Origin: Bacteroidota bacterium
GTDB taxonomy: Bacteria; Bacteroidota; Bacteroidia; Bacteroidales; CAIXZF01
Direction: 5' to 3'
NCBI GenBank assembly: GCA_022709385.1
Contig: JAKLIX010000002.1
Span: forward strand, 44,535-108,534
DNA length: 64,000 bases
Shown here: one piece after another, positions 1 through 64,000 of the stretch
Layout: every line of letters starts with the position of its first letter
Position numbering within the stretch: the first letter of the stretch is position 1
Notes under the pieces: generated by a model
Seen by the model: the letters and a program-made list of their open reading frames with translations, nothing else
Told to the model about the DNA's origin: nothing
The model's database searches: none
Translations under genes and position numbers: made by a program

Positions 1-2
1 TG

Positions 3-797
3 GGCGCCGGCTCGCTGACCCAGCTTGGTAACGTACAATTACAGGTTGGATTCGCAGTGCATACCAATAATTCTTCCTATATTTATACAGCAGAGGGTGC
101 AGATGGGTTCAGAATGTACAATGTCACTAATCCTTCCATGCCGTATATGACAGGGTTTTACAATACTCCGGGAACGAGCTGGGATGTTTTCGTGGACAAT
201 GGAAAAGGCTATGTGGCTGATTATGAAGGGGGACTTGCCATTTTCGATGTGAGCATGAACAACATTGTGCCGCTCAGCCAGGTGTCAACCGTTGGCAGGG
301 CCATATCAGTCTGTGTTTACAACCAGATTGCCTATGTAGGCATGGATGATGGCCGGATCGAAAAATTTGATGTCAGCAATCCGGCTGTACCTGTTTCCCT
401 GGGTTGGTATCTTACCAATGGCAGCAGGGTGAACGACCTCACGCTGGATGCCGGAACCGCCCGTCTGTACGTTGGCAACGAGCTGGAAATGATGATACTG
501 CAGATGGATGAGGCTGTATCCATCCAGGACCATGACCCGCTCTCTTCCGCTGCATTTGTGTATCCCAATCCTGCCGGTGACCAGGTATTCATCCGGATAA
601 GCACGGAAAAAGCGGAAGAGGTGATTGTTTCAATAACAGATGCATCCGGACGAATGGTAAATAGAGGTATTGCAAAAGGAATGACTGCCGGCATGAACTA
701 CTTCCGGATAAACACAGAAGGATTGAAAAGAGGACTGTATTTCGTTGAAATTCAAACTGGAAAAACACTTACCCGCGAGAAAATCATCATCCGCTGA
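3..797 (+). CDS. C-terminal part of a secreted LVIVD-repeat (beta-propeller-type) protein with a T9SS C-terminal sorting domain; the 5' end lies outside the window
   Basis: Frame 3 is open from the window edge, with no stop before the GTG at 57. LVIVD-like units are present (FRMYNVTNPSMP, GGLAIFDVS, IEKFDVSNPAVP). The last ~75 aa (VYPNPAGDQVFIRIS...GLYFVEIQTGKTLTREKIIIR) fit the Por/T9SS CTD pattern. Confidence 0.75.
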   Translation, partial: GAGSLTQLGNVQLQVGFAVHTNNSSYIYTAEGADGFRMYNVTNPSMPYMTGFYNTPGTSWDVFVDNGKGYVADYEGGLAIFDVSMNNIVPLSQVSTVGRAISVCVYNQIAYVGMDDGRIEKFDVSNPAVPVSLGWYLTNGSRVNDLTLDAGTARLYVGNELEMMILQMDEAVSIQDHDPLSSAAFVYPNPAGDQVFIRISTEKAEEVIVSITDASGRMVNRGIAKGMTAGMNYFRINTEGLKRGLYFVEIQTGKTLTREKIIIR

Positions 798-805
798 TAA
801 GTTGT

Positions 806-2809
806 ATGAAGATGACACCACAACTCAGATTTGTGCTGACAGGCATGCTGATTTTGCCATGCCTTTCGCTGCAGAGCCAGACCTTTACACAGGTGACCCA
901 GCAGGCCGGTATCGCTGTACCGGCAGGCCTGGGTGATGTAGCTGTATGGATTGATTATGACAATGACGGCTGGCCTGATTTCTTCGGAGGATCCTCCAGT
1001 CAGACTTTCTTTTACAGAAACAATACCGACGGGACATTCACAGATATCAGTGCTTCGTCGGGACTTTCACAAACGACACCGCGGGCAATGGCAGTGTGCG
1101 ATTACGACAAAGACGGCTGGGACGACCTGTTGCTCTGTTCGATCAACGCATCGGAGCCCCCGGTCATCTACCGCAATAATTCCGGAAATAACTTTGTTGC
1201 GGTGAGCATCGTCATGGGATATGCCTCCAGGGCCATCTGGCTTGATTATAACGGTGACGGCCTGGCCGATATCTTTGCCAATACCGGTTCGATGCCCCTC
1301 CTGATGAAAAATGCCGGGAATAATCTGTTTATCAATACCTACAACCCGGGCTTCAATCCCCAGTCGGGGAGCACCTCTTCTGCATGCGACTTCGACAATG
1401 ACGGTTTCACAGATATTTATTGTACCGTCAGTAATACGATGAACACCAATCGCTTGTACCGCAATATTGCCGGGGAAACGTTCAAAGACGTCACTTACGC
1501 CAGCGGTACCGTTGATTTCCGGGATGGGGCCGCTCAAGCCTGGGGTGACCCGGATAACGACGGTTTCTTTGACTTGTACATCGGTAATATATCCTCCAAC
1601 CGGAATGTATTGTTTGAAAACGAAGGCAACGCACATTTCACTGACATCACCCTTGCCGCGGGAGTTCCGGATGCAGGGGATGCCAGATCCTGCGCCTGGG
1701 TGGATTACAATAACGACGGCCTGCTGGATCTGTTCACCACCAATCATGTGAACCCGAACAGGCTTTACAGGAACAATGGGAACGGTACCTTCACCGATGT
1801 GGCACCGGCAGCCGGCATCAGCGGTCCTCAGGACGGATTTGGCGTCAGCTGGGCGGATTATGACCGCGACGGGGATGCCGACGTACTGATTGCCGGACAT
1901 TCTTATTCCGTGGCACTGCTGAGAAATGACGGCGGCAATAATCAGCATTTCCTGAACCTGACCCTGGCCGGCAGTTACGACAATGCCAACGGTATCGGCT
2001 GCCGCATCATTTTCTACAGCAACAACCATGTACAATACCGGGAGATCAACGGAGGAAGGGGTGCTGTTTCCCAGGATGAGCTTTCCATCCACCTCGGCCT
2101 GGGCAACGATACCATGGTCGACAGCATCATCATCCAATGGCCATCCGGAATGCTCCAGAAAGCATTCAATATAAGTGCCAACCAGTTCATCACCATATAT
2201 CAGGCAGGAAATGTACCGCCAGTCCCATTCCATCTGATAGAACCGGCGGAAACCACCATCTGTACCGGCAATCCCGTGCTCTTCCGCTGGAAGGAGTCAC
2301 ACGATCCCGACCTTGGTAATACGGTCCATTATTTTCTCCACATCTATAACAACACCCACGACACCGCCATCGGTCCCCTGCCGGATACCTTTGCTGTCGT
2401 GATGACCCCTGCCTGGATGGCCGATGATTCCACCTTTTGGTATGTTGCGGCAAGCGACGGCACCGACATCCGGAAAAGCTGGGAAACATGGAACCTTCAG
2501 ATCGACCTGGGTACTTCTGACGACGCGCTGACAGCGGTTAACGGCAGAAACATGGTCATTCATCACATATCGCCTGTGCCGGCAAAGGATTACCTGATCA
2601 TTGACCTTGAGATGCGGACGGAAACACCGCTTCAAATCAGTATCATTTCGACCAGCGGTAAGTTGTTGATAAATCGTAATATCCCCCATCCCACCGCGGG
2701 CAGAAACAGGATTACCCTGCCCCTGTCTGGTATCAGCCCGGGATGCTATCTACTCCGGATCTCCTCCGAACGGCAAACCCTGACAAGGAAACTGCCGGTC
2801 ATGCCATAG
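806..2809 (+). CDS. CRTAC1-family FG-GAP/VCBS repeat protein with an UnbV/ASPIC-like domain and a T9SS CTD
   Basis: Signal peptide MKMTPQLRFVLTGMLILPCLSLQSQ. Seven Ca-binding-type FG-GAP units (WIDYDNDGWPDFF, VCDYDKDGWDDLL, WLDYNGDGLADIF, ACDFDNDGFTDIY, WGDPDNDGFFDLY, WVDYNNDGLLDLF, WADYDRDGDADVL). ASPIC/UnbV-like stretch GIGCRIIFYS..REINGGRGAVSQDELSIHLGLG..IIIQWPSG. C-terminal CTD (PVPAKDYLIIDL...GCYLLRISSERQTLTRKL). Confidence 0.85.
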   Translation: MKMTPQLRFVLTGMLILPCLSLQSQTFTQVTQQAGIAVPAGLGDVAVWIDYDNDGWPDFFGGSSSQTFFYRNNTDGTFTDISASSGLSQTTPRAMAVCDYDKDGWDDLLLCSINASEPPVIYRNNSGNNFVAVSIVMGYASRAIWLDYNGDGLADIFANTGSMPLLMKNAGNNLFINTYNPGFNPQSGSTSSACDFDNDGFTDIYCTVSNTMNTNRLYRNIAGETFKDVTYASGTVDFRDGAAQAWGDPDNDGFFDLYIGNISSNRNVLFENEGNAHFTDITLAAGVPDAGDARSCAWVDYNNDGLLDLFTTNHVNPNRLYRNNGNGTFTDVAPAAGISGPQDGFGVSWADYDRDGDADVLIAGHSYSVALLRNDGGNNQHFLNLTLAGSYDNANGIGCRIIFYSNNHVQYREINGGRGAVSQDELSIHLGLGNDTMVDSIIIQWPSGMLQKAFNISANQFITIYQAGNVPPVPFHLIEPAETTICTGNPVLFRWKESHDPDLGNTVHYFLHIYNNTHDTAIGPLPDTFAVVMTPAWMADDSTFWYVAASDGTDIRKSWETWNLQIDLGTSDDALTAVNGRNMVIHHISPVPAKDYLIIDLEMRTETPLQISIISTSGKLLINRNIPHPTAGRNRITLPLSGISPGCYLLRISSERQTLTRKLPVMP

Positions 2810-2982
2810 GATTTTATCTTTTGTTATTCCGAAAGAACACAGAGAGCCAACAAAATTAATCCTACATTGCCGTTATAGTAGACTGTAATTGAACTACATA
2901 TAACATATGTGGTTATATTTATGTGATCTATGTGCCTCTGTGGTGAATATAAAGCCAATGAACACGCTCAGCATGACAGCTA

Positions 2983-3179
2983 ATAAACTTTAGACCTTAA
3001 ACTATTAACTAAACCCGGAGCAATGCTTCTCCATGCCTGGCTTTTATAACCACGGATCCGCCGCGGCGGACACAAAGTTATGCACGGAGTGGCCACGGAG
3101 AGTGGATTATTAATCATTAAACTTCAGACCTAAGACCTTAAACTATTTACTAAACTTCTAAACCAATAAACCCCTAAAC
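2983..3179. repeat. Intergenic element: two ~32-40-nt direct repeats built of 8-nt (N2)CTAAAC-type units flank a ~100-bp GC-richer core
   Basis: 2983-3014 is ATAAACTTTAGACCTTAAACTATTAACTAAAC. 3117-3155 is TTAAACTTCAGACCTAAGACCTTAAACTATTTACTAAAC, the same sequence plus one extra 8-nt unit. CTAAAC-type units at 3150, 3158, 3166 (ATAAAC variant) and 3174 keep an exact 8-nt period. The core holds a perfect 14-bp palindrome TCCGCCGCGGCGGA (3057-3070) and CACGGAG motifs. Confidence 0.7.
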
Positions 3180-3351
3180 CGGCATCACCCGGGGAACTGT
3201 TTCCGGTAAAACATAACCATTAATTATTCTTCCTGCATATAAAAACCGCTTCCGGCTCTTGACAAGGAGGCATTTTTGTATTATATTGGCTGATAAAATA
3301 ACCATTCTATCATAACACTGATTTTCAGTTATTTATTAAGTATACCAACTA

Positions 3352-3367
3352 CACAACCCGGGTTGTG
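3352..3367. promoter_or_regulatory. Perfect 16-bp palindrome CACAACCCGGGTTGTG, 46 bp upstream of the giant-protein start codon (operator or 5'-UTR hairpin; function unknown)
   Basis: I checked base by base that 3352-3359 pairs with 3360-3367. It lies between the AT-rich upstream region and the ATG at 3413. Confidence 0.3.
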
Positions 3368-3412
3368 GAGCGATTCCTGACATTCCAATGTAATATACCA
3401 AAACCAAGCCCC

Positions 3413-6400
3413 ATGAAAAAAATTACCCGATTCACCATGATTCTGCTGACATGGCTGGGTTTGTCCGGCCTGGATGCCGGGCTTCATGCCCAATCGCCGG
3501 TGTACAATCCCCTTGATGAAGGGATCCGTTGCGGTACCATGGCCCATTATGCAGCCCAGGTGGCCGCCGATCCTTCCATCGAACAACGCCGGATCGAATT
3601 TGAGCAAAAGCTGGCTCAGTGGATAGCCGATCACCCCAATGGCTGCCCCGATGTTTCCGTGACCATCCCGGTGGTGGTTCATATTTTGTACAACACTGAA
3701 GCTCAGAACAGATCTGATGCCGTTGTTCAGGAACAAATCGATATCATGAACACTGACTATGGGGGTCAGAATACACATCCCATGTGGGAGTTTTCGAACA
3801 GTCTGAAAGTGAATACCGATATTCAGTTCTGCCTTGCAAAACAGCGTCCCGACGGCACGCCCACCAATGGCATCGAGCGAAGGCAGACTTCCGAAACGGG
3901 TTTTATCTCGAACGACAATATGAAACATTACAGCAGCGGTGGACTGGATGCCTGGGATGTTACCCAATATATGAATATCTGGGTTTGTAACCTAACTGAT
4001 TATCTGGGCTATGCACAATTCCCCTGGTCAGGAATCAACAGTACCTTCGGACTCGTTGTAAGAACTACCGCTTTTGGTGTTACCGGAGCCATCGCTCCAT
4101 ACAACCTGGGAGGGACAGCAACCCATGAACTGGGGCATTGTTTTACCCTGCTGCACATCTGGGGGGATGAGCCGCTTTGCACCGGGTCAGACCAATGTGG
4201 TGATACTCCCAACCAGGCGAATAAAACCTTTGGACATCATACGGGATTATTGACCGACATCTGCTCCACCACCTCTCCGGGTATCATGTACATGAATTTC
4301 ATGGATTACAGCGATGACCAGGATTATGCGAATTTTACACCAAACCAGAAAACCCGCATTCAGTCCTGTTTTAATTCCGGGGGTTACCTCTATTCTTTGC
4401 TCTCTTCGACTAAGTGTACACCGGTTACGACTTCGATGTCATCAGATGTTCCCTATACTGCAGGAACTGATCCCGACTGGTTTCTCTTCAATAATAATGT
4501 GAATTACTGGTGCGCGGTCGGGATCAGGCCGAATACGGCAGGAGAGGACTGGGATATACATCTGTATTCTGACGATGGCTTCAATCCTCCGACTATCGCT
4601 TCTTCGACAAATGGCAGTAGCATTCCCGTGGATTTCGTGGTCATGGACAACAACCATGCACCGAAGCAGTCACGGGGCATCAAGGCTGACAGATGGTCGG
4701 GAAGCGGCCCGGCAACCATTGAATTTGAGGGATCGGCTGAGACCCTGGCATTTGGAACCAACAGCAACATCAGCTGGCCGGCCGGGGATGTGATCGAAAT
4801 GTGGGATATCTATCTCAGCCCGGGCACGTACGACTTTATGCTGACTTTCAATTCAGGGACAGCCAATCTCGGCATTGCCCTTTTCGGATCCAACGGTGCA
4901 GCTTATTATTCCGGCCGGAACGGAGCCATGGCCATTGCCGATGCAAATGGTAACGGAATTGGTGAACATTTCACCGCTACCATTACCACTACGGATTATT
5001 ACGGGCTGTGCGTATTTGCAAACAATGGCAATGCGGCCAATATTAACATCAATATCGGGGTACTCGGGCAATGGCTGGGAACGGTATCGAACAACTGGAA
5101 CACTGCTGCCAACTGGGGAGCAGGTGTCGTTCCCGATGAAACCATTGATGTCAATATTCAGGCCGGAACACCTTATGCACCGGTAATTCACGACGGCGTT
5201 TCCGCCATGTGCAAGAATCTCACGATTGGAAACCTGGCCACACTTACCCAGAATCCGACCAGTTACCTATATGTTTACGGTAATTTCAACTCCGATGAAG
5301 GTACCTTTACACAAAGCGGCAGTTCCTATCTCTATTTTGCCGGTAATACAGATTCATATTGGGACGATGACAATATGGACGATACTTACAACTACGTGCG
5401 TGTCGATAAGTTGGACCCTGCAGCCAAACTGCAAATGTGGCAGGACATGACAGTAAACACAAATTTTGCAGTCAGGGAGGGTGTTTTCTGGATAGACTCC
5501 CAATGGACACTCACTGTCACCGGAACCGGAACGAGCGCATTTGAAGTCGAATCGGGCGGCAAATTGCAATTGACCGACGAAAACCTTGACATAGCCGGAG
5601 GCATCTGGTTCTGGGATGGAAGTCAGGCTGATGTCAGCGGAGGAAATATATACTGCGGAACTAATTTCAGGGTAAACAACAATACCGCCTACAACATTCA
5701 ATTCACGGGCGGTACTCTTGTGATGGATGGTTCCGGCACCCAGTATATTGACGACCTGGACGGATCCACCAAATTGTACAACCTAAGCATTCAAAAATCC
5801 TCCGGTACCTGTTACCTCAAATCCAACGATCTGGCAGTCAGCAATAATCTGACGATAAACAGCGGAGTGCTCAGTTGCACGAACGGTCCTTCTCCGACGA
5901 TAACCTACAGCATCCATATGGGCGGAAACTGGATCAATAATGTCGGTCCGGCCGGATTTGACGAAAGCACCTCCGTGGTTTACTTCGACGGCAACCATAT
6001 GAATGACCAGACTTGTAGTACAGAAACATTTCACTACCTGGTGGTCAACAAGCAAGAATTCAGTACTTTCAAAGTGAACGGCGGCAATGTCACCTGCGCT
6101 TCCTATGACTGGGTGGCCGGGGGTGTGACTGTCCAAAGCGGCTCGTTTACGGCTAATGACCTGTACGACAATGGAATATTCGGTGTTTTCTGGCTTTACA
6201 ACGGTGGCCAGATCGATCTGACCAATAATGATGGTTATGTGGACCTGAATAGTTTTCTTTACATTTTCGGAGGGGTCTTTAATGTACATGGCGGTACCAC
6301 CATGAGTTACTGGCCCTATGCCTCGAATGCGGCCATATACATGTCAGACGGTATCCTTGATTTCAAAGACCAGGGGATCAGGATACACCAGACCTCTTAT

Positions 6401-9400
6401 ACCCTATCGGAAAATATCACGGGTGGGACGATCAGAACCGCGGGTAATCTGCATTCGTTCCGCAACGACTGGCATCCGGACGGCGGTACCTTCATGATGT
6501 ACGGACCAAACCAGGCATCTTTCAACCACGTATCAGGCAGTGGATTCAATCACCTGGTAATCAATAAAGAAACGACATATCCCCTCGCACCCGATGCCAT
6601 CAATCCGTTCATGAACCTGGAGAAGGAAGAGAACCCTCCATCAGGCATGAAGTCTGGCCCTGCCGACGGACCCCTTGTGAACAATGTGATTGCTTCCGGG
6701 TCCATCGATCTCAATGGTGATTTCATCCTCAGCTCAGGTGTTTTTGAAGCACCCGACACCATGTTCGTGGCAGGCAACTGGGCTAATTATGCCGGTTTGG
6801 CTGCTTTCAACGAGAACACCTGCGTGGTGGAATTCGATGGTGCACAGGGATCAGACATCCTGACACAGGAGCATTTTTACGAAATGGTCCTCAACAAAAC
6901 CTTTACGGGCTTTGAAGGATTGGAGGTCAGTGACTCTGTCAGCATTACCCGTGACCTCAAAATCACCGACGGAACCCTCGAATTAAACAGCGGTGCAATA
7001 TTACATATCGGAGAAGACCTAAATATTGATACGGATGCCGGATTGAATGCCAATGACGCAGGACCTATCCGCATTTATTGCGGACAGCTATGGTCAGACT
7101 ATAACTCGTCTTTCGATAATTACAAAGGATTCAGCTGCGGGGTTGCAAGCAGCGTGGTTTTTAATTCATCACCCACTACAACCATTCAAGTTATCAGATC
7201 TCTTAATCCCTTTAATGATATTGAGATTAACTCACAGGCACCCTGGGTGCGGTCCAATAACATAACAAAATTCATTGAATGCAACAATTTGAATATTGTG
7301 GCAGGAGTATTCAGGGTGTCAGGTGCCAAGGTTATTGTCAACAACAACCTGAATATCAGTGGCAAACTCAGTATGATCAATGCCGATGACAGCCTGCTGG
7401 TAGCCCAGGACGTGATCTGGCATCCCGGATCTACCGATGAGGTCGATGCCGGGAAGATTTTTGTGGGGGATGACTGGACATTTGAAAACGGCACCCTTGC
7501 CCAGCTTGACCCGGTGAACCAGGTAATCTTTAACTCCGGCCAGACGGCCATGATCCTGTGCAATGATGCCGATGCGGCATTCGGCAGCCTGGTGATCGAT
7601 AAAGCTGCAGGCCCGGCTAACAGCGTTTACATCCATGGCTCATCCTCCGACACACTCAGGGTAAGCGGAAACATGACGGTGCGTCCCTCAAATACGTTCC
7701 AGACACAGTCGAAAAAGATGATCGTTACCGCCCAGCTTGACGTCCAGAACGGCGGACTCTTTTATATGACTACCGGATACCTCAGAAACGACAATAATGC
7801 ATTCGCTTTGAACGGAACAATGGATGTAAACGATGGAACCGTGATGCTGAAAGGGCATTTCACCCTGCCTCCGACGGGTAAGCTGATTATCTCCGGTGGA
7901 AGTATGACCAGTGATCCTCCACCGGCCGAATTCGCGTTCAGACAGTACCAGGGTCGTCTGGAACTTTCATCCGGTCTGCTGGAAATCAGAAATGACCATG
8001 TTTTTATATCTGGCGGATTTGATGATCAGATCAGCGGCGGAACCTTCCGGATTTTAGGCGCTTTTCAGGCAAATGCAGCCGGAACCTTCCAGCCAGCCGG
8101 CGGGACTGTGTGGTTTGGTCAGGATTATCTTACCGCCTATAAAACCTTCTATTGTTCCAATGGCAATTACTTCCATCACCTGACCATTGACGGTGATATG
8201 CAACTCGAAACCAATCTGCAGGTAAATGGAAATATTAATTTGATTTCCAATAACCTAAGAGTACTTGACAAAACTATTTCGCTCCGGGGAGACTGGATTA
8301 ATGCTGTGGGTACCGGAGGCTTCTCTGCCATGACCGGTAAAGTCGTATTTAATTCAGATTCCGATCACCAGGATTGCATCGGAAATACCAATTTCAACAT
8401 ACTGGAAATTGATAAAGGTTTTGGTGACCTGATAATTCCCACCGGTTCCACTGCTCATTGTGCCGAATATGACTGGACAGACGGGGAACTGGAAGTCAAC
8501 GGAGGCACCTTCATTGCCGATGACCTGACTGACAATGGATTATATGGAAATTATTATGTGACATTGGTGGGAGGTCTGCTCGAGGTACATCAGGATGCAG
8601 GACAGTACACAGACCTGAACGGCAGGGTCGTTCTAGCCGGAGGTGAAATGCACGTTTACGGCGGCAACGGAGACAGTTACTGGCCGTATGCGGCTGATGC
8701 AGATATATGGATGTATGGCGGAATTCTGGATTTCAAAGACAACGGGGTCTATCTGAATGCTTCCGCCTATACACTCAATGAAATAATAAACGGTGGTTTA
8801 ATCCGTATGAACGGCGGTTTTACTGGTTTACGGACAGATTTTAATCCTGCCGGCGGTAGCATTGAGCTTTACGGAAGCAGCACCGGAGACCTTGGTCATG
8901 CTGCCGGAAGCAGCTTGCACAATGTAATCATTAATAAAACCACAGCAGTTCACGTGGAAATTCCTTCCGACGGACTGCAGATCAACGGAGATTTGGATAT
9001 CCTCGAAGGTGCCATGACACTAAACAATGACCTGGTTAATGTAGGAGGGGATGTCCGGATTACAGACGGAGGATACCTGCAAATGATCAATCAGGCTGAA
9101 CTCGTGATGACGGATGCAGATTCTGTCAGTATCCACAATGGTGGCGAAATGTTCATTGACGGTGATCCCGGTTTGGAGACCAGCATCCATACAAACAATC
9201 CCCTTTCGTATTTTTCTTTCGATGTCTTCCCGGGCGGGGCTATCGCCGCAGAGCATAACTATTTCAGCAACCTTGCCCCAGCCGGGCTGAATCTGCATCC
9301 GGGCAGCAGTGTAAATCCTGCACATTCATTCCATTTTTGCCGCTTTTCCGATGGAGCCCCCGGCGGCACGCTGCTGACCATCAATAACGACCAGACATTT

Positions 9401-12400
9401 TTCGCCGATTATGCTTATTTCCCGGCTAACACATGGGGTGGAGCGAGCAATGTCACCAAGGGCGTGGATGCAGGGAGTGTAACATTTACCAACTACAGCG
9501 GGGGGTTCGGCGGTGAAGCCTTTGATAATGATCCCTTCAACCATATTTTCTGGGTCGAACCCCTCAGCGTTACGGCAAGCGCACTGCCGGAAGAGATCTG
9601 CGAAGGGGCTTCAACCCAGCTCAATGCCGTGCCTGCGAGCGGAACTCCGCCATACTTTTTCAACTGGGCTCCTGCTGCGGATTTGTCCGATCCGGCCATT
9701 GCAAATCCGGTAGCCACTCCGGCCAATACGACCACCTATTCCGTAACTGTCACCGACAACGTAGGTGCGACCGCTACCGCATCCGTGACCGTGACCGTGA
9801 ATAGTCTGCCGGTGGTGGTCTGCCCGCCCGGCTTCGATATATGCCTCGACTTTGGCGTATTGTATATGGAAAATATTAATGTCATTCCGGTGTCCAACAG
9901 CAGCAGCAGTGTATTCACCGGTCCCGGCGTCACTCCATCCAATCCGGCCAATGGCTGGTACGATTTCGATCCCGTTGCTGCAGGCCCGGGAACTCACACC
10001 ATCACCTACACTTACACGGATGCAAACGGCTGCAGCAACTCCTGCACTTTCGATATTACGGTTCTCGACCTGCCCGTGGTATCCTGTCCGGCGGATACCG
10101 GTATATGTATCAACTCCGGATTCATCTACCTCGAAACCCTCGATGTCTGGCCACTTTCGGTTGATGAAAACAGTGTCTTCAGCGGTATTGGCGTCACGGC
10201 ATTTGAGCCTGCCATGGGACAGTATGATTTCAATCCGCTCACTGCAGGACCCGGTACGCACCAGATCACTTACACTTACACCGATGCCAACGGCTGCAGC
10301 AATTTCTGCACCTTCTTCATTACGGTGTATCCACTTCCAAGCGTGAGCTGCCCGCCCGACATCAGCATGTGCCTGGATGCCCCGGCCCTGCTGCTCAGCG
10401 GTGGCACACCCGTGGGAGGAACCTACAGCGGTCCGGGCGTCATCGGCAATGTTTTTGATCCCGCACTCGCAGGACTTGGCACGCACCTGATCTCTTATGT
10501 CCTTACTGACGGAAACGGATGCACCGAAGGCTGTACCTTCTCCATCACTGTGCTGCCGCCTCCGGTGGTAAGCTGCCCGCCGGACTTCAGCATCTGCCTC
10601 GACAATGGGGTCGTCTTCCTTGAAAACCTTGGTGTATCGCCGGTTTCCAACAGCATCAGCAGTGTTTTCACAGGTACCGGCGTCACTCCCTCCAACCCGG
10701 CCAACGGCTGGTACGACTTCGATCCTTTGACAGCAGGTCCGGGAACCCACACCATTACCTATACATATACTGATGCATTGGGCTGCAGCAACTCCTGCAC
10801 TTTCAATATCACCGTTCTCGACCTGCCCGTGGTTTCCTGTCCGGCGGATACCGGCATATGTATCAATACCGGTTACATCTACCTCGAAAACCTCGGTATC
10901 TGGCCGCCTTCGGTTGATGAAAACAGTGTATTTACCGGTATTGGCGTTACTCCCTTCATCCCCGAGCAGGGAATGTATGATTTCGATCCGCTTTCCGCTG
11001 GTCCGGGTACGCACCAGATCACTTATACTTACACCGATGCCAACGGTTGCAGCAATTTCTGCACCTTCTTCATTACGGTGTATCCACTTCCCACGGTAAG
11101 CTGCCCGCCCGATATCAGCATGTGTCTCAATGCAACTGCCCTGCTGTTAACAGGTGGCTTTCCTGCAGGAGGCACTTACAGCGGTCCAGGCGTCATCGGC
11201 AATGTTTTTGATCCCGCACTCGCAGGAGTTGGCACGCACCTGATCTCTTATGTCTTTGCTGACGGAAACGGATGCACCGAAGGCTGTACCTTCTCCATCA
11301 CTGTGCTGCCCATCCCGGAAGTCAGTTGTCCGCCGGATTTTAATTACTGCATCAATGATGGAGTATTATTTCTTGAGTTACTTGATGTTTCACCTCCATG
11401 CATTGACATCATGAGTCTTTTCTCCGGAAATGGAGTATTTCCGGCCGACCCGTACAATGGCTGGTATAACTTCGATCCGCTTATTGCCGGCACCGGAACG
11501 CATTTGATCACATACACCTACTACGATCTTAACGGATGCCAAAACTACTGTACTTTCAGTATCACGGTTCTTCCGGTACCCGTGGTCAGCTGTCCTCCGG
11601 ATATGATCGTTGCTTTGAGTGAACCGCCATTTTCCCTCAGCGGGGGAAATCCCGCCGGAGGATATTACAGCGGAACCGGGATAGGGTTAAATACTTTTTA
11701 CCCTGCGACAGCAGGCGTAGGGAACCATCTCATTCTATATATCTATGAGGATGAAAATGGATGTTCCGATACCTGTACTTTTACTATCACCGTCAACGAA
11801 CCGCCAAGTGTCACTTGTCCTCCCAACCTCTTTGTCTGCCTTAGCGAACCTGCCTTTGTTCTCACGGGCGGAACACCGGCAGGCGGGTCGTACAGCGGAA
11901 CAGGCGTCATCGGCGACAGTTTTGATCCTGTGGCAGCCGGGGCAGGAATACATCAGATCACCTATACCTACACCGACGGTTTCGGATTCAGCAACTCCTG
12001 CAATTTCGATATTACTGTGTATCCATTACCCACAGTCACTTGTCCGCCCGACATCAGCATGTGCATCGATGCCCCTGCCCTTCTCCTTACGGGTGGCTTA
12101 CCCGAAGGCGGCAGCTACAGCGGGACAGGCGTTATCAACAACAATTTCGATCCTGCCATTGCCGGAGCGGGCGTTCACAACATCATATACAACTTCATCG
12201 ATATCAACGGATGTATGGATGGCTGTGAATTCACCATTACCGTCCTCGACCTTCCTGTCGTTAGCTGTCCCGGCGATACCGCTGTCTGTATCAACTCAGG
12301 TGTCTTCTACCTCGAAAACCTTGATGTATGGCCTCCTTCCGTTGATGCAGGAAGCGTATTCACCGGTAATGGCGTAATTCCCTTTATCCCTGCCCAGGGA

Positions 12401-14371
12401 TTGTATGATTTTAATCCCGTTGCCGCAGGTACCGGAACCCACCTGATCACCTATACCTATACCGATGTCAACGGCTGCAGCAACTTCTGCACCTTCAATG
12501 TGACGGTGTATCCGCTGCCCTCAGTCAGTTGTCCTCCCGACATCACCATATGCATCGATGCCCCTGCCCTGCCGCTCACGGGTGGTTTACCCGAAGGCGG
12601 CAATTACAGCGGAACAGGAGTGGCCGGTAACATCTTCGACCCGGCTGTAGCCGGTGCGGGCATCTATCTTATCACATACAATTATATTGATATCAACGGA
12701 TGTGAGAACAGTTGCGAGTTCACCATTACGGTCTCCCAGCCTGAGGTTATTTGTCCGCCAGGCATTCTGATCTGTATCAATGCCCCGGCCCTGCTGCTTA
12801 GCGGAGGCATTCCCGAGGGAGGCACCTTCAGTGGTCCGGGTGTTACCGGCAACATGTTCGATCCTGCAGCCGCTGGTGCCGGTTCTCATGAACTGACCTA
12901 TACCATCACCGATACCTGGGGTTGTACTGCATCCTGTACCTTCATTGTCACTGTGAATCCTCTACCTACAGCCGACGCAGGAGCCGATGCCGTCATCATT
13001 CAGGGTAACTCCACCACCCTGAACGGATCGGGCAGCGGCGGGAACCCGCCTTACGCCTATGCCTGGAGCCCGGCCGCAAGCCTTAGTGACCCGCTGATTG
13101 CCAATCCTTTGGCTACTCCGGCCGTTACCACCGTGTACACCCTGACCGTCGTTGATACTTATGGCTGCTATGACGCTGATGAAGTTACGGTTACCGTAAT
13201 CCCGGCCGGATCCGGCATTGTAAACGGTACGATCAGTTATGATAATGCCGGTTATACCAGTTTGTCAGCTGTCAGCGTGAGCCTGATGCAATCCGGTATC
13301 CCCGTCTATAACACTGTCAGCGGCAGCGGCGGCTATTATGAGTTTACGGGTGTGGCTCCCGGTTCCTATGACGTCCACTGTGCTTCCACCACACCCTGGG
13401 GAGGTGTGAATGCATCGGATGCCCTGGTGGTGCTGAAGCATTTCACCGGGATGACCACCCTGACCGGACTGCCCCTGCTCGCTGCCAACGTGGATTTGAT
13501 CCCTGCCATCAACTCCATCGATGCCCTGATGATCGCCAGGCGTTTCACCGGACTGATCCTCTCCTTCCCGGTGGGCGACTGGGTTTTCGAACCAACCGTC
13601 ATCACTGTCGTGGATGGGACAACAACCACCCAAAACCTGCTCGGAATGTGCTACGGCGATGCCAACCGCACCTACCTCCCACCCTACAAATCACCCGCCC
13701 GGGTGCTGCTGGCTGCTGAAGGAGAACTGCCTGTATTCACAGGTAGTATTACTGACATCCCGATCACCACTCCGGAACGACTCGAAGCAGGCGCCCTCTC
13801 CCTGGTGGTGGATTACCCTGAAGACCAGGTTCTGATAAGCGCCGTGACTGAAGGGAAATATTCCGGAAACCTGGTTTACCATATGAAAGATGGCTTGCTG
13901 CGCATCGCCTGGTACAGCGAAAGAAACTGCATCTTTGAGCCGGGAGAAAGCCTGATCGTTTTGAAGGCAATGGTATATGGCAATCCTGATGCAGTAACTT
14001 TCAATGCGTTACAGGAAAGTGAGGTGGGTGATCATGAAGGTCAGTTCCTCGCCAACTGCCGGCTGACCTATCCCAAACTCAGCAAAGCCGGAAACGGTAG
14101 CGTCGGAAATCTTTCAGTGATGCCGAATCCTTTCAGCAATACTACAGAACTGAATCTTTATTCTGCCGGGCCCGGCTCTGTCCTGTGGAAGCTTTTCAAC
14201 AGTACCGGCCAGCAGATCAGGGAATGGAAACAGCAACTGCCCTGCGCCGGTTTGCACAGCATGATACTGGAAGGAGAAGACCTGGCTGAAGGATGCTATA
14301 CCATTATCGCTGAAGTGACCGAAGGACAAATAAAACGAAACGAAAAAGCCAGGTTGGTTGTGATACGGTAA
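3413..14371 (+). CDS. Giant (~3,652 aa) T9SS-secreted surface protein: M43/ulilysin-type metalloprotease head, beta-solenoid-like region, PKD-like units, 13 tandem 4-Cys Ig-like domains, dockerin-like module, cohesin-like module, T9SS CTD
   Basis: The ATG at 3413 gives signal peptide MKKITRFTMILLTWLGLSGLDAGLHAQ; the ORF-track start at 3365 lies upstream of it. Zinc site HELGHCFTLLHIWGD...CGDTP (~4124-4210). A long Gly/Asn-rich region has an old internal duplication (~5975-6560 vs ~8340-8940; e.g. YDWVAGGVTVQSGSFTANDLYDNG vs YDWTDGELEVNGGTFIADDLTDNG). PKD-like units carry GTPPYFFNWAP and GGNPPYAYAWSP. Dockerin-like module at 13214-13690, cohesin-like module at 13700-14090. CTD MPNPFSNTTELNLYS...GCYTIIAEV...ARLVVIR. 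Confidence 0.9.
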   Translation: MKKITRFTMILLTWLGLSGLDAGLHAQSPVYNPLDEGIRCGTMAHYAAQVAADPSIEQRRIEFEQKLAQWIADHPNGCPDVSVTIPVVVHILYNTEAQNRSDAVVQEQIDIMNTDYGGQNTHPMWEFSNSLKVNTDIQFCLAKQRPDGTPTNGIERRQTSETGFISNDNMKHYSSGGLDAWDVTQYMNIWVCNLTDYLGYAQFPWSGINSTFGLVVRTTAFGVTGAIAPYNLGGTATHELGHCFTLLHIWGDEPLCTGSDQCGDTPNQANKTFGHHTGLLTDICSTTSPGIMYMNFMDYSDDQDYANFTPNQKTRIQSCFNSGGYLYSLLSSTKCTPVTTSMSSDVPYTAGTDPDWFLFNNNVNYWCAVGIRPNTAGEDWDIHLYSDDGFNPPTIASSTNGSSIPVDFVVMDNNHAPKQSRGIKADRWSGSGPATIEFEGSAETLAFGTNSNISWPAGDVIEMWDIYLSPGTYDFMLTFNSGTANLGIALFGSNGAAYYSGRNGAMAIADANGNGIGEHFTATITTTDYYGLCVFANNGNAANININIGVLGQWLGTVSNNWNTAANWGAGVVPDETIDVNIQAGTPYAPVIHDGVSAMCKNLTIGNLATLTQNPTSYLYVYGNFNSDEGTFTQSGSSYLYFAGNTDSYWDDDNMDDTYNYVRVDKLDPAAKLQMWQDMTVNTNFAVREGVFWIDSQWTLTVTGTGTSAFEVESGGKLQLTDENLDIAGGIWFWDGSQADVSGGNIYCGTNFRVNNNTAYNIQFTGGTLVMDGSGTQYIDDLDGSTKLYNLSIQKSSGTCYLKSNDLAVSNNLTINSGVLSCTNGPSPTITYSIHMGGNWINNVGPAGFDESTSVVYFDGNHMNDQTCSTETFHYLVVNKQEFSTFKVNGGNVTCASYDWVAGGVTVQSGSFTANDLYDNGIFGVFWLYNGGQIDLTNNDGYVDLNSFLYIFGGVFNVHGGTTMSYWPYASNAAIYMSDGILDFKDQGIRIHQTSYTLSENITGGTIRTAGNLHSFRNDWHPDGGTFMMYGPNQASFNHVSGSGFNHLVINKETTYPLAPDAINPFMNLEKEENPPSGMKSGPADGPLVNNVIASGSIDLNGDFILSSGVFEAPDTMFVAGNWANYAGLAAFNENTCVVEFDGAQGSDILTQEHFYEMVLNKTFTGFEGLEVSDSVSITRDLKITDGTLELNSGAILHIGEDLNIDTDAGLNANDAGPIRIYCGQLWSDYNSSFDNYKGFSCGVASSVVFNSSPTTTIQVIRSLNPFNDIEINSQAPWVRSNNITKFIECNNLNIVAGVFRVSGAKVIVNNNLNISGKLSMINADDSLLVAQDVIWHPGSTDEVDAGKIFVGDDWTFENGTLAQLDPVNQVIFNSGQTAMILCNDADAAFGSLVIDKAAGPANSVYIHGSSSDTLRVSGNMTVRPSNTFQTQSKKMIVTAQLDVQNGGLFYMTTGYLRNDNNAFALNGTMDVNDGTVMLKGHFTLPPTGKLIISGGSMTSDPPPAEFAFRQYQGRLELSSGLLEIRNDHVFISGGFDDQISGGTFRILGAFQANAAGTFQPAGGTVWFGQDYLTAYKTFYCSNGNYFHHLTIDGDMQLETNLQVNGNINLISNNLRVLDKTISLRGDWINAVGTGGFSAMTGKVVFNSDSDHQDCIGNTNFNILEIDKGFGDLIIPTGSTAHCAEYDWTDGELEVNGGTFIADDLTDNGLYGNYYVTLVGGLLEVHQDAGQYTDLNGRVVLAGGEMHVYGGNGDSYWPYAADADIWMYGGILDFKDNGVYLNASAYTLNEIINGGLIRMNGGFTGLRTDFNPAGGSIELYGSSTGDLGHAAGSSLHNVIINKTTAVHVEIPSDGLQINGDLDILEGAMTLNNDLVNVGGDVRITDGGYLQMINQAELVMTDADSVSIHNGGEMFIDGDPGLETSIHTNNPLSYFSFDVFPGGAIAAEHNYFSNLAPAGLNLHPGSSVNPAHSFHFCRFSDGAPGGTLLTINNDQTFFADYAYFPANTWGGASNVTKGVDAGSVTFTNYSGGFGGEAFDNDPFNHIFWVEPLSVTASALPEEICEGASTQLNAVPASGTPPYFFNWAPAADLSDPAIANPVATPANTTTYSVTVTDNVGATATASVTVTVNSLPVVVCPPGFDICLDFGVLYMENINVIPVSNSSSSVFTGPGVTPSNPANGWYDFDPVAAGPGTHTITYTYTDANGCSNSCTFDITVLDLPVVSCPADTGICINSGFIYLETLDVWPLSVDENSVFSGIGVTAFEPAMGQYDFNPLTAGPGTHQITYTYTDANGCSNFCTFFITVYPLPSVSCPPDISMCLDAPALLLSGGTPVGGTYSGPGVIGNVFDPALAGLGTHLISYVLTDGNGCTEGCTFSITVLPPPVVSCPPDFSICLDNGVVFLENLGVSPVSNSISSVFTGTGVTPSNPANGWYDFDPLTAGPGTHTITYTYTDALGCSNSCTFNITVLDLPVVSCPADTGICINTGYIYLENLGIWPPSVDENSVFTGIGVTPFIPEQGMYDFDPLSAGPGTHQITYTYTDANGCSNFCTFFITVYPLPTVSCPPDISMCLNATALLLTGGFPAGGTYSGPGVIGNVFDPALAGVGTHLISYVFADGNGCTEGCTFSITVLPIPEVSCPPDFNYCINDGVLFLELLDVSPPCIDIMSLFSGNGVFPADPYNGWYNFDPLIAGTGTHLITYTYYDLNGCQNYCTFSITVLPVPVVSCPPDMIVALSEPPFSLSGGNPAGGYYSGTGIGLNTFYPATAGVGNHLILYIYEDENGCSDTCTFTITVNEPPSVTCPPNLFVCLSEPAFVLTGGTPAGGSYSGTGVIGDSFDPVAAGAGIHQITYTYTDGFGFSNSCNFDITVYPLPTVTCPPDISMCIDAPALLLTGGLPEGGSYSGTGVINNNFDPAIAGAGVHNIIYNFIDINGCMDGCEFTITVLDLPVVSCPGDTAVCINSGVFYLENLDVWPPSVDAGSVFTGNGVIPFIPAQGLYDFNPVAAGTGTHLITYTYTDVNGCSNFCTFNVTVYPLPSVSCPPDITICIDAPALPLTGGLPEGGNYSGTGVAGNIFDPAVAGAGIYLITYNYIDINGCENSCEFTITVSQPEVICPPGILICINAPALLLSGGIPEGGTFSGPGVTGNMFDPAAAGAGSHELTYTITDTWGCTASCTFIVTVNPLPTADAGADAVIIQGNSTTLNGSGSGGNPPYAYAWSPAASLSDPLIANPLATPAVTTVYTLTVVDTYGCYDADEVTVTVIPAGSGIVNGTISYDNAGYTSLSAVSVSLMQSGIPVYNTVSGSGGYYEFTGVAPGSYDVHCASTTPWGGVNASDALVVLKHFTGMTTLTGLPLLAANVDLIPAINSIDALMIARRFTGLILSFPVGDWVFEPTVITVVDGTTTTQNLLGMCYGDANRTYLPPYKSPARVLLAAEGELPVFTGSITDIPITTPERLEAGALSLVVDYPEDQVLISAVTEGKYSGNLVYHMKDGLLRIAWYSERNCIFEPGESLIVLKAMVYGNPDAVTFNALQESEVGDHEGQFLANCRLTYPKLSKAGNGSVGNLSVMPNPFSNTTELNLYSAGPGSVLWKLFNSTGQQIREWKQQLPCAGLHSMILEGEDLAEGCYTIIAEVTEGQIKRNEKARLVVIR
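9810..12960 (+). repeat. In-frame array of 13 ~75-90-aa 4-Cys Ig-like domains; the first six form two copies of a 753-bp (3-domain) higher-order repeat
   Basis: Unit starts: VVVCPPGFDICLD, VVSCPADTGICIN, SVSCPPDISMCLD, VVSCPPDFSICLD, VVSCPADTGICIN, TVSCPPDISMCLN, EVSCPPDFNYCIN, VVSCPPDMIVALS, SVTCPPNLFVCLS, TVTCPPDISMCID, VVSCPGDTAVCIN, SVSCPPDITICID, EVICPPGILICIN. TGCCCGTGGT occurs at 10071 and 10824 (offset 753). Near-identical DNA at ~10254-10340 vs ~11008-11095. Confidence 0.9.
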
Positions 14372-14603
14372 GGTATCGGCTAACTAATAAAAAGCTGACT
14401 TAGAATTAGTCTGCATTCATATCACCTGATACTCTGAGACGTAATGGATTTTTATCATTTGACCTCCCCTTACGTCCCAGGGTGTAGGGTGTAATCAAGG
14501 TACACTGGAAATCAAGCTTGTAATCGGTGTCATTCCGTGTATTCCCGTTTAGAGGTATCCTCTCCGGAAAAGAAAACAAGTGAGCATGTTACAGAAAATT
14601 TCG

Positions 14604-15650
14604 TCAGGGAGAGAAGGAAGCATTGACATCACCGGTACAGACCACGGTAACTGGAATGTTGTATTGGTCGCAGGGAGTCACAATCAAGTTCTGCTCCATG
14701 ATTATCCAGTCACCTGCCGGAAAACTGCTGATCGCCCCGACAAAGCGCTGCACAATCATCAGTGCATCAACTGAATTGATACTTCCGCTGTTGTTCACAT
14801 CCGCAGCAGTCATCCTGATTCCCGTCAGGGTACCCATTCCGGTGAAATGCTTCAGCACGATCAGGGCATCCGTGGCATTCCCTCCTCCCCATGGCAGACC
14901 GGCAGTACCGGTAATGGTATAATTTCCGGCCGGAACATGGCTGAAATGAAATAAACCGGATGAATCCGTAATTGCTGAATCCACTGCCATGGCATTTTGT
15001 GATAATAGCATCTGTACGCCACTGACCGGAGTCTGAAGGACATTGTCATATTGCAGTATCCCTTCAATGGTTCCCTGGCCTTCCTCAACATAGCCATCCA
15101 TAAACCTGGCCGGCTTGATGTCCAGCAGATGAGAATACTGACATGCGCCGTTCACCCAGGTTTCCCAGATCAGCTTCGTGGTATCGCAATTCGAAAGGAA
15201 TTTGATCACTAATAAAGTATCATCATCAGATACACCGAAAAAACCATTAATAGTATAACCCGCAAACCTGAATAAACCGTATCCGGGATACCCGGTACTG
15301 GATGGCAAAAAAGACCAGATAGGGATACTGATTGATGGATGTACGTAGTGTAATCCATAAAAGGTCAAAGCAGAAAATTTGAACAACACAGACAGTGAAA
15401 TCGATGAGATACTGTCAAAATTTCTTACCCTTACCGGTACATATACAAATGAACCCGGAGGATTACAGTTACAATAGGAACTTGTATCAATCCAGGTTAT
15501 CACAGTGTCATCAGTGGTGTACTGTTGGTCAAGGGTGGAGGCAAACCGGCCTTCAGACCAGGAAGCGTAACACATGCCGGTCGTAAGGAAGAACAACAGC
15601 ACAGTTAACAAGATGAGTGGTTGATGACCTCTGATACATATCTTACGCAT
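14604..15650 (-). CDS. Secreted 348-aa protein: cohesin-like module + CarboxypepD_reg-like + dockerin-like module, with no T9SS CTD (possible adaptor)
   Basis: N-terminal hydrophobic signal (LILLTVLLFFLTTGMCYASW). Cohesin-like stretch GSFVYVPVRVRNFDSISSISLSVLFKFSALTFYG. The shared module runs GTIEGILQYDN...GNYTITGTAGLPWGGGNATDALIVLKHFTGMGTLTGIRMTAADVNNSGSINSVDALMIVQRFVGAISSFPAGDWIIME...CTGDVNASFSP and is followed by the stop. Confidence 0.8.
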   Translation of the reverse strand: MRKICIRGHQPLILLTVLLFFLTTGMCYASWSEGRFASTLDQQYTTDDTVITWIDTSSYCNCNPPGSFVYVPVRVRNFDSISSISLSVLFKFSALTFYGLHYVHPSISIPIWSFLPSSTGYPGYGLFRFAGYTINGFFGVSDDDTLLVIKFLSNCDTTKLIWETWVNGACQYSHLLDIKPARFMDGYVEEGQGTIEGILQYDNVLQTPVSGVQMLLSQNAMAVDSAITDSSGLFHFSHVPAGNYTITGTAGLPWGGGNATDALIVLKHFTGMGTLTGIRMTAADVNNSGSINSVDALMIVQRFVGAISSFPAGDWIIMEQNLIVTPCDQYNIPVTVVCTGDVNASFSP

Positions 15651-15876
15651 ACCTGTGTTTTTTAGATATAATAGCTCAAAGATATGATAAGATTAGCAGA
15701 ACTCTGTGAGTCTTCCACACTGACCCCCGGACTTCATTTTTTCAGGCTCCGGAATACAACCGGCTTTGGCGTTTGCGGCAAGTTTCTGAGTGAAAAAGTT
15801 GTCAACCAATTGACTCCGCTATGTGCACAAGGAGTCAAATATTAGTTAATATATTCTATATCAGAGTTTTCCGGCT

Positions 15877-18800
15877 TTATCTCTCATGTGAAAGCACAGT
15901 CATTTTCTGCTGAAGGATCAAACCGCCAGAGCTGAGTCGGATGAAATAGGTTCCTGCCTGTATGTGGCTATTGTCTAATGAAATACTGTGTACTCCGGCT
16001 GCATTTTCTTCATTCACAAGCTCTTTGACCAGTTGTCCGTATACATTAAACAATCGTAGGCTGACATTTCCCGAATTCTGAAGAAAATACCGGATCACAG
16101 AAACGGCATTTACCGGATTCGGAAAAACCTCAAGCCTGTTTTCCGGCTGAACATTGCTTAAGCTTGGCAGGATGAGTCCCCCGCGAATGATCCGGGCGTT
16201 TTCATCACTCACATTGCTTTCAGGATCAATGGTTAAGTCACAATCTGTAACACTTTCCTTCATTCGGGCATGTATTGTCAATACCAAATCCATCGGCTGA
16301 AGTTGAAAGGGTTCAAGATTATACCAACCAATCCGGGTTTCTCCGTTCCTGCTGTGATAAGCGAACTCTCCGGGGAGCCCGCTGATGATTTGCACGATAT
16401 CAATGACTTCCGGAACATTCAGAATGAGCGACATGGAGGAAATCATCATGTCAGATGCAGCAAATACCGGTATTATCATAGATCCGTCCGGCTGCAGGAT
16501 GCCGGTACCTAAATAGCTTACATACAGGGAAGCTTGGGATTTAAAACCCGGAAGATAGCTTTGGTTTATATCCCCGAAACAGATTCCATGATAATCAAGC
16601 ATCATATTATTTACACCATCGATGGTGAATTCCGGGATTTCGAAATACCAGTCTCCCGACGGAAATGTATCAATCAGACTGACGAACCTTTTCAATATGC
16701 TCAATCCGTCAATGGCGTTGATATTGCCTTCTCCGGTCACATCCGCGGCGACCAGGGGTAAACCAAGCAAGGTGATAAAACCGGTAAAATGCTGCAGCGA
16801 AAGCAGTGCATCAACGGCATTGGCCCCGCCCCACGGGATATTCGTCTGTGTCAGAAGATAATAATCACCTGCTTCAACTCCGTTAAAAACGAAGGATCCA
16901 TCTGTTCCGGTGCTGGTGGTTCCTATCAGTTCATCCAGGTTGTTGTAAAGAGATACTTCAGTATTTCCAAGCGGCGTATTGGAAAGATTGCTGTAAGCCA
17001 ATTGGCCATAAATACCGGACTGTCCTCCTGTTTGTTCGGTGATGGTTAGCTGGTCAGCATGCTGACAGCCGGCTTCATCTGTAACCGTCAATGTATATGT
17101 GAAAGGAAGGAAAGGTGGCGTTGCGAAGGGATTGGCAATGAATGGGTCATCCAGACCATCCGGAGGTGACCAGGAATACTGCAATACGCCCTGTCCGCCG
17201 GTAACGGTTGGTTGAAGCTGAACCGACATCCCTGGCAGGATTTCCTGGTCTTCACCGGCATCTACCAATGGGGCCATCAATACTGTTATAAAATCCGCCT
17301 GATTCGCATCACATCCGTTTTCATCCGTAAAGTGATAGGTAATGGCTACCTCTCCGGGATCGACAAGCCCCGGATTAAACAGGTCGCCACTGACACCTTC
17401 CCCTTCAAATGTTCCTCCGGAGGGGGTTGCACTCAATGCCACTGCAGGACTGTTATCACATACCACATCCGGACTGATGCTGAAAGTGATCACTGGCAGG
17501 GGATGCACCGTAACTTCAGCAAAACCGCTTGTCTGCTGCAATCCGTCATTCACGGTAACCGTATAAACTGTATTCACGTCCGGTATAAGCTGTGGATGCT
17601 GTTCTGATGAAGTGAAACCCGGAGGATCCGATTCCCAGGAAAAGGAATAATTTCCGCTACCCCCCGTTGGAAAAGCATGCAGGATCACCGCTTCGCCTTC
17701 ACAAACCTCAGAAGGCTCGGCAGTGGTGGTGAGTATCAAAGGCGGAGGAAGGCATACCGCCGATCCATCAGTATAAACTCCCGTAACCAGAGCAGTGGAC
17801 GCGTGCATGAACAATGCAGGGCCCTGATTTTGCGTCCAGCTGATCTCTGAAGAGGGCCCGTCCATGAAATGAAAGTGCAGCGTAAAAAACATGCCTTCAC
17901 TCAGATTGACAGTATCCCCATAGTAGTGAAAAGACAGGACACCATCTGTCGGATTATCCGTGATGCTGAGCGAGTCCGGATTCACGCCACCTCCCCAGTC
18001 ATCACAGGTATCGTACTGAAGAATAGCCGGATCATATTCAATATAAAACTGAAATAAAACCATATCCGTGATACCTGAAGCATAAACCGGGACGGCAAGC
18101 ATACTGCCATCGCAATATCCGCCGGTATCAGCAATGGTCAGTGCAGGCGGCTCCATCGGCTCCACCGTAATGGCTAATCCCGGAGACCAAACCCCGGCAG
18201 AACACTGGCCAATCCCCCTCACTTTTAAAACCCCGGAGGTGGCCCCGGGGAGGAAGTCCAAGGTAACATTCTGCCCGGTGTCATTGATACTGACATTGCT
18301 GCCACTGTAAATCCATTCATAGGAGATTGCACCTTCGATTTCTGGCACACCATATGAAACACTATATACCGGAGGAATAATGAAATCAATCCCCACCGGA
18401 GTAAGAGGTGCTTCCGGACTATCAGGATCCGTTCCCGTGATGATCATTGAAACAGCCTCGGTCACATTCACAAGATCAATGGAATCAGGATCATACTCAT
18501 AACACAGGTGGGTAAAAGTGACCGTTCCGCTGCAACCGCATGGAACCTCCGATGCCCAGATACCAAGTCCATCGGTAGTGCCACTCACACCACAGTCCCC
18601 TGAGATTTCAATCTGCGTTCCAACAATTGGAAACTCACTGATTTGAAGGGTTTTAAAAGATACAGGCACCATCTGTAATGTGGCAGTGAAATCCAGGCTG
18701 TCAAGGTTGGTCGTGACGTTGCTCAGACTTCGTAAGCCTGGGAAGTAGGAATAGCATTCATCAAGCGGTTTGACTTTACCTGAGAACCCACACGGGAGTG

Positions 18801-21800
18801 TGACGATATACTCACCCAGGCTGTTTGTGATTGCAGTTTGACCGCTTGTTCCAAATGTAATGGTAATGCCGGCTACCGGCTGGTCGCTGCTGTCCCTGAG
18901 TGTGCCACTGAGACTGACAGTCTCTTGTATGGCTGTGAAATTCAAATTATTAAGCGGATTGTTAACATTGATCAGATATCTTACCTCAGGAACAAAGGTA
19001 AAGCAACTCTTTTCGGGGCTTACAGAACCTGAATAACCACAAGGCACACTGAAGGAGAAATACCCTGATAAACTCGTCATTGCAGTTCCACCCCCGTCCC
19101 CGCTGATAATCATCGTAACACCTGAGATACCATTATTCAGACTGTCCCTTACGAAACCTGAAATGGGTACAAGGATGCCGCTTGCTGTATAATCATGGTT
19201 ATCAATGCTTTGAGTGATATTGGTATAATTCATACCCGGTGGATCAAAGACAAAACAGGTTTTTGATACACTCACTGTACCGGAGTATGGACAAGGGACT
19301 GTCTTACTGTAAAAACCATTGTTGTCGGTAAAAACGGTTCCTCCTCCTGTACCGCTGAAAGTCAGGCTGACACCGCTCAGCGGATTCCCTTCATCGTCAA
19401 GGATCACACCTGAAATGACGGGATTGAATGGCTGGGCTGAATAATCCTGATTGCTTTGATGCGAAGTGACTTCAGTATACAAACGGTTCTCGGGGCTGAA
19501 AACGAGGCAAGCTTTGGCCGGGGTTGCAGTTCCTGAGTAATTGTAAGGGACACTTTTGCTGTAATAGCCGCTGGCATTGGTGGTGACGCTCCCACCCCCG
19601 CTACCGCCGAAAGTAACAGTGGCATCGCTGACCGGATCGCCGGTATTGTCAGTAACAAGGCCGGTGATATTGAATGTCTTGTATGTGCCAGCATAGTTTT
19701 TACCACTTATATTTGCATTTACATCTGTGTAATTCCAGAGTATGGGAGTAAAGGAATAACCCAGCTTAAATGCAGTGGCATAACCTGAATAACCACAAGG
19801 AACTGAAAAACTGTAATTCCCGCTTGAATTAGTCGTGGCCACACCCCCACCATTGCCCCAGAAGGTAATCGTTGCACCACTTATTGGCTGGAGCGTGGCA
19901 GCATTAAACACGGTACCGGATATCACATACTGCAGGATTATTCCTGCATAGTCCTGACTGTCTGCATGCGTGGTCAGGTTATTATACATCCTGCCTGCAG
20001 GAATGAACTCATAACAGGGATATTGCAGGGATGCCGATCCGCTGTATCCGCATGGAACAGTAATGGAATAATACCCTGAAGCATTGGTAATGACACTTCC
20101 TCCTCCGCTTCCGCTGAACAAGATGTTTACACCGCTTAGCGCTTCTCCGGTGCTGTTTGTTACAGTACCCGAAATAAGCGGGGACAAATCAGAAATAGTG
20201 TAATTCTGGTTGCTCTGATTGACAGTCACTTCTGAATAGGTAACCAAAGCCGGTGAAAAGCTGTGGCATTCCTTTTCAGGGGTTGCTGTCCCGGAATAAT
20301 TAAACGGTACACTCTTACTGTAATAACCATTCGCATTGGTGGTAACAGTTCCCCCTCCGGCTCCGCTGAAAACCACATCCACACTGCCGGCGGGATTACC
20401 GCCCGCATCAGAGATTATGCCCGAGATATTTCTGTTGGCAACACTGCCTCCGTAATTCTTCCCACTGATATCAGCCTGCACATCCTGATAACTCCAGAGC
20501 GCCGGCGTAAAACTGTATCCAAGTTTAAAAGCTGTTGCATGTCCGCTGTACCCGCAGGGAACTTCAAAACTGTAATTGCCGGATGTATTGGTGACAGCTA
20601 CCCCGCCTCCGCTGCCCCAGAAGGTAACGCTTGCTCCGCTGATGGGTGCGAGGGTTGTTGTGTTAAACACAGAACCGGAGATCGTATAGTACTGTATATG
20701 AGCTGTATAGTCTTGATCGGGCATACTGCCTGTGATTCCGGAATACTGAATACCGGGAGGGCTAAAGTCGTAACAGGAATGTTCCGGTACGGCAGTTCCG
20801 GAGTAGCCGCAGGGCACTGTGATGCTGTAGTGTCCACTGCCGTCTGTCATCACAGTTCCCCCTCCCGGTGAGCTGAAGGTGATGCTTACATTGCTCATGG
20901 GGTTTCCACTGCTGTCCAGAATGCTACCACTGATATCTTTGGTGGTATGACTGGCCCAGAAGTTCAATTCGTCCTGGTTGGTTGTGAGATTTGAAAAATT
21001 GTATACCAGGGGTGTAAATGATTTACATAGCATGGATGGGGTTACCGTTCCTGTATACCCGCAAGGGACGGTCTTGCTGTAAAAACCGCCGGCATCGGTG
21101 GTCACATCTCCGCCACCCTGTCCTGAAAAATGAACCGTAACGCCCGCTAACGGATTGACGTTAAAATCAATGATATAGCCGGAGACGGTTCTTGTCTGGG
21201 TATAAACGCTGTAGTTCTGATTATTTATATTGTTACCGACATTCTGGTACGCCCTCGAAGGAGGAACAACACTGTAACAGGGATGGGCAGGGCTCGCCGT
21301 TCCACTGTATGCACAGGGAACCTGGAAGCTGTAATAGCCGTTTTCATCGGTCGTTACCGTACCTCCCCCAGGCCCGCTGAATACGATACTGATCCCGCTG
21401 ACCGGATCACCTGTTGCGGTAGTTAATGTTCCGTTGATAAAGGGTGAATAGCTGGTTGCGACATAATCCTGTTCGGTCGATTGTGCAACCAGATGTGCAT
21501 ATGCTGAAGCGGACGGAGAGAAGGTATGGCATGCTTTGGATGGGATTGCTGTACCCGTGTACCCGCACCCTAGCATGATCGCATACTCGCCATCGGCATC
21601 GGTGGTGACCGTGCCACCACCAGGTCCCGGGAACACAACATCAACACCTTCAACAGCTTCGCCGGCATTATTCGTGATCGTTCCGTGAACCACGGGACTG
21701 AATAGAACATCAGCAACCATATCCTGACCGGACAGGCTTTGTTGAAGATTATTATAGGATAATGATTCCGGAAGGAAATGATAACAGGAGGTGATCGCTT

Positions 21801-23880
21801 TGACTTTACCTGAAAAGCCATAGGGAACTTCAAATGAATAATACCCGTTTGCATCTGAGAATATAGTATCGCCCGGCAGTCCTATACAGCATACTTGCAC
21901 GCCGCTGAGCGGATTATCCGACGCATCTGTAATACTTCCTGAGATCGTCAGTATAATCCCATACTTATACAGAATTCCCATGGTGTCTGCTTTCTGAAGG
22001 GTTTGTTTAAGTACACCGGGGTATCCAATACCATACATCACTTTTTGCTGGTCAGGGTCGCCGTAAAGGTCCCATAAGCACAACCAGTGTCCAAACTCAT
22101 GTAATGCAATTGATCGAATGTCATAAGCGTCTGGTACAGGAATGGCACTTGAACTCCAGTCATATAGATCATTGAATGTTATATCGACTTCCTTTATACA
22201 ACCTGTCGAGGCGTTACTAAAGACCGTAGAAGCTGCCAAAAAAGGTCCCCAGGGATTATTCGTCCACTGAATCGTATTGACGGAGTCACGGCTTGAAGTC
22301 GTATTGGTGTGTGTGCCATCATAAAGAAATGTAATCCCTGAACCAACCCCATTCCAGCTGTCAGTGGCATTGATCACTGCCGTAGCCTCTCCGCTGCAGT
22401 CCGGTGTGTTTGCATTAATCTTGAATGGAACCACCGGACTTTCTCCTTCCCATCTCATTCTGCTGCTTGAAAAAGTGACAGAAAAATTAAATCCTGCGCT
22501 AGACTTTACAGTATTGGATGGTGTTACCACGATAACTTTCACCGGGCCGCTCCCGGCCGAACCGGGATAACCCTGAACAGTAGCTGTTGGAACATAACAT
22601 TCGATCAATGTATCAGACCAGGATACAATGGGTGCCTTGATGCGAGGGATACCAGGCCTGTAATAAAAGTAAACTTCCGAATATCCTTTGCTTTCGCCGA
22701 AGTACTGACCTGAGATTTTAACCGGACAATTGACTCCGGCAGCACATTCACCAGGAGTAATGCTGTTGATGACCGGATATGCAGGAGGGTCTTCATCCGG
22801 AGTTTCCACATTCACATTACCCAGACTTGGATGACTGCTACTATTAAACAGGACAACCTCCTGGCCCGTCAAAGGCGCAAAACGGATTTCAAAATCATAG
22901 GTACCATGAGAAAGCAGGTTGTAAGAACTATGAGTACCATTTATTTCAATAAACCGTATAAATGATTCGTATGTATATGGGGTGATAGTGATCGCTGAAG
23001 AAGAATAGCTGCCATGAAACTGATAAGATTCAGATGTACCCGATGTTTTCGAATAGATATAAAGAAAACCGGTAAGCGTACTTCCATCATTGGTCGATAA
23101 AAAAAACAAATGTGTTCTCCAACTGAGATAACCATCATCATCATGATCGTGCGGGTGACCAGTCTTATATTGATGATACACAATATTACCTATAGTGGAT
23201 TCAGGTACAAAGTCATCTGCGCAATCTTCATTAAGCCTGGAAGATTTCTCCAACAGCACGATATCCTTTTTGGCTTGAAACTGCCCAGGTTCAACAGCCT
23301 GGTACTTTGATGGATTGGTCATTCCCTGATCCCCTGAGGCAGATATGAGACTCTGAAGCATTTGAATCAGCTCATTATCTTTCGTTTCCGGCCGTCTGTC
23401 AATCTTTCGTATAACATCAAGAAATGAATGCAAACGGACATCCCTGCCCAAAACATTGCAATAATCCATATATACCTGCATCACGCTGTGATCCGGATCC
23501 CTGAACCGGACAGGAAATTCATTGAAAAACATAATGTAAGTTTCCTGCTCTGCCAAATATAATTCAGAACTTATAAACTCATTGAGATCATCCACCGTCC
23601 CTCCCCTTACCTCAACACTTAAACTGGAAAAATGCCTGCCTCTGATGTTGTGCGTAACCTCCACTGTATAAGTCGTGTAAATGTGCCGCCCGTATTCATC
23701 ATTCCGCCATTGTGCCACAGATGAGGTAACCTTCCCGACAACAATGTTCTGAGACTCCCTGATGACCCGGATCATGCGGTTGGTCCTGTCCTGGCCCATG
23801 GCGCCGGCTGTTACAAACAAGCCAATCATCATTACTGACAAAGCAAAGAATGTGCTGAAGAAAGTTTTCCGTGTTACCAT
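15877..23880 (-). CDS. Giant (2,667 aa) T9SS-secreted surface protein: IPT-like domain, metzincin protease (HExxHxxxxxD + Met-turn), 14 beta-sandwich repeats, internal cohesin-like module, PKD/Ig-like units, dockerin-like module, second cohesin-like module, T9SS CTD
   Basis: Signal/anchor MVTRKTFFSTFFALSVMMIGLFVTAGAMG. Zinc motif ALHEFGHWLCLWDLYGDPDQQKVMYG (~22040-22110). 14 units ending in VPCGYSGTA-type motifs. Cohesin-like PPALTIADTGGYCDGSMLAVPVYASGITDMVLFQFYIEYDPAILQY (~17745-18150). Shared dockerin module ~16545-17020 (PWGGANAVDALLSLQHFTG...AADVTGEGNINAIDGLSILKRFVSLIDTFPSGDWYFE...CFGDINQSYLPG). C-terminal cohesin-like module ~16130-16530. CTD LEVFPNPVNAVSVIRYFL...GTYFIRLSSGGLILQQKMTVL. 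Confidence 0.9.
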   Translation of the reverse strand: MVTRKTFFSTFFALSVMMIGLFVTAGAMGQDRTNRMIRVIRESQNIVVGKVTSSVAQWRNDEYGRHIYTTYTVEVTHNIRGRHFSSLSVEVRGGTVDDLNEFISSELYLAEQETYIMFFNEFPVRFRDPDHSVMQVYMDYCNVLGRDVRLHSFLDVIRKIDRRPETKDNELIQMLQSLISASGDQGMTNPSKYQAVEPGQFQAKKDIVLLEKSSRLNEDCADDFVPESTIGNIVYHQYKTGHPHDHDDDGYLSWRTHLFFLSTNDGSTLTGFLYIYSKTSGTSESYQFHGSYSSSAITITPYTYESFIRFIEINGTHSSYNLLSHGTYDFEIRFAPLTGQEVVLFNSSSHPSLGNVNVETPDEDPPAYPVINSITPGECAAGVNCPVKISGQYFGESKGYSEVYFYYRPGIPRIKAPIVSWSDTLIECYVPTATVQGYPGSAGSGPVKVIVVTPSNTVKSSAGFNFSVTFSSSRMRWEGESPVVPFKINANTPDCSGEATAVINATDSWNGVGSGITFLYDGTHTNTTSSRDSVNTIQWTNNPWGPFLAASTVFSNASTGCIKEVDITFNDLYDWSSSAIPVPDAYDIRSIALHEFGHWLCLWDLYGDPDQQKVMYGIGYPGVLKQTLQKADTMGILYKYGIILTISGSITDASDNPLSGVQVCCIGLPGDTIFSDANGYYSFEVPYGFSGKVKAITSCYHFLPESLSYNNLQQSLSGQDMVADVLFSPVVHGTITNNAGEAVEGVDVVFPGPGGGTVTTDADGEYAIMLGCGYTGTAIPSKACHTFSPSASAYAHLVAQSTEQDYVATSYSPFINGTLTTATGDPVSGISIVFSGPGGGTVTTDENGYYSFQVPCAYSGTASPAHPCYSVVPPSRAYQNVGNNINNQNYSVYTQTRTVSGYIIDFNVNPLAGVTVHFSGQGGGDVTTDAGGFYSKTVPCGYTGTVTPSMLCKSFTPLVYNFSNLTTNQDELNFWASHTTKDISGSILDSSGNPMSNVSITFSSPGGGTVMTDGSGHYSITVPCGYSGTAVPEHSCYDFSPPGIQYSGITGSMPDQDYTAHIQYYTISGSVFNTTTLAPISGASVTFWGSGGGVAVTNTSGNYSFEVPCGYSGHATAFKLGYSFTPALWSYQDVQADISGKNYGGSVANRNISGIISDAGGNPAGSVDVVFSGAGGGTVTTNANGYYSKSVPFNYSGTATPEKECHSFSPALVTYSEVTVNQSNQNYTISDLSPLISGTVTNSTGEALSGVNILFSGSGGGSVITNASGYYSITVPCGYSGSASLQYPCYEFIPAGRMYNNLTTHADSQDYAGIILQYVISGTVFNAATLQPISGATITFWGNGGGVATTNSSGNYSFSVPCGYSGYATAFKLGYSFTPILWNYTDVNANISGKNYAGTYKTFNITGLVTDNTGDPVSDATVTFGGSGGGSVTTNASGYYSKSVPYNYSGTATPAKACLVFSPENRLYTEVTSHQSNQDYSAQPFNPVISGVILDDEGNPLSGVSLTFSGTGGGTVFTDNNGFYSKTVPCPYSGTVSVSKTCFVFDPPGMNYTNITQSIDNHDYTASGILVPISGFVRDSLNNGISGVTMIISGDGGGTAMTSLSGYFSFSVPCGYSGSVSPEKSCFTFVPEVRYLINVNNPLNNLNFTAIQETVSLSGTLRDSSDQPVAGITITFGTSGQTAITNSLGEYIVTLPCGFSGKVKPLDECYSYFPGLRSLSNVTTNLDSLDFTATLQMVPVSFKTLQISEFPIVGTQIEISGDCGVSGTTDGLGIWASEVPCGCSGTVTFTHLCYEYDPDSIDLVNVTEAVSMIITGTDPDSPEAPLTPVGIDFIIPPVYSVSYGVPEIEGAISYEWIYSGSNVSINDTGQNVTLDFLPGATSGVLKVRGIGQCSAGVWSPGLAITVEPMEPPALTIADTGGYCDGSMLAVPVYASGITDMVLFQFYIEYDPAILQYDTCDDWGGGVNPDSLSITDNPTDGVLSFHYYGDTVNLSEGMFFTLHFHFMDGPSSEISWTQNQGPALFMHASTALVTGVYTDGSAVCLPPPLILTTTAEPSEVCEGEAVILHAFPTGGSGNYSFSWESDPPGFTSSEQHPQLIPDVNTVYTVTVNDGLQQTSGFAEVTVHPLPVITFSISPDVVCDNSPAVALSATPSGGTFEGEGVSGDLFNPGLVDPGEVAITYHFTDENGCDANQADFITVLMAPLVDAGEDQEILPGMSVQLQPTVTGGQGVLQYSWSPPDGLDDPFIANPFATPPFLPFTYTLTVTDEAGCQHADQLTITEQTGGQSGIYGQLAYSNLSNTPLGNTEVSLYNNLDELIGTTSTGTDGSFVFNGVEAGDYYLLTQTNIPWGGANAVDALLSLQHFTGFITLLGLPLVAADVTGEGNINAIDGLSILKRFVSLIDTFPSGDWYFEIPEFTIDGVNNMMLDYHGICFGDINQSYLPGFKSQASLYVSYLGTGILQPDGSMIIPVFAASDMMISSMSLILNVPEVIDIVQIISGLPGEFAYHSRNGETRIGWYNLEPFQLQPMDLVLTIHARMKESVTDCDLTIDPESNVSDENARIIRGGLILPSLSNVQPENRLEVFPNPVNAVSVIRYFLQNSGNVSLRLFNVYGQLVKELVNEENAAGVHSISLDNSHIQAGTYFIRLSSGGLILQQKMTVLSHER
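18460..21960 (-). repeat. In-frame array of 14 ~84-88-aa CarboxypepD_reg/SdrD-B-like beta-sandwich domains with a 3-domain (~252-aa) super-repeat
   Basis: Recurrent pattern ISG.(I/V).D..GNP(L/V)SGV.(I/V).FSG.GGG.V.T(D/N)..G.YS..VP(C)GYSGT..P...C..F.P. Super-repeat partners: YTISGSVFNTTTLAPISGASVTFWGSGGGVAVTNTSGNYSFEVPCGYSGHATAFKLGYSFTP vs YVISGTVFNAATLQPISGATITFWGNGGGVATTNSSGNYSFSVPCGYSGYATAFKLGYSFTP, about 252 aa apart. The DNA is only moderately similar. Confidence 0.85.
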
Positions 23881-24280
23881 GATTTACTGTATTGTATTTT
23901 ACGAATGCCTGTTTCAGATTTCAATGTATATTGAATCTTAGTGAAATCAAATGCCATGAGAATGAAGTAACTGGCAGTGGTGGATTGCAGGAATTACCCC
24001 CCGGGAATGCAACAGACAAGCGTGTTATGTTGGCATCAGTTTTCACATATGTTAGTTCAAATATAATACATAACTGAACCGAATCAAATTTTTTTCCTCA
24101 AATGCAATATCATTAAATAAATGATGAAATCCACAGACCCGACTCCCGGGTTGCATTTTTCAGCCTTCACAACAGCAACGGCCGGATGGGCAGGGGCAGG
24201 GCCCTGAGTCAATAAAATGTGGTGGAATACTATGCTGACACGAAATGAGTTTTCGAGAAAATTGTTATCCAGTGGTGTAC

Positions 24281-24345
24281 GGCATTACTCATACTAATCA
24301 GCTTTGCATTCGCAAACCTGTCAAGTATGAGTATATCGTGATTGG
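24281..24345 (+). repeat. Copy 1 of a ~55-nt hairpin repeat family (core CAGCTTTGCATTCGCAAACCTG inside an ACTCATACT/AGTATGAGT stem)
   Basis: GGCATTACTCATACTAATCAGCTTTGCATTCGCAAACCTGTCAAGTATGAGTA. The outer 9-bp stem is perfect. The inner stem is CAG-C-TTTGC/GCAAA-C-CTG. It lies directly 3' of the minus-strand gene 24348-25397. About 90% identical to the copy at 43696. Confidence 0.75.
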
Positions 24346-24347
24346 AA

Positions 24348-25397
24348 TTACTGCCCCATAAATTCCCAGGCGGCAGCAGACAGATCCCTGATCAGTCCGG
24401 CCTGCAGCCGGCTGTCGGATCCTTCTGTCATCACCGTTAACAGATAGGGTTTTTCCGGATGATAGAAAATCCCGGTCTCGGAAAACTGCAACTGAACATT
24501 GTCTCCCGCTTCCCCGAATTTATGGGCCACCCTGGTTCCTGCAGGGACTCCCCCGCTCATGCCTTCGCTGAAAGTGGCCCTGGTCAACAGCTCCAGTGCG
24601 TCATGGGAGTTTTTCTCATTCAGAAAACTTGCATTGTACAATACCCTGAGAAAGCGGGAAATATGAGCGGCAGTCAGTCTGAAATCGGGGTCAAAGGGGG
24701 CGGGTACGGGTAAGCCGAGTTCTGAATAGACCTTCCGGTACCGGTCTGAATCAAACATATTCATCAGTAACAGGGTCGTGGCAATGTTGTCGGAATGAAC
24801 GATCATGTTCTCGATCAATTCCCTGATCGTGTATGTGTTCCCCAGTTTAAGCGGACTTTCGCGATAGGTTTCCGATTTTGGATTGGCAATGGGACGGTCG
24901 AAGGTGACTTTCCTGTTAAGCACACCGGGTTTCTCCTCTTCCATTTTCATAAAAGCCATCATCACCGGAACCTTCAGGATGCTGCCGGGAATATAACCCG
25001 CGTCGCCGTTAATGGAAAACCACCTGCCATCCGACAGGGACCTGAAATATAAAGAGACCTTACTGATCCCTCCCTGTTCCCTGTGCTGATTAACAACAAT
25101 ATCAAGATGATCTCTCAGGGCCAGCAATCCGGGTGACTCCCGGAAAGGATCAGTCAGCCTGAGGGGATGAGACAGGCCTGGACTGTTGCCCCTGATCAGT
25201 ACCAGGCTTTCTTCTGTCTCATGAAACTTAGTGTTTATAATATCACCTTCCTTGTGGCTCGAAAAAGAAGCCAGTCCCAACCAGATGACAGCAGTGAACA
25301 GGACCTGGGATAATCCGGCATATATCCATGGTATTTTGATTCTCAATAAATTAAATGTACGAATGGGAACAGGTTCCGCTATGTTCTCTTTTTTCAT
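24348..25397 (-). CDS. Membrane-anchored serine hydrolase, class A beta-lactamase-like fold
   Basis: N-terminal TM helix (WIYAGLSQVLFTAVIWLGLASF). SxxK motif (PGSILKVPV), SDN motif (IVHSDNIATTLL), KxG-like motif (AHKFGEAG). Confidence 0.7.
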   Translation of the reverse strand: MKKENIAEPVPIRTFNLLRIKIPWIYAGLSQVLFTAVIWLGLASFSSHKEGDIINTKFHETEESLVLIRGNSPGLSHPLRLTDPFRESPGLLALRDHLDIVVNQHREQGGISKVSLYFRSLSDGRWFSINGDAGYIPGSILKVPVMMAFMKMEEEKPGVLNRKVTFDRPIANPKSETYRESPLKLGNTYTIRELIENMIVHSDNIATTLLLMNMFDSDRYRKVYSELGLPVPAPFDPDFRLTAAHISRFLRVLYNASFLNEKNSHDALELLTRATFSEGMSGGVPAGTRVAHKFGEAGDNVQLQFSETGIFYHPEKPYLLTVMTEGSDSRLQAGLIRDLSAAAWEFMGQ

Positions 25398-25488
25398 AAG
25401 GAGTAATTGGCAGCATGTGATCAGTTACTGCACTTCTCCTAATGACAATCAATCCCGGGATGGTTGCCCTGAATTTTGTTTTTTTATA

Positions 25489-25537
25489 CGCATACTGAAC
25501 AGGCTTGCGAATGCAAGGCGTTTAGGAGTGATGCCCA
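25489..25537 (-). repeat. Copy 2 (inverted, more diverged) of the hairpin repeat family
   Basis: The reverse complement reads GGCATCACTCCTAAACGCCTTGCATTCGCAAGCCTGTTCAGTATGCGT and aligns with 24281-24333. It lies ~90 bp upstream of the start of the serine hydrolase gene and abuts the opening of the pseudogene frame (stop at 25529-25531). Confidence 0.6.
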
Positions 25538-26164
25538 ATTACCGCCTCCTACAGCAAAATCGTTCCTCCTCTAGTGATCACTCCTTTTGATGCCTCTATC
25601 ACGTCAAGGTATGCCCTTTCGCTGTACACCCTCACCAACGACCAGCAAAAAGCCGCCGATGTGGATACCAACAACAATGCCACGGTATATGATGCCGTCC
25701 TTTATGCCCAGTATTCCGTGGGCCTGATCAACTCCTTTACCGCCGGAATGTGGCTCATCAGCCCGCTTTCCAACACTTACAACCTGATCAGCAACCTGAT
25801 GGACCAGAATTATAAGCTTACCGCGGTGGGCGATCCTTCGGGTAACTGGACAGCACCGCCTTCAGGAGGGCCCAGGCTGGGCATCAGCTTTCCGGTAGAC
25901 ATTCAAAACCAGTCAATTATAAAAATTCCTGTCCACGCCAACGAACCCTTCTCTTCCTATCTGGTAGATAAGGTCAACATCAGCATTTACAACATGCTGG
26001 GATCGTTGGTGATGACCCTGGTGGATGAAATTCAGGAAAGCTGATCCCATTCAGTCCGGCTTCCAGCAGGAATTTTGCCCGCCGGATTGTATACTTACAG
26101 ACTCGTCCTCAGCAGTGCTTCTAACTTTGAACACAGTATTGGATGGTTGTTGAGTGATAATTGA
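25532..26164 (+). pseudogene. 5'-truncated remnant of a dockerin-like/T9SS-CTD protein gene with an in-frame TGA inside the CTD
   Basis: The frame opens at 25532 with no signal peptide or upstream domains. A diverged dockerin-like stretch is present (PFDASITSRYALSLYTLTNDQQKAADVDTNNNATVYDAVLYAQYSVGLINSFTAGMWLISP). The CTD sequence VNISIYNMLGSLVMTLVDEIQES is interrupted by TGA at 26042-26044. The same frame continues SHSVRLPAGILPAGLYTYRLVLSS... to the stop at 26162-26164. Confidence 0.7.
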
Positions 26165-26178
26165 AATAATCCACTTTG

Positions 26179-26454
26179 CTATTCCTCTGCCGCAACAGAA
26201 GAATCAGGATATTGGGTTTTGCCTATTTTATAAAGGTACTCGGGTGCCAGGTCAGCTCCGTTAGGCCATTGAACGGTGTTGTACCGGATACTGAACTTTC
26301 TGAAAAAATCTAAGTCCTTCAATGGGTGGAATACAGGTCCGATCATTTTACCTTCAAGATCGACAATCTTGGATTTTCCGTCATTAAAAACCACAAGTAT
26401 TTTGTATTCAAATAAATACTGGGCATCTACGACTTCTAAAAATAACGTATTCAT
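26179..26454 (-). CDS. DUF2442-family small protein
   Basis: 91 aa. MNTLFLEVVDAQYLFEYKILVVFNDGKSKIVDL...FRKFSIRYNTVQWPNGADLAPEYLY matches the DUF2442 pattern recalled from memory. It overlaps the upstream gene by 4 nt. Confidence 0.7.
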   Translation of the reverse strand: MNTLFLEVVDAQYLFEYKILVVFNDGKSKIVDLEGKMIGPVFHPLKDLDFFRKFSIRYNTVQWPNGADLAPEYLYKIGKTQYPDSSVAAEE

Positions 26455-26714
26455 ACTAATGGATCTATGGAAACCAAAGGTATTCCCTCCTGGGCATTAT
26501 TCCAATTCATTAAAAGCTCGTCACTGTGTTCAGATAACCAGTCAAACACCATTAATAAAGCACGTCTGGGCATCATCCCTTTTACTATCCTATCATGAAT
26601 CGTTACCGAAATTTTATATACTCCATACCAGGCATGAAAATGAGGAGGTGCATGATCCATAAAGTTCATCAGGATAATGATTCCATAAAACTGGCTAATC
26701 TCTGGCATTTGCAT
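26451..26714 (-). CDS. DUF4160-family small protein (start probably the second ATG at 26708)
   Basis: MPEISQFYGIIILMNFMDHAPPHFHAWYG... is the DUF4160 signature (FYGI.I.M...DH.PPHFH). It is translationally coupled to the DUF2442 gene. Confidence 0.7.
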   Translation of the reverse strand: MQMPEISQFYGIIILMNFMDHAPPHFHAWYGVYKISVTIHDRIVKGMMPRRALLMVFDWLSEHSDELLMNWNNAQEGIPLVSIDPLV

Positions 26715-26921
26715 GGTTAATACTACAAAGGTAGTTGTTTGTGTGCATTATAACCAGGGAAGCATTAAAAAAGTATTTATAATGGAGGCCAGCCCATAAC
26801 GTTGTGCAAATGTCAACACACCGGCCAATGGAAAATAATAGCGAGGTGAATACCCGAGCCGACTTCTGCACATAACGGTTTAAGGTCCATTTTTTGTAAA
26901 CCTGTATATCGTCGGTATAGT

Positions 26922-27509
26922 TTAATATTTCATCTCCGGGCCGGAATGTATCCAGTTAGTAAGGATCTGCCTGCCCGTCGGTGTCATCACCGATTCGGGA
27001 TGGAATTGCAGGCCATGGATATCCCGGCTGCTGTGGCGCAGTCCCATCAGTACTCCTTCCCCTGAAACAGCGGTCGGAATCAGGCAGGAAGGCAGGGATG
27101 CGGCTTCGACAGCCCAGCTGTGGTAAAGCCCGGCATTAAATGCATGAGGCAGGTTCCGGAAGAGCACTTCATCTTTATCCAATACGCTGACTTCCGTAAC
27201 CTTACCGTGAAAAACCCGCTCCATCCTGTACAGGCCGGCACCGAATACCGTTGCAATGGCCTGATGCCCGAGACAGATCCCCAGCAGGCTTTGTTCCGGT
27301 CCCAACCTGCGGATCAGCTCACAACTCAGCCCCGCACCTGATGGTAATCCCGGTCCGGGCGAGATCAGTACCTTTGAATAGTCCGGCAAACTGGCCGGAT
27401 CAAAACGGTCGTGCGGAACCACCTCACAAACAGGACCCCGGAGTGAACGTATCAATTCCACCAGATTATAGGTGAATGAATCATAATTATCGAGTAATAA
27501 CAGTCGCAT
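26922..27509 (-). CDS. pabA: Aminodeoxychorismate/anthranilate synthase component II (glutamine amidotransferase)
   Basis: From the ATG at 27509: MRLLLLDNYDSFTYNLVELI...; catalytic GICLGHQ; LQFHPES near the C-terminus. The 99-codon upstream extension of the ORF is not GATase-like and overlaps pabB on the other strand. Confidence 0.85.
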   Translation of the reverse strand: MRLLLLDNYDSFTYNLVELIRSLRGPVCEVVPHDRFDPASLPDYSKVLISPGPGLPSGAGLSCELIRRLGPEQSLLGICLGHQAIATVFGAGLYRMERVFHGKVTEVSVLDKDEVLFRNLPHAFNAGLYHSWAVEAASLPSCLIPTAVSGEGVLMGLRHSSRDIHGLQFHPESVMTPTGRQILTNWIHSGPEMKY

Positions 27510-27642
27510 GCCAAGGAATGCTTTTACTTTGTACTTTATTCCCTGCCGGAATGGAAAATCAACTGGCCGGGAATGAAAAACAATGCAGCCGGCCATCATG
27601 ATGTCCCGGGCTCCTGCATTGCCGCTATCGAAATAAACAGCA

Positions 27643-28620
27643 ATGCCGGTCAAAATTACGGAAATAGCCGCGAAGATGAATGCCCTCGGCAGGAAGAAGG
27701 AACCCTTCTTTTTTGCCATCAACTTTGAATGTACAGAAGCGATTATCACTCCCTGCCGCCATGCTGCAGCTGCCGGTATCTGGTATGAAACCGGGCCTTT
27801 CACCAATGTGCAGGCCTCCGTGGAGCCATGTGAAGCGTATCATTTTCAGGCAAGTCCGATCCCTGTCGATTTCTACCGCACATCATTTGAAACCGTCATG
27901 TACCACCTGGAATATGGCAATACTTACCTGTTGAATCTGACTTTCCCGACAAAAATTGAAAGCAGTCTCGACCTTACAGCCATTTTCCGCAGGGCTGAGG
28001 CCAGACACCGGCTGCTGGTGGAGGACCGCTTCGTGGTGTTTTCACCTGAAACTTTTGTCAGGATCGAAAACGGGAAGATCAGTTCCAACCCGATGAAAGG
28101 TACCATTGACGCCAGGCAGGAAGGTGCACGGGAAACCATCCTGGCGGATGAGAAAGAAAAAGCTGAACATTACACCATCGTGGATCTGATCCGCAATGAC
28201 CTGTCCGTCGTAGCTACCAATATCAGGGTGGCGCGTTTCCGTTATGTGGAACGCCTCGAAACCAGCCGTGGTCCTTTGTTACAGGTAAGTTCTGAAATAT
28301 GCGGAGATCTCGAGCCCGGCTTTGCCACAAGGATCGGAGACATCATCACAGCGCTCCTGCCGGCAGGTTCGGTAAGCGGGGCACCTAAAAAGAAAACCCT
28401 TGAAATCATCCGGGAAGCCGAAATGGACGAACGCGGCTTTTACACCGGCGTGTTCGGTGTGTTCGACGGAACATGCCTTGAAAGTGCCGTCATGATCAGG
28501 TTTATCGAAAAAACGGAAAACGGCCTCTTTTACCGCAGCGGGGGCGGAATCACCGCCATGAGTAAAATGCAGGACGAATATGAAGAAATGATAGCCAAAG
28601 TGTATGTGCCTTTTGTTTGA
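27643..28620 (+). CDS. pabB: Aminodeoxychorismate synthase component I (short chorismate-binding form)
   Basis: Chorismate-binding C-terminal motifs: LNLTFP, SPETFVRI, MKGT, DEKEKAEHYTIVDLIRND, PAGSVSGAPKKKTLEII, ERGFYTGVFG. Confidence 0.8.
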   Translation: MPVKITEIAAKMNALGRKKEPFFFAINFECTEAIITPCRHAAAAGIWYETGPFTNVQASVEPCEAYHFQASPIPVDFYRTSFETVMYHLEYGNTYLLNLTFPTKIESSLDLTAIFRRAEARHRLLVEDRFVVFSPETFVRIENGKISSNPMKGTIDARQEGARETILADEKEKAEHYTIVDLIRNDLSVVATNIRVARFRYVERLETSRGPLLQVSSEICGDLEPGFATRIGDIITALLPAGSVSGAPKKKTLEIIREAEMDERGFYTGVFGVFDGTCLESAVMIRFIEKTENGLFYRSGGGITAMSKMQDEYEEMIAKVYVPFV

Positions 28621-29197
28621 AAGCATCCGTATCGAAAACAGGCAGATCCTGAACCTCAGCGCGCACCTCGACAGGATGGAATCTTCGCGGGAAAAACTGT
28701 GGAATATCAGGGAAAAAATTGATATCGATTGCATCAGAATGCCTGATCAAATCGACCGTGAAATCTGGAAATGCAGAATTGAATACGATACTGCCATCCG
28801 GAATATCAGTTTTACACCTTACAGAAAAAAACGAATTTCGAAGGTAAGGATGATAGAAGCCAATCATATCCGTTATGATTTCAAGTATGCAGACCGCCGT
28901 GATTTCGATAAGCTGTTCAGGGATAATCCCGGTTTCGATGAGTTCCTGATCACCCGGAACGGCTTCCTGACTGACTCCACTTTCACGAACCTGGCACTTT
29001 TCGACGGCATAAACTGGCACACACCGCTGCATTGCCTGCTCAAAGGCTGCCGGAGAAGATCGCTGATTGAACAGGGTATGCTTTCCGTAGCACCCATTCA
29101 CAGGAACGACCTGAAACAATTCACCCGTATTTCTTTGATCAATGCCATGCTCGATCTTGAAGAATTAACCATCGATATACAGGATATTTACGAATGA
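28604..29197 (+). CDS. pabC: Aminodeoxychorismate lyase-like (class IV aminotransferase fold)
   Basis: MCLLFESIRIENRQILNLSAHLDRM.. start typical of PabC/IlvE-fold proteins. FLTDSTFTNLALFDG; LLKGCRRRSLIE. Overlaps the pabB end by 17 nt. Confidence 0.7.
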   Translation: MCLLFESIRIENRQILNLSAHLDRMESSREKLWNIREKIDIDCIRMPDQIDREIWKCRIEYDTAIRNISFTPYRKKRISKVRMIEANHIRYDFKYADRRDFDKLFRDNPGFDEFLITRNGFLTDSTFTNLALFDGINWHTPLHCLLKGCRRRSLIEQGMLSVAPIHRNDLKQFTRISLINAMLDLEELTIDIQDIYE

Positions 29198-29256
29198 TTG
29201 TTACTATTTTTTCTTCATAACAAATCCAGTTCCTTCATTTTAATCAACTGATATAT

Positions 29257-31869
29257 ATGATTTTATTCTCAATTTATAAGGTATTGGCACAACCTTCTGC
29301 TGCGTTTTCCGCATTTCGGAGGATCCTTTTTCTCGCCATCTGCGTACCGCTGACAACGACAGCACAGACCCTTCTCCCGGAAGAACATTCTGGTACGACA
29401 GTACCGGAAAGCTGGTACGAAGAAAAGAGTAATGATATCAGCGACATCTGGAGTACTTCCTTCACCGCCATAGCCGGCGGCTGTACTTTTCAGGTACAGA
29501 CAAGCCTTGACGGCTCAAGCTGGTTGAATGAACCCGGAGGTTTTCATTCAGGATCCGGAAACCCGGGTCCGGTAGACGAAAACATGGCCAATCCCGCCTG
29601 CGAAAGCAACAGTTTCAGTTGTCTCGATTCCTATCCGCTGCCATTTACTGAAAGCTTTGATATCGAAGCATTTCCGACAGGCTGGAACCAGTTTTCCTTT
29701 ACAGCTTTTCCGGTCTGGAGTGTGTTCGGATCCAATTATGCAGGTGGCCAGGCGGCCGAACTCATCAGTACCTGGGCAGTAGGGACCGGAGAAACACGAT
29801 TGGTACTGCCACCGGTTCAGACAGCTGGAATCAGTCAGGCACTCTTATCCTTCCGGCAGTATTTCGCTGATGCGCTGCCCGGACTGACGTGTAAAATCCA
29901 GACCAGTTCAGATATGATCACCTGGCAGGATGCCGGTTGGGAGTTTCTTTCGGGTGCGGGCGACCTCGGTCCGGAAACAGTGGAACTGCAGATTTCCCAG
30001 AACCTTGAAGCTGTATTGTACCTTTCTTTCCTTATGAGTGGCGACCACAGCAGTTATTATTTCTGGAGTATCGATGAAATCTCCCTTACTGAATCCACTC
30101 CCTTACCAGACTGCAGCAACCTGATATATCCGCCGGAAAACTGCATCATCGGTGCGCAGGATATTGAATTACAATGGGATATGGCTGATTTTGCCGAGGG
30201 ATATTCCCTGAGCATCGGTACCGACAACCCTCCATCAAATATGCTGCTGCTTTATGATGCGGGAAACCAGACGTCTTTTACGCTTACCGGCCTGCAGCCC
30301 AGCCTGACTTGTTACTGGCAGGTTACTCCCTACAATGCAGCCGGTCCGACTGCAGGTTGTGAAATCTGGTCCTTTACGCCTGTGCAGCCACTCCTGATCC
30401 CGTATCAGGAAACATTCGATGAACCCGGCATCCCCGAAGGATGGTCACAACAGACAATCCTCGCTTACGATCCGTGGATTACCGGAGAATTCAACTACGC
30501 CGGCGGCACACCATATGAGGTATTCTGCACTCAGGCAGAGGGTTACGGTATTAGCCGGCTTATCCTTCCGCCACTGAATACCAATGGATTAACCGACCTT
30601 CCCCTGAGTTTCCGGCATGCCATCAGTGCCCTGGATACCGGAACCACCCTGAAAATCCAAAGCAGCAGCGATCTGGTTAACTGGATTGATTGTGGTTGGG
30701 AGTATTCGACTGATATTGGCCAACTCATTGGTCCGGGGGAAGAAAGCATTTCAATTGTACTGGATTCCGGACCTGTATCCTATCTCGCATTCGTCATTGA
30801 CGGAGACCATGGCATGCTGAACTACTGGGCAATAGACGAGATTGAGGTACTTACGGCTTCACCACCCATGGTATTTGACCTGAGCGAAGGCGGAGGATTT
30901 TGTCCCGGCAGTCCCGGACTCGCTCTCTGCCTGTACGGAAGCCAGGCAGGCATCCTATACCAGTTGTTCAGGGACAGCCTGGAGTGCCTGCCACCGTTTA
31001 CCGGCACAGGCGATACCCTTTGCTGGCCCGACCTGCCTGCCGGTTCCTACACTGTTGCGGCTACCGACCCTGTTACCGGTCTTACATCCACCATGAACGG
31101 AAATCCCGGAATTATTGCCTTTACTGCACCCATGGTAAATGCAGGTCCGGACCAGTTTATTGTATTCGGAGCCTTCACACAGTTGAATTCCTCGGTATAC
31201 GGTGGCAATCCACCCTATACCTATCTCTGGTCACCCGCAACCTACCTCAGCGCGGTCGATATCCCTGATCCTGTCTGCACTCCTAGCTGGCATATCACTT
31301 ATTATCTTCAGGTAAGCGACAGCAACAGCTGCCAGGGCATGGATTCAATTTCCGTCTTTGTTTTTGGGCCCTCCCCTGAATTCTCAGGCACTGTTTCGTA
31401 CGACAATCAGGTACAATCGGTACTTCCGGGCTGTACTGTAAGCCTGCTGGTGAACGGCATTCTTTTTACCACCACTGCAACAGATACCGGTGGGTATTAC
31501 CACTTTGGTTTCCCATATACCGTCGGAATCTGGCCCGGTGATACAATAAAAATTACAGTGACTTCAAGCCTGCCCTGGGGTGGCGGCAATGCGATCGATG
31601 CACTTTTGATCATGAAACACTTTGTAAATATCAATCTCCTCACGGGACTGCGGCTTCAGGCCGCGGATGTAGATAACAGCGGCTATGTCAATTCAATTGA
31701 CGCACTCTCGGTGATGAAACGCTTCGTCAACCTGATCAACAGCTTTCCGGCAGGCGATTGGAAATTTGAAAGTCCGTCAGCCATCTATCAGTGGCAGCAG
31801 TTTACGCAGCTCAACATCAAAGGCGTTTGTAACGGTGATGTGGATGCTTCCTATACCATGCCACCCTGA
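29257..31869 (+). CDS. Secreted 870-aa protein: two MAM-like/choice-of-anchor-J-like domains, Fn3-like and PKD-like units, CarboxypepD_reg + dockerin-like module at the extreme C-terminus (no T9SS CTD)
   Basis: Signal RRILFLAICVPLTTTAQT. Duplicated ~150-aa domain (PFTESFDIEAFPTGWNQ...YFWSIDEISL vs PYQETFDEPGIPEGWSQ...NYWAIDEIEV). GGNPPYTYLWSP unit. Module 31379-31866: EFSGTVSYDN...PWGGGNAIDALLIMKHFVNINLLTGLRLQAADVDNSGYVNSIDALSVMKRFVNLINSFPAGDWKFE...CNGDVDASYTMPP, followed by the stop. Confidence 0.85.
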   Translation: MILFSIYKVLAQPSAAFSAFRRILFLAICVPLTTTAQTLLPEEHSGTTVPESWYEEKSNDISDIWSTSFTAIAGGCTFQVQTSLDGSSWLNEPGGFHSGSGNPGPVDENMANPACESNSFSCLDSYPLPFTESFDIEAFPTGWNQFSFTAFPVWSVFGSNYAGGQAAELISTWAVGTGETRLVLPPVQTAGISQALLSFRQYFADALPGLTCKIQTSSDMITWQDAGWEFLSGAGDLGPETVELQISQNLEAVLYLSFLMSGDHSSYYFWSIDEISLTESTPLPDCSNLIYPPENCIIGAQDIELQWDMADFAEGYSLSIGTDNPPSNMLLLYDAGNQTSFTLTGLQPSLTCYWQVTPYNAAGPTAGCEIWSFTPVQPLLIPYQETFDEPGIPEGWSQQTILAYDPWITGEFNYAGGTPYEVFCTQAEGYGISRLILPPLNTNGLTDLPLSFRHAISALDTGTTLKIQSSSDLVNWIDCGWEYSTDIGQLIGPGEESISIVLDSGPVSYLAFVIDGDHGMLNYWAIDEIEVLTASPPMVFDLSEGGGFCPGSPGLALCLYGSQAGILYQLFRDSLECLPPFTGTGDTLCWPDLPAGSYTVAATDPVTGLTSTMNGNPGIIAFTAPMVNAGPDQFIVFGAFTQLNSSVYGGNPPYTYLWSPATYLSAVDIPDPVCTPSWHITYYLQVSDSNSCQGMDSISVFVFGPSPEFSGTVSYDNQVQSVLPGCTVSLLVNGILFTTTATDTGGYYHFGFPYTVGIWPGDTIKITVTSSLPWGGGNAIDALLIMKHFVNINLLTGLRLQAADVDNSGYVNSIDALSVMKRFVNLINSFPAGDWKFESPSAIYQWQQFTQLNIKGVCNGDVDASYTMPP

Positions 31870-31967
31870 CCCGGTGAGGGGACCAATCGTTAAATTTTCT
31901 TAACAGTCCCCACATGGCCTGATAATTGCTATAAATTTGCCCATTCAACAAATTAATCATTTATCCG

Positions 31968-32438
31968 ATGAAAACTATTAAAGTATTGATCTTCAGCCTT
32001 CTGATAGCAGCTGCTTGCCAGCTTTCCGCACAGGAAAAGAAAGCTGCTCCGGTGAAGAAAGAAACAAAGGAAGCCGTAAAGCCGGCAAAAGAACAAAGTT
32101 CCCAGCAAACAGCCAATCCCCAGAAACCCAGGCCCAGACCACCGATGACCAGGGAAGACAGCCTGAAACGCCAGCATAAGATCGATTCCTTGCGTAAAGT
32201 GTTTGAAGAAAAGCGCAGCAAGGAAGGCACTCCGAAGATGAGCAAGGAAGACTCCCTGAAACGTGCGGCAAGGATAGACTCCCTGAGAAAAGTGGCCAGG
32301 GAAAGGAATAAAACCAATCCCAATGCCCCGAAAATGTCGAAGCAGGATTCCCTGAAAAGGGCACATAAACTGGACAGCCTGAGAAAGGCAAACGCCGACA
32401 GGAAGGCAAAGGAACAAAAAGCGCCAGGAAAGAAATAA
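31968..32438 (+). CDS. Small secreted Lys/Arg-rich protein with three tandem ~28-aa repeats; function unknown
   Basis: Signal MKTIKVLIFSLLIAAACQLSAQ. Repeats PMTREDSLKRQHKIDSLRKV / PKMSKEDSLKRAARIDSLRKV / PKMSKQDSLKRAHKLDSLRKA. A strong terminator hairpin follows. Three overlapping minus-strand ORFs look like composition artefacts. Confidence 0.65.
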   Translation: MKTIKVLIFSLLIAAACQLSAQEKKAAPVKKETKEAVKPAKEQSSQQTANPQKPRPRPPMTREDSLKRQHKIDSLRKVFEEKRSKEGTPKMSKEDSLKRAARIDSLRKVARERNKTNPNAPKMSKQDSLKRAHKLDSLRKANADRKAKEQKAPGKK

Positions 32439-32457
32439 AACATGCTTTCAGCAACGG

Positions 32458-32495
32458 AAGAGGCTGTCCCGACAGGACGGCCTCTTTGCGTTTTT
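32458..32495 (+). terminator. Rho-independent terminator after the small repeat-protein gene
   Basis: 12-bp stem AAGAGGCTGTCC/GGACGGCCTCTT (one G-U pair), loop CGACA, followed by TGCGTTTTT. Confidence 0.7.
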
Positions 32496-32588
32496 GACCC
32501 CTTCCTCGGCAAGCCCGGAAAATCCGGAAACTGATATTCGATGCTGAATGCTTTACGTGACGCGGCTTAGCGGTGTGCAAAGCCGGTT

Positions 32589-32636
32589 GGGATGTCATCC
32601 TAACGTTGATATAAATCAACGTTAGGATGACATCCC
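32589..32636. repeat. 48-bp perfect hairpin element, copy 1 (22-bp arms GGGATGTCATCCTAACGTTGAT / ATCAACGTTAGGATGACATCCC, loop ATAA)
   Basis: Arms checked base by base. A second copy with identical arms lies at 63938-63985. The right arm supplies the last codons and the TAA stop of prmC (..GMSS*). Confidence 0.85.
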
Positions 32637-33482
32637 TCTCACAAACCTGTCCTTCCCGTGGATGTCGTTCAGTACGCTGATATCATGCAAACCGGCGGAC
32701 TGGCAGAGAAGCGATACTTCATGGCCAAAGGCTTCATTAATTTCAAGATACAGATAGCCTCCACTGCCTAGCATGCTGGCGGCGAGTGCGCATATCCTGC
32801 GGTAAAATACCAACGGATCTGTATCACTTACAAACAAAGCCAGACAGGGTTCTGCCCCAGTCACATGGGGTTTCATGTGAAGTCTTTCTGATTCCCTTAC
32901 ATAGGGCGGATTACTGATGATCAGGTCAGGTTTCCCCACCTCGCCTGCTATCCTGTCTGACAGCACATCCCAATGCAGGAATTCGATGCCTGTCCCGAGA
33001 CGCAAAGCATTCTTTCTTGCCACCTGAAGGGCATCAAGTGAAATATCGGAAGCCCATACCTTTTGAACAGGCAAGTGAAGCGCGAGGGTGCAGGCGATGC
33101 ATCCGCTGCCCGTACCGATATCCAGGATTTGAAGCGGGTGTTTCGTATCCGCATGTTGCCTGATGACCAGGTCCACCAGTTCTTCTGTCTCCGGCCTGGG
33201 GATGAGCACATGCCGGTTCACAAGAAACTCATGCTGATAGAACCAGGATTTGCCCAGGATATACTGGATGGGCTCCCATTGTTGCAACCTCCTTACAATC
33301 CGTCGGACGCGGGCAAGCTCATTTCTTCCGAAAATACGGGAAGGATCGCTCAAAAATGCTGTCCTGCCCACTCCCAGGCTGTGTTCGAGTACCATAAAAA
33401 AAATCGTCCTGAGCTCCCGCTCCTCATAGTAGTCAATCAATTCCGAGAAAAACCACTGCTTAAAAACACCTGCCGTCATCAT
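32622..33482 (-). CDS. prmC: Release-factor glutamine N5-methyltransferase
   Basis: 286 aa. SAM motif LDIGTGSGCIA, catalytic IISNPPYV, HemK-type N-terminal domain (ILGKSWFYQHEFLVNRHVLIPRPETE). Confidence 0.85.
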   Translation of the reverse strand: MMTAGVFKQWFFSELIDYYEERELRTIFFMVLEHSLGVGRTAFLSDPSRIFGRNELARVRRIVRRLQQWEPIQYILGKSWFYQHEFLVNRHVLIPRPETEELVDLVIRQHADTKHPLQILDIGTGSGCIACTLALHLPVQKVWASDISLDALQVARKNALRLGTGIEFLHWDVLSDRIAGEVGKPDLIISNPPYVRESERLHMKPHVTGAEPCLALFVSDTDPLVFYRRICALAASMLGSGGYLYLEINEAFGHEVSLLCQSAGLHDISVLNDIHGKDRFVRGMSS

Positions 33483-33599
33483 ACTGTAAAATTAAACAAT
33501 GTTCATTTTCCATGTCTGATCGCTCAATCCCGCACAAATCAGGATTTTCGCCTGTCAGCACGACAAACCAAAGCAAAAATAAAGGATAAAAACGCCACC

Positions 33600-33650
33600 A
33601 TGTGACACATGAATTCTCGATGTGACACATCATGCTGGCATGTGTCACAT
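33600..33650. promoter_or_regulatory. Array of three 11-bp palindromes ATGTG(A/T)CACAT at exact 20-bp spacing in the prmC/ribD divergent intergenic region
   Basis: ATGTGACACAT at 33600-33610 and 33620-33630; ATGTGTCACAT at 33640-33650. The same motif pair with the same 20-bp spacing occurs at 51285-51315. Confidence 0.55.
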
Positions 33651-33666
33651 TGTTTTATCTTTGTGC

Positions 33667-34707
33667 ATGCTTTCCGACGAAGCCATCATGCATCGCTGTT
33701 TCGACCTGGCTATGAACGGCTTAGGACATGTTTCGCCAAATCCCATGGTGGGATGTGTAATCACTTGCAGGGACCGGATCATCGGGGAAGGTTATCACCA
33801 GGAATACGGGAAAGCCCATGCAGAAGTCAATGCCATCGCATCGGTAAAAAACAAGGAAACACTCAGGGAGTCAAGCCTCTATGTCAACCTTGAACCCTGT
33901 GCACACCAGGGAAAAACCCCGCCCTGCGCGGAACTCATCATCAAACATCAAATTCCCCGCGTAGTGATTTCTAACCGTGATCCTTATCCGGAGGTTGCAG
34001 GCAAGGGAATAGAACAGCTGAAAAATGCCGGAGTAGAAGTGATTACGGGTATATGCAGTGAAGAAGGACGGGAACTGAACAAACGCTTTTTTACTTTTCA
34101 CGAAAAGAAAAGACCATATACCATATTAAAATGGGCGCAGACCATTGATGGTTTCATGGACATCGACAGGAATGATCCCGCCATTGCCTTTCAATGGATC
34201 AGCAACGACAACCTGAAGCTTTTCGTCCACAAATGGCGGTCAGAAGAAGACGGTATCATTGTGGGCTACACCACGGCCATGAATGACGATCCGCAACTGA
34301 ACGTCAGGGAATGGCAAGGCAGGAATCCCTTGCGCATGGTACTGGATGAAAACCTGCGATTACCCCCCACGCTGAAGGTGTTTGACGGCAGTACCCCCAC
34401 CCTGGTCTTTACTTCTTTAAAAAAGCCGGATCAGCCTAATCTCGAGTATATCACCCTGGATTTTAGGGGAAACATTCTCGCACAAATGAACCGGGTTTTA
34501 TTCGAACGTGGTATACAGAGCCTCATGGTGGAAGGCGGAAGAGAACTGCTCGACACCTACCTGGAGTTTGGCAGCTGGGATGAAGCCCGCGTACTCGAAG
34601 GCAACCGCTGTTTCGGCCGGGGACTGAAAGCACCTGATTTCAGAGGAAGCCTGGTCAGTTCAGGCCTGGTCGGTGCCGACAGGCTCCTGATCTTCCGCAA
34701 ACCCTGA
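33667..34707 (+). CDS. ribD: Bifunctional riboflavin biosynthesis deaminase/reductase
   Basis: From the ATG at 33667: MLSDEAIMHRCFDLAMNGLGHVSPNPMVGCVI; zinc site HAEVNAI ... PCAHQGKTPPC; reductase half KWAQTIDGFMD. The ORF-track start at 33622 would read through the palindrome array. Confidence 0.85.
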   Translation: MLSDEAIMHRCFDLAMNGLGHVSPNPMVGCVITCRDRIIGEGYHQEYGKAHAEVNAIASVKNKETLRESSLYVNLEPCAHQGKTPPCAELIIKHQIPRVVISNRDPYPEVAGKGIEQLKNAGVEVITGICSEEGRELNKRFFTFHEKKRPYTILKWAQTIDGFMDIDRNDPAIAFQWISNDNLKLFVHKWRSEEDGIIVGYTTAMNDDPQLNVREWQGRNPLRMVLDENLRLPPTLKVFDGSTPTLVFTSLKKPDQPNLEYITLDFRGNILAQMNRVLFERGIQSLMVEGGRELLDTYLEFGSWDEARVLEGNRCFGRGLKAPDFRGSLVSSGLVGADRLLIFRKP

Positions 34708-35469
34708 CAAACCTTCCGGGTAAATCACCTCTGACAATGTCAGCCCGCAGGCCGGTACCGATTCGCCTGCCATGCAGCGGTCACGGCTCTCAAGGATCGC
34801 ACGCAGTTTTTCCTCATCCCACCGGCCACGGCCCATTTGCAACAAGGTACCCACGATCGCCCTGACCATATTTCGCAGAAAGCGGTTGGCTGTTACCGTA
34901 TATACCAGCAACATCCCTTCCTCCTTCCAGTCAGACCGAATGAGTTTGCAATCCGTACCCACGATATCTGTGTCACGTTTGGAAAAACAGGCAAAGTCGG
35001 TGTATTCCGTCAGGACAGCCGCACCACGGTTCAATATTGACAGGTCGAGCCTGCCATAACGGTAATGCCAGGCAAATGCATGCAGAAAAGGATCCTTTGC
35101 CGTGAGCACCTGATAGCGGTATGTTCTGGAAACCGCTGAAAAGCGGGCGTGGGCCGCAGAATCCACCGTTGTGATGAATTGTACTGCTATATCCTCAGGC
35201 AACAAGGCATTCAGCTTATGCACCAAATGTGCACATTCATCCCTTCCAAAGGAGGCTTCATGGTCGAAATGCGCGTAAAAAACCGCGGCATGTACCCCGG
35301 CATCCGTCCTGCCGCAACCCGTCAATCTGCAAGGCACCCTCAGGATGCGTCCCAGGGCCTCTTCCATCACAGCCTGCACCGTGATTGCATCGGGCTGCAA
35401 CTGCCATCCGTGATAGGCAGTCCCGACAAAGGAAAAACGAATGAAATACCTGTTCAGCGATGACTCCAT
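34660..35469 (-). CDS. truA: tRNA pseudouridine(38-40) synthase
   Basis: RYFIRFSFVGTAYHGWQLQ; catalytic GCGRTDAGVHA; RFLRNMVR motif. The 3' end overlaps the ribD 3' end by 48 nt (convergent). Confidence 0.85.
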   Translation of the reverse strand: MESSLNRYFIRFSFVGTAYHGWQLQPDAITVQAVMEEALGRILRVPCRLTGCGRTDAGVHAAVFYAHFDHEASFGRDECAHLVHKLNALLPEDIAVQFITTVDSAAHARFSAVSRTYRYQVLTAKDPFLHAFAWHYRYGRLDLSILNRGAAVLTEYTDFACFSKRDTDIVGTDCKLIRSDWKEEGMLLVYTVTANRFLRNMVRAIVGTLLQMGRGRWDEEKLRAILESRDRCMAGESVPACGLTLSEVIYPEGLSGFAEDQEPVGTDQA

Positions 35470-35573
35470 ATCATGACAAACCTACACAGAATCTGGCAAC
35501 ATCGTTCAATCTGATCAATAGTTTCAATTTAGATTAAATATAAATTAATGATTTTCAGTAAAAAAGATGATAA

Positions 35574-35591
35574 CTGTGAATTGATTAACAA
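35574..35591 (+). promoter_or_regulatory. Putative Crp/Fnr-type operator, site 1 upstream of [FeFe]-hydrogenase operon 1
   Basis: CTGTGAATTGATTAACAA = TGTGA-N6-TAACA. Centre ~94 bp upstream of the ATG at 35676. Confidence 0.5.
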
Positions 35592-35616
35592 AAGAAGTAT
35601 TAATTTTGCAGCGTTA

Positions 35617-35633
35617 TTGTGAATAATTAACAA
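35617..35633 (+). promoter_or_regulatory. Putative Crp/Fnr-type operator, site 2 upstream of [FeFe]-hydrogenase operon 1 (spacer one nt shorter)
   Basis: TTGTGAATAATTAACAA = TGTGA-N5-TAACA. Centre ~51 bp upstream of the ATG at 35676. Confidence 0.45.
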
Positions 35634-35675
35634 TATTACAATATATTAATATTCAATAAATTACGGAGGAAAACA

Positions 35676-36143
35676 ATGTCGCGTACTGAAAATTTGGTTT
35701 CTGAACTTGTTGAAAAACATGGCAGAAGCAGAAACAGCCTGATGCCGATTCTGCAGGGAATCGTTCAGGAGGAGAGGTTTCTTTCCGAAGAAGCCATGAT
35801 AGAGATTGCCAGGGAACTGAACCTGTCGACCGCTGACGTTTTCGGAACTGCTTCTTTCTACACCTTTCTGGATACGGTTCCCAGGGGAAAAAACATCATC
35901 CGTGTCTGTAAGACCATTTCCTGCCATATGAAAGGCAAGGATGAGGTAATTGAAGCCCTCGAGGCGCTGCTGAAGATCAAGGTCGGGGAAACCACCCACG
36001 ACCGCAATTTCACCCTGCTTACAGCCAATTGCCTTGGCTGGTGTCATAAAGGTCCTGTGATGCTCATCAACGATGAGGTCTATCCTGAACTTACACCACA
36101 CAAGGCCTGTGAAATCCTTGAGGCATACATGAAAGCACAATAA
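35676..36143 (+). CDS. hydC: NuoE-like [2Fe-2S] subunit of trimeric [FeFe]-hydrogenase 1
   Basis: 155 aa, thioredoxin-like fold. Cys pattern VCKTISCHMKG ... ANCLGWCHKGPVMLIND. The second motif is atypical compared with the CLRCVGACGLAP of the paralog at 43067. Confidence 0.8.
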   Translation: MSRTENLVSELVEKHGRSRNSLMPILQGIVQEERFLSEEAMIEIARELNLSTADVFGTASFYTFLDTVPRGKNIIRVCKTISCHMKGKDEVIEALEALLKIKVGETTHDRNFTLLTANCLGWCHKGPVMLINDEVYPELTPHKACEILEAYMKAQ

Positions 36144-36180
36144 CCATTGAATCAGCTGTTTGAATATTAAAACGAGCAAC

Positions 36181-37347
36181 ATGGAAAAAAGAAATTTAAA
36201 GAAAGTCGATATAATTTTCGATATCAGCGAATGCGATTACCTGGCAGTTCTGGATAAGACCATCCTTCGGGATCCCGACGAAGTGATTCTGGATATCATT
36301 GATTCAGGTTTAAAAGGCCGTGGCGGTGCAGGCTTCCCTACCGGTTTAAAATGGAAGTTCACCAAAAACGAAGACAGCGAGATCAAGTATGTCATTTGCA
36401 ATGCAGATGAAGGAGAGCCGGGAACATTCAAAGACAGGGAGATCCTGGACAGGGTTCCCGAGAAGGTATTCACCGGTATGGCCATTTGCGGCTTTTGTAT
36501 CGGCGCAAAGGAAGGATACATCTACCTGAGGGGAGAATACAACTTTCTGCTGGAAGAGCTGAAAATGAAGATCGACCTGTTCAACAAGCAGATCAGGGAA
36601 AAAGGACTTGAATTCACCATCGGCATCCGTTCCGGAAGCGGCGCCTATATCTGCGGAGAAGAAAGCGCACTTTTCGAATCCATGGAGGGCTACCGCGGCG
36701 AACCCCGCAACAAACCGCCCTACCCCACTGTAGCCGGTTACAACTGGAAGCCCACCGTGATCAATAATGTGGAAACCCTGGTATATGTTTCGATGATCTG
36801 CCGCCTGGGACCGGATAAGTTTAAAGAACTGGGAACCAAAGATTCAAGAGGATCTAAAGTATTCTCCGTTTCCGGTGATACCCCCAGTGCCGGCATCTTT
36901 GAGCTGGAACTGGGTATGCCACTGAATGAGTTTGTGGAAGAATTCGGTGACGGAGACACCAAAGCCGTTCAGGTCGGGGGTGCTTCCGGACATTGCGTCC
37001 CGCGCAAGCAATTCAATGAAACCATCATCGGCTTCGAAGGAATTCCCACGGGAGGCTCCATGATGATCTTCAACAGCAGCCGTTCCATGTACAACGTACT
37101 TCATGATTACCTTGAATTCTTTACCGAAGAATCCTGCGGGCAGTGTACGCCCTGCCGGGTGGGCTGTCAGCAGTTACTCAAAGGAATTGAAGCAGTGAAA
37201 AAGGGAGAACGGAAACCGGCATACCTCGAAGAACTCAAAAAACTGGCCCTTACCATGAAAGTGGCAGCCAAGTGCGGACTTGGACAATCTGTAGCCAATC
37301 CCTTCAACTCCATCATCGACAATTTCCGTGAAGAAATCATTTACTAA
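36181..37347 (+). CDS. hydB: NuoF-like NAD(P)H/FMN subunit of [FeFe]-hydrogenase 1 (core only; lacks extra N- and C-terminal Fe-S domains)
   Basis: GLKGRGGAGFPTGLKW, ICNADEGEPGTFKDR, GSGAYICGEESALFESMEG, and N3-type cluster motif ESCGQCTPCRVG...AAKCGLGQS. The ATG at 36181 is preferred over the TTG at 36160. About 388 aa, vs 623 aa for the paralog. Confidence 0.85.
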   Translation: MEKRNLKKVDIIFDISECDYLAVLDKTILRDPDEVILDIIDSGLKGRGGAGFPTGLKWKFTKNEDSEIKYVICNADEGEPGTFKDREILDRVPEKVFTGMAICGFCIGAKEGYIYLRGEYNFLLEELKMKIDLFNKQIREKGLEFTIGIRSGSGAYICGEESALFESMEGYRGEPRNKPPYPTVAGYNWKPTVINNVETLVYVSMICRLGPDKFKELGTKDSRGSKVFSVSGDTPSAGIFELELGMPLNEFVEEFGDGDTKAVQVGGASGHCVPRKQFNETIIGFEGIPTGGSMMIFNSSRSMYNVLHDYLEFFTEESCGQCTPCRVGCQQLLKGIEAVKKGERKPAYLEELKKLALTMKVAAKCGLGQSVANPFNSIIDNFREEIIY

Positions 37348-37377
37348 TTCCTGCAAACCACTAAACATCATTCAGTT

Positions 37378-39171
37378 ATGAGTAAATATATGGTCAATCT
37401 CAAGATCAACAACATACCGGTGACTGTCGAAGAAGGCACCACCATCCTGGAAGCAGCCCGAAAATTGAACATCAGCATACCTACACTGTGTTACCACGAA
37501 GACCTGAGTGTGGCAGGCAACTGCCGGGTTTGCCTGGTTGAGGTGGCCGGTGCCAAAAACCTTGCCGCTTCCTGTGCAGCCCCGGTTTCCGAAGGGATGG
37601 AGGTAAATACCAACAGTAAAAATGTACGTACCTCCCGCAGACACGTTGTGGAATTATTGCTTTCAGAACACAATGCCGACTGTACCAAGTGCTTCAAAAA
37701 CGGCCACTGCGAATTGCAGGACCTGGCATCCGAGTACCGCATCGGCGATCATGTCTTTATCGACCTGGTGAAACCGCAGGATAAAGTCGTGGATATCTCC
37801 AGCCCTTCCATCCAGAAAGACGACAGCAAATGTATCCGCTGCCAGCGTTGTGTAAGGACCTGCAGTGAACTGCAAAGTGTCAGCGCCCTGGCAGTTTGCT
37901 ACAAAGGAGATCACCAACGGATTTCCACCTTTCTCAGCAAGCCTTTGCATGAAGTGGTTTGCACCAACTGCGGACAATGTGTGAACCGCTGTCCGACCGG
38001 TGCACTCACAGAGCGCACCTACATTGAAGAAGTATGGGATGCCATCAATGATCCCACCAAGCATGTGGTGGTTGAAACTGCACCGGCCGTGCGTGTCGCC
38101 CTCGGTGAAGACCTTGGAATCGAAACAGGTACCAGGGTTACGGGTAAGATGGTTTCCGCACTGCGTCATGTAGGTTTCGATTCCGTGCTTGATACCGACT
38201 TCACTGCTGACCTCACCATCCTCGAAGAAGGAAACGAACTGCTCAGAAGATTGAAGAAAGCCCTGGTGGAAAAGGATGAAACCGTCAGATTACCCATGTT
38301 CACTTCATGTTCCCCCGGATGGATCAAATTCATCGAGCATACCTACTCAGATTTCCTGCCGCACCTGTCGACCTGTAAATCACCCCAGCAGATGTTCGGC
38401 GCGCTGGCTAAAACCTATTACGCCCAGAAGAAGAACATCAATGCCAAAAATATGGTCGTAGTCTCCATCATGCCCTGTACTGCCAAGAAGTTTGAGTCCG
38501 GGCGACCCGAAATGCGCGACAGCGGTTATCAGGATGTGGATTATGTACTCACTACCAGAGAATTGGCCATGATGATCAAACAAGCCGGTATCGACTTCGC
38601 CAAGATGGAAGATACCGCCTATGATTCCATCATGGGTGATTCCACGGGTGCCGGCGTCATCTTCGGAAATACGGGAGGGGTCATGGAAGCCGCACTGCGT
38701 ACTGCCTATGAAGTGGTTACCGGAAGAGAAGTCCCCTTCGCAAACCTCAACATTGTCCCTGTCCGCGGCATGGAAGGCGTTAAAGAAGCCAAAGTCATGA
38801 TCAAAGACGTACTGCCTGAATGGAGCTTCCTGGAAGGCGTGGAACTCAGTGTGGCCATTGCCCATGGTCTGGCCAATGCGAATAAAGTGGTGCAGGCCGT
38901 CAGAGACGGAAAAGCCAGCTACCATTTCATCGAAATCATGGGTTGCCCCGGCGGATGTATCGGGGGTGGCGGCCAGCCAATTCCGACCAATCCGGAAATC
39001 AGGCAAAAACGTGCCGATGCCATCTATGCCGAAGACGAAGGCCTGCCCAAAAGAAAATCACATGATAATCCCGAGGTCCTTCACCTGTACAAGGAATTCC
39101 TCGGAGAACCCCTCGGACATAAATCTCACGACCTGCTACATACACACTACAAAGCCAGAAAGAGATACTAA
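37378..39171 (+). CDS. hydA: [FeFe]-hydrogenase catalytic subunit 1 (M3-type: 2Fe-2S + His-ligated 4Fe-4S + 2x4Fe-4S + H-domain) with variant L1 motif TSCSPGW
   Basis: N-terminal CYHEDLSVAGNCRVCLVEV; HNADCTKCFKNGHCELQ; CIRCQRCVRTC, CTNCGQCVNRCP. H-cluster motifs: L1 FTSCSPGW (38302-38322), L2 MPCTAKKFE, L3 EIMGCPGGCIGGGGQP. Confidence 0.9.
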   Translation: MSKYMVNLKINNIPVTVEEGTTILEAARKLNISIPTLCYHEDLSVAGNCRVCLVEVAGAKNLAASCAAPVSEGMEVNTNSKNVRTSRRHVVELLLSEHNADCTKCFKNGHCELQDLASEYRIGDHVFIDLVKPQDKVVDISSPSIQKDDSKCIRCQRCVRTCSELQSVSALAVCYKGDHQRISTFLSKPLHEVVCTNCGQCVNRCPTGALTERTYIEEVWDAINDPTKHVVVETAPAVRVALGEDLGIETGTRVTGKMVSALRHVGFDSVLDTDFTADLTILEEGNELLRRLKKALVEKDETVRLPMFTSCSPGWIKFIEHTYSDFLPHLSTCKSPQQMFGALAKTYYAQKKNINAKNMVVVSIMPCTAKKFESGRPEMRDSGYQDVDYVLTTRELAMMIKQAGIDFAKMEDTAYDSIMGDSTGAGVIFGNTGGVMEAALRTAYEVVTGREVPFANLNIVPVRGMEGVKEAKVMIKDVLPEWSFLEGVELSVAIAHGLANANKVVQAVRDGKASYHFIEIMGCPGGCIGGGGQPIPTNPEIRQKRADAIYAEDEGLPKRKSHDNPEVLHLYKEFLGEPLGHKSHDLLHTHYKARKRY

Positions 39172-39192
39172 TTACTCGTATGACGGAGAAGA

Positions 39193-39216
39193 GGACGGCC
39201 CCGGCTGTCCTTTTTT
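39193..39216 (+). terminator. Rho-independent terminator after hydA (operon 1)
   Basis: GGACGGCC..GGCTGTCC stem (one G-U pair) followed by TTTTTT at 39211-39216. Confidence 0.6.
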
Positions 39217-39243
39217 CTCTTTCGTATTGTTATTTTGTTAACA

Positions 39244-39261
39244 TTGTTAATAATTTCACAA
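39244..39261 (-). promoter_or_regulatory. Putative Crp/Fnr-type operator upstream of [FeFe]-hydrogenase operon 2
   Basis: The plus strand reads TTGTTAATAATTTCACAA. The reverse complement is TTGTGAAATTATTAACAA = TGTGA-N6-TAACA. Centre ~109 bp upstream of the ATG at 39361. Confidence 0.5.
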
Positions 39262-39360
39262 TAAAAATAATTTCTGTCTCGTTTGATGCATTACCTTTGC
39301 TTTATAAAGCAAGTGTTAGTACCAAAAGAAAATATTCAATAGATTGTAAATTAATAATTT

Positions 39361-41232
39361 ATGATAAGAATTGGGTCGATGGCAGCCTTGGAAGATATCC
39401 GAAAACAACTGCTACAGGAACAACAGACGAAACAACAGGAAAATCAGGTGGTGGTAAAAGTCGCCCTGGCTACCTGTGGCATTGCTTCCGGTGCCCGCGA
39501 TATCCTTCAGTTTTTTTCCGCTGAACTCGAAAAACGCAATATAGAAGCGGCTGTACTTCAGACAGGTTGTATGGGATACTGCTACGCCGAACCTACGGTT
39601 GAGGTCTGTCGACGGGGACAAGAACCAGTGATATTCGGGTATGTGGATGAAAAGCGGGCCGACGATATCATTGAAAACTATATCAAAAAAGGGGTGATGG
39701 TAGATGGCCTCATTCCGAAGAACTTCAGCACAGCCTGCCATTGTGAGCATGAGCCTCAGGCCGTACCGGAAAAAAGCAAACAGATCCGTATTGCATTGCG
39801 GAATTGCGGTGTAATCGACCCAGCCAGCATCGAAGACTATATCCTGCACGACGGTTACCATGCGCTCGCAGACGTACTGAACCGCATGACCCCCGAAGAA
39901 GCCATAGAGGAAGTCATTGCATCCGGCCTGAAAGGCAGGGGAGGCGGCGGATTCCTTACCGGTCAGAAGTGGAAACTCACCCGGCAAAGCCAGTCCGCTC
40001 AAAAATACGTTGTCTGTAATGCCGATGAAGGTGACCCCGGAGCCTTTATGGACCGTTCCATACTGGAAGGTGACCCCCATTCGGTGATCGAAGCCATGGC
40101 CATCTGCGCCTATTGTATCGGAGCCGGACAGGGTTTGGTTTATATCCGTGCGGAATATCCGCTGGCCATCGACCGCCTGCTCCATGCCATCGGCCAGGCA
40201 AGGGAGGCCGGACTGCTCGGCAGCCACATCCTCGGCACGGATTTTCACTTTGATATCAGCCTTCGCTATGGTGCGGGTGCCTTCGTCTGCGGTGAAGAAA
40301 CAGCCCTGATACATTCTATGGAAGGACACAGGGGCGAACCCACCGTAAAACCCCCCTTCCCCTCCGAAGCCGGTTACCTTGGCAAACCTACCAATGTGAA
40401 CAACGTGGAAACCTTTGCCTGCATCCCGCTAATCTTCCGTCTCGGCGCCGCATGGTTCAACACCATCGGAACAGCAAACTCCAAAGGAACCAAAGTCTTT
40501 GCCCTGGCAGGAAAAATCAATAAAGTCGGACTGGTGGAAGTCCCCATGGGAACTACCCTCAGGGATGTCATCTTCGATATCGGCGGCGGTATTCAGCACG
40601 ATAAACAGTTCAAGGCCGTTCAAACCGGCGGACCTTCCGGTGGATGCCTCACAGCAAAACACCTCGACACTCCCATCGACTACGAAAACCTCACCAAAGC
40701 CGGCTCCATGATGGGCTCAGGCGGAATGATCGTGATGGATGAAGACGATTGCATGGTGAGCGTCGCCAAATATTATCTCGACTTTACCGTGGAAGAATCC
40801 TGCGGAAAATGCTCACCCTGCAGGATCGGGAACAAAAGACTGCACGAAATCCTGGAAAAAATCACACGTGGAGAAGGCAGCATGGATGATCTGAATAAGC
40901 TGCGAAACCTCGCCCATGTGGTGAAGGAGACTTCGCTTTGCGGCCTCGGCCAGTCTTCCCCTAATCCTGTCCTCTCAACCATGGAAAACTTCTGGGAAGA
41001 ATACCTCGAGCACGTGAGCGATAAAAAATGCAGGGCAGGAGTGTGTAAAGCCATGATGAAATACTTTATCCTGGAAGAACACTGCGTCGGTTGCATGGCA
41101 TGCGCAAGAAATTGTCCGGTGAATGCCATCAGCGGCGAAAAGAAAATGCCCCATACCATCGACCAGTCCATCTGCATCAAATGCGGGGTATGCTTCGAGA
41201 AATGCAAATTCAATGCGATTGAAATACGCTGA
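39361..41232 (+). CDS. hydB: NuoF-like subunit of [FeFe]-hydrogenase 2 (full HydB/HndC architecture)
   Basis: N-terminal thioredoxin-like 2Fe-2S domain (ATCGIASGA...GCMGYCYAEP). GLKGRGGGGFLTGQKW, VCNADEGDPGAFMDR, GAGAFVCGEETALIHSMEG, ESCGKCSPCRIG...TSLCGLGQS. C-terminal 2x[4Fe-4S] (CVGCMACARNCP, CIKCGVCFEKC). Confidence 0.9.
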   Translation: MIRIGSMAALEDIRKQLLQEQQTKQQENQVVVKVALATCGIASGARDILQFFSAELEKRNIEAAVLQTGCMGYCYAEPTVEVCRRGQEPVIFGYVDEKRADDIIENYIKKGVMVDGLIPKNFSTACHCEHEPQAVPEKSKQIRIALRNCGVIDPASIEDYILHDGYHALADVLNRMTPEEAIEEVIASGLKGRGGGGFLTGQKWKLTRQSQSAQKYVVCNADEGDPGAFMDRSILEGDPHSVIEAMAICAYCIGAGQGLVYIRAEYPLAIDRLLHAIGQAREAGLLGSHILGTDFHFDISLRYGAGAFVCGEETALIHSMEGHRGEPTVKPPFPSEAGYLGKPTNVNNVETFACIPLIFRLGAAWFNTIGTANSKGTKVFALAGKINKVGLVEVPMGTTLRDVIFDIGGGIQHDKQFKAVQTGGPSGGCLTAKHLDTPIDYENLTKAGSMMGSGGMIVMDEDDCMVSVAKYYLDFTVEESCGKCSPCRIGNKRLHEILEKITRGEGSMDDLNKLRNLAHVVKETSLCGLGQSSPNPVLSTMENFWEEYLEHVSDKKCRAGVCKAMMKYFILEEHCVGCMACARNCPVNAISGEKKMPHTIDQSICIKCGVCFEKCKFNAIEIR

Positions 41233-41275
41233 TAACGTGATATTTAGAAATTATTTGAAGGATCAGGCAAAGAAT

Positions 41276-43048
41276 ATGGAACAGATAGCATTAACCATAG
41301 ACAATAAGAAACTGACGGTTGAGAAGGGAGTCACGATCCTGCAGGCGGCCCGCACGATCGGTATCGAGATACCCACCCTGTGTTATTTTAACCTGGGCGA
41401 CCTTCAGATAGAGAATAAACCGGGAGGATGCAGGATATGCGTCGTTGAGATTGAGGGCAGAAAAAACCTGGCACCGGCCTGCGTGACAGAATGCGCAACG
41501 GGCATGGTTGTCCATACCCACAACATTCGTGTGCTGAATGCCCGCCGTACGGTACTGGAACTCATCCTTTCCGACCATCCCTTCGATTGCCTGGTTTGTT
41601 CGAAATCAGGCGAATGCGAACTGCAGTCGCTTGCACAGAAATTCGGGATACGTGAGATCCACTACCAGGGTGAGAAATCGGTTTACCGTAAAGACACTTC
41701 TCCGGCCATCATCCGCGACATCGACAAATGCATCATGTGCAGGCGCTGCGAGATGATGTGCAATGATTTCCAGACCTGTGGCGTGCTTTCTGCCATTAAC
41801 CGGGGCTTCCAGTCGGTAGTGGCACCCGCCTTCGAGATGAACCTCGACCACTCCACCTGCACCTACTGCGGCCAGTGTGTTTCGGTTTGTCCCACAGGTG
41901 CATTGACCGAGCAGGATCATACCCGTTCCGTCCTCAATGCCCTGGCCGACCCCACGAAAACCGTGGTGGTTCAGACGGCGCCCGCCGTGAGGGCTGCCCT
42001 TGGGGAGGCATTCGGACTTCCTGCCGGCAGCCTGGTGACCGGTAAGATGGTGGCCGCCCTGCGCCAGCTTGGCTTTGATTATGTTTTTGATACCGACTTC
42101 GCCGCCGACCTGACCATCATGGAGGAAGGCAGCGAATTATTAGACCGTTTGACCCGCCACCTCAAGGGTGATCCCCATGTGAAACTGCCCATACTCACTT
42201 CCTGCTGCCCGGGCTGGGTCAACTTTTTTGAACACCACTTCCCCGAAATGATCGACATTCCCTCCACTGCCAAATCTCCACAACAAATGTTCGGGGCCGT
42301 GGCCAAGACCTATCTTGCAGATAAGATAGGGCTTAAACGTAAGGACCTTGTGGTCGTCTCCATCATGCCATGCCTGGCAAAAAAGTACGAATGCACCCGC
42401 GAGGAATTCAGCTCAGACGGAAATCCGGATGTAGACTATGCCCTTTCTACCCGTGAACTCGCCAACCTCATCAAACAGGCCAACATCGGATTCACCTCGC
42501 TCGAAGACGAAAACTTCGACGATCCGATGGGCGAATCCAGCGGTGCTGCCGTGATCTTCGGAACGACGGGCGGTGTCATCGAAGCAGCCGTCAGGACTGC
42601 CTATGAACTGCACACCGGCAAAGAACTGCCGAAACTCGACTTTGAAGAACTCCGCGGACTGGAATTTGTCCGTTCCGCGACGGTTGACTTCGATGGCCTG
42701 CCCATCCGGATCGGGATCGCTCACGGACTCGGAAATGCCCGTAAACTGCTCGAAGAGATCAAAGCCGGACGTTCCCGCTATCACGCCATTGAGATCATGG
42801 CCTGTCCGGGCGGATGCATCGGTGGAGGCGGCCAGCCTTACACGCACGGAGATATCAACATCCTGAAAGCCAGACAAAAAGCAATCTATGAGGAGGATAA
42901 ACGCAAGCCCCTCAGAAAATCACATGAGAATCCGTCCATTCAAAGGCTTTACGAAGAATTCCTGGGAACGCCGCTGGGTGAAATGTCGCACCACCTGCTG
43001 CATACCCATTACTTTGATAAAACCGGAGAAGTCATTATCAGTGAATAA
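41276..43048 (+). CDS. hydA: [FeFe]-hydrogenase catalytic subunit 2 (canonical H-cluster motifs)
   Basis: The ATG at 41276 gives MEQIALTIDNKKLTVEKG; the ORF-track start at 41123 overlaps hydB. CYFNLGDLQIENKPGGCRICVVEI; HPFDCLVCSKSGECELQ; CIMCRRCEMMC, CTYCGQCVSVCP. L1 LTSCCPGW, L2 MPCLAKKYE, L3 EIMACPGGCIGGGGQP. Confidence 0.9.
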   Translation: MEQIALTIDNKKLTVEKGVTILQAARTIGIEIPTLCYFNLGDLQIENKPGGCRICVVEIEGRKNLAPACVTECATGMVVHTHNIRVLNARRTVLELILSDHPFDCLVCSKSGECELQSLAQKFGIREIHYQGEKSVYRKDTSPAIIRDIDKCIMCRRCEMMCNDFQTCGVLSAINRGFQSVVAPAFEMNLDHSTCTYCGQCVSVCPTGALTEQDHTRSVLNALADPTKTVVVQTAPAVRAALGEAFGLPAGSLVTGKMVAALRQLGFDYVFDTDFAADLTIMEEGSELLDRLTRHLKGDPHVKLPILTSCCPGWVNFFEHHFPEMIDIPSTAKSPQQMFGAVAKTYLADKIGLKRKDLVVVSIMPCLAKKYECTREEFSSDGNPDVDYALSTRELANLIKQANIGFTSLEDENFDDPMGESSGAAVIFGTTGGVIEAAVRTAYELHTGKELPKLDFEELRGLEFVRSATVDFDGLPIRIGIAHGLGNARKLLEEIKAGRSRYHAIEIMACPGGCIGGGGQPYTHGDINILKARQKAIYEEDKRKPLRKSHENPSIQRLYEEFLGTPLGEMSHHLLHTHYFDKTGEVIISE

Positions 43049-43066
43049 ACCATAAAAGGAACCATC

Positions 43067-43552
43067 ATGTCACACATTAAAATACAGTTGAAAGAAGCAC
43101 AGGTGAACCAGTTGAAGGAGGTTTGCCGTTCATTTGACAACGATCCGGGTGAACTGATCAATGTTTTGCACAAAGCCCAGGGTATCTTCGGTTATCTTCC
43201 GGCAGAAGTGCAGGAGGTGGTCGCCAGGGAGCTTCAGCTGCCGGTGGCCAAAGTCTATGGTGTGGTCACCTTTTATTCCTTTTTCACCATGCAGCCCAAA
43301 GGCCTGCATCCCATTTCCATCTGCATGGGAACAGCCTGTTACGTGAGGGGAGCCGAGAAAGTGCTGGACGAGTTCAGACGCATCCTCAACATCAACGTGG
43401 GAGAAAGCACAGCGGACGGAAAGTTCTCCATTTCTTGCCTGCGCTGTGTAGGCGCCTGCGGCCTGGCACCCGTGGTTACCATAGGCGAAAAAGTCTACGG
43501 CCGTGTGTCTCCTGACGGGGTGAAGGACATTCTTAGGGAATATGAATTCTGA
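43067..43552 (+). CDS. hydC: NuoE-like [2Fe-2S] subunit of [FeFe]-hydrogenase 2
   Basis: 161 aa. ICMGTACYVRG ... CLRCVGACGLAPVVTIGE. Confidence 0.85.
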   Translation: MSHIKIQLKEAQVNQLKEVCRSFDNDPGELINVLHKAQGIFGYLPAEVQEVVARELQLPVAKVYGVVTFYSFFTMQPKGLHPISICMGTACYVRGAEKVLDEFRRILNINVGESTADGKFSISCLRCVGACGLAPVVTIGEKVYGRVSPDGVKDILREYEF

Positions 43553-43565
43553 ATAGTGTACTGAC

Positions 43566-43612
43566 ATAACCGAAAAATCTCATGAGAATTTTCGGTTATA
43601 TACGGGTTTTTT
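43566..43612 (+). terminator. Rho-independent terminator after [FeFe]-hydrogenase operon 2
   Basis: ATAACCGAAAA/TTTTCGGTTAT stem around the palindromic loop TCTCATGAGA, then ATACGGGTTTTTT. Confidence 0.65.
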
Positions 43613-43695
43613 AATATTCCGGTTAAATCAAATATGTACGAACTTTTATACCGACACTGCATGAGTTTGTAAAAAATGAAACCTTCTGCCGTGTC

Positions 43696-43750
43696 GGCAT
43701 GACTCATGCTAAGCAGCTTTGCATTCGCAAACCTGCCAAGCTTGAGTACA
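43696..43750 (+). repeat. Copy 3 of the ~55-nt hairpin repeat family
   Basis: GGCATGACTCATGCTAAGCAGCTTTGCATTCGCAAACCTGCCAAGCTTGAGTA. Relative to copy 1, the outer stem shows one compensatory change (A-T to G-C) and one mismatch. It lies between the operon-2 terminator and the Ni/Co transporter gene. Confidence 0.75.
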
Positions 43751-43828
43751 AAAGCAAGAATACCCGATTGGTAAGTAAGCATAACCCAAATTTCCCTTAC
43801 ATTTACGCCCTTCAAAACCCCCTGGTTC

Positions 43829-44542
43829 ATGTCCAGCGAATTCCTTATCCTTGCAGCCACTGCCGCCGGTCTCGGATTTATCCATACCATCACCGGGCCC
43901 GATCACTACCTGCCTTTTATTGCGATTTCGAAGACCAGGGAGTGGGGCATGGGTAAAACGCTTTGGTTTACCGCGCTCTGCGGTGCCGGACATATCCTGA
44001 GTTCCGTCCTTATCGGGCTGGCCGGGATCGCCCTGGGTATCGCACTGCATCAGCTTACATGGTTTGAATCGGTCAGGGGGAGCATCGTTTCCTGGCTGTT
44101 TACCGCGGCCGGACTGGTTTACCTGGTCTGGGGGCTGCGGAAAGCGATCAGGAACAAGCCCCATCATCACATTCACGGGCATCCCGACGGAACCGTGCAT
44201 ACACATACGCATATCCACCAGGACAATCATATGCACGTGCACGAAAAAGCGGAAAAGAAAAACGTCACACCCTGGGTGATCTTCATCCTCTTTTTCTTCG
44301 GACCCTGTGAGCCACTGATCCCGCTGGTAATGTATCCGGCCCTGAAAAACAATGTCCTCCACCTGGCAGGTGTCACGCTGATCTTCGGCCTGGTTACGAT
44401 AGGCACCATGATCGCCGTGGTCTTCGCGGCCATGCAGGGATTCCGTTTAATCAAACTCAAAGAATCGGAAAGGTATATGCATGCCATCATGGGCGGCACG
44501 CTTTTACTCTGCGGACTGGGAATGCTGGTGCTCGGGTTTTAG
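43829..44542 (+). CDS. Ni/Co transporter-like membrane protein (NicO/RcnA- or HupE/UreJ-like) with a central His-rich loop
   Basis: About 6 hydrophobic helices. First-helix motif FIHTITGPDHYLPF. Central loop HHHIHGHPDGTVHTHTHIHQDNHMHVHEK. FFFGPCEPLIP motif after the loop. Sits next to the hyp genes, overlapping the hypB 3' end by 4 nt (convergent). Confidence 0.6.
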   Translation: MSSEFLILAATAAGLGFIHTITGPDHYLPFIAISKTREWGMGKTLWFTALCGAGHILSSVLIGLAGIALGIALHQLTWFESVRGSIVSWLFTAAGLVYLVWGLRKAIRNKPHHHIHGHPDGTVHTHTHIHQDNHMHVHEKAEKKNVTPWVIFILFFFGPCEPLIPLVMYPALKNNVLHLAGVTLIFGLVTIGTMIAVVFAAMQGFRLIKLKESERYMHAIMGGTLLLCGLGMLVLGF

Positions 44543-45312
44543 GACGATTTCATCCCTTTAAGCCACCCGATCCACGGCATCAGGCTTTCTTCCTGCTTTA
44601 CCGACAGTTCAAATACCTTCAGGTGATGGTTTACCTGCATCAGGTTAGTCCTGGCTACCTCAATATCGAAGTCCACATAAGGCAGCAGGTCGGTCTTACT
44701 GATGATGCAGACATCCGCCGACATGAACATGGTAGGGTATTTGAGCGGTTTATCGTCTCCTTCTGTCACGCTGAACAGCACCACCCTGTGATCCTCCCCC
44801 AGGTCGAACAGGGAAGGACAGACAAGGTTGCCTACATTCTCAATGAACATCAGCTTTACGCTTTCGAATGCCCCTTCCTTCATGGCTTTGGCAACCATAG
44901 CCGCATCCAGGTGGCAACCGTTACCGGTATTGACCTGAATGACAGGTACTCCCGTGGCCATGATCCTTTCAGCGTCCAGCAGGGTTTGCTGATCGCCTTC
45001 AATTACGCCGGCAGGGAGTTCGTCTTTTAAGGCGGCCAGTGTCTTTTCCAGCAGGCTGGTCTTACCCGAGCCGGGAGCGCTCATCAGGTTGATGACCTTG
45101 ATCCCGAGGGCCTCGAAATAACCCCTGTTCCTTTCGGCCAGCAGGCTGTTTTTGCGGAGTACATCCTGTTCCAGTTGAAGCAGTCCGCTTTTATGGGGCC
45201 GCTCGTGATGGTGAGCTGCTGTTTCTCCGTGTTCATGATGACCGCTGTCCACATCCGGCCGGCTGATTGTTGCTTCTTCCCCCGGAAGACCGCAACCGCA
45301 TGTTTCACACAT
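44539..45312 (-). CDS. hypB: [NiFe]-hydrogenase nickel-insertion GTPase
   Basis: N-terminal MCETCGCG metal site, His-rich linker (HHEHGETAAHHHERPH), P-loop GSGKTSLL, ENVGNLVCP. Confidence 0.9.
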   Translation of the reverse strand: MCETCGCGLPGEEATISRPDVDSGHHEHGETAAHHHERPHKSGLLQLEQDVLRKNSLLAERNRGYFEALGIKVINLMSAPGSGKTSLLEKTLAALKDELPAGVIEGDQQTLLDAERIMATGVPVIQVNTGNGCHLDAAMVAKAMKEGAFESVKLMFIENVGNLVCPSLFDLGEDHRVVLFSVTEGDDKPLKYPTMFMSADVCIISKTDLLPYVDFDIEVARTNLMQVNHHLKVFELSVKQEESLMPWIGWLKGMKSS

Positions 45313-45355
45313 AATACTGAATATAAATGGTTTATAAGTACTCTTTTATTTAACT

Positions 45356-45703
45356 CTATGAACTGATCTCAACCGAAAGCAAACGCAACTGCCTGCCCGA
45401 CAGCAGGTGAAAGCCGGTACTGCCACAGCCTGGACAGCTTGCCATAAAAAGGTCCTCAAGAGCGAAAACCGTTCCACAAGCCCGGCATTCCGCTTCACCC
45501 GACACCCTGGTGATCTGAATGACAGCCTTTTCCATGATGGTATCCTTTACGGACAGTTCCAGGGCAAAGGCCAGGGAGTCCACATCCACGCCGGAGAAAG
45601 CACCAACCTCAATATGGACGGCAGTGACCAGCAAAACTCCTTCCTTCATGGCATTTTCTGTCACGAGGTCTGCAATTTCGGCTGCAATGGTCAGTTCATG
45701 CAT
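45356..45703 (-). CDS. hypA: [NiFe]-hydrogenase nickel-insertion metallochaperone
   Basis: 115 aa. MHELTIA start; zinc site CRACG ... CPGCGS. Confidence 0.9.
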   Translation of the reverse strand: MHELTIAAEIADLVTENAMKEGVLLVTAVHIEVGAFSGVDVDSLAFALELSVKDTIMEKAVIQITRVSGEAECRACGTVFALEDLFMASCPGCGSTGFHLLSGRQLRLLSVEISS

Positions 45704-45709
45704 GGCATC

Positions 45710-46720
45710 TCAACAGATACGTGGTAATATTTCTCCCAGCAGGGGGTGTACAATCCTCCGCCCTCCTACCCCGGTCAGCATCACCACCCTGCCGGGCGAC
45801 TGATCCGTGATCCTGCCGATACAGGCTGCATATTGTCCCAACGGGTGTGCTTTCATTTGCTGCAGCAGTTCCGCTGTTTCTTCCTCAGGCACCACAAGCA
45901 CCAGCTTGCCTTCGTTGGCCAGGGTCAGCACATCGAAACCGAGCAGTTCGCAGAGACCTTCCACTTCCGGCCTCACCGGGATGGCCGTTTCTTCGACGAA
46001 GACGCCGCAGTGCTGCTGCAGGGCCAACTCATTCAGAAGCGTTCCCAGGCCGCCCCGGGTCGGATCCCGCATCCATTTAAGCCTGAAGCCACTGTGAACA
46101 AGCGATGCCACCAGTTCATGCAGACAGGCATTGTCGGAAGACACGCCGGAGCTGAACCCGAGGTCATTCCTGGCCTGAAGGACAGCCATGGCGTGATCGC
46201 CGATAAAGCCGTTCACGATGATGCTGTCACCGCACGTAACTTCATATTGATGGCCGGGCTTGCGGTAAGCGGGCAACAGGCAACCTATGCCGCTGGTATT
46301 GATGAAGATCTGATCGCACTTTCCTTTTTCCACAACCTTGGTATCGGCAGTCACCAGGCTGATCCCCGCCTTTTCGGCTTCCGCTGCCATGGACGACACC
46401 ACGGATTCCAGCAGCTTCATATCGCATCCTTCCTCCAGGATAAAACCCGCACTCAGGAATAGCGGCCGGGCACCTGAAACAGCCAGGTCGTTCACCGTGC
46501 CGCAGACGGCCAGCTTGCCGATGTTGCCGCCGGGATAAAAAAGCGGGTGTATGACAAAAGAATCCGTGGTAAACACCAGCGTCGACCCGGGTATTTCCAG
46601 CAGGGCCGCATCCCTGCCTTCCAGCAGCTGAGGTGCCCTGAAATATTTCCGGAACAAACCGCTGATCAGATCGGCGGTCAGTTTCCCGCCGCTTCCGTGC
46701 CCCAGTAATATTTTATCCAT
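45710..46720 (-). CDS. hypE: [NiFe]-hydrogenase maturation protein (carbamoyl dehydratase)
   Basis: From the ATG at 46720: MDKILLGHGSGGKLT. AIR-synthase-like fold motifs. C-terminal ...LPRIC typical of HypE. Confidence 0.9.
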   Translation of the reverse strand: MDKILLGHGSGGKLTADLISGLFRKYFRAPQLLEGRDAALLEIPGSTLVFTTDSFVIHPLFYPGGNIGKLAVCGTVNDLAVSGARPLFLSAGFILEEGCDMKLLESVVSSMAAEAEKAGISLVTADTKVVEKGKCDQIFINTSGIGCLLPAYRKPGHQYEVTCGDSIIVNGFIGDHAMAVLQARNDLGFSSGVSSDNACLHELVASLVHSGFRLKWMRDPTRGGLGTLLNELALQQHCGVFVEETAIPVRPEVEGLCELLGFDVLTLANEGKLVLVVPEEETAELLQQMKAHPLGQYAACIGRITDQSPGRVVMLTGVGGRRIVHPLLGEILPRIC

Positions 46721-47798
46721 CTTCACGGTAAAGATAATGCGCATGACAGGCCCCTTCGGAAGACACCATACAGGCTCCCACAGGATCGGATGGCTGACAG
46801 ATATTTGCAAAAAGCGGGCAATCGGCCGGAGTTTTGACACCTTTTAAAACCAGGCCACAGATACAGCCCGGCGGTTCTTTATTTTCCACCGCCTGCATCC
46901 CGAACTTCTCCTCCGCATTCCAGGCAGCATATTCCGGCCGTATTTTCAGCCCGCTGTAAGGGATCACTCCGAGGCCGCGCCACCAATCATCCTTTAATTC
47001 GAAATACTTGTCCATCAGCTCCCTGGCCTTCAGGTTCCCCTCCGGCCTGACTACCCTGCGGTACTGTATCTCCACAACCGGCTCATGTGACACATATTGT
47101 TTCACCAGCATCAGGATGCTCTCGAGGATATCGACCGCTTCGAAGCCCGAGATAACACAACAGGCACCGAAGCGGGAAGGAAGATGGCGGTACACCTCCG
47201 AACCCGTGATGGCGCTCACATGGCCGGGACAAATATATCCGTGTATCGGACTTCCCTGCTCCAGGAGTGCATCCATGGCAGGTATCATGACCTTATGAGC
47301 GCTGAAGACCGAGAAATTCCGGAGTTTCTCCTTCACTGCCAGGTCGAGGCCGGCTGCAGTGGCAGGGGCCGTGGTTTCGAAACCGATACCAAGGAAAACG
47401 ATTTCCTTTTGCGGTTCTTTTCTTGCCATTTCGATCGCTTCCAGCAGGGAATAGACCACCCGGATATCGGCGCCGAGTGCCCTGGCTTCAGCCAGGTTCC
47501 CGCCGGAACCAGGCACCCGGATCAGGTCGCCGTAAGTGGTAATGGTGACTTTCTCCTTTCGGATCAGTGCAAGTGCCTGATCGATAAAGTCGTATGATGT
47601 GACACATACCGGACAACCCGGACCGGACAGCAGCCGGATGCCGGGAGGCAGCAGCGAGGGCAGGCCGGCTTTCTGTATGGCCATGGTATGTCCTCCGCAC
47701 ACCTCCATCAGATTGACAGAGGGTGGAGCAATCCGCCCGATTTCTTCAATCAGCAGTTGAACCAATTCCTTGTCGCGGAATGCTTCCAGGGACTTCAT
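46713..47798 (-). CDS. hypD: [NiFe]-hydrogenase maturation Fe-S protein
   Basis: From the ATG at 47798 (ATGA overlap with the hypC stop): MKSLEAFRDKELVQ; CGGHT; GPGCPVCVT; FETTAP; C-terminal SSEGACHAHY. Confidence 0.9.
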   Translation of the reverse strand: MKSLEAFRDKELVQLLIEEIGRIAPPSVNLMEVCGGHTMAIQKAGLPSLLPPGIRLLSGPGCPVCVTSYDFIDQALALIRKEKVTITTYGDLIRVPGSGGNLAEARALGADIRVVYSLLEAIEMARKEPQKEIVFLGIGFETTAPATAAGLDLAVKEKLRNFSVFSAHKVMIPAMDALLEQGSPIHGYICPGHVSAITGSEVYRHLPSRFGACCVISGFEAVDILESILMLVKQYVSHEPVVEIQYRRVVRPEGNLKARELMDKYFELKDDWWRGLGVIPYSGLKIRPEYAAWNAEEKFGMQAVENKEPPGCICGLVLKGVKTPADCPLFANICQPSDPVGACMVSSEGACHAHYLYREDG

Positions 47799-48034
47799 TC
47801 CCCTTCCCCTCCCGTTTCCTTTTGTTGTAACTCCCTGATCAGACGCAGGCTCTCCATGGCATCTGCTTCGCTGATCTTCCCAATGGCAAAACCGCAATGC
47901 AGCAACACATAATCCCCGACGGCCGCTTCCTCCAGCAAAGCCAGTGAAGCCTTCACCTCCGTACCGCCGATGCTCACGATGGCCAACGGTCCGTCAGTCA
48001 TGCTGACGATCCTGGCCGGAATACTCAAACACAT
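47795..48034 (-). CDS. hypC: [NiFe]-hydrogenase maturation chaperone
   Basis: 79 aa. MCLSIPARIVS N-terminus with the essential Cys2. Its start overlaps the hypF stop by 1 nt. Confidence 0.9.
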   Translation of the reverse strand: MCLSIPARIVSMTDGPLAIVSIGGTEVKASLALLEEAAVGDYVLLHCGFAIGKISEADAMESLRLIRELQQKETGGEGE

Positions 48035-50337
48035 CAGGCCTTCCTCCTTTCCACAGCCACGATCATCTGTCCGAGGGCAATGCCACCGTCATTGGCCGGC
48101 AACTGCAAGGGTGAATAAACCTGGAAACCTAAATTATTCAACTGATTTTCAATATTTTCCAAAAGAATCGCATTCTGGAAACTGCCTCCCGAAAGTACAA
48201 CATTTTTACAGCCGCTCAGGACATGCATGCTTTTTACCATTTCCACCACCGCATACACCATGGTATGATGAAAGCGGGAGGCGATCAGGGGAAGCGGCAG
48301 TTTATTCCTGAGGTCGGAAATGATCTGCCTGACCATAGGATCGAACTTCACAACCGTTTGAACATCTATATGATACCTTTCATCCGCTGCTCTTTCGGCC
48401 AGGGATTCAAGCCGCATGGGAGCTTCGGCTTCAAAACTATTGACCCGGCAAATGTCCAGCAAGGCGGCTACGGCATCGAAATAACGTCCTGCACCACAGC
48501 TTTCCGGACAGTTGATCCTGTTTTCCATGGCCCTGGTAAGCAGGAAACGGTGTTCCGGGGAAATGCGGCTGCTGAAGGCCGGAATCAGATCCGGCCAGTC
48601 CTTACCATATATATTATATAACAATGAGACTGCCATACGCCAGGGTTCCAGGGCTGCCACATCTCCGCCTGGCATCATAAGATACTGAAAATGACCATAT
48701 CGCTTAAAGCTATCCCGCCTGACGAAGAAAAATTCACTGCCCCAGATTTTCCCGTCTTTACCATATCCAGTTCCGTCGAGGCACACTCCGAGGGTTTCTC
48801 CCCTTAAACCATGTTCCGCCATACAGGAGACCAGGTGGGCATGGTGGTGCTGCACCGGAATCACCGGCAGGCCGAAAGCATGAGCCATTGCATTGGAAAA
48901 ATAGGCCGGATGAGCATCGCAGGCAATCACTTCGGGCATGAAGCGGAACATTTCGAAAAAGCGGTCGAGATTGTACCGGAAATACTCTGTTACCGGGGCA
49001 TTTCCGAGGTCACCGGTATGAGGACCGGGGATTGCCTGGAAATCTTTTCCGATGGCGAAGGCATTCCTGATATCCCCGCCCATGGCGAGGATCCCCTCCA
49101 CAGAAAGATCAACATCTACGGGTGAAGGCACATAGCCCCTGGCTCTGCGGATCAGCCTGCTTTTTCCGTTCACGATGAAACATACCGAATCGTCCACCCT
49201 GTTCACGATGTCCCGGTTGTGGTCCAGCAGTGCATCAAAGACATTTCCGAGCGCAGACCAAGCGTTGTCTGCGTCGGCCACAAGGGGTTCATCAGCAAGG
49301 TTGGCGCTGGTCATGACCAGGGCGGGCAAATCCATCTCCCGGAACAGGAGATGATGCAGGGGGGCATAAGGCAGCATGGCGCCGATACGGTTCAATCCGT
49401 TACATACCGCCGGAGCCAGGTTTTTTTTGATTGCAGCCAGCACAATGGGCCGTTGCCAGGAAAGAAGGCTTTGTCTTTCATCATCATTCAGGCTGACATA
49501 CTCCTCAGCGGCAGCAAGATCGCGAAACATGACCGCAAAAGGCTTCCCGTCGCGGCCTTTTCTGGTCCTCAGTGCCTTCACAACCTCCTCATTGCCTGCA
49601 TCACAAGCCAGGTGAAAACCCCCTATCCCTTTCACTGCCAAGATCCTGGCATCGCTGAGCAGGCGGGCAGTACGCCGTACGGCTTCATCGGCCTCAGAGG
49701 TCAGTTGATTTCCTTCATACAGGCTGATGATGGGGCCACAATCCCGGCAGGCCACAGGCTGTGCATGAAAGCGGCGGTCTTCAATGTCATCGTACTCCTG
49801 ACGGCATGAAGGGCACATGGGAAAGGATGCCATGCTGGTCTTCTGCCTGTCATAAGGCAGGGTGTGCACAATGGAAAAACGTGGTCCGCAATGGGTACAG
49901 TTCACAAAGGGGTAATCCATCCGTTTATCCTGCCGCCGCATGTCCTCAAGGCAGGCTTCGCAAACCGCGATATCCGGACAAATCTCCGTGATCGCCGCTG
50001 AATGGTCCAGACTGGGCAGAATCCGGAATTCAGCAAACCTTTCCGGGCCGGCCGGTTCCACCCTCAGCGATTTGATCCTGGCTGCCCGTGGCGCTTCCGT
50101 GACGATATGTTCCGTAAAGGCAGCCAGGTCACCTCCCGTGGCAAGGATGATCACGCCACTGTTGCAATTGCTGACAGTCCCCTTCACCTGAAAACGCTTT
50201 GCCAGCAAATAAATGAACGGTCTGAAACCCACACCCTGCACCAAGCCCTGTACAGTAATTCTGATTACCTGATTATCAATCAACTGAGTTTCCTTTTGAT
50301 CAGATATCCCGTCAGGTTTCCGGATGATGCCGCTCAT
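48034..50337 (-). CDS. hypF: [NiFe]-hydrogenase maturation carbamoyltransferase
   Basis: Acylphosphatase domain (ITVQGLVQGVGFRPFIY). Two Zn fingers (CEACLEDM..CTHCGPRFS; CPSCRQEY..CRDCGP). YrdC-like and Kae1-like domains. The ATG at 50337 is preferred over the TTG at 50466; the exact start is uncertain. Confidence 0.85.
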   Translation of the reverse strand: MSGIIRKPDGISDQKETQLIDNQVIRITVQGLVQGVGFRPFIYLLAKRFQVKGTVSNCNSGVIILATGGDLAAFTEHIVTEAPRAARIKSLRVEPAGPERFAEFRILPSLDHSAAITEICPDIAVCEACLEDMRRQDKRMDYPFVNCTHCGPRFSIVHTLPYDRQKTSMASFPMCPSCRQEYDDIEDRRFHAQPVACRDCGPIISLYEGNQLTSEADEAVRRTARLLSDARILAVKGIGGFHLACDAGNEEVVKALRTRKGRDGKPFAVMFRDLAAAEEYVSLNDDERQSLLSWQRPIVLAAIKKNLAPAVCNGLNRIGAMLPYAPLHHLLFREMDLPALVMTSANLADEPLVADADNAWSALGNVFDALLDHNRDIVNRVDDSVCFIVNGKSRLIRRARGYVPSPVDVDLSVEGILAMGGDIRNAFAIGKDFQAIPGPHTGDLGNAPVTEYFRYNLDRFFEMFRFMPEVIACDAHPAYFSNAMAHAFGLPVIPVQHHHAHLVSCMAEHGLRGETLGVCLDGTGYGKDGKIWGSEFFFVRRDSFKRYGHFQYLMMPGGDVAALEPWRMAVSLLYNIYGKDWPDLIPAFSSRISPEHRFLLTRAMENRINCPESCGAGRYFDAVAALLDICRVNSFEAEAPMRLESLAERAADERYHIDVQTVVKFDPMVRQIISDLRNKLPLPLIASRFHHTMVYAVVEMVKSMHVLSGCKNVVLSGGSFQNAILLENIENQLNNLGFQVYSPLQLPANDGGIALGQMIVAVERRKA

Positions 50338-50471
50338 GATGATAGCAGGTAAAGAAACCACTGTGTGGCGATTCCGTAAAAATTCATTATTTTTATGCCT
50401 TGTAACAGGCGAAAGTACGGAAAAATCGGAGAATCGATCCGTCAGCAGCCTGAACAGCGTATGCAAAACCG

Positions 50472-51179
50472 ATGAACATCCGTCAAAACTGTGAAAGCTG
50501 CAATGTGTTGTGCAAGTCCCTGTTCAGCAGCCTTGACAAGACAGATTTACTGCAACTTAGCCTGAACAAGCGCTGTCATTTTTACAAACGCGGGCAGGCT
50601 GTTTTTTCTGCGGGATCGAGGCCGGGCGGGATCTATTGCATTCATCAGGGAAAAGTTAAAGTCTTCCGTACAGGGGAAGCAGGCAAGGAACAGATCCTGC
50701 GTTTCGCCCTTGCCGGTGAGTTCATCGGATTAAGAGCGTTTTTAAAAGACATGCATTACAGCGCCAATGCCGTTGCCCTGGAAGACAGCATCATCTGCTT
50801 TATCAACCGTCAGGATTTCTCCTTCATTCTTCACAAATATCCACAGATCACCACCAGGATCGTGATGATACTCAGTCAGATGCTTGATGATGCCGATCAG
50901 AAGATCACCTCCCTGGCGCAGAAACCTGTCAGGGAAAGGCTGGCAGAAACCCTGGTGATGCTTACGCGGACTTTCAAACCGGCCGGGCAGACCGTAATCA
51001 ACGGTTATCCTGTCATCACCCTCTCGAGAGAAGATCTTGCCAACCTGATCGGAACAGCCACAGAAACAGTGATCAGACTGCTTTCAGAATTCAAACACGA
51101 CGGCCTGATCACACTCAATGGCAGGAAAATATCCATACTGGACCTGCAGCGGCTGCGCAAGATCGGCAACCTGATTTAA
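50472..51179 (+). CDS. Crp/Fnr-family transcriptional regulator with an FNR-type N-terminal Cys cluster
   Basis: 235 aa. C7-x2-C10-x3-C14 (NCESCNVLCKSLF) plus C109 (LEDSIICFI), which align by eye with E. coli FNR C20/C23/C29/C122. cNMP-like beta-barrel. C-terminal HTH LSREDLANLIGTATETVIRLLSEF. Confidence 0.8.
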   Translation: MNIRQNCESCNVLCKSLFSSLDKTDLLQLSLNKRCHFYKRGQAVFSAGSRPGGIYCIHQGKVKVFRTGEAGKEQILRFALAGEFIGLRAFLKDMHYSANAVALEDSIICFINRQDFSFILHKYPQITTRIVMILSQMLDDADQKITSLAQKPVRERLAETLVMLTRTFKPAGQTVINGYPVITLSREDLANLIGTATETVIRLLSEFKHDGLITLNGRKISILDLQRLRKIGNLI

Positions 51180-51284
51180 GAAATACGCATTTTCCCTTGT
51201 TTCGGGAGAGAATCCTGAGTCTTTGCCTTCAGTAGCCCTTGTGGTTCCTATACTCCGAAAGGGCGGAGCACAGTCGGTGATTCG

Positions 51285-51315
51285 ATGTGACACATGGATC
51301 CATGATGTGTCACAT
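51285..51315. promoter_or_regulatory. Pair of ATGTG(A/T)CACAT palindromes at 20-bp spacing, between the fnr-like gene and the hdrA/mvh operon
   Basis: ATGTGACACAT at 51285-51295 and ATGTGTCACAT at 51305-51315. The spacer contains the palindrome CATGGATCCATG. Confidence 0.55.
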
Positions 51316-51463
51316 CACTGAAATACCTGCAATGCAGACCTCGATATCCTTTAAGATTAAAATGTGCTGATAAAAGTGAAACATGTTCATTTATCGATAA
51401 ATGACAACAATCATATTTTTTCATGACGATCATCATGGCCAGCAGATGCTGAATCCCGTACTA

Positions 51464-51502
51464 TTGTGAATCTTTTAACAACTATTGTTAATTGCTTCAC
51501 AA
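51464..51502. promoter_or_regulatory. Two inverted putative Crp/Fnr-type operators upstream of the hdrA/qmoC/mvh operon
   Basis: TTGTGAATCTTTTAACAA (51464-51481) and TTGTTAATTGCTTCACAA (51485-51502; reverse complement TTGTGAAGCAATTAACAA). Both are TGTGA-N6-TAACA. Centres lie ~98 and ~77 bp upstream of the ATG at 51570. Confidence 0.55.
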
Positions 51503-51569
51503 TATTAGCATAGTATTGTTTTTCAACGTTCTAAAAACATATCACTGACATTCATAATACATACAATTT

Positions 51570-53363
51570 ATGGCAGGAGACAAAACAACGGGCATCATTT
51601 TCTATCATCCGGATGCAGCATTTTATCAGAGTGATGCCTATGCCGCCATCCGTGATTATGCCGCAGGCTTACCGGGAGTCCGGTCTGTGATCGACGGCCT
51701 GGAAGTGGATCTGAGCTGCTTGGATACGCTGGCATCCGTCATTAAAAAGCATGATCCCGCAAGGGTTGTGATCGCCGGGGTCATGCCGGGATTGATCAAA
51801 TCGGCTGTAGCGCGTGTGCTTTCTGAGACAGGGAAAGATCCGGGCAATATCAGGCTGGTTGACTGGAGCGTACTCCATGGTTTGAACGGGCAGTGGCTTG
51901 AGCTGACCAAAGCCATGCTTGCCAGTGCCGTTGCCGGCATGATGCCGGAGGAATGCCTGATACCGTCCAGACACCCTGTACATCCGGATACCCTGGTCAT
52001 CGGCGGAGGGATCGCCGGCATCCAGGCATCGCTTGAGGTAGCGGATGCGGGCCGTAATGTAATCCTGGTGGAAAAAAGCGGCACCATCGGCGGGCACATG
52101 GCCATGTTCGACAAGACCTTCCCCACCCTCGACTGTGCAGCCTGCATCCTGACACCAAAGATGGTGGAAGTGGGTCAGCACAGCATGATAGATTTATTGA
52201 CCTGCACTGAGGTGGAAGCAGTGACGGGAGTACCGGGTGATTATACCGTCAGCTTGCTGAAACGTGCAAGGAGGGTGAACCTGGCAACCTGCATCGGTTG
52301 CGGTACCTGTGCGGAAAAATGTCCACGGACCGCTCCCAGTGAATTCGACGCTTTGACCACCCACCGGAAAGCCATCTATATTCCATTTCCCCAGGCAGTT
52401 CCCAACAAATACCTGATAGACCCGGCTCACTGCACCTATGTGGAAAACGGCAAATGCGGCGTTTGCGTGAAGGTCTGTCCCGTGCCCGACTGCATCAATC
52501 TCGATGAAAAAGACCAGCGCACGGAGATCAAAGTGGGCAACATCATTGTAGCCACCGGGTTCCAGGTCTTTGATGCAGCCCGTGTACCCCAGTACGGCTA
52601 TGGAAAATTCCCAAATGTGCTTACCTCACTTGAATTTGAACGTCTGGTCAATGCAGCCGGACCTACCGGAGGCAATATTACTTTCAGGAGCCAGGACAAG
52701 AAAGGAAACTGGATTTTCAAAGGCGACAGCGATACCCCGTCCCGGGTGGGGATCATTCATTGCGTGGGCAGCAGGGATGAGAACCATCACCCTTATTGTT
52801 CCAAGGTTTGCTGTATGTATTCCCTCAAACTGGCCCACCTGGTGAAAGAGAAACTGCCTCAGGCATCCGTGTACGAATATTTCATCGACATGCGTGCTTT
52901 CGGGAAGGGTTACGAGGAATTTTACGAGCGGATCAAAGAAGAAGGCGTGCACATCATCAGGGGAAGGACAGCCAAGGTGGAAGAACGCAACGGGAAGCTG
53001 ATGATGCGGAGTGAGGACATCCTCAATGACCGCCTGATAGAGCAGGAGGTAGATATGGTCATCCTGGCGGTGGGGCTTGAGCCCAGGGAAGATGCAGCTG
53101 CGCTGGCAGCCAGTCTGGGCATCAGCAGGAGCAACGACGGCTGGTTTGCAGAAACCAACCGCTGTCTGGAGCCAAGTACCACCTTTACGGGAGGGATCTC
53201 CATTGCAGGTGTCTGCCAGGGACCCAAAGACATACCTGACACCGTAGCCCAGGCTTCTGCGGCGGCCGCCCGTGTGCTGCAGAGCCTTGTAAGCGGCGAA
53301 ATTGCCGGCAGCATAAAGGCAGTCGGATTGCAAACCGTTGAAGATCAAATCAAAAACAAATAA
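51570..53363 (+). CDS. hdrA: HdrA/QmoA-like FAD- and Fe-S-containing oxidoreductase, paralog 1 (Cys-less N-terminal domain, inserted ferredoxin domain)
   Basis: FAD motif [20 protein letters not shown]; KTFPTLDCAACILTPKM; inserted CIGCGTCAEKCP ... CGVCVKVCP; [24 protein letters not shown]; C-terminal [23 protein letters not shown]. Confidence 0.85.
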   Translation: MAGDKTTGIIFYHPDAAFYQSDAYAAIRDYAAGLPGVRSVIDGLEVDLSCLDTLASVIKKHDPARVVIAGVMPGLIKSAVARVLSETGKDPGNIRLVDWSVLHGLNGQWLELTKAMLASAVAGMMPEECLIPSRHPVHPDTLVIGGGIAGIQASLEVADAGRNVILVEKSGTIGGHMAMFDKTFPTLDCAACILTPKMVEVGQHSMIDLLTCTEVEAVTGVPGDYTVSLLKRARRVNLATCIGCGTCAEKCPRTAPSEFDALTTHRKAIYIPFPQAVPNKYLIDPAHCTYVENGKCGVCVKVCPVPDCINLDEKDQRTEIKVGNIIVATGFQVFDAARVPQYGYGKFPNVLTSLEFERLVNAAGPTGGNITFRSQDKKGNWIFKGDSDTPSRVGIIHCVGSRDENHHPYCSKVCCMYSLKLAHLVKEKLPQASVYEYFIDMRAFGKGYEEFYERIKEEGVHIIRGRTAKVEERNGKLMMRSEDILNDRLIEQEVDMVILAVGLEPREDAAALAASLGISRSNDGWFAETNRCLEPSTTFTGGISIAGVCQGPKDIPDTVAQASAAAARVLQSLVSGEIAGSIKAVGLQTVEDQIKNK

Positions 53364-53380
53364 AGGGAGCATTGACAATT

Positions 53381-54520
53381 ATGAGCCAAAGAGTTGACCA
53401 ATCCTTAGTCAGGGAAGTAGAAAAGTTCGGTAAGGGCAGCTGGAACGAATGTTTCCATTGCGGAAACTGCACCGCCATTTGTCCGCTCACCGAAGAGGGT
53501 TTCCTCTTCCCCCGGAAAAGTTACAGGGCCATGCAAATGGGCCTTAAGCAGACCCTGGCCTCAGGCCTGGAACCCTGGCTGTGCTATTACTGCGGCGACT
53601 GTTCCACCAGTTGTCCGAGAGATGCCAACCCGGGCGAAACCATGATGATCCTCAGGAGGTATCTGACGTCAGTCTACGACTGGACCGGGTTGTCGAAAAA
53701 ATTCTATACCTCTCACTGGTGGGAATTTATTTTTGTCCTGATCCTGGCTGTTATCATGGTGATCCTGTTCGGGTTTATCAATCCCAATCCCGTGGATTAC
53801 ACCCTCACAGCGGAAGGCAGCGTCAGGATCAATGCCATGTTCCCGATCAAATGGGTGGAACTGGGCGACTGGGCCATGGCCATCCTGGTAGCATCTTTAC
53901 TGATATCCAATATTTTACGGATGTGGTACAAGACCGTTATCCAGGACAAAAGCGTCAAAGTTTCTCTCTTTTCTTATATCAGGGAGTTTTACCTGCTGGT
54001 AGTGCATTTCATCACCCAGAAAAGATTCTCCAAATGCGAGGACAAGAATTACTGGCTCAGTCACTGGTTCCTGATGACAGGTTATTCCATCATGTTTGCC
54101 GTCATTGTAGTCTGGCTGCCCTGGTTCCAGACGGAAAAGGTTTACCTGTGGTATGAACCTCAGAGGCTGCTTGGGTATTACGCTACTTTCGGATTGTTAT
54201 TCGGGCTGATCGTGGCAGGTGTGGGACGTATCAGGAAAAAGGGCGTCAAATTCCGCTTTTCGCATATCAGCGACTGGCTTTTCATTGTCATGTTGTTCCT
54301 GACGACCGTAACGGGTATCCTGGTTCACATCTTCCGCATCAACGGCATGGTGGAAGCTACTTATATCAGTTATATCGTGCACATGGCGGTGCTTGTGCCC
54401 ATGGTGATCGTAGAGGTGCCATTCTCCAAATGGTCGCACCTGGCATACAGGCCCTTCGCCGTTTATTTCGCCAATCTCAAGAAATCCGGACAGCCGGTCA
54501 AGGCCTCTGTTCAATCCTAA
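53381..54520 (+). CDS. QmoC-like subunit: HdrC-type 2x[4Fe-4S] domain fused to a NarI/HdrE/DsrM-type membrane cytochrome-b domain
   Basis: CFHCGNCTAICP and CYYCGDCSTSCP at the N-terminus. About 6-7 hydrophobic helices follow, with His in several (LLVVHFITQ, WLSHWFLMTG, GILVHIFRI, YIVHMAVL), and the terminal motif VPFSKWSHLAYRPF. The ATG at 53381 is preferred over the TTG at 53372. Confidence 0.75.
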   Translation: MSQRVDQSLVREVEKFGKGSWNECFHCGNCTAICPLTEEGFLFPRKSYRAMQMGLKQTLASGLEPWLCYYCGDCSTSCPRDANPGETMMILRRYLTSVYDWTGLSKKFYTSHWWEFIFVLILAVIMVILFGFINPNPVDYTLTAEGSVRINAMFPIKWVELGDWAMAILVASLLISNILRMWYKTVIQDKSVKVSLFSYIREFYLLVVHFITQKRFSKCEDKNYWLSHWFLMTGYSIMFAVIVVWLPWFQTEKVYLWYEPQRLLGYYATFGLLFGLIVAGVGRIRKKGVKFRFSHISDWLFIVMLFLTTVTGILVHIFRINGMVEATYISYIVHMAVLVPMVIVEVPFSKWSHLAYRPFAVYFANLKKSGQPVKASVQS

Positions 54521-54531
54521 AAAGCGAAACC

Positions 54532-56277
54532 ATGGAAGAAGTAAAAATAGGAGTATACGTATGCTGGTGCGGCACCAACATCGCCAAGATGGTAGATGTT
54601 GAGGAAGTTGCGAAAGAAATCGGGAAGTATCCCAATGTGGTGATTGCCAGGGATTACAAATACATGTGTTCTGATCCCGGGCAGGAACTGATCATCAATG
54701 ATATCAAAAAGCTGGGATTGAACAGGGTTGTGGTATCGGCCTGTTCGCCGCGCATTCACGAGCTTACATTCAGGAAAGCCTTGGAAAAGGCAGGTTTGAA
54801 TCCTTATCTTTTCGAGATGGCGAACATCAGGGAGCAGGATTCCTGGGTTCACACCGACCGGGTTGAAGCCACCCGTAAAGCCAAGGATCTGGTGAGAGCA
54901 GCCTTGCACAAAGTGTTGTTCCATGAACCCTTGAGTGAAAGAACCGTAGAGATCAATCCAGCCACGCTGGTGATCGGGGGCGGGATTGCAGGTATGAGTG
55001 CGGCCCTGGAGATTGCCGGTGCCGGGAAAAAAGTGTACCTGGTTGAAAAGATGGAATCCCTCGGAGGCATGATGGCCCGTCTGGATCTGACCTTCCCCGG
55101 TCTTGAAAGCGCCCGCGACAATCTGCAACTGACCGTGGCCAGGGTCATGAAGGATCCCAACATCGAGGTATATACCAATACTGTTATCCGCGACATCTTC
55201 GGATATGTGGGCAATTTCGAATGTATCATTTCGCCTAATTTTAAAGAAGATATCAGTTTGCAATTCGGCAATGTGGTGGTGGCCACCGGACTCAAAACAT
55301 TTGATCCTTCAGTGATTCCGGAGTACAAATATGGCCAGCTTCCGGACATTTACACTTCCCACGAATTTGAAGGGATGCTGACTTCCGGCCGTATTGTGAG
55401 AAAGGACGGGCGGCCGCCTGAAAATGTTGCCATCATCCATTGCGTGGGCAGCCGGAACCGGAACTACCATGAATATTGCAGCCGGGTATGCTGTATGACG
55501 GCCCTGAAGTATGCCAACCAGCTCCGGTCGGCGCTGCCGGAGGCGAATATCTTTGAGATTTATGCTGACATGAGGGCCATGGGCAAAGGATGTGAGGAGT
55601 TGTACTCCCTGAGTTCGAGGCGGAAGATCATGTTTCTGATGTTCGACCAGCAGGGACCATTGCCTGTCATACGCAAGGCCGGCAGCCGGGATAAGTGCGA
55701 CTATCTGATCACCCTGCAGGAAAAACTTTCCGGTCAGGATATCGAAGTACCCGCCGACATGGTGATCCTGATGGTAGGGACAGAAGCCAGGGAAGATGCA
55801 AAGGAGGTAGCTCACCAGGTGGGCATCAGCATGTGCGGGAACGCCTTCTTCATTGAGAAACATCCTAAGCTCGATCCTGTGGCGACCACCACCAACGGGG
55901 TGTACATTGTGGGAAGCTGCCAGGGGCCGAAGGACATTCCCGACAGCATATCCCAGGCCAGGGCTGCCGCTGCACGCATCCTGGGCACCATCGCACAGGG
56001 TTCGGTTACGGTGGAAGTAACGACGGCCAACGTGAATGAGGAACTGTGTTGCGGCTGCCAGACCTGTATCAAGGTGTGTCCCTATACTGCCATCAGCTTC
56101 AAGGAAGAAGAGAAAGTGTCGTTTGTTAACGAGATACTTTGCAAGGGCTGCGGCACCTGCGGTTCTGCCTGTCCGACCGGCGCCATCACCTGCCGCCATT
56201 TCACCGACAGGCAGCTGATCAACCAGATCGAAGGATTAATGAGAATGGATGTCGAACCTGAACTCAAGGAGGTTTAA
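54532..56277 (+). CDS. hdrA: HdrA/QmoB-like oxidoreductase, paralog 2 (Cys-containing N-terminal domain, C-terminal ferredoxin domain)
   Basis: From the ATG at 54532: [37 protein letters not shown]; FAD motif [20 protein letters not shown]; [24 protein letters not shown]; C-terminal [12 protein letters not shown] ... [12 protein letters not shown]. The DCxxC position instead reads [15 protein letters not shown]. Confidence 0.85.
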
Positions 56278-56278
56278 T

Positions 56279-56704
56279 ATGGAATTTCAACCAAAAATCA
56301 TCGCTTTTTTATGTAACTGGTGCTCTTATACGGGAGCGGATCTTGCAGGTACCTCGCGGATCAAGTATGCACCCAACATCCGGGTGATCCGGGTGATGTG
56401 TTCCGGCCGGGTCGATCCAACCTTTGTGCTTAAATCCTTCACGGAAGGTGCTGACGGGGTTTTGATCTGTGGTTGTCATCCGGGCGACTGTCATTACCAT
56501 GAGGGCAATTACAAATGTCTCAGGCGCTATCATTTGCTTGTGAAATACATCGAACAGATGGGAATCCGGCCTGAAAGACTCCGGCTCGAATGGGTGAGCG
56601 CCAGTGAAGGAAAGATATTCGCAGAAATCGTGAACGAAATGGTTCAGACCGTGAAAGCGCTGGGCCCTTCCGAAGTAAAAACAGTAGTTGAAACACTAAC
56701 ATAA
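56279..56704 (+). CDS. mvhD: MvhD-type [2Fe-2S] hydrogenase delta subunit
   Basis: [24 protein letters not shown] ... VMCSGRVDP ... [17 protein letters not shown] lies 6 nt upstream of the ATG at 56279. Confidence 0.85.
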
Positions 56705-56715
56705 TACCGGGCACA

Positions 56716-57690
56716 ATGGAAAACAAACCAAAACTGAAACTGGCCGTTTACTGGGGTGCTGCCTGCGGCGGATGCTGTGTATCAGTCCTCGATGTCCATG
56801 AGGCACTTTTCGACGTAATCGCTGCCGCCGACCTGGTATTCTGGCCGATCGCACTCGATTTCAAGTACAAGGACGTGGAAGCCATGCCCGACAAGCATAT
56901 CGATATCACGCTTTTCAACGGTGCGGTCCGTAACAGCGAAAACGAAAATATGGCCAGACTGCTCCGGCAGAAATCGAACATCCTCATCGCTTACGGCTCC
57001 TGTGCCCACATGGGCGGTATCCCCGGATTGGCAAATATGTACGATAAAGCCTCCCTGTTCCGGAGGGTGTATATTGAAAGTGAGTCGACCGTGAATGAGA
57101 ACGGTACACTACCCCAGCCACGGTATGAAGTGCCTGAGGGTGTGCTCACCATACCGGAATTCTACAATGATGTCAGGACACTCGATCAGGTAGTTCCGGT
57201 GGATTACTACCTGCCAGGTTGTCCTCCCCAGACAGAAAGGCTGGTGGAAGTATTCATGGCCGTAGTCAAGGGTGAAGCGCTGCCCCCGCCCGGTTCGGTG
57301 GTCGGTGCCAGGGAAAAAACCCTGTGCGAAGAATGTGACCGTAAAAAAAGTGACAACAAGGTGATCAAAAAGATCTACCGCCCCTGGGAGATTTACGACG
57401 ACGGAGAAACCTGCTTTCTGGAGCAGGGTGTGATTTGTCTGGGCCCTGCCACTAGAGGAGGTTGCGGCGCACGCTGCATCAAAGGAAACTCGCCCTGCCG
57501 CGGATGCTACGGCCCCCCCTCCGAGTCCATCGATCCCGGCGCCAAAATGATGTCGGCACTGGCAACCATGATAGATGCAAAAGAACCGGAAGAAGTGGAG
57601 AAAATCCTTGAAGACCTTGCCGATCCCTCCGGAACCTTTTACCGTTGCAGTATACCGGCATCCCTGCTGCGCCGTAAAATGATCACATAA
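56716..57690 (+). CDS. mvhG: [NiFe]-hydrogenase small subunit (Mvh/group 3-type, no Tat signal)
   Basis: KLAVYWGAACGGCCVSVLD, GSCAHMGGIPG, YLPGCPP; distal cluster Cys (CLGPATRGGCGARCIKGNSPCRGC). Confidence 0.85.
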   Translation: MENKPKLKLAVYWGAACGGCCVSVLDVHEALFDVIAAADLVFWPIALDFKYKDVEAMPDKHIDITLFNGAVRNSENENMARLLRQKSNILIAYGSCAHMGGIPGLANMYDKASLFRRVYIESESTVNENGTLPQPRYEVPEGVLTIPEFYNDVRTLDQVVPVDYYLPGCPPQTERLVEVFMAVVKGEALPPPGSVVGAREKTLCEECDRKKSDNKVIKKIYRPWEIYDDGETCFLEQGVICLGPATRGGCGARCIKGNSPCRGCYGPPSESIDPGAKMMSALATMIDAKEPEEVEKILEDLADPSGTFYRCSIPASLLRRKMIT

Positions 57691-57788
57691 ACAAATACCA
57701 TGTAAGTATTTATCATATTTATGCCACAGGGACGGGCATTTGATTAATTCAATTACTTATTATCTTTGAAGCTGAAAATACAATCCAT

Positions 57789-59255
57789 ATGAGCAGGCAA
57801 ATAACCATAGACCCTATTACAAGACTGGAAGGACACGGTAAAATAGAGATCTTCCTGACTGAGGAAGGAGATGTTGATAATGTGTATTTCCAGGTTCCTG
57901 AGTTACGTGGTTTTGAAAAGTTTTGTGAAGGAAGGCCGGTGGAGGAACTACCCATGATTGTGACGAAAATCTGCGGCGTATGCCCGGGCTGCCACCACAT
58001 GGCCTCCGGCAAGGCCGTGGATGCGGTATTCGGGCTTACTCCCACACCCACGGCCAGAAAAATCAGGGAATTGTTTTACATGGCGCATTTTGTGCACAGT
58101 CATATCGCTCATTTCTATGCCCTTGCCGCACCGGATTTCGTGGTTGGACCCACCGCCGACCCGGCAGAAAGGAATGTACTCGGTGTGATCGCCAAAGTAG
58201 GCACCGAGATTGGTACGGAGGTGCTGAAACAAAGACGTATTGCCCAGGAAATCCAGGCCCTGCTCGGAGGTCACCAGACCCATGTGGTGCTAAACACCCC
58301 GGGAGGCGTAAAGAAAGGACTGACCCCCGAACAAAGGGATGATATCGTACTGAAAGCCAAAGGGTTCATTGACTTCTCAAAATTCTCCATCAAGATTTTT
58401 GAAGATGTGGTGCTGGCAAACCGTGATTATGTGGATCTGATCCTTCACGGGCCTTACAGCCTGAAGATATATAGCATGGGACTGGTGGATGAGAACCTGA
58501 AAGTCAACTTCTATGACGGCAAAGTGAGGGTGGTTGATACTGACGGAAAACAGCATTGTCTTTACGGGCCGACGGAATACAGAGATTATGTGGAGGAAAG
58601 GGTGGAACCCTGGTCTTACCTGAAGTTTCCTTACCTCAAGAAAGTGGGTTGGAAAGGATTTGTGGAAGGCAATGACTCAGGTGTATACCAGGCCACTCCC
58701 CTTTCCCGTCTCAATGCCGCCGAAGGGATGGCCACGCCCCTCGCCCAGGCTGAATACGAAAAAATGTACAATATCCTGGGCGGAAGACCCGTCCATAACA
58801 CCCTTGCCATGCACTGGGCCAGGCTGATCGAGCTGTTGTACAGCGCAGAACATTGCCTGGAACTGGCAGAAGATCCGGATATTACCGGAAAAGAACTCCG
58901 TGCACCCATACAGGGAATCAAGGGCGAAGGTGTCGGTATCGTGGAAGCCCAGCGCGGAACCCTTACGCACCATTACTGGACCGATGAGCGGGGCATCGTG
59001 ACGAAAGCCAATATCATCGTGGGAACCACCAACAACAATGCAGCCATCTGTATGTCACTGAAAAAAGCTGCACAGGGACTGATCACCAAAGGCACCAAAG
59101 TCACCGAAGGTACCCTGAACATGATTGAAATGGCGTTCCGGGCCTATGATCCCTGCTTCAGCTGTGCCACACACAGCCTTCCCGGTAACATGCCCATGAT
59201 ATTGAATATCAGGGATAAGGAAGGTAATCTGCTGGATAGTGTCCGGAGAGATTGA
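57789..59255 (+). CDS. mvhA: [NiFe]-hydrogenase large subunit (Mvh/group 3c-like by operon context)
   Basis: ITIDPITRLEGHGKI; L1 KICGVCPGCHH; C-terminal DPCFSCATH followed by a 26-aa extension, the usual endopeptidase substrate. Confidence 0.9.
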   Translation: MSRQITIDPITRLEGHGKIEIFLTEEGDVDNVYFQVPELRGFEKFCEGRPVEELPMIVTKICGVCPGCHHMASGKAVDAVFGLTPTPTARKIRELFYMAHFVHSHIAHFYALAAPDFVVGPTADPAERNVLGVIAKVGTEIGTEVLKQRRIAQEIQALLGGHQTHVVLNTPGGVKKGLTPEQRDDIVLKAKGFIDFSKFSIKIFEDVVLANRDYVDLILHGPYSLKIYSMGLVDENLKVNFYDGKVRVVDTDGKQHCLYGPTEYRDYVEERVEPWSYLKFPYLKKVGWKGFVEGNDSGVYQATPLSRLNAAEGMATPLAQAEYEKMYNILGGRPVHNTLAMHWARLIELLYSAEHCLELAEDPDITGKELRAPIQGIKGEGVGIVEAQRGTLTHHYWTDERGIVTKANIIVGTTNNNAAICMSLKKAAQGLITKGTKVTEGTLNMIEMAFRAYDPCFSCATHSLPGNMPMILNIRDKEGNLLDSVRRD

Positions 59256-59275
59256 TGGTGGTGCGTGGTAAGGAA

Positions 59276-59323
59276 GTTGAGAAGTTTAGAGGTTTAGAAG
59301 TTTAGTTGTTTAGAAGTTCAGGG
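59276..59323. repeat. Six-unit tandem array of the 8-nt unit GTTTAGNN (reverse complement of the CTAAAC arrays at 2983-3179)
   Basis: GTTGAGAA GTTTAGAG GTTTAGAA GTTTAGTT GTTTAGAA GTTCAGGG at an exact 8-nt period. It shares the 16-mer GGTTTAGAAGTTTAGT with the reverse complement of 3147-3162. Sits between mvhA and the protease gene. Confidence 0.75.
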
Positions 59324-59391
59324 GGTTAACCCTTGGTCAGGCTGAAGCGGAGTCGAAGCCCGTTTGTTGATTGGGATTAGCCTGCAGTGGA

Positions 59392-59922
59392 ATGGAACGG
59401 TTCTTCAGGTTTCATGTATCAAAATTTTCAAGCAGGAAGGAATTGCAAAACAGTGAAAAAATACTGATCCTTGGTCTGGGAAATATCATTCTCACCGATG
59501 ACGGCATTGGCCCGAGGCTGGTGGAGGATTTATCGGCCAGGCTGCAAGCACCGCACATAAGCTGGGAAACGGCGAACCTGGGAGGGATGGAATTACTGGA
59601 GCTTTTCAGGCCATACTCCGTCGTGGTTATCATAGACGCCATCAAGACCGGGACCCGGGAGCCCGGGGCGGTCTTTTACCTTACCCCCGCTAACTTTAAA
59701 GAAACCCTTCATGTCTCCAATTTCCATGATATCTCCTTTCTGACCGCACTGGAGCTGGGCCGGCAACTGAAGATGGAAGTGCCCGGGCACATTCACATCA
59801 TTGCGGTTGAAATCATTGAGGATCTGGTATTCGATGATTCGCTCTCACCGGAGCTGGAGGGGAAGTATCCTCAAATTCTGGAGGAAGTCGCGTCCATGTT
59901 GAAGGAACTTCTGCACAAATAA
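59392..59922 (+). CDS. [NiFe]-hydrogenase maturation endopeptidase (HycI/FrhD/HoxW family)
   Basis: KILILGLGNIILTDDGIGPRLVEDL; VVVIIDAI; HDISF. The start is uncertain (ATG at 59392 or later). Confidence 0.8.
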   Translation: MERFFRFHVSKFSSRKELQNSEKILILGLGNIILTDDGIGPRLVEDLSARLQAPHISWETANLGGMELLELFRPYSVVVIIDAIKTGTREPGAVFYLTPANFKETLHVSNFHDISFLTALELGRQLKMEVPGHIHIIAVEIIEDLVFDDSLSPELEGKYPQILEEVASMLKELLHK

Positions 59923-59938
59923 CAGGATTGTTTTATAA

Positions 59939-62338
59939 TTAATCCCGCAGACAACGGACAGAGAAGCCATTAGACTTGTCCACATTACCCCAGCCCACTT
60001 TAGCTGCGTTGTAATATAAATAGCGGTAATATGCTTTTAATGCCACGCTCTCGGAGGAAGACCAGAACCAGGTATTTAATCCGAGACCGTCAGAGAGCCC
60101 GGTATAATAATGATATCCGGCAGGAAGTACCGTAAAACCGCTTTCATTGGTAGCACCGGTATTGGGTGTATTCCAATGAACCGTACCCGTTTCTTTCATC
60201 TTGCCTCCGCCATTGATGCCGCTCAGACCAGGAAGATCGCAGTCAACAGCCGGATCAAGGAAGGTAAGGAGCGCACACCACTCCTGATCAGTTGGAATAT
60301 GCCAGGCTGCCGGACAGATACCCTGCACTCCCTGTACCGTTGTATATTGCATCATTTCATTCCAATTGTACTGACCGCCGTAGATACTGCAATTCAGTAT
60401 GTCATCCGAATAACAGTACTTCTCAATGACCTGATTGTCACCAGGGTTCTGGTTATTTGGTATCATCACACCGATGTTCAGGTTCTGCTGCATCCAGCAT
60501 TGGGTTCCGATTTGCACCGTGTTATACACCTGCCCGTCGCGTGTATCGGTGAAGGATGAACCGCAGGTGAAGGTAGGGCTGGTAAAGGTAATTTGCACTG
60601 TATCCGTTGAAGATGCACAGCCGGTGGTGATGGTCCACACCAGGGTGTAGGTATTGCCGGCCACACCGCTGAAGGCGGAAAGCGGGTTGCCGGGCTCAGC
60701 AACACTGCCGCCTGTGCCTGAACCGATGCTCCACTCCCCTGTCCCGCTCAGGGGCGTATTGCCTGCCAAGTTGGTGGCAGTCCCCGTCACAGTCTGGTCA
60801 GGGCCGGCATCGGATGGCGTGGGCAACGGGGAGCAGCCGGTGCCTTCATCCCGAAGACAACGAACAGAGGAGCCATATGTCCTGTTGCTACTTATCCGGG
60901 CCACATTGGCGCTGTAGTTACTCAGGCCCCGGCTGCGTGCAGCAGATGCACCATACTCTGTTGAAGTCCATAAGTTTGTGCTGATACCGACTGCACCAAA
61001 AGCCCCACTTCCATATCGTTCGCCTCCGGGAAGAGCCGTAAAACCGCTTTCATTGGTAGCTCCTGTATTGGGAGAAAGCCAATGCGCAAGGCCTGCTTCT
61101 TTCAACTTGCCACCTGCGGAAAAGCTTTCCGGACCATATACATTGCAGTTCGCATTTTGATCCAGAAAGGTTGAAAGCGCACACCATTCATCATCCGTGG
61201 GGAGATGCCAGTCTGCAGGACAAATTCCCTGCACTCCGGGGGTGGAGGTATAGCCCATCATTTCGTCCCAGTCATACACCCCCCCATAAACGGCACACAT
61301 TGCCGGATCGTTATCGTAACAGTATTTTTCTATGATGCCGTTATTGCTGCAATCTGAATGAATTTGAACAGCAATTGTTGAGTTCACCATTGTTCCGATA
61401 TTCAGATTCTGCATCATCCAGCATTGCGTGCCAATCTGAACGGTATTATACACCTGCCCGTCGCGGGTATCGGTGAAGGATGAACCGCAGGTGAAGTTAG
61501 GGCTGGTAAAGGTAATTTGTACTGTATCCGTTGAAGATGCACAGCCGGTGGTGATGGTCCACACCAGGGTATACGTATTGCCGGCCACACCGCTGAAGGC
61601 GGAAAGCGGGTTGCCGGGTTCGGCAACACTGCCGCCTGTGCCTGAACCGATGCTCCACTCCCCTGTCCCGCTCAGGGGCGTATTGCCTGCCAAGTTGGTG
61701 GCAGTCCCCGTCACAGTCTGGTCAGGGCCGGCATCGGATGGCGTGGGCAACGGGGAGCAGCCAGCCGGGATGAAGGTAGCATCAAGGTCGCCGTAACACA
61801 GGCCCCGGAAATTCAACACAAGCGGTATATCATCGGTAACTGCGATGGTATTGCTTTCAAAGACCCAGTCACCTGCCGGGAAGGTGGCGATCTGTCCTAC
61901 AAACCGGCGCAGGATCATCAGGGCATCGGTGCTGTTCACATAGCCATTGTCGTTGATGTCGGCCGCCTCAAATTTCAAGCCTGTCAGGGTGATCTGTCCG
62001 ACATAATGCCGCAGCGCAATCAGCGCATCGGTGGCATTTATGCCTCCTGCAGGACGCGTGGACGCAGCAGTAATTATGTAATTTCCAGGGGTGAGCTGGC
62101 AAAAGCCGTATTGCCCCATGTAATCCGTTGTGGTAGTCTGCAGCAGTTGTCCGGCCGCTGTCATTAACTGCACCTGTACATCATACAAGGGAGTGGCGGC
62201 ATTGTTGAAATAGGTGATTTGTCCGGTGATATTCGGGCAGTCCGAATTAACACTCATGACAGGCCTGGCAAGAATTCCCGGCATCCATAACACAGAAAAG
62301 CAGATTGCCGGTAGAAACACTTTGCAAAAACGCTTCAT
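59939..62338 (-). CDS. Secreted 799-aa protein: N-terminal CarboxypepD_reg + dockerin-like module followed by two (Ig-like + FISUMP) units
   Basis: Signal MKRFCKVFLPAICFSVLWMPGILA. Module NITGQITYFNN...PAGGINATDALIALRHYVGQITLTGLKFEAADINDNGYVNSTDALMILRRFVGQIATFPAGDWVFE...CYGDLDATFIP. Two FISUMP-type domains (TDTRDGQVYNTVQIGTQCWM.QNLN ... CPA.WH.PTD.EW..L ... GATNESGFT.LP.G ... GFSVRCLRD). Confidence 0.85.
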   Translation of the reverse strand: MKRFCKVFLPAICFSVLWMPGILARPVMSVNSDCPNITGQITYFNNAATPLYDVQVQLMTAAGQLLQTTTTDYMGQYGFCQLTPGNYIITAASTRPAGGINATDALIALRHYVGQITLTGLKFEAADINDNGYVNSTDALMILRRFVGQIATFPAGDWVFESNTIAVTDDIPLVLNFRGLCYGDLDATFIPAGCSPLPTPSDAGPDQTVTGTATNLAGNTPLSGTGEWSIGSGTGGSVAEPGNPLSAFSGVAGNTYTLVWTITTGCASSTDTVQITFTSPNFTCGSSFTDTRDGQVYNTVQIGTQCWMMQNLNIGTMVNSTIAVQIHSDCSNNGIIEKYCYDNDPAMCAVYGGVYDWDEMMGYTSTPGVQGICPADWHLPTDDEWCALSTFLDQNANCNVYGPESFSAGGKLKEAGLAHWLSPNTGATNESGFTALPGGERYGSGAFGAVGISTNLWTSTEYGASAARSRGLSNYSANVARISSNRTYGSSVRCLRDEGTGCSPLPTPSDAGPDQTVTGTATNLAGNTPLSGTGEWSIGSGTGGSVAEPGNPLSAFSGVAGNTYTLVWTITTGCASSTDTVQITFTSPTFTCGSSFTDTRDGQVYNTVQIGTQCWMQQNLNIGVMIPNNQNPGDNQVIEKYCYSDDILNCSIYGGQYNWNEMMQYTTVQGVQGICPAAWHIPTDQEWCALLTFLDPAVDCDLPGLSGINGGGKMKETGTVHWNTPNTGATNESGFTVLPAGYHYYTGLSDGLGLNTWFWSSSESVALKAYYRYLYYNAAKVGWGNVDKSNGFSVRCLRD
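60494..60838 (-). repeat. Near-identical 345-bp intragenic duplicate, copy A
   Basis: Matches 61418-61762 at an offset of exactly 924 bp, with only scattered substitutions. Encodes CSPLPTPSDAGPDQTVTGTATNLAGNTPLSGTGEWSIGSGTGGSVAEPGNPLSAFSGVAGNTYTLVWTITTGCASSTDTVQITFTSP.FTCGSSFTDTRDGQVYNTVQIGTQCWM. Confidence 0.9.
61418..61762 (-). repeat. Near-identical 345-bp intragenic duplicate, copy B
   Basis: See 60494-60838. The remainders of the two 308-aa units (the FISUMP bodies) are much more diverged. Confidence 0.9.
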
Positions 62339-62590
62339 TTTGTGCAGATTAAACTGATTTTGAACTAATTATCATTTAAAAATGGTCAGTGTGATATATA
62401 ATAACCAATAATACAAAAATTCTGAACAGGAATATTTATTTGGATGCTAAAAATTTCATCCACGTCAATGGAACCATATTATCATCCACGTATCTACCGG
62501 GACATAATATATGATTGTATGCAGAATCAGCTCACTGATTTATTTTCTTATTTTTGCAACATAAATTATCTTACGTTAGTAAAATAAGAT

Positions 62591-63796
62591 ATGCTAAAAG
62601 ATGTACTTAAAACAATCATGCTGTCTCAGCAGGAATGGCTTATTCCCGGGCAGCATGAAATCCCGAGGAATATTCTGAAGGATATCGGTGAACTGTCACC
62701 TTTCGGATATATCATCACCGGGGTTCGCAGAGCCGGAAAAAGCACACTGCTTCGCCAAATCATGCAGGAAAGAAATGCGAGAAATTACTTCAATTTTGAG
62801 GACAGCAGGACGGCCGGATTTGAGGTGAGGGATTTCAGGACACTGGAAGATCTCTACCTTGAACTGTTTGGAAGTAACCATGAGTTGTATTTCGATGAGA
62901 TTCAAACTATCAGCGGATGGGAAAAATATGTCAGGGATGCCCTGGACCGCAGGAAAACGATCGTTATCACAGGTTCTAACGCTCAGATGCTTAGCAGAGA
63001 ACTGGGAAATAAACTGACCGGCAGACACCTCGACTTTGAGATATTTCCTTTCTCCTATAATGAATTTATTCAATTCCGGGAATATAATCCCGGACCTGAG
63101 TCCCTGCTTTCCTACCTGAGCCATGGTGGCTTTCCCGCTTTTCTCAGCATGGGCAGAGAAGAACTTTTATCCACCCTGGTCAGGGATATCCTCGAACGCG
63201 ATATCCTCATGAGATATAAACTTAGGAATCATGGCGTGTACCGGCAGATTGTCCAGTACCTCCTGAGTAATACCGGAAAAGAAATTTCATTTAACAAGCT
63301 GAAGAATGTATTTGAGATTGGCTCAGCATCTACGGTGATGGAGTTTATACAATATCTGACAGATGCATATCTGGTGTTCCTTCTGCCGAAATATGACACC
63401 TCACTTAAAGTGCAGGCCAGGAATCCACGTAAAGTTTACGGCATAGATACCGGCCTGGTAAATTTTTCCAGTATCAGCGGCTCTCCCGACAGGGGTCATC
63501 TGCTGGAAAACAGCATTTTTTTGCATCTCCGCCGGCAGGGACATCAAATCTGGTATTTCAGGGGGAAAAAAGAATGTGATTTTATCACCCGCGATCGAGA
63601 CCACAGACACGCTGCCATGCAGGTTTGCTGGCAACTTGGAACGGACAATGAAGAAAGAGAGATCAGCGGACTGAGGGAATCCATGGCCGCACTAAAGCTT
63701 ACAACAGGCAGGATTATCACCTTTGACCAAGAGGACATGATCAAATCCGCAGATACCGTCATTGAAATAGTTCCAGCCTGGAAGATCATGCTTTAA
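62591..63796 (+). CDS. AAA-type ATPase of the AAA_14/DUF4143 family
   Basis: 401 aa. P-loop ITGVRRAGKSTLLRQI; Walker B-like LYFDEIQ. The C-terminal part resembles the DUF4143/PD-(D/E)xK-like region common in this family (ECDFI). Confidence 0.75.
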   Translation: MLKDVLKTIMLSQQEWLIPGQHEIPRNILKDIGELSPFGYIITGVRRAGKSTLLRQIMQERNARNYFNFEDSRTAGFEVRDFRTLEDLYLELFGSNHELYFDEIQTISGWEKYVRDALDRRKTIVITGSNAQMLSRELGNKLTGRHLDFEIFPFSYNEFIQFREYNPGPESLLSYLSHGGFPAFLSMGREELLSTLVRDILERDILMRYKLRNHGVYRQIVQYLLSNTGKEISFNKLKNVFEIGSASTVMEFIQYLTDAYLVFLLPKYDTSLKVQARNPRKVYGIDTGLVNFSSISGSPDRGHLLENSIFLHLRRQGHQIWYFRGKKECDFITRDRDHRHAAMQVCWQLGTDNEEREISGLRESMAALKLTTGRIITFDQEDMIKSADTVIEIVPAWKIML

Positions 63797-63937
63797 GATT
63801 GGTTACGGGGAATCGGCTATGGATTAAACGGGAACTTTAACTTCTGTAGTGACATACTATGGCATGACCTGTAAAGATATTATTGATTTATAGTCGTTTA
63901 TAGAAATGGGACCCTGTCGCTGTTCGGGTAGTATATC

Positions 63938-63985
63938 GGGATGTCATCCTAACGTTGATTTAAATCAACGTTAGGATGACATCCC
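63938..63985. repeat. 48-bp perfect hairpin element, copy 2 (same 22-bp arms as 32589-32636, loop TTAA)
   Basis: GGGATGTCATCCTAACGTTGAT-TTAA-ATCAACGTTAGGATGACATCCC. Confidence 0.85.
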
Positions 63986-64000
63986 GACGCTCGCTGTTCC

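Follow-up and report, generated by a model that had tools for sequence, protein, structure and literature searches.

Among the closest described systems, the clostridial type I pairs (e.g., the Xyn10B dockerin and CipA cohesin of C. thermocellum, 1ohz) are built from the same two domain families that occur in three neighbouring genes of an uncultured, anaerobic member of the Bacteroidales, within the 64,000-nt stretch of DNA analysed here (the window). Like clostridial dockerins, those of this locus keep a duplicated, near-symmetric helix pair, and like clostridial cellulosomes, the locus has relatives that include multi-cohesin, scaffoldin-like proteins; a model of the cohesin that adjoins the C-terminal domain (CTD), module X, fits type I cohesins with TM scores of 0.6-0.7. 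In contrast to the clostridial system, the host is a Gram-negative Bacteroidales, anchoring presumably relies on the CTD of type IX secretion (T9SS) cargo rather than on SLH domains or sortase, carbohydrate-active enzymes are not involved, the dockerin is fused to a transthyretin-like (TTR) domain and has an apparently split or permuted first calcium loop, and cohesin and dockerin lie side by side in one chain. Cohesins of Clostridium perfringens toxin complexes assemble secreted, non-cellulolytic enzymes via dockerin-like modules. The NagJ/GH84C cohesins of this species (2jh2, 2w1n) are the second-best relatives of X (E = 2e-4), with 2w1n the top structural match of the cassette model, whereas they reside on soluble secreted Firmicutes enzymes, have a partner dockerin of another type and lack a CTD or cassette. 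Archaeal proteins likewise join cohesin and dockerin outside any cellulosome, and the non-cellulosomal cohesin of Archaeoglobus fulgidus (2xdh) is the best match to X in both sequence and structure, but it has an archaeal host, no T9SS, TTR fusion or CTD, and ~15% identity. Archaeal cohesin-dockerin pairs have been verified to bind, according to comparative genomics of ANME archaea (PMC9012536).

Two further systems involve T9SS-type cargo. The gingipains of Porphyromonas gingivalis share with the giant proteins of the locus a Por_Secre_tail CTD, a beta-sandwich directly upstream of it, and protease or adhesin heads. To our knowledge, gingipains lack cohesin and dockerin modules, and their complexes assemble through other adhesin domains. 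In 'Ca. Stygibacter' (Cloacimonadota), a large tandem-cohesin protein with a T9SS-type CTD was proposed to be a scaffoldin that captures dockerin-bearing peptidases and glycosidases (Williams et al. 2021, PMC8542988). That proposal and ours follow the same genome-based reasoning; it concerns another phylum, places the dockerins on separate enzymes, and describes no TTR-dockerin-cohesin-CTD cassette or same-chain arrangement (PMC8542988).

The three genes are indeed adjacent, as the first-pass annotation had it, and together hold four cohesins and three dockerins. G1 (3413..14371, + strand) encodes, by ORF and translation, a secreted giant 3652 aa long (called 3644/3652 aa in public assemblies), in which a signal peptide is followed by a Peptidase_M43 head, HYR/PKD-like repeats (11 HYR stretches by Pfam) and a TTR-dockerin-cohesin-CTD cassette. 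P348 (14604..15650, - strand; 348 aa) has a signal peptide, one cohesin and one TTR-dockerin-tail unit but no CTD, an architecture that resembles an adaptor scaffoldin. At 2667 aa, G2 (15877..23880, - strand) is likewise a giant and belongs to T9SS cargo: its signal peptide and HExxH region are accompanied by 14 CarboxypepD_reg repeats, one internal cohesin, PKD domains and the cassette. The public entry HRY32038.1, which bears the annotation 'T9SS type A sorting domain-containing protein [Bacteroidales bacterium]', is the identical protein. The exact P348 protein is carried by 13 public contigs. The G1-P348 pair is kept together in a related genome, the P348 ortholog (P0002, 73% identity) being syntenic with a G1 ortholog; the G1 ortholog in L039 is 77% identical, and G2 is absent from the syntenic site there.

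Four cohesin-like stretches had been proposed, and the quoted peptides all occur where claimed (13742-13846 in G1, 15354-15455 in P348, 16393-16485 and 18013-18108 in G2), within domain envelopes that closely fit the proposed ranges. When searched with the Pfam Cohesin HMM, the internal stretch of G2 (17761..18141, - strand) passed as a canonical cohesin (30.5 bits within the full-length protein, 35.6 bits isolated, cut-off 24.1, with the match spanning positions 3-136 of the 139 in the profile), while the X modules of G1 and G2 and the P348 N-terminal domain gave no Pfam match when searched alone. Failure to score with cohesin models had been named in advance as grounds for rejecting the call, and since three of the four stretches lack a direct match, the result taken at face value went against it. 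More sensitive tests recover all three as cohesins. The X modules of G1 (13679..14098, + strand, X-family HMM envelope) and G2 (16138..16548, - strand, from the AlphaFold2 fold, Foldseek and a profile match), each adjoining the CTD, are mutually homologous, and a profile of 23 X-family sequences, 13 of which match Pfam Cohesin, identified cohesins in the PDB (2xdh, E = 4.7e-8; NagJ, E = 2e-4). The G2 X module is also predicted to fold as a cohesin (AlphaFold2 pLDDT 92.3, nine strands), as every one of the top 27 Foldseek matches of the model in the PDB is a cohesin module or a construct that contains one, including 2xdh at TM 0.74; by profile and Foldseek alike, the nearest solved structures are non-cellulosomal cohesins. 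For the N-type cohesin of P348 (15075..15563, - strand), the assignment comes from profile comparison and from the ortholog-like P0005, which covers the full Pfam Cohesin profile with 40.8 bits and whose N-domain aligns with that of P348 at 27% identity (E = 7e-11). A profile of 19 P348-type sequences retrieved cohesins as 10 of the 11 PDB matches listed (best E = 9e-4), including every listed match below E = 0.5, and hhalign joined the P348 N-domain family to the X family with 97.8% probability (E = 7.6e-13). By Pfam, family profiles, hhalign and predicted fold, all four stretches are thus members of the cohesin family.

The dockerins are, judging from profiles and alignment, genuine but unusual. 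An alignment of the five units in the window indicates that each dockerin belongs to a larger TTR-dockerin-tail unit, which the first-pass annotation had overlooked, that its two repeats are near-symmetric, and that the canonical first calcium loop is absent from all five. This loop appears to be split between the start and end of the module, where a conserved C-terminal GDVNxS(Y/F)xP tail appears to complete it. A PDB search with the dockerin profile returned dockerins only (n = 24, best E = 1.2e-11), among them 1ohz_B, whose structure was determined with a bound cohesin (E = 1.4e-7). The units of G1 (13220..13684, + strand, dockerin core 13397-13582; E = 8.8e-79) and G2 (16543..17058, - strand; E = 1.7e-77) were detected by a unit HMM built from the five window units, so that these E-values include their own training sequences. 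Natively, both giant-protein dockerins fall under the Pfam Dockerin_1 cut-off of 22.9 bits (15.3-17.8 bits for G1, 18.3-20.2 bits for G2), and with a tail graft they score 26.2 and 30.0 bits, respectively. The tail of the G1 unit has the sequence GDANRTYLPP, and the degenerate second calcium loop of its dockerin, ANVDLIPAINSID, is kept in the 77%-identical ortholog. The AlphaFold2 model of the G2 unit has three helices; its pLDDT is 93-96 for the greater part, falling to 88 at residues 131-140 and to 84 at the terminal residues. P348 terminates directly after the tail GDVNASFSP of its own unit (14607..15068, - strand; Pfam match 14745-14879).

The order dockerin, cohesin, CTD proposed for both giants was borne out by domain searches, alignment and HMMs. 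The G2 CTD (15883..16137, - strand) is a T9SS type A domain (Por_Secre_tail 36.3 bits, TIGR04183 44.3 bits), and that of G1 (14105..14371, + strand) is a divergent one, scoring 14.4 bits with TIGR04183, under the cut-off of 23, and 47.2 bits with a CTD HMM trained on cassette relatives passing Pfam Por_Secre_tail. By analogy with Porphyromonas, we assume that CTD cargo stays anchored at the surface and is not released; release instead of anchoring occurs for some T9SS cargo and counts against a surface assembly. The CTD-less dockerin proteins that had been suggested as partners also proved real: P348 (Dockerin_1 36.9 bits), an 870-aa protein (gene 29257-31869) with one lone TTR-dockerin unit at its C-terminus (31351..31863, + strand; 27.8 bits) and a 799-aa FISUMP protein (gene 59939-62338) with one at its N-terminus (61763..62275, - strand; 27.3 bits) gave no match to type A or type B CTDs in Pfam and NCBIfam. 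Their signal peptides are, by eye, ordinary Sec-type in appearance, and from these and the CTD search no outer-membrane route to surface cohesins is evident for them, which weighs against their recruitment.

Judging from profile searches, the TTR-dockerin-cohesin-CTD order is not peculiar to this locus but forms a conserved and widespread cassette, which recurs across uncharacterised protein families numbering well over a thousand. This spread had escaped the first-pass annotation. The X family comprises 2872 cluster representatives at E <= 1e-3, and among the best 146 of these, which span 223 to 6281 aa, a CTD lies at the end in 138. The 352 cassette loci belong to Bacteroidales, Lentimicrobiaceae and other Bacteroidota MAGs, all uncultured organisms, with many paralogs per genome. 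A probable decayed remnant of a cassette is found at 25574..26044 (+ strand; unit HMM positions 82-164, E = 3.3e-9, with a weak CTD HMM match), where parts of a dockerin and of a CTD-like end are kept and the signal peptide is missing.

Position and spacing within the cassette are nearly invariant: the TTR-dockerin unit lies directly upstream of X in 123/146 of the best representatives, and in 127/146 the end of X lies 75-115 aa before the C-terminus. This would be expected if the cassette were a structural pedestal, a calcium-stiffened stalk of TTR, dockerin and cohesin folds that, once exported by the T9SS, spaces the functional head from the outer membrane with no recognition between proteins, and beta-sandwich domains often sit before T9SS CTDs. 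The non-canonical first dockerin loop and the conserved degeneracy of the second loop in G1 point the same way and count against assembly, as does the failure of three of the four cohesins and both giant-protein dockerins to reach Pfam thresholds natively. We nevertheless regard a pedestal as rather unlikely, because it leaves unexplained the lone TTR-dockerin units on CTD-less proteins, the tandem runs of 6-10 cohesins seen in relatives, the cohesins distant from a CTD (G2 internal, P348 N-terminus) and the retention of the near-symmetric dockerin repeat.

The dockerin-cohesin linker of ~8 residues and the strict adjacency of the two modules likewise speak against assembly, and fit a rigid stalk and a single-chain clasp equally well. 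The model of the four-module chain (pTM 0.72) suggests a defined interdomain geometry and is compatible with either. In a clasp, the dockerin would bind the X module of its own chain, locking the cassette or masking the cohesin until a competitor arrives, with chaining between proteins secondary or absent. Adjacency holds throughout the family, and the cassette alignment shows matching subtypes of dockerin and X, a pattern that shared descent explains equally well. However, so short a linker may not reach the canonical cohesin face, and cohesin arrays without a dockerin exist, as do dockerin proteins without a cohesin, making own-chain binding improbable in our estimate. These same relatives suggest binding in trans: P0040 combines six tandem X-type cohesins (Pfam) with a CTD and lacks a dockerin, P0042 and proteins like it carry 8-10 P348-type cohesins in tandem together with the cassette, and dockerin-only proteins also occur. 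With 6-10 tandem cohesins and a CTD, such proteins look like scaffoldins.

The head domains bear on what would be assembled. Both giants had been described as having metzincin heads, which holds for G1, where a Peptidase_M43 domain (3947..4366, + strand; PF05572, 47.8 bits, cut-off 23) contains the zinc motif HELGHCFTLLH; the G2 head has a HEFGHxxxxxD motif and a sub-threshold Matrixin score (16.6 bits, cut-off 24), and a PDB search with this region gave no significant match. Across the cassette- and dockerin-bearing proteins, the heads comprise an M43 peptidase, repeat arrays of the HYR/PKD and TTR kinds, and FISUMP and choice-of-anchor-J domains, a set that speaks for adhesion or proteolysis and not for the breakdown of cellulose. 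A true cellulosome-like machine, with the giants as scaffoldins for carbohydrate-active enzymes that degrade polysaccharides, could draw on the same cohesin-dockerin-scaffoldin logic, on the Fib_succ_major (FISUMP) domains of the 799-aa protein (205 bits, Pfam), a family named for a fibre degrader, and on the homolog P0003, which joins a dockerin to a beta-helix domain. Yet the cohesin- or dockerin-bearing proteins of the window contain zero glycoside hydrolase, CBM or polysaccharide lyase domains, the heads are peptidase and adhesin-like repeats, and SprB and Ig repeats are present in relatives, so that we consider such a machine highly improbable.

The family context favours working binding modules, given the strong conservation of dockerin, cohesin and CTD together with the tandem-cohesin relatives that carry a CTD or the cassette. 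We put at about an even chance that the locus encodes part of a non-cellulosomal cohesin-dockerin system built on T9SS cargo, in which dockerins bind cohesins in trans. Also in favour of this reading are the conserved G1-P348 gene pair and the non-cellulosomal character of the solved cohesins closest to X. Once the cargo has been exported by the T9SS and has lost its CTD, the X cohesin would be the module nearest the outer membrane; calcium-using dockerins would then bind cohesins in trans, linking cassette-bearing cargo proteins to one another, with P348 as an adaptor through its one cohesin and one dockerin. CTD-less proteins might also be recruited onto the assembly, the most speculative step. 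Because the cassette recurs in so many families, a role in protein assembly at the cell surface is plausible.

Four stretches in three adjacent genes had been described as cohesin-like in the first-pass annotation, and all four quoted peptides were found where it had placed them. Two of the genes encode giant T9SS-type proteins, G1 (3413-14371, + strand, 3652 aa) and G2 (15877-23880, - strand, 2667 aa; identical to the MAG protein HRY32038.1, whose annotation names only a T9SS type A sorting domain), and the third encodes P348, a 348-aa protein (14604-15650, - strand). The module internal to G2 is recognized directly by the Pfam Cohesin model (PF00963, gathering cut-off 24.1 bits), with 30.5 bits in the full-length protein and 35.6 bits as an isolated module, over profile positions 3-136 of 139, but the cohesins adjoining the T9SS C-terminal domain (CTD) in G1 and G2, here termed X, and the N-terminal domain of P348 (N type) gave zero Pfam matches even at E<=10. 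Because this direct failure of three stretches was the outcome named in advance as speaking against the cohesin calls, more sensitive methods were applied. Single-sequence searches of the PDB with divergent stretches reached only E 0.3-1.9, with a cohesin as the top match both times.

Family profiles gave a much clearer signal. G1 X and G2 X are homologs with 21% identity across 135 aa, and a profile of 23 X sequences (these two and 21 X modules from homologs retrieved with P348 as the query) matched the non-cellulosomal cohesin of Archaeoglobus (2xdh, E = 4.7e-8) and the NagJ cohesin of C. perfringens (E = 2e-4) in the PDB; 13 of the 23 members also match Pfam Cohesin individually. An AlphaFold2 model of G2 X, built from the X alignment, folds into a nine-strand beta-sandwich (pLDDT 92.3), whose best 27 Foldseek matches in the PDB were all cohesin modules or cohesin-containing constructs (TM 0.58-0.74), a fold test that covers G2 X alone among the divergent modules. 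For the P348 N-domain, a three-sequence profile was too shallow (PDB E = 0.56; hhalign 9.5%) and was superseded by one of 19 sequences, for which cohesins made up 10 of the 11 PDB matches listed, including all those with E<0.5 (best E = 9e-4), and which aligned to the X family with 97.8% probability (hhalign, E = 7.6e-13). The ortholog-like homolog P0005, which shares the architecture of P348 (34% identity, E = 6e-43; N-domains alone 27%, E = 7e-11), scores 40.8 bits with Pfam Cohesin and covers the entire profile. Chance resemblance to cohesins is ruled out by these E-values together with the fold evidence. The profile matches, the Pfam-positive relatives and the fold therefore identify all four stretches as cohesin-family modules, of three subtypes, one through Pfam itself and the other three through profiles and Pfam-positive relatives and, for G2 X, the fold.

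The dockerin calls fared unevenly against Pfam Dockerin_1 (PF00404, cut-off 22.9 bits). Those of P348 (36.9 bits), of an 870-aa protein (gene 29257-31869; 27.8 bits) and of a 799-aa FISUMP protein (gene 59939-62338; 27.3 bits) passed, but those of G1 and G2 fall natively under the cut-off (15.3-20.2 bits). In the PDB, a profile of the dockerin module matched dockerins exclusively, in 24 chains (best E = 1.2e-11; 1ohz_B, 1.4e-7). Alignment of the five copies revealed that all are embedded in a unit of ~170 aa, which begins with a transthyretin-like (TTR; CarboxypepD_reg/SdrD_B-type) domain followed by a WGGxNAxDAL motif and helix 1, continues through a second calcium loop (AADVNxSGxxNxxD), helix 3, an FPAGDW motif and three short strands, and closes with the tail C-x-G-D-V-N-x-S-(Y/F)-x-P, which is the exact protein end in P348 and in the 870-aa protein. 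The second calcium loop is canonical in four of the five units and degenerate in G1 (ANVDLIPAINSID); this degenerate loop is conserved rather than decaying, since an ortholog of 77% identity has almost the same residues there. A sixth copy lies at 25574-26044 (+ strand), in a 156-aa ORF without a signal peptide and with a partial CTD-like end; its dockerin is incomplete, matching the unit HMM over positions 82-164 (E = 3e-9), and the ORF is probably the decayed remnant of another gene that bore the cassette.

In all five dockerin-plus-tail segments (13397-13684, 14607-14890, 16543-16880, 31570-31863 and 61763-62050), positions 1-5 of the first calcium loop are missing from their usual place, and Pfam matches start at profile position 8-11. 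The start of the module, just after the TTR domain, reads W-G-G-x-N-A-T-D and corresponds to loop positions 6-12, and its end, G-D-V-N-(G/A)-S-(Y/F)-x-P, corresponds to positions 1-5. Conservation of the tail over 159 units reaches 98-100% at G, D, N/D and S/T, exceeding that of the canonical second loop, and grafting the tail before the head in silico raised the Dockerin_1 score by 5.5-9.8 bits in 5/5 units, with the match then reaching profile position 1-2. The conserved GDVN(G/A)S tail could hence supply the missing residues; the first calcium loop appears to be split between the two ends of the module, and the arrangement reads like a natural circular permutation. If real, such a split loop would give the dockerin an uncommon topology that could be useful in engineering cohesin-dockerin parts.

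Export signals were assessed with the type A CTD models PF18962 (Por_Secre_tail) and TIGR04183. The CTD of G2 passed both (36.3 and 44.3 bits, respectively); that of G1 failed (14.4 bits vs the TIGR04183 cut-off of 23) and scored 47 bits against a CTD model derived from cassette relatives, themselves Pfam-passing. With the G1 CTD recognized by this model of its relatives, the proposed order of dockerin, cohesin and CTD is borne out in both giants, each of which ends in a TTR-dockerin-X-CTD cassette. The P348, 870-aa and 799-aa proteins, which had been taken to lack a CTD, indeed matched neither the type A nor the type B CTD models, and their N-termini resemble, by eye, ordinary Sec signal peptides. 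Two further proteins with Por_Secre_tail CTDs, a 246-aa LVIVD-repeat protein (57-797, + strand) and a 667-aa FG-GAP/ASPIC protein (806-2809, + strand), carry neither cohesin nor dockerin and indicate that the T9SS is in use. CTD cargo is assumed here to be anchored on the surface rather than released.

When the X profile was searched exhaustively with HMMER, 2872 representatives of 50%-identity clusters matched at E<=1e-3, and 1681 at E<=1e-10. Among the best 146 of the 2872, whose architectures we analyzed with in-house HMMs and which span 223-6281 aa, a CTD stands at the end in 138, a TTR-dockerin unit immediately precedes the last X in 123, and X ends 75-115 aa before the C-terminus in 127. 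Scanning genomes with the cassette alignment gave 352 loci. The best 80, from MAGs of uncultured Bacteroidales, Lentimicrobiaceae and other Bacteroidota, all span almost the full length of the cassette, and more than 10 loci can occur in one genome. Word-indexed homolog searches with the G2 cassette and with profile A2 returned one match and only the query's own cluster, respectively. Judged by these sequence comparisons, TTR-dockerin-cohesin-CTD is a conserved and widespread T9SS cargo cassette, which we consider the main new point of this analysis. SprB and Ig repeats are among the heads of the relatives sampled. Several relatives resemble scaffoldins: P0040 combines six tandem Pfam cohesins with a He_PIG domain and a CTD but lacks a dockerin, and four proteins of 4300-5700 aa (P0042, P0048, P0039 and P0044) have 8-10 tandem P348-type cohesins with the cassette at the end. 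In the P348-type arrays, which occur in relatives of up to 5695 aa, the cohesins follow each other at a spacing of ~230 aa and in some cases alternate with Ig_3 domains; P0130 and P0153, from uncultured Bacteroidales, were grouped with the same set.

The locus recurs in other assemblies. Thirteen public metagenome contigs encode the exact P348 protein with the same giants on both sides, and the pairing of G1 with P348 persists in a related Bacteroidales MAG (L039, CAZSQJ010000018.1; compared with 10301-25397), where the G1 and P348 orthologs are 77% and 73% identical. The P348 ortholog is directly followed there by a 349-aa beta-lactamase-family gene (83% identity), and G2 is best read as a lineage-specific gain or loss, since it is missing at this site. 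The giants also contain internal repeats, ~11 HYR/PKD-like cysteine-rich repeats in G1 (5000-13000; CPPD...GG.YSG.GV...C.F.ITV) and 14 CarboxypepD_reg-type repeats in G2 (18200-22000). A sigma-70 promoter and terminator scan of the G2-P348 interval was uninformative, Bacteroidota promoters differing from sigma-70. At 26179-26714 (- strand), two small ORFs, one of 91 aa and one of 87 aa, overlap and presumably resemble a DUF2442/DUF4160 pair. The genes at 36160-43048, 45710-50466 and 51570-59255 comprise two FeFe-hydrogenase + NuoF-like pairs, HypF, an AIR-synthase-related protein (AIRS/AIRS_C), Hdr-like flavoproteins and a NiFe hydrogenase large subunit, the hydrogen-metabolism cluster of an anaerobic fermenter, with no relation to the cohesin-dockerin finding; the FeFe and NiFe hydrogenases, HypF and Hdr-like proteins thus mark the organism as an anaerobe.

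Metzincin heads had been proposed for both giants. That of G1 is confirmed as an M43 peptidase domain (47.8 bits), but the protease assignment of G2 is weak: its only PDB matches were insignificant ones to ulilysin around HExxH (E = 0.49), and we do not claim a metzincin head there. The suggested non-cellulolytic character holds, as none of the window's proteins with a cohesin or a dockerin has a GH, PL, CE or CBM domain. A cellulosome, in which dockerin-bearing CAZymes assemble on a CBM-bearing cohesin scaffoldin, is rejected because carbohydrate-active domains are absent from these proteins.

Beyond the domain identities, domain order and cassette conservation that we observed, cohesins and dockerins would be expected to dock calcium-dependently here, as they do elsewhere, and to connect T9SS cargo at the cell surface; X would be the membrane-proximal receptor and P348 a putative adaptor bearing one cohesin and one dockerin. 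Binding in trans is favored by the existence of dockerin-less cohesin arrays and of cohesin-less dockerin proteins, by the near-symmetric dockerin repeats that have been kept, and by the persistence of the G1-P348 pair in L039, where G2 is absent. The strict adjacency of dockerin and cohesin across a linker of ~8 residues would suit a stiff stalk or an intrachain clasp just as well. An AlphaFold2 model of the G2 cassette (18-sequence alignment; pLDDT 89.7, pTM 0.72) suggests some defined inter-domain geometry over the four modules; its TTR-dockerin-tail unit is mostly at pLDDT 93-96, with one block at 88 and 84 just past the tail motif, and confidence drops in the short linkers that lead to X and to the CTD. 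Foldseek with the whole model returned nothing past cohesin and CTD-like matches. The fullest form of trans docking treats the cassette as a general device for joining cargo: the membrane-proximal cohesin on one cargo would capture the dockerin of a second, so that giants of very different kinds assemble into chains or a lattice on the cell surface in uncultured Bacteroidota; TTR-dockerin proteins lacking a CTD would join after export, or exit pre-bound to a CTD-bearing partner; and the dockerin would be a natural circular permutant, its first calcium site formed by the two ends of the module and stapling it to the TTR domain. We regard this joint reading as unlikely to hold in all its parts. 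The earlier proposal of a self-assembling scaffold is partly supported, the assembly function of the cassette being one that we infer from sequence.

Non-cellulosomal cohesins and dockerins in Bacteroidetes are already established, the survey of Peer et al. 2009 reportedly being the key one for such modules. Dockerins from Prevotella and Bacteroides appear in a rumen survey (PMC6487960), ANME archaea encode many cohesin/dockerin proteins of unknown role (PMC9012536), and a CTD-anchored cohesin scaffold catching dockerin peptidases was proposed from genomes of 'Ca. Stygibacter' (Cloacimonadota; PMC8542988). A description of the TTR-dockerin-cohesin-CTD cassette was not found in a full-text literature search of incomplete coverage. 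Both domain families are known; new here is their combination as a system within a T9SS cargo cassette that is both conserved and widespread. Type IX secretion places large numbers of proteins on the Bacteroidota surface, and to our knowledge their arrangement there has been studied mainly in Porphyromonas and Flavobacterium. More than 1000 protein clusters have the cohesin-dockerin part of the cassette directly upstream of the sorting domain, frequently with numerous copies in one genome, and the carriers include abundant Bacteroidales of anaerobic digesters and sediments, e.g., Lentimicrobiaceae. If the docking model is true, it would offer a concrete, testable route for cargo-cargo assembly and would widen the reach of cohesin-dockerin assembly to the surfaces of Gram-negative cells and to roles other than cellulolysis.
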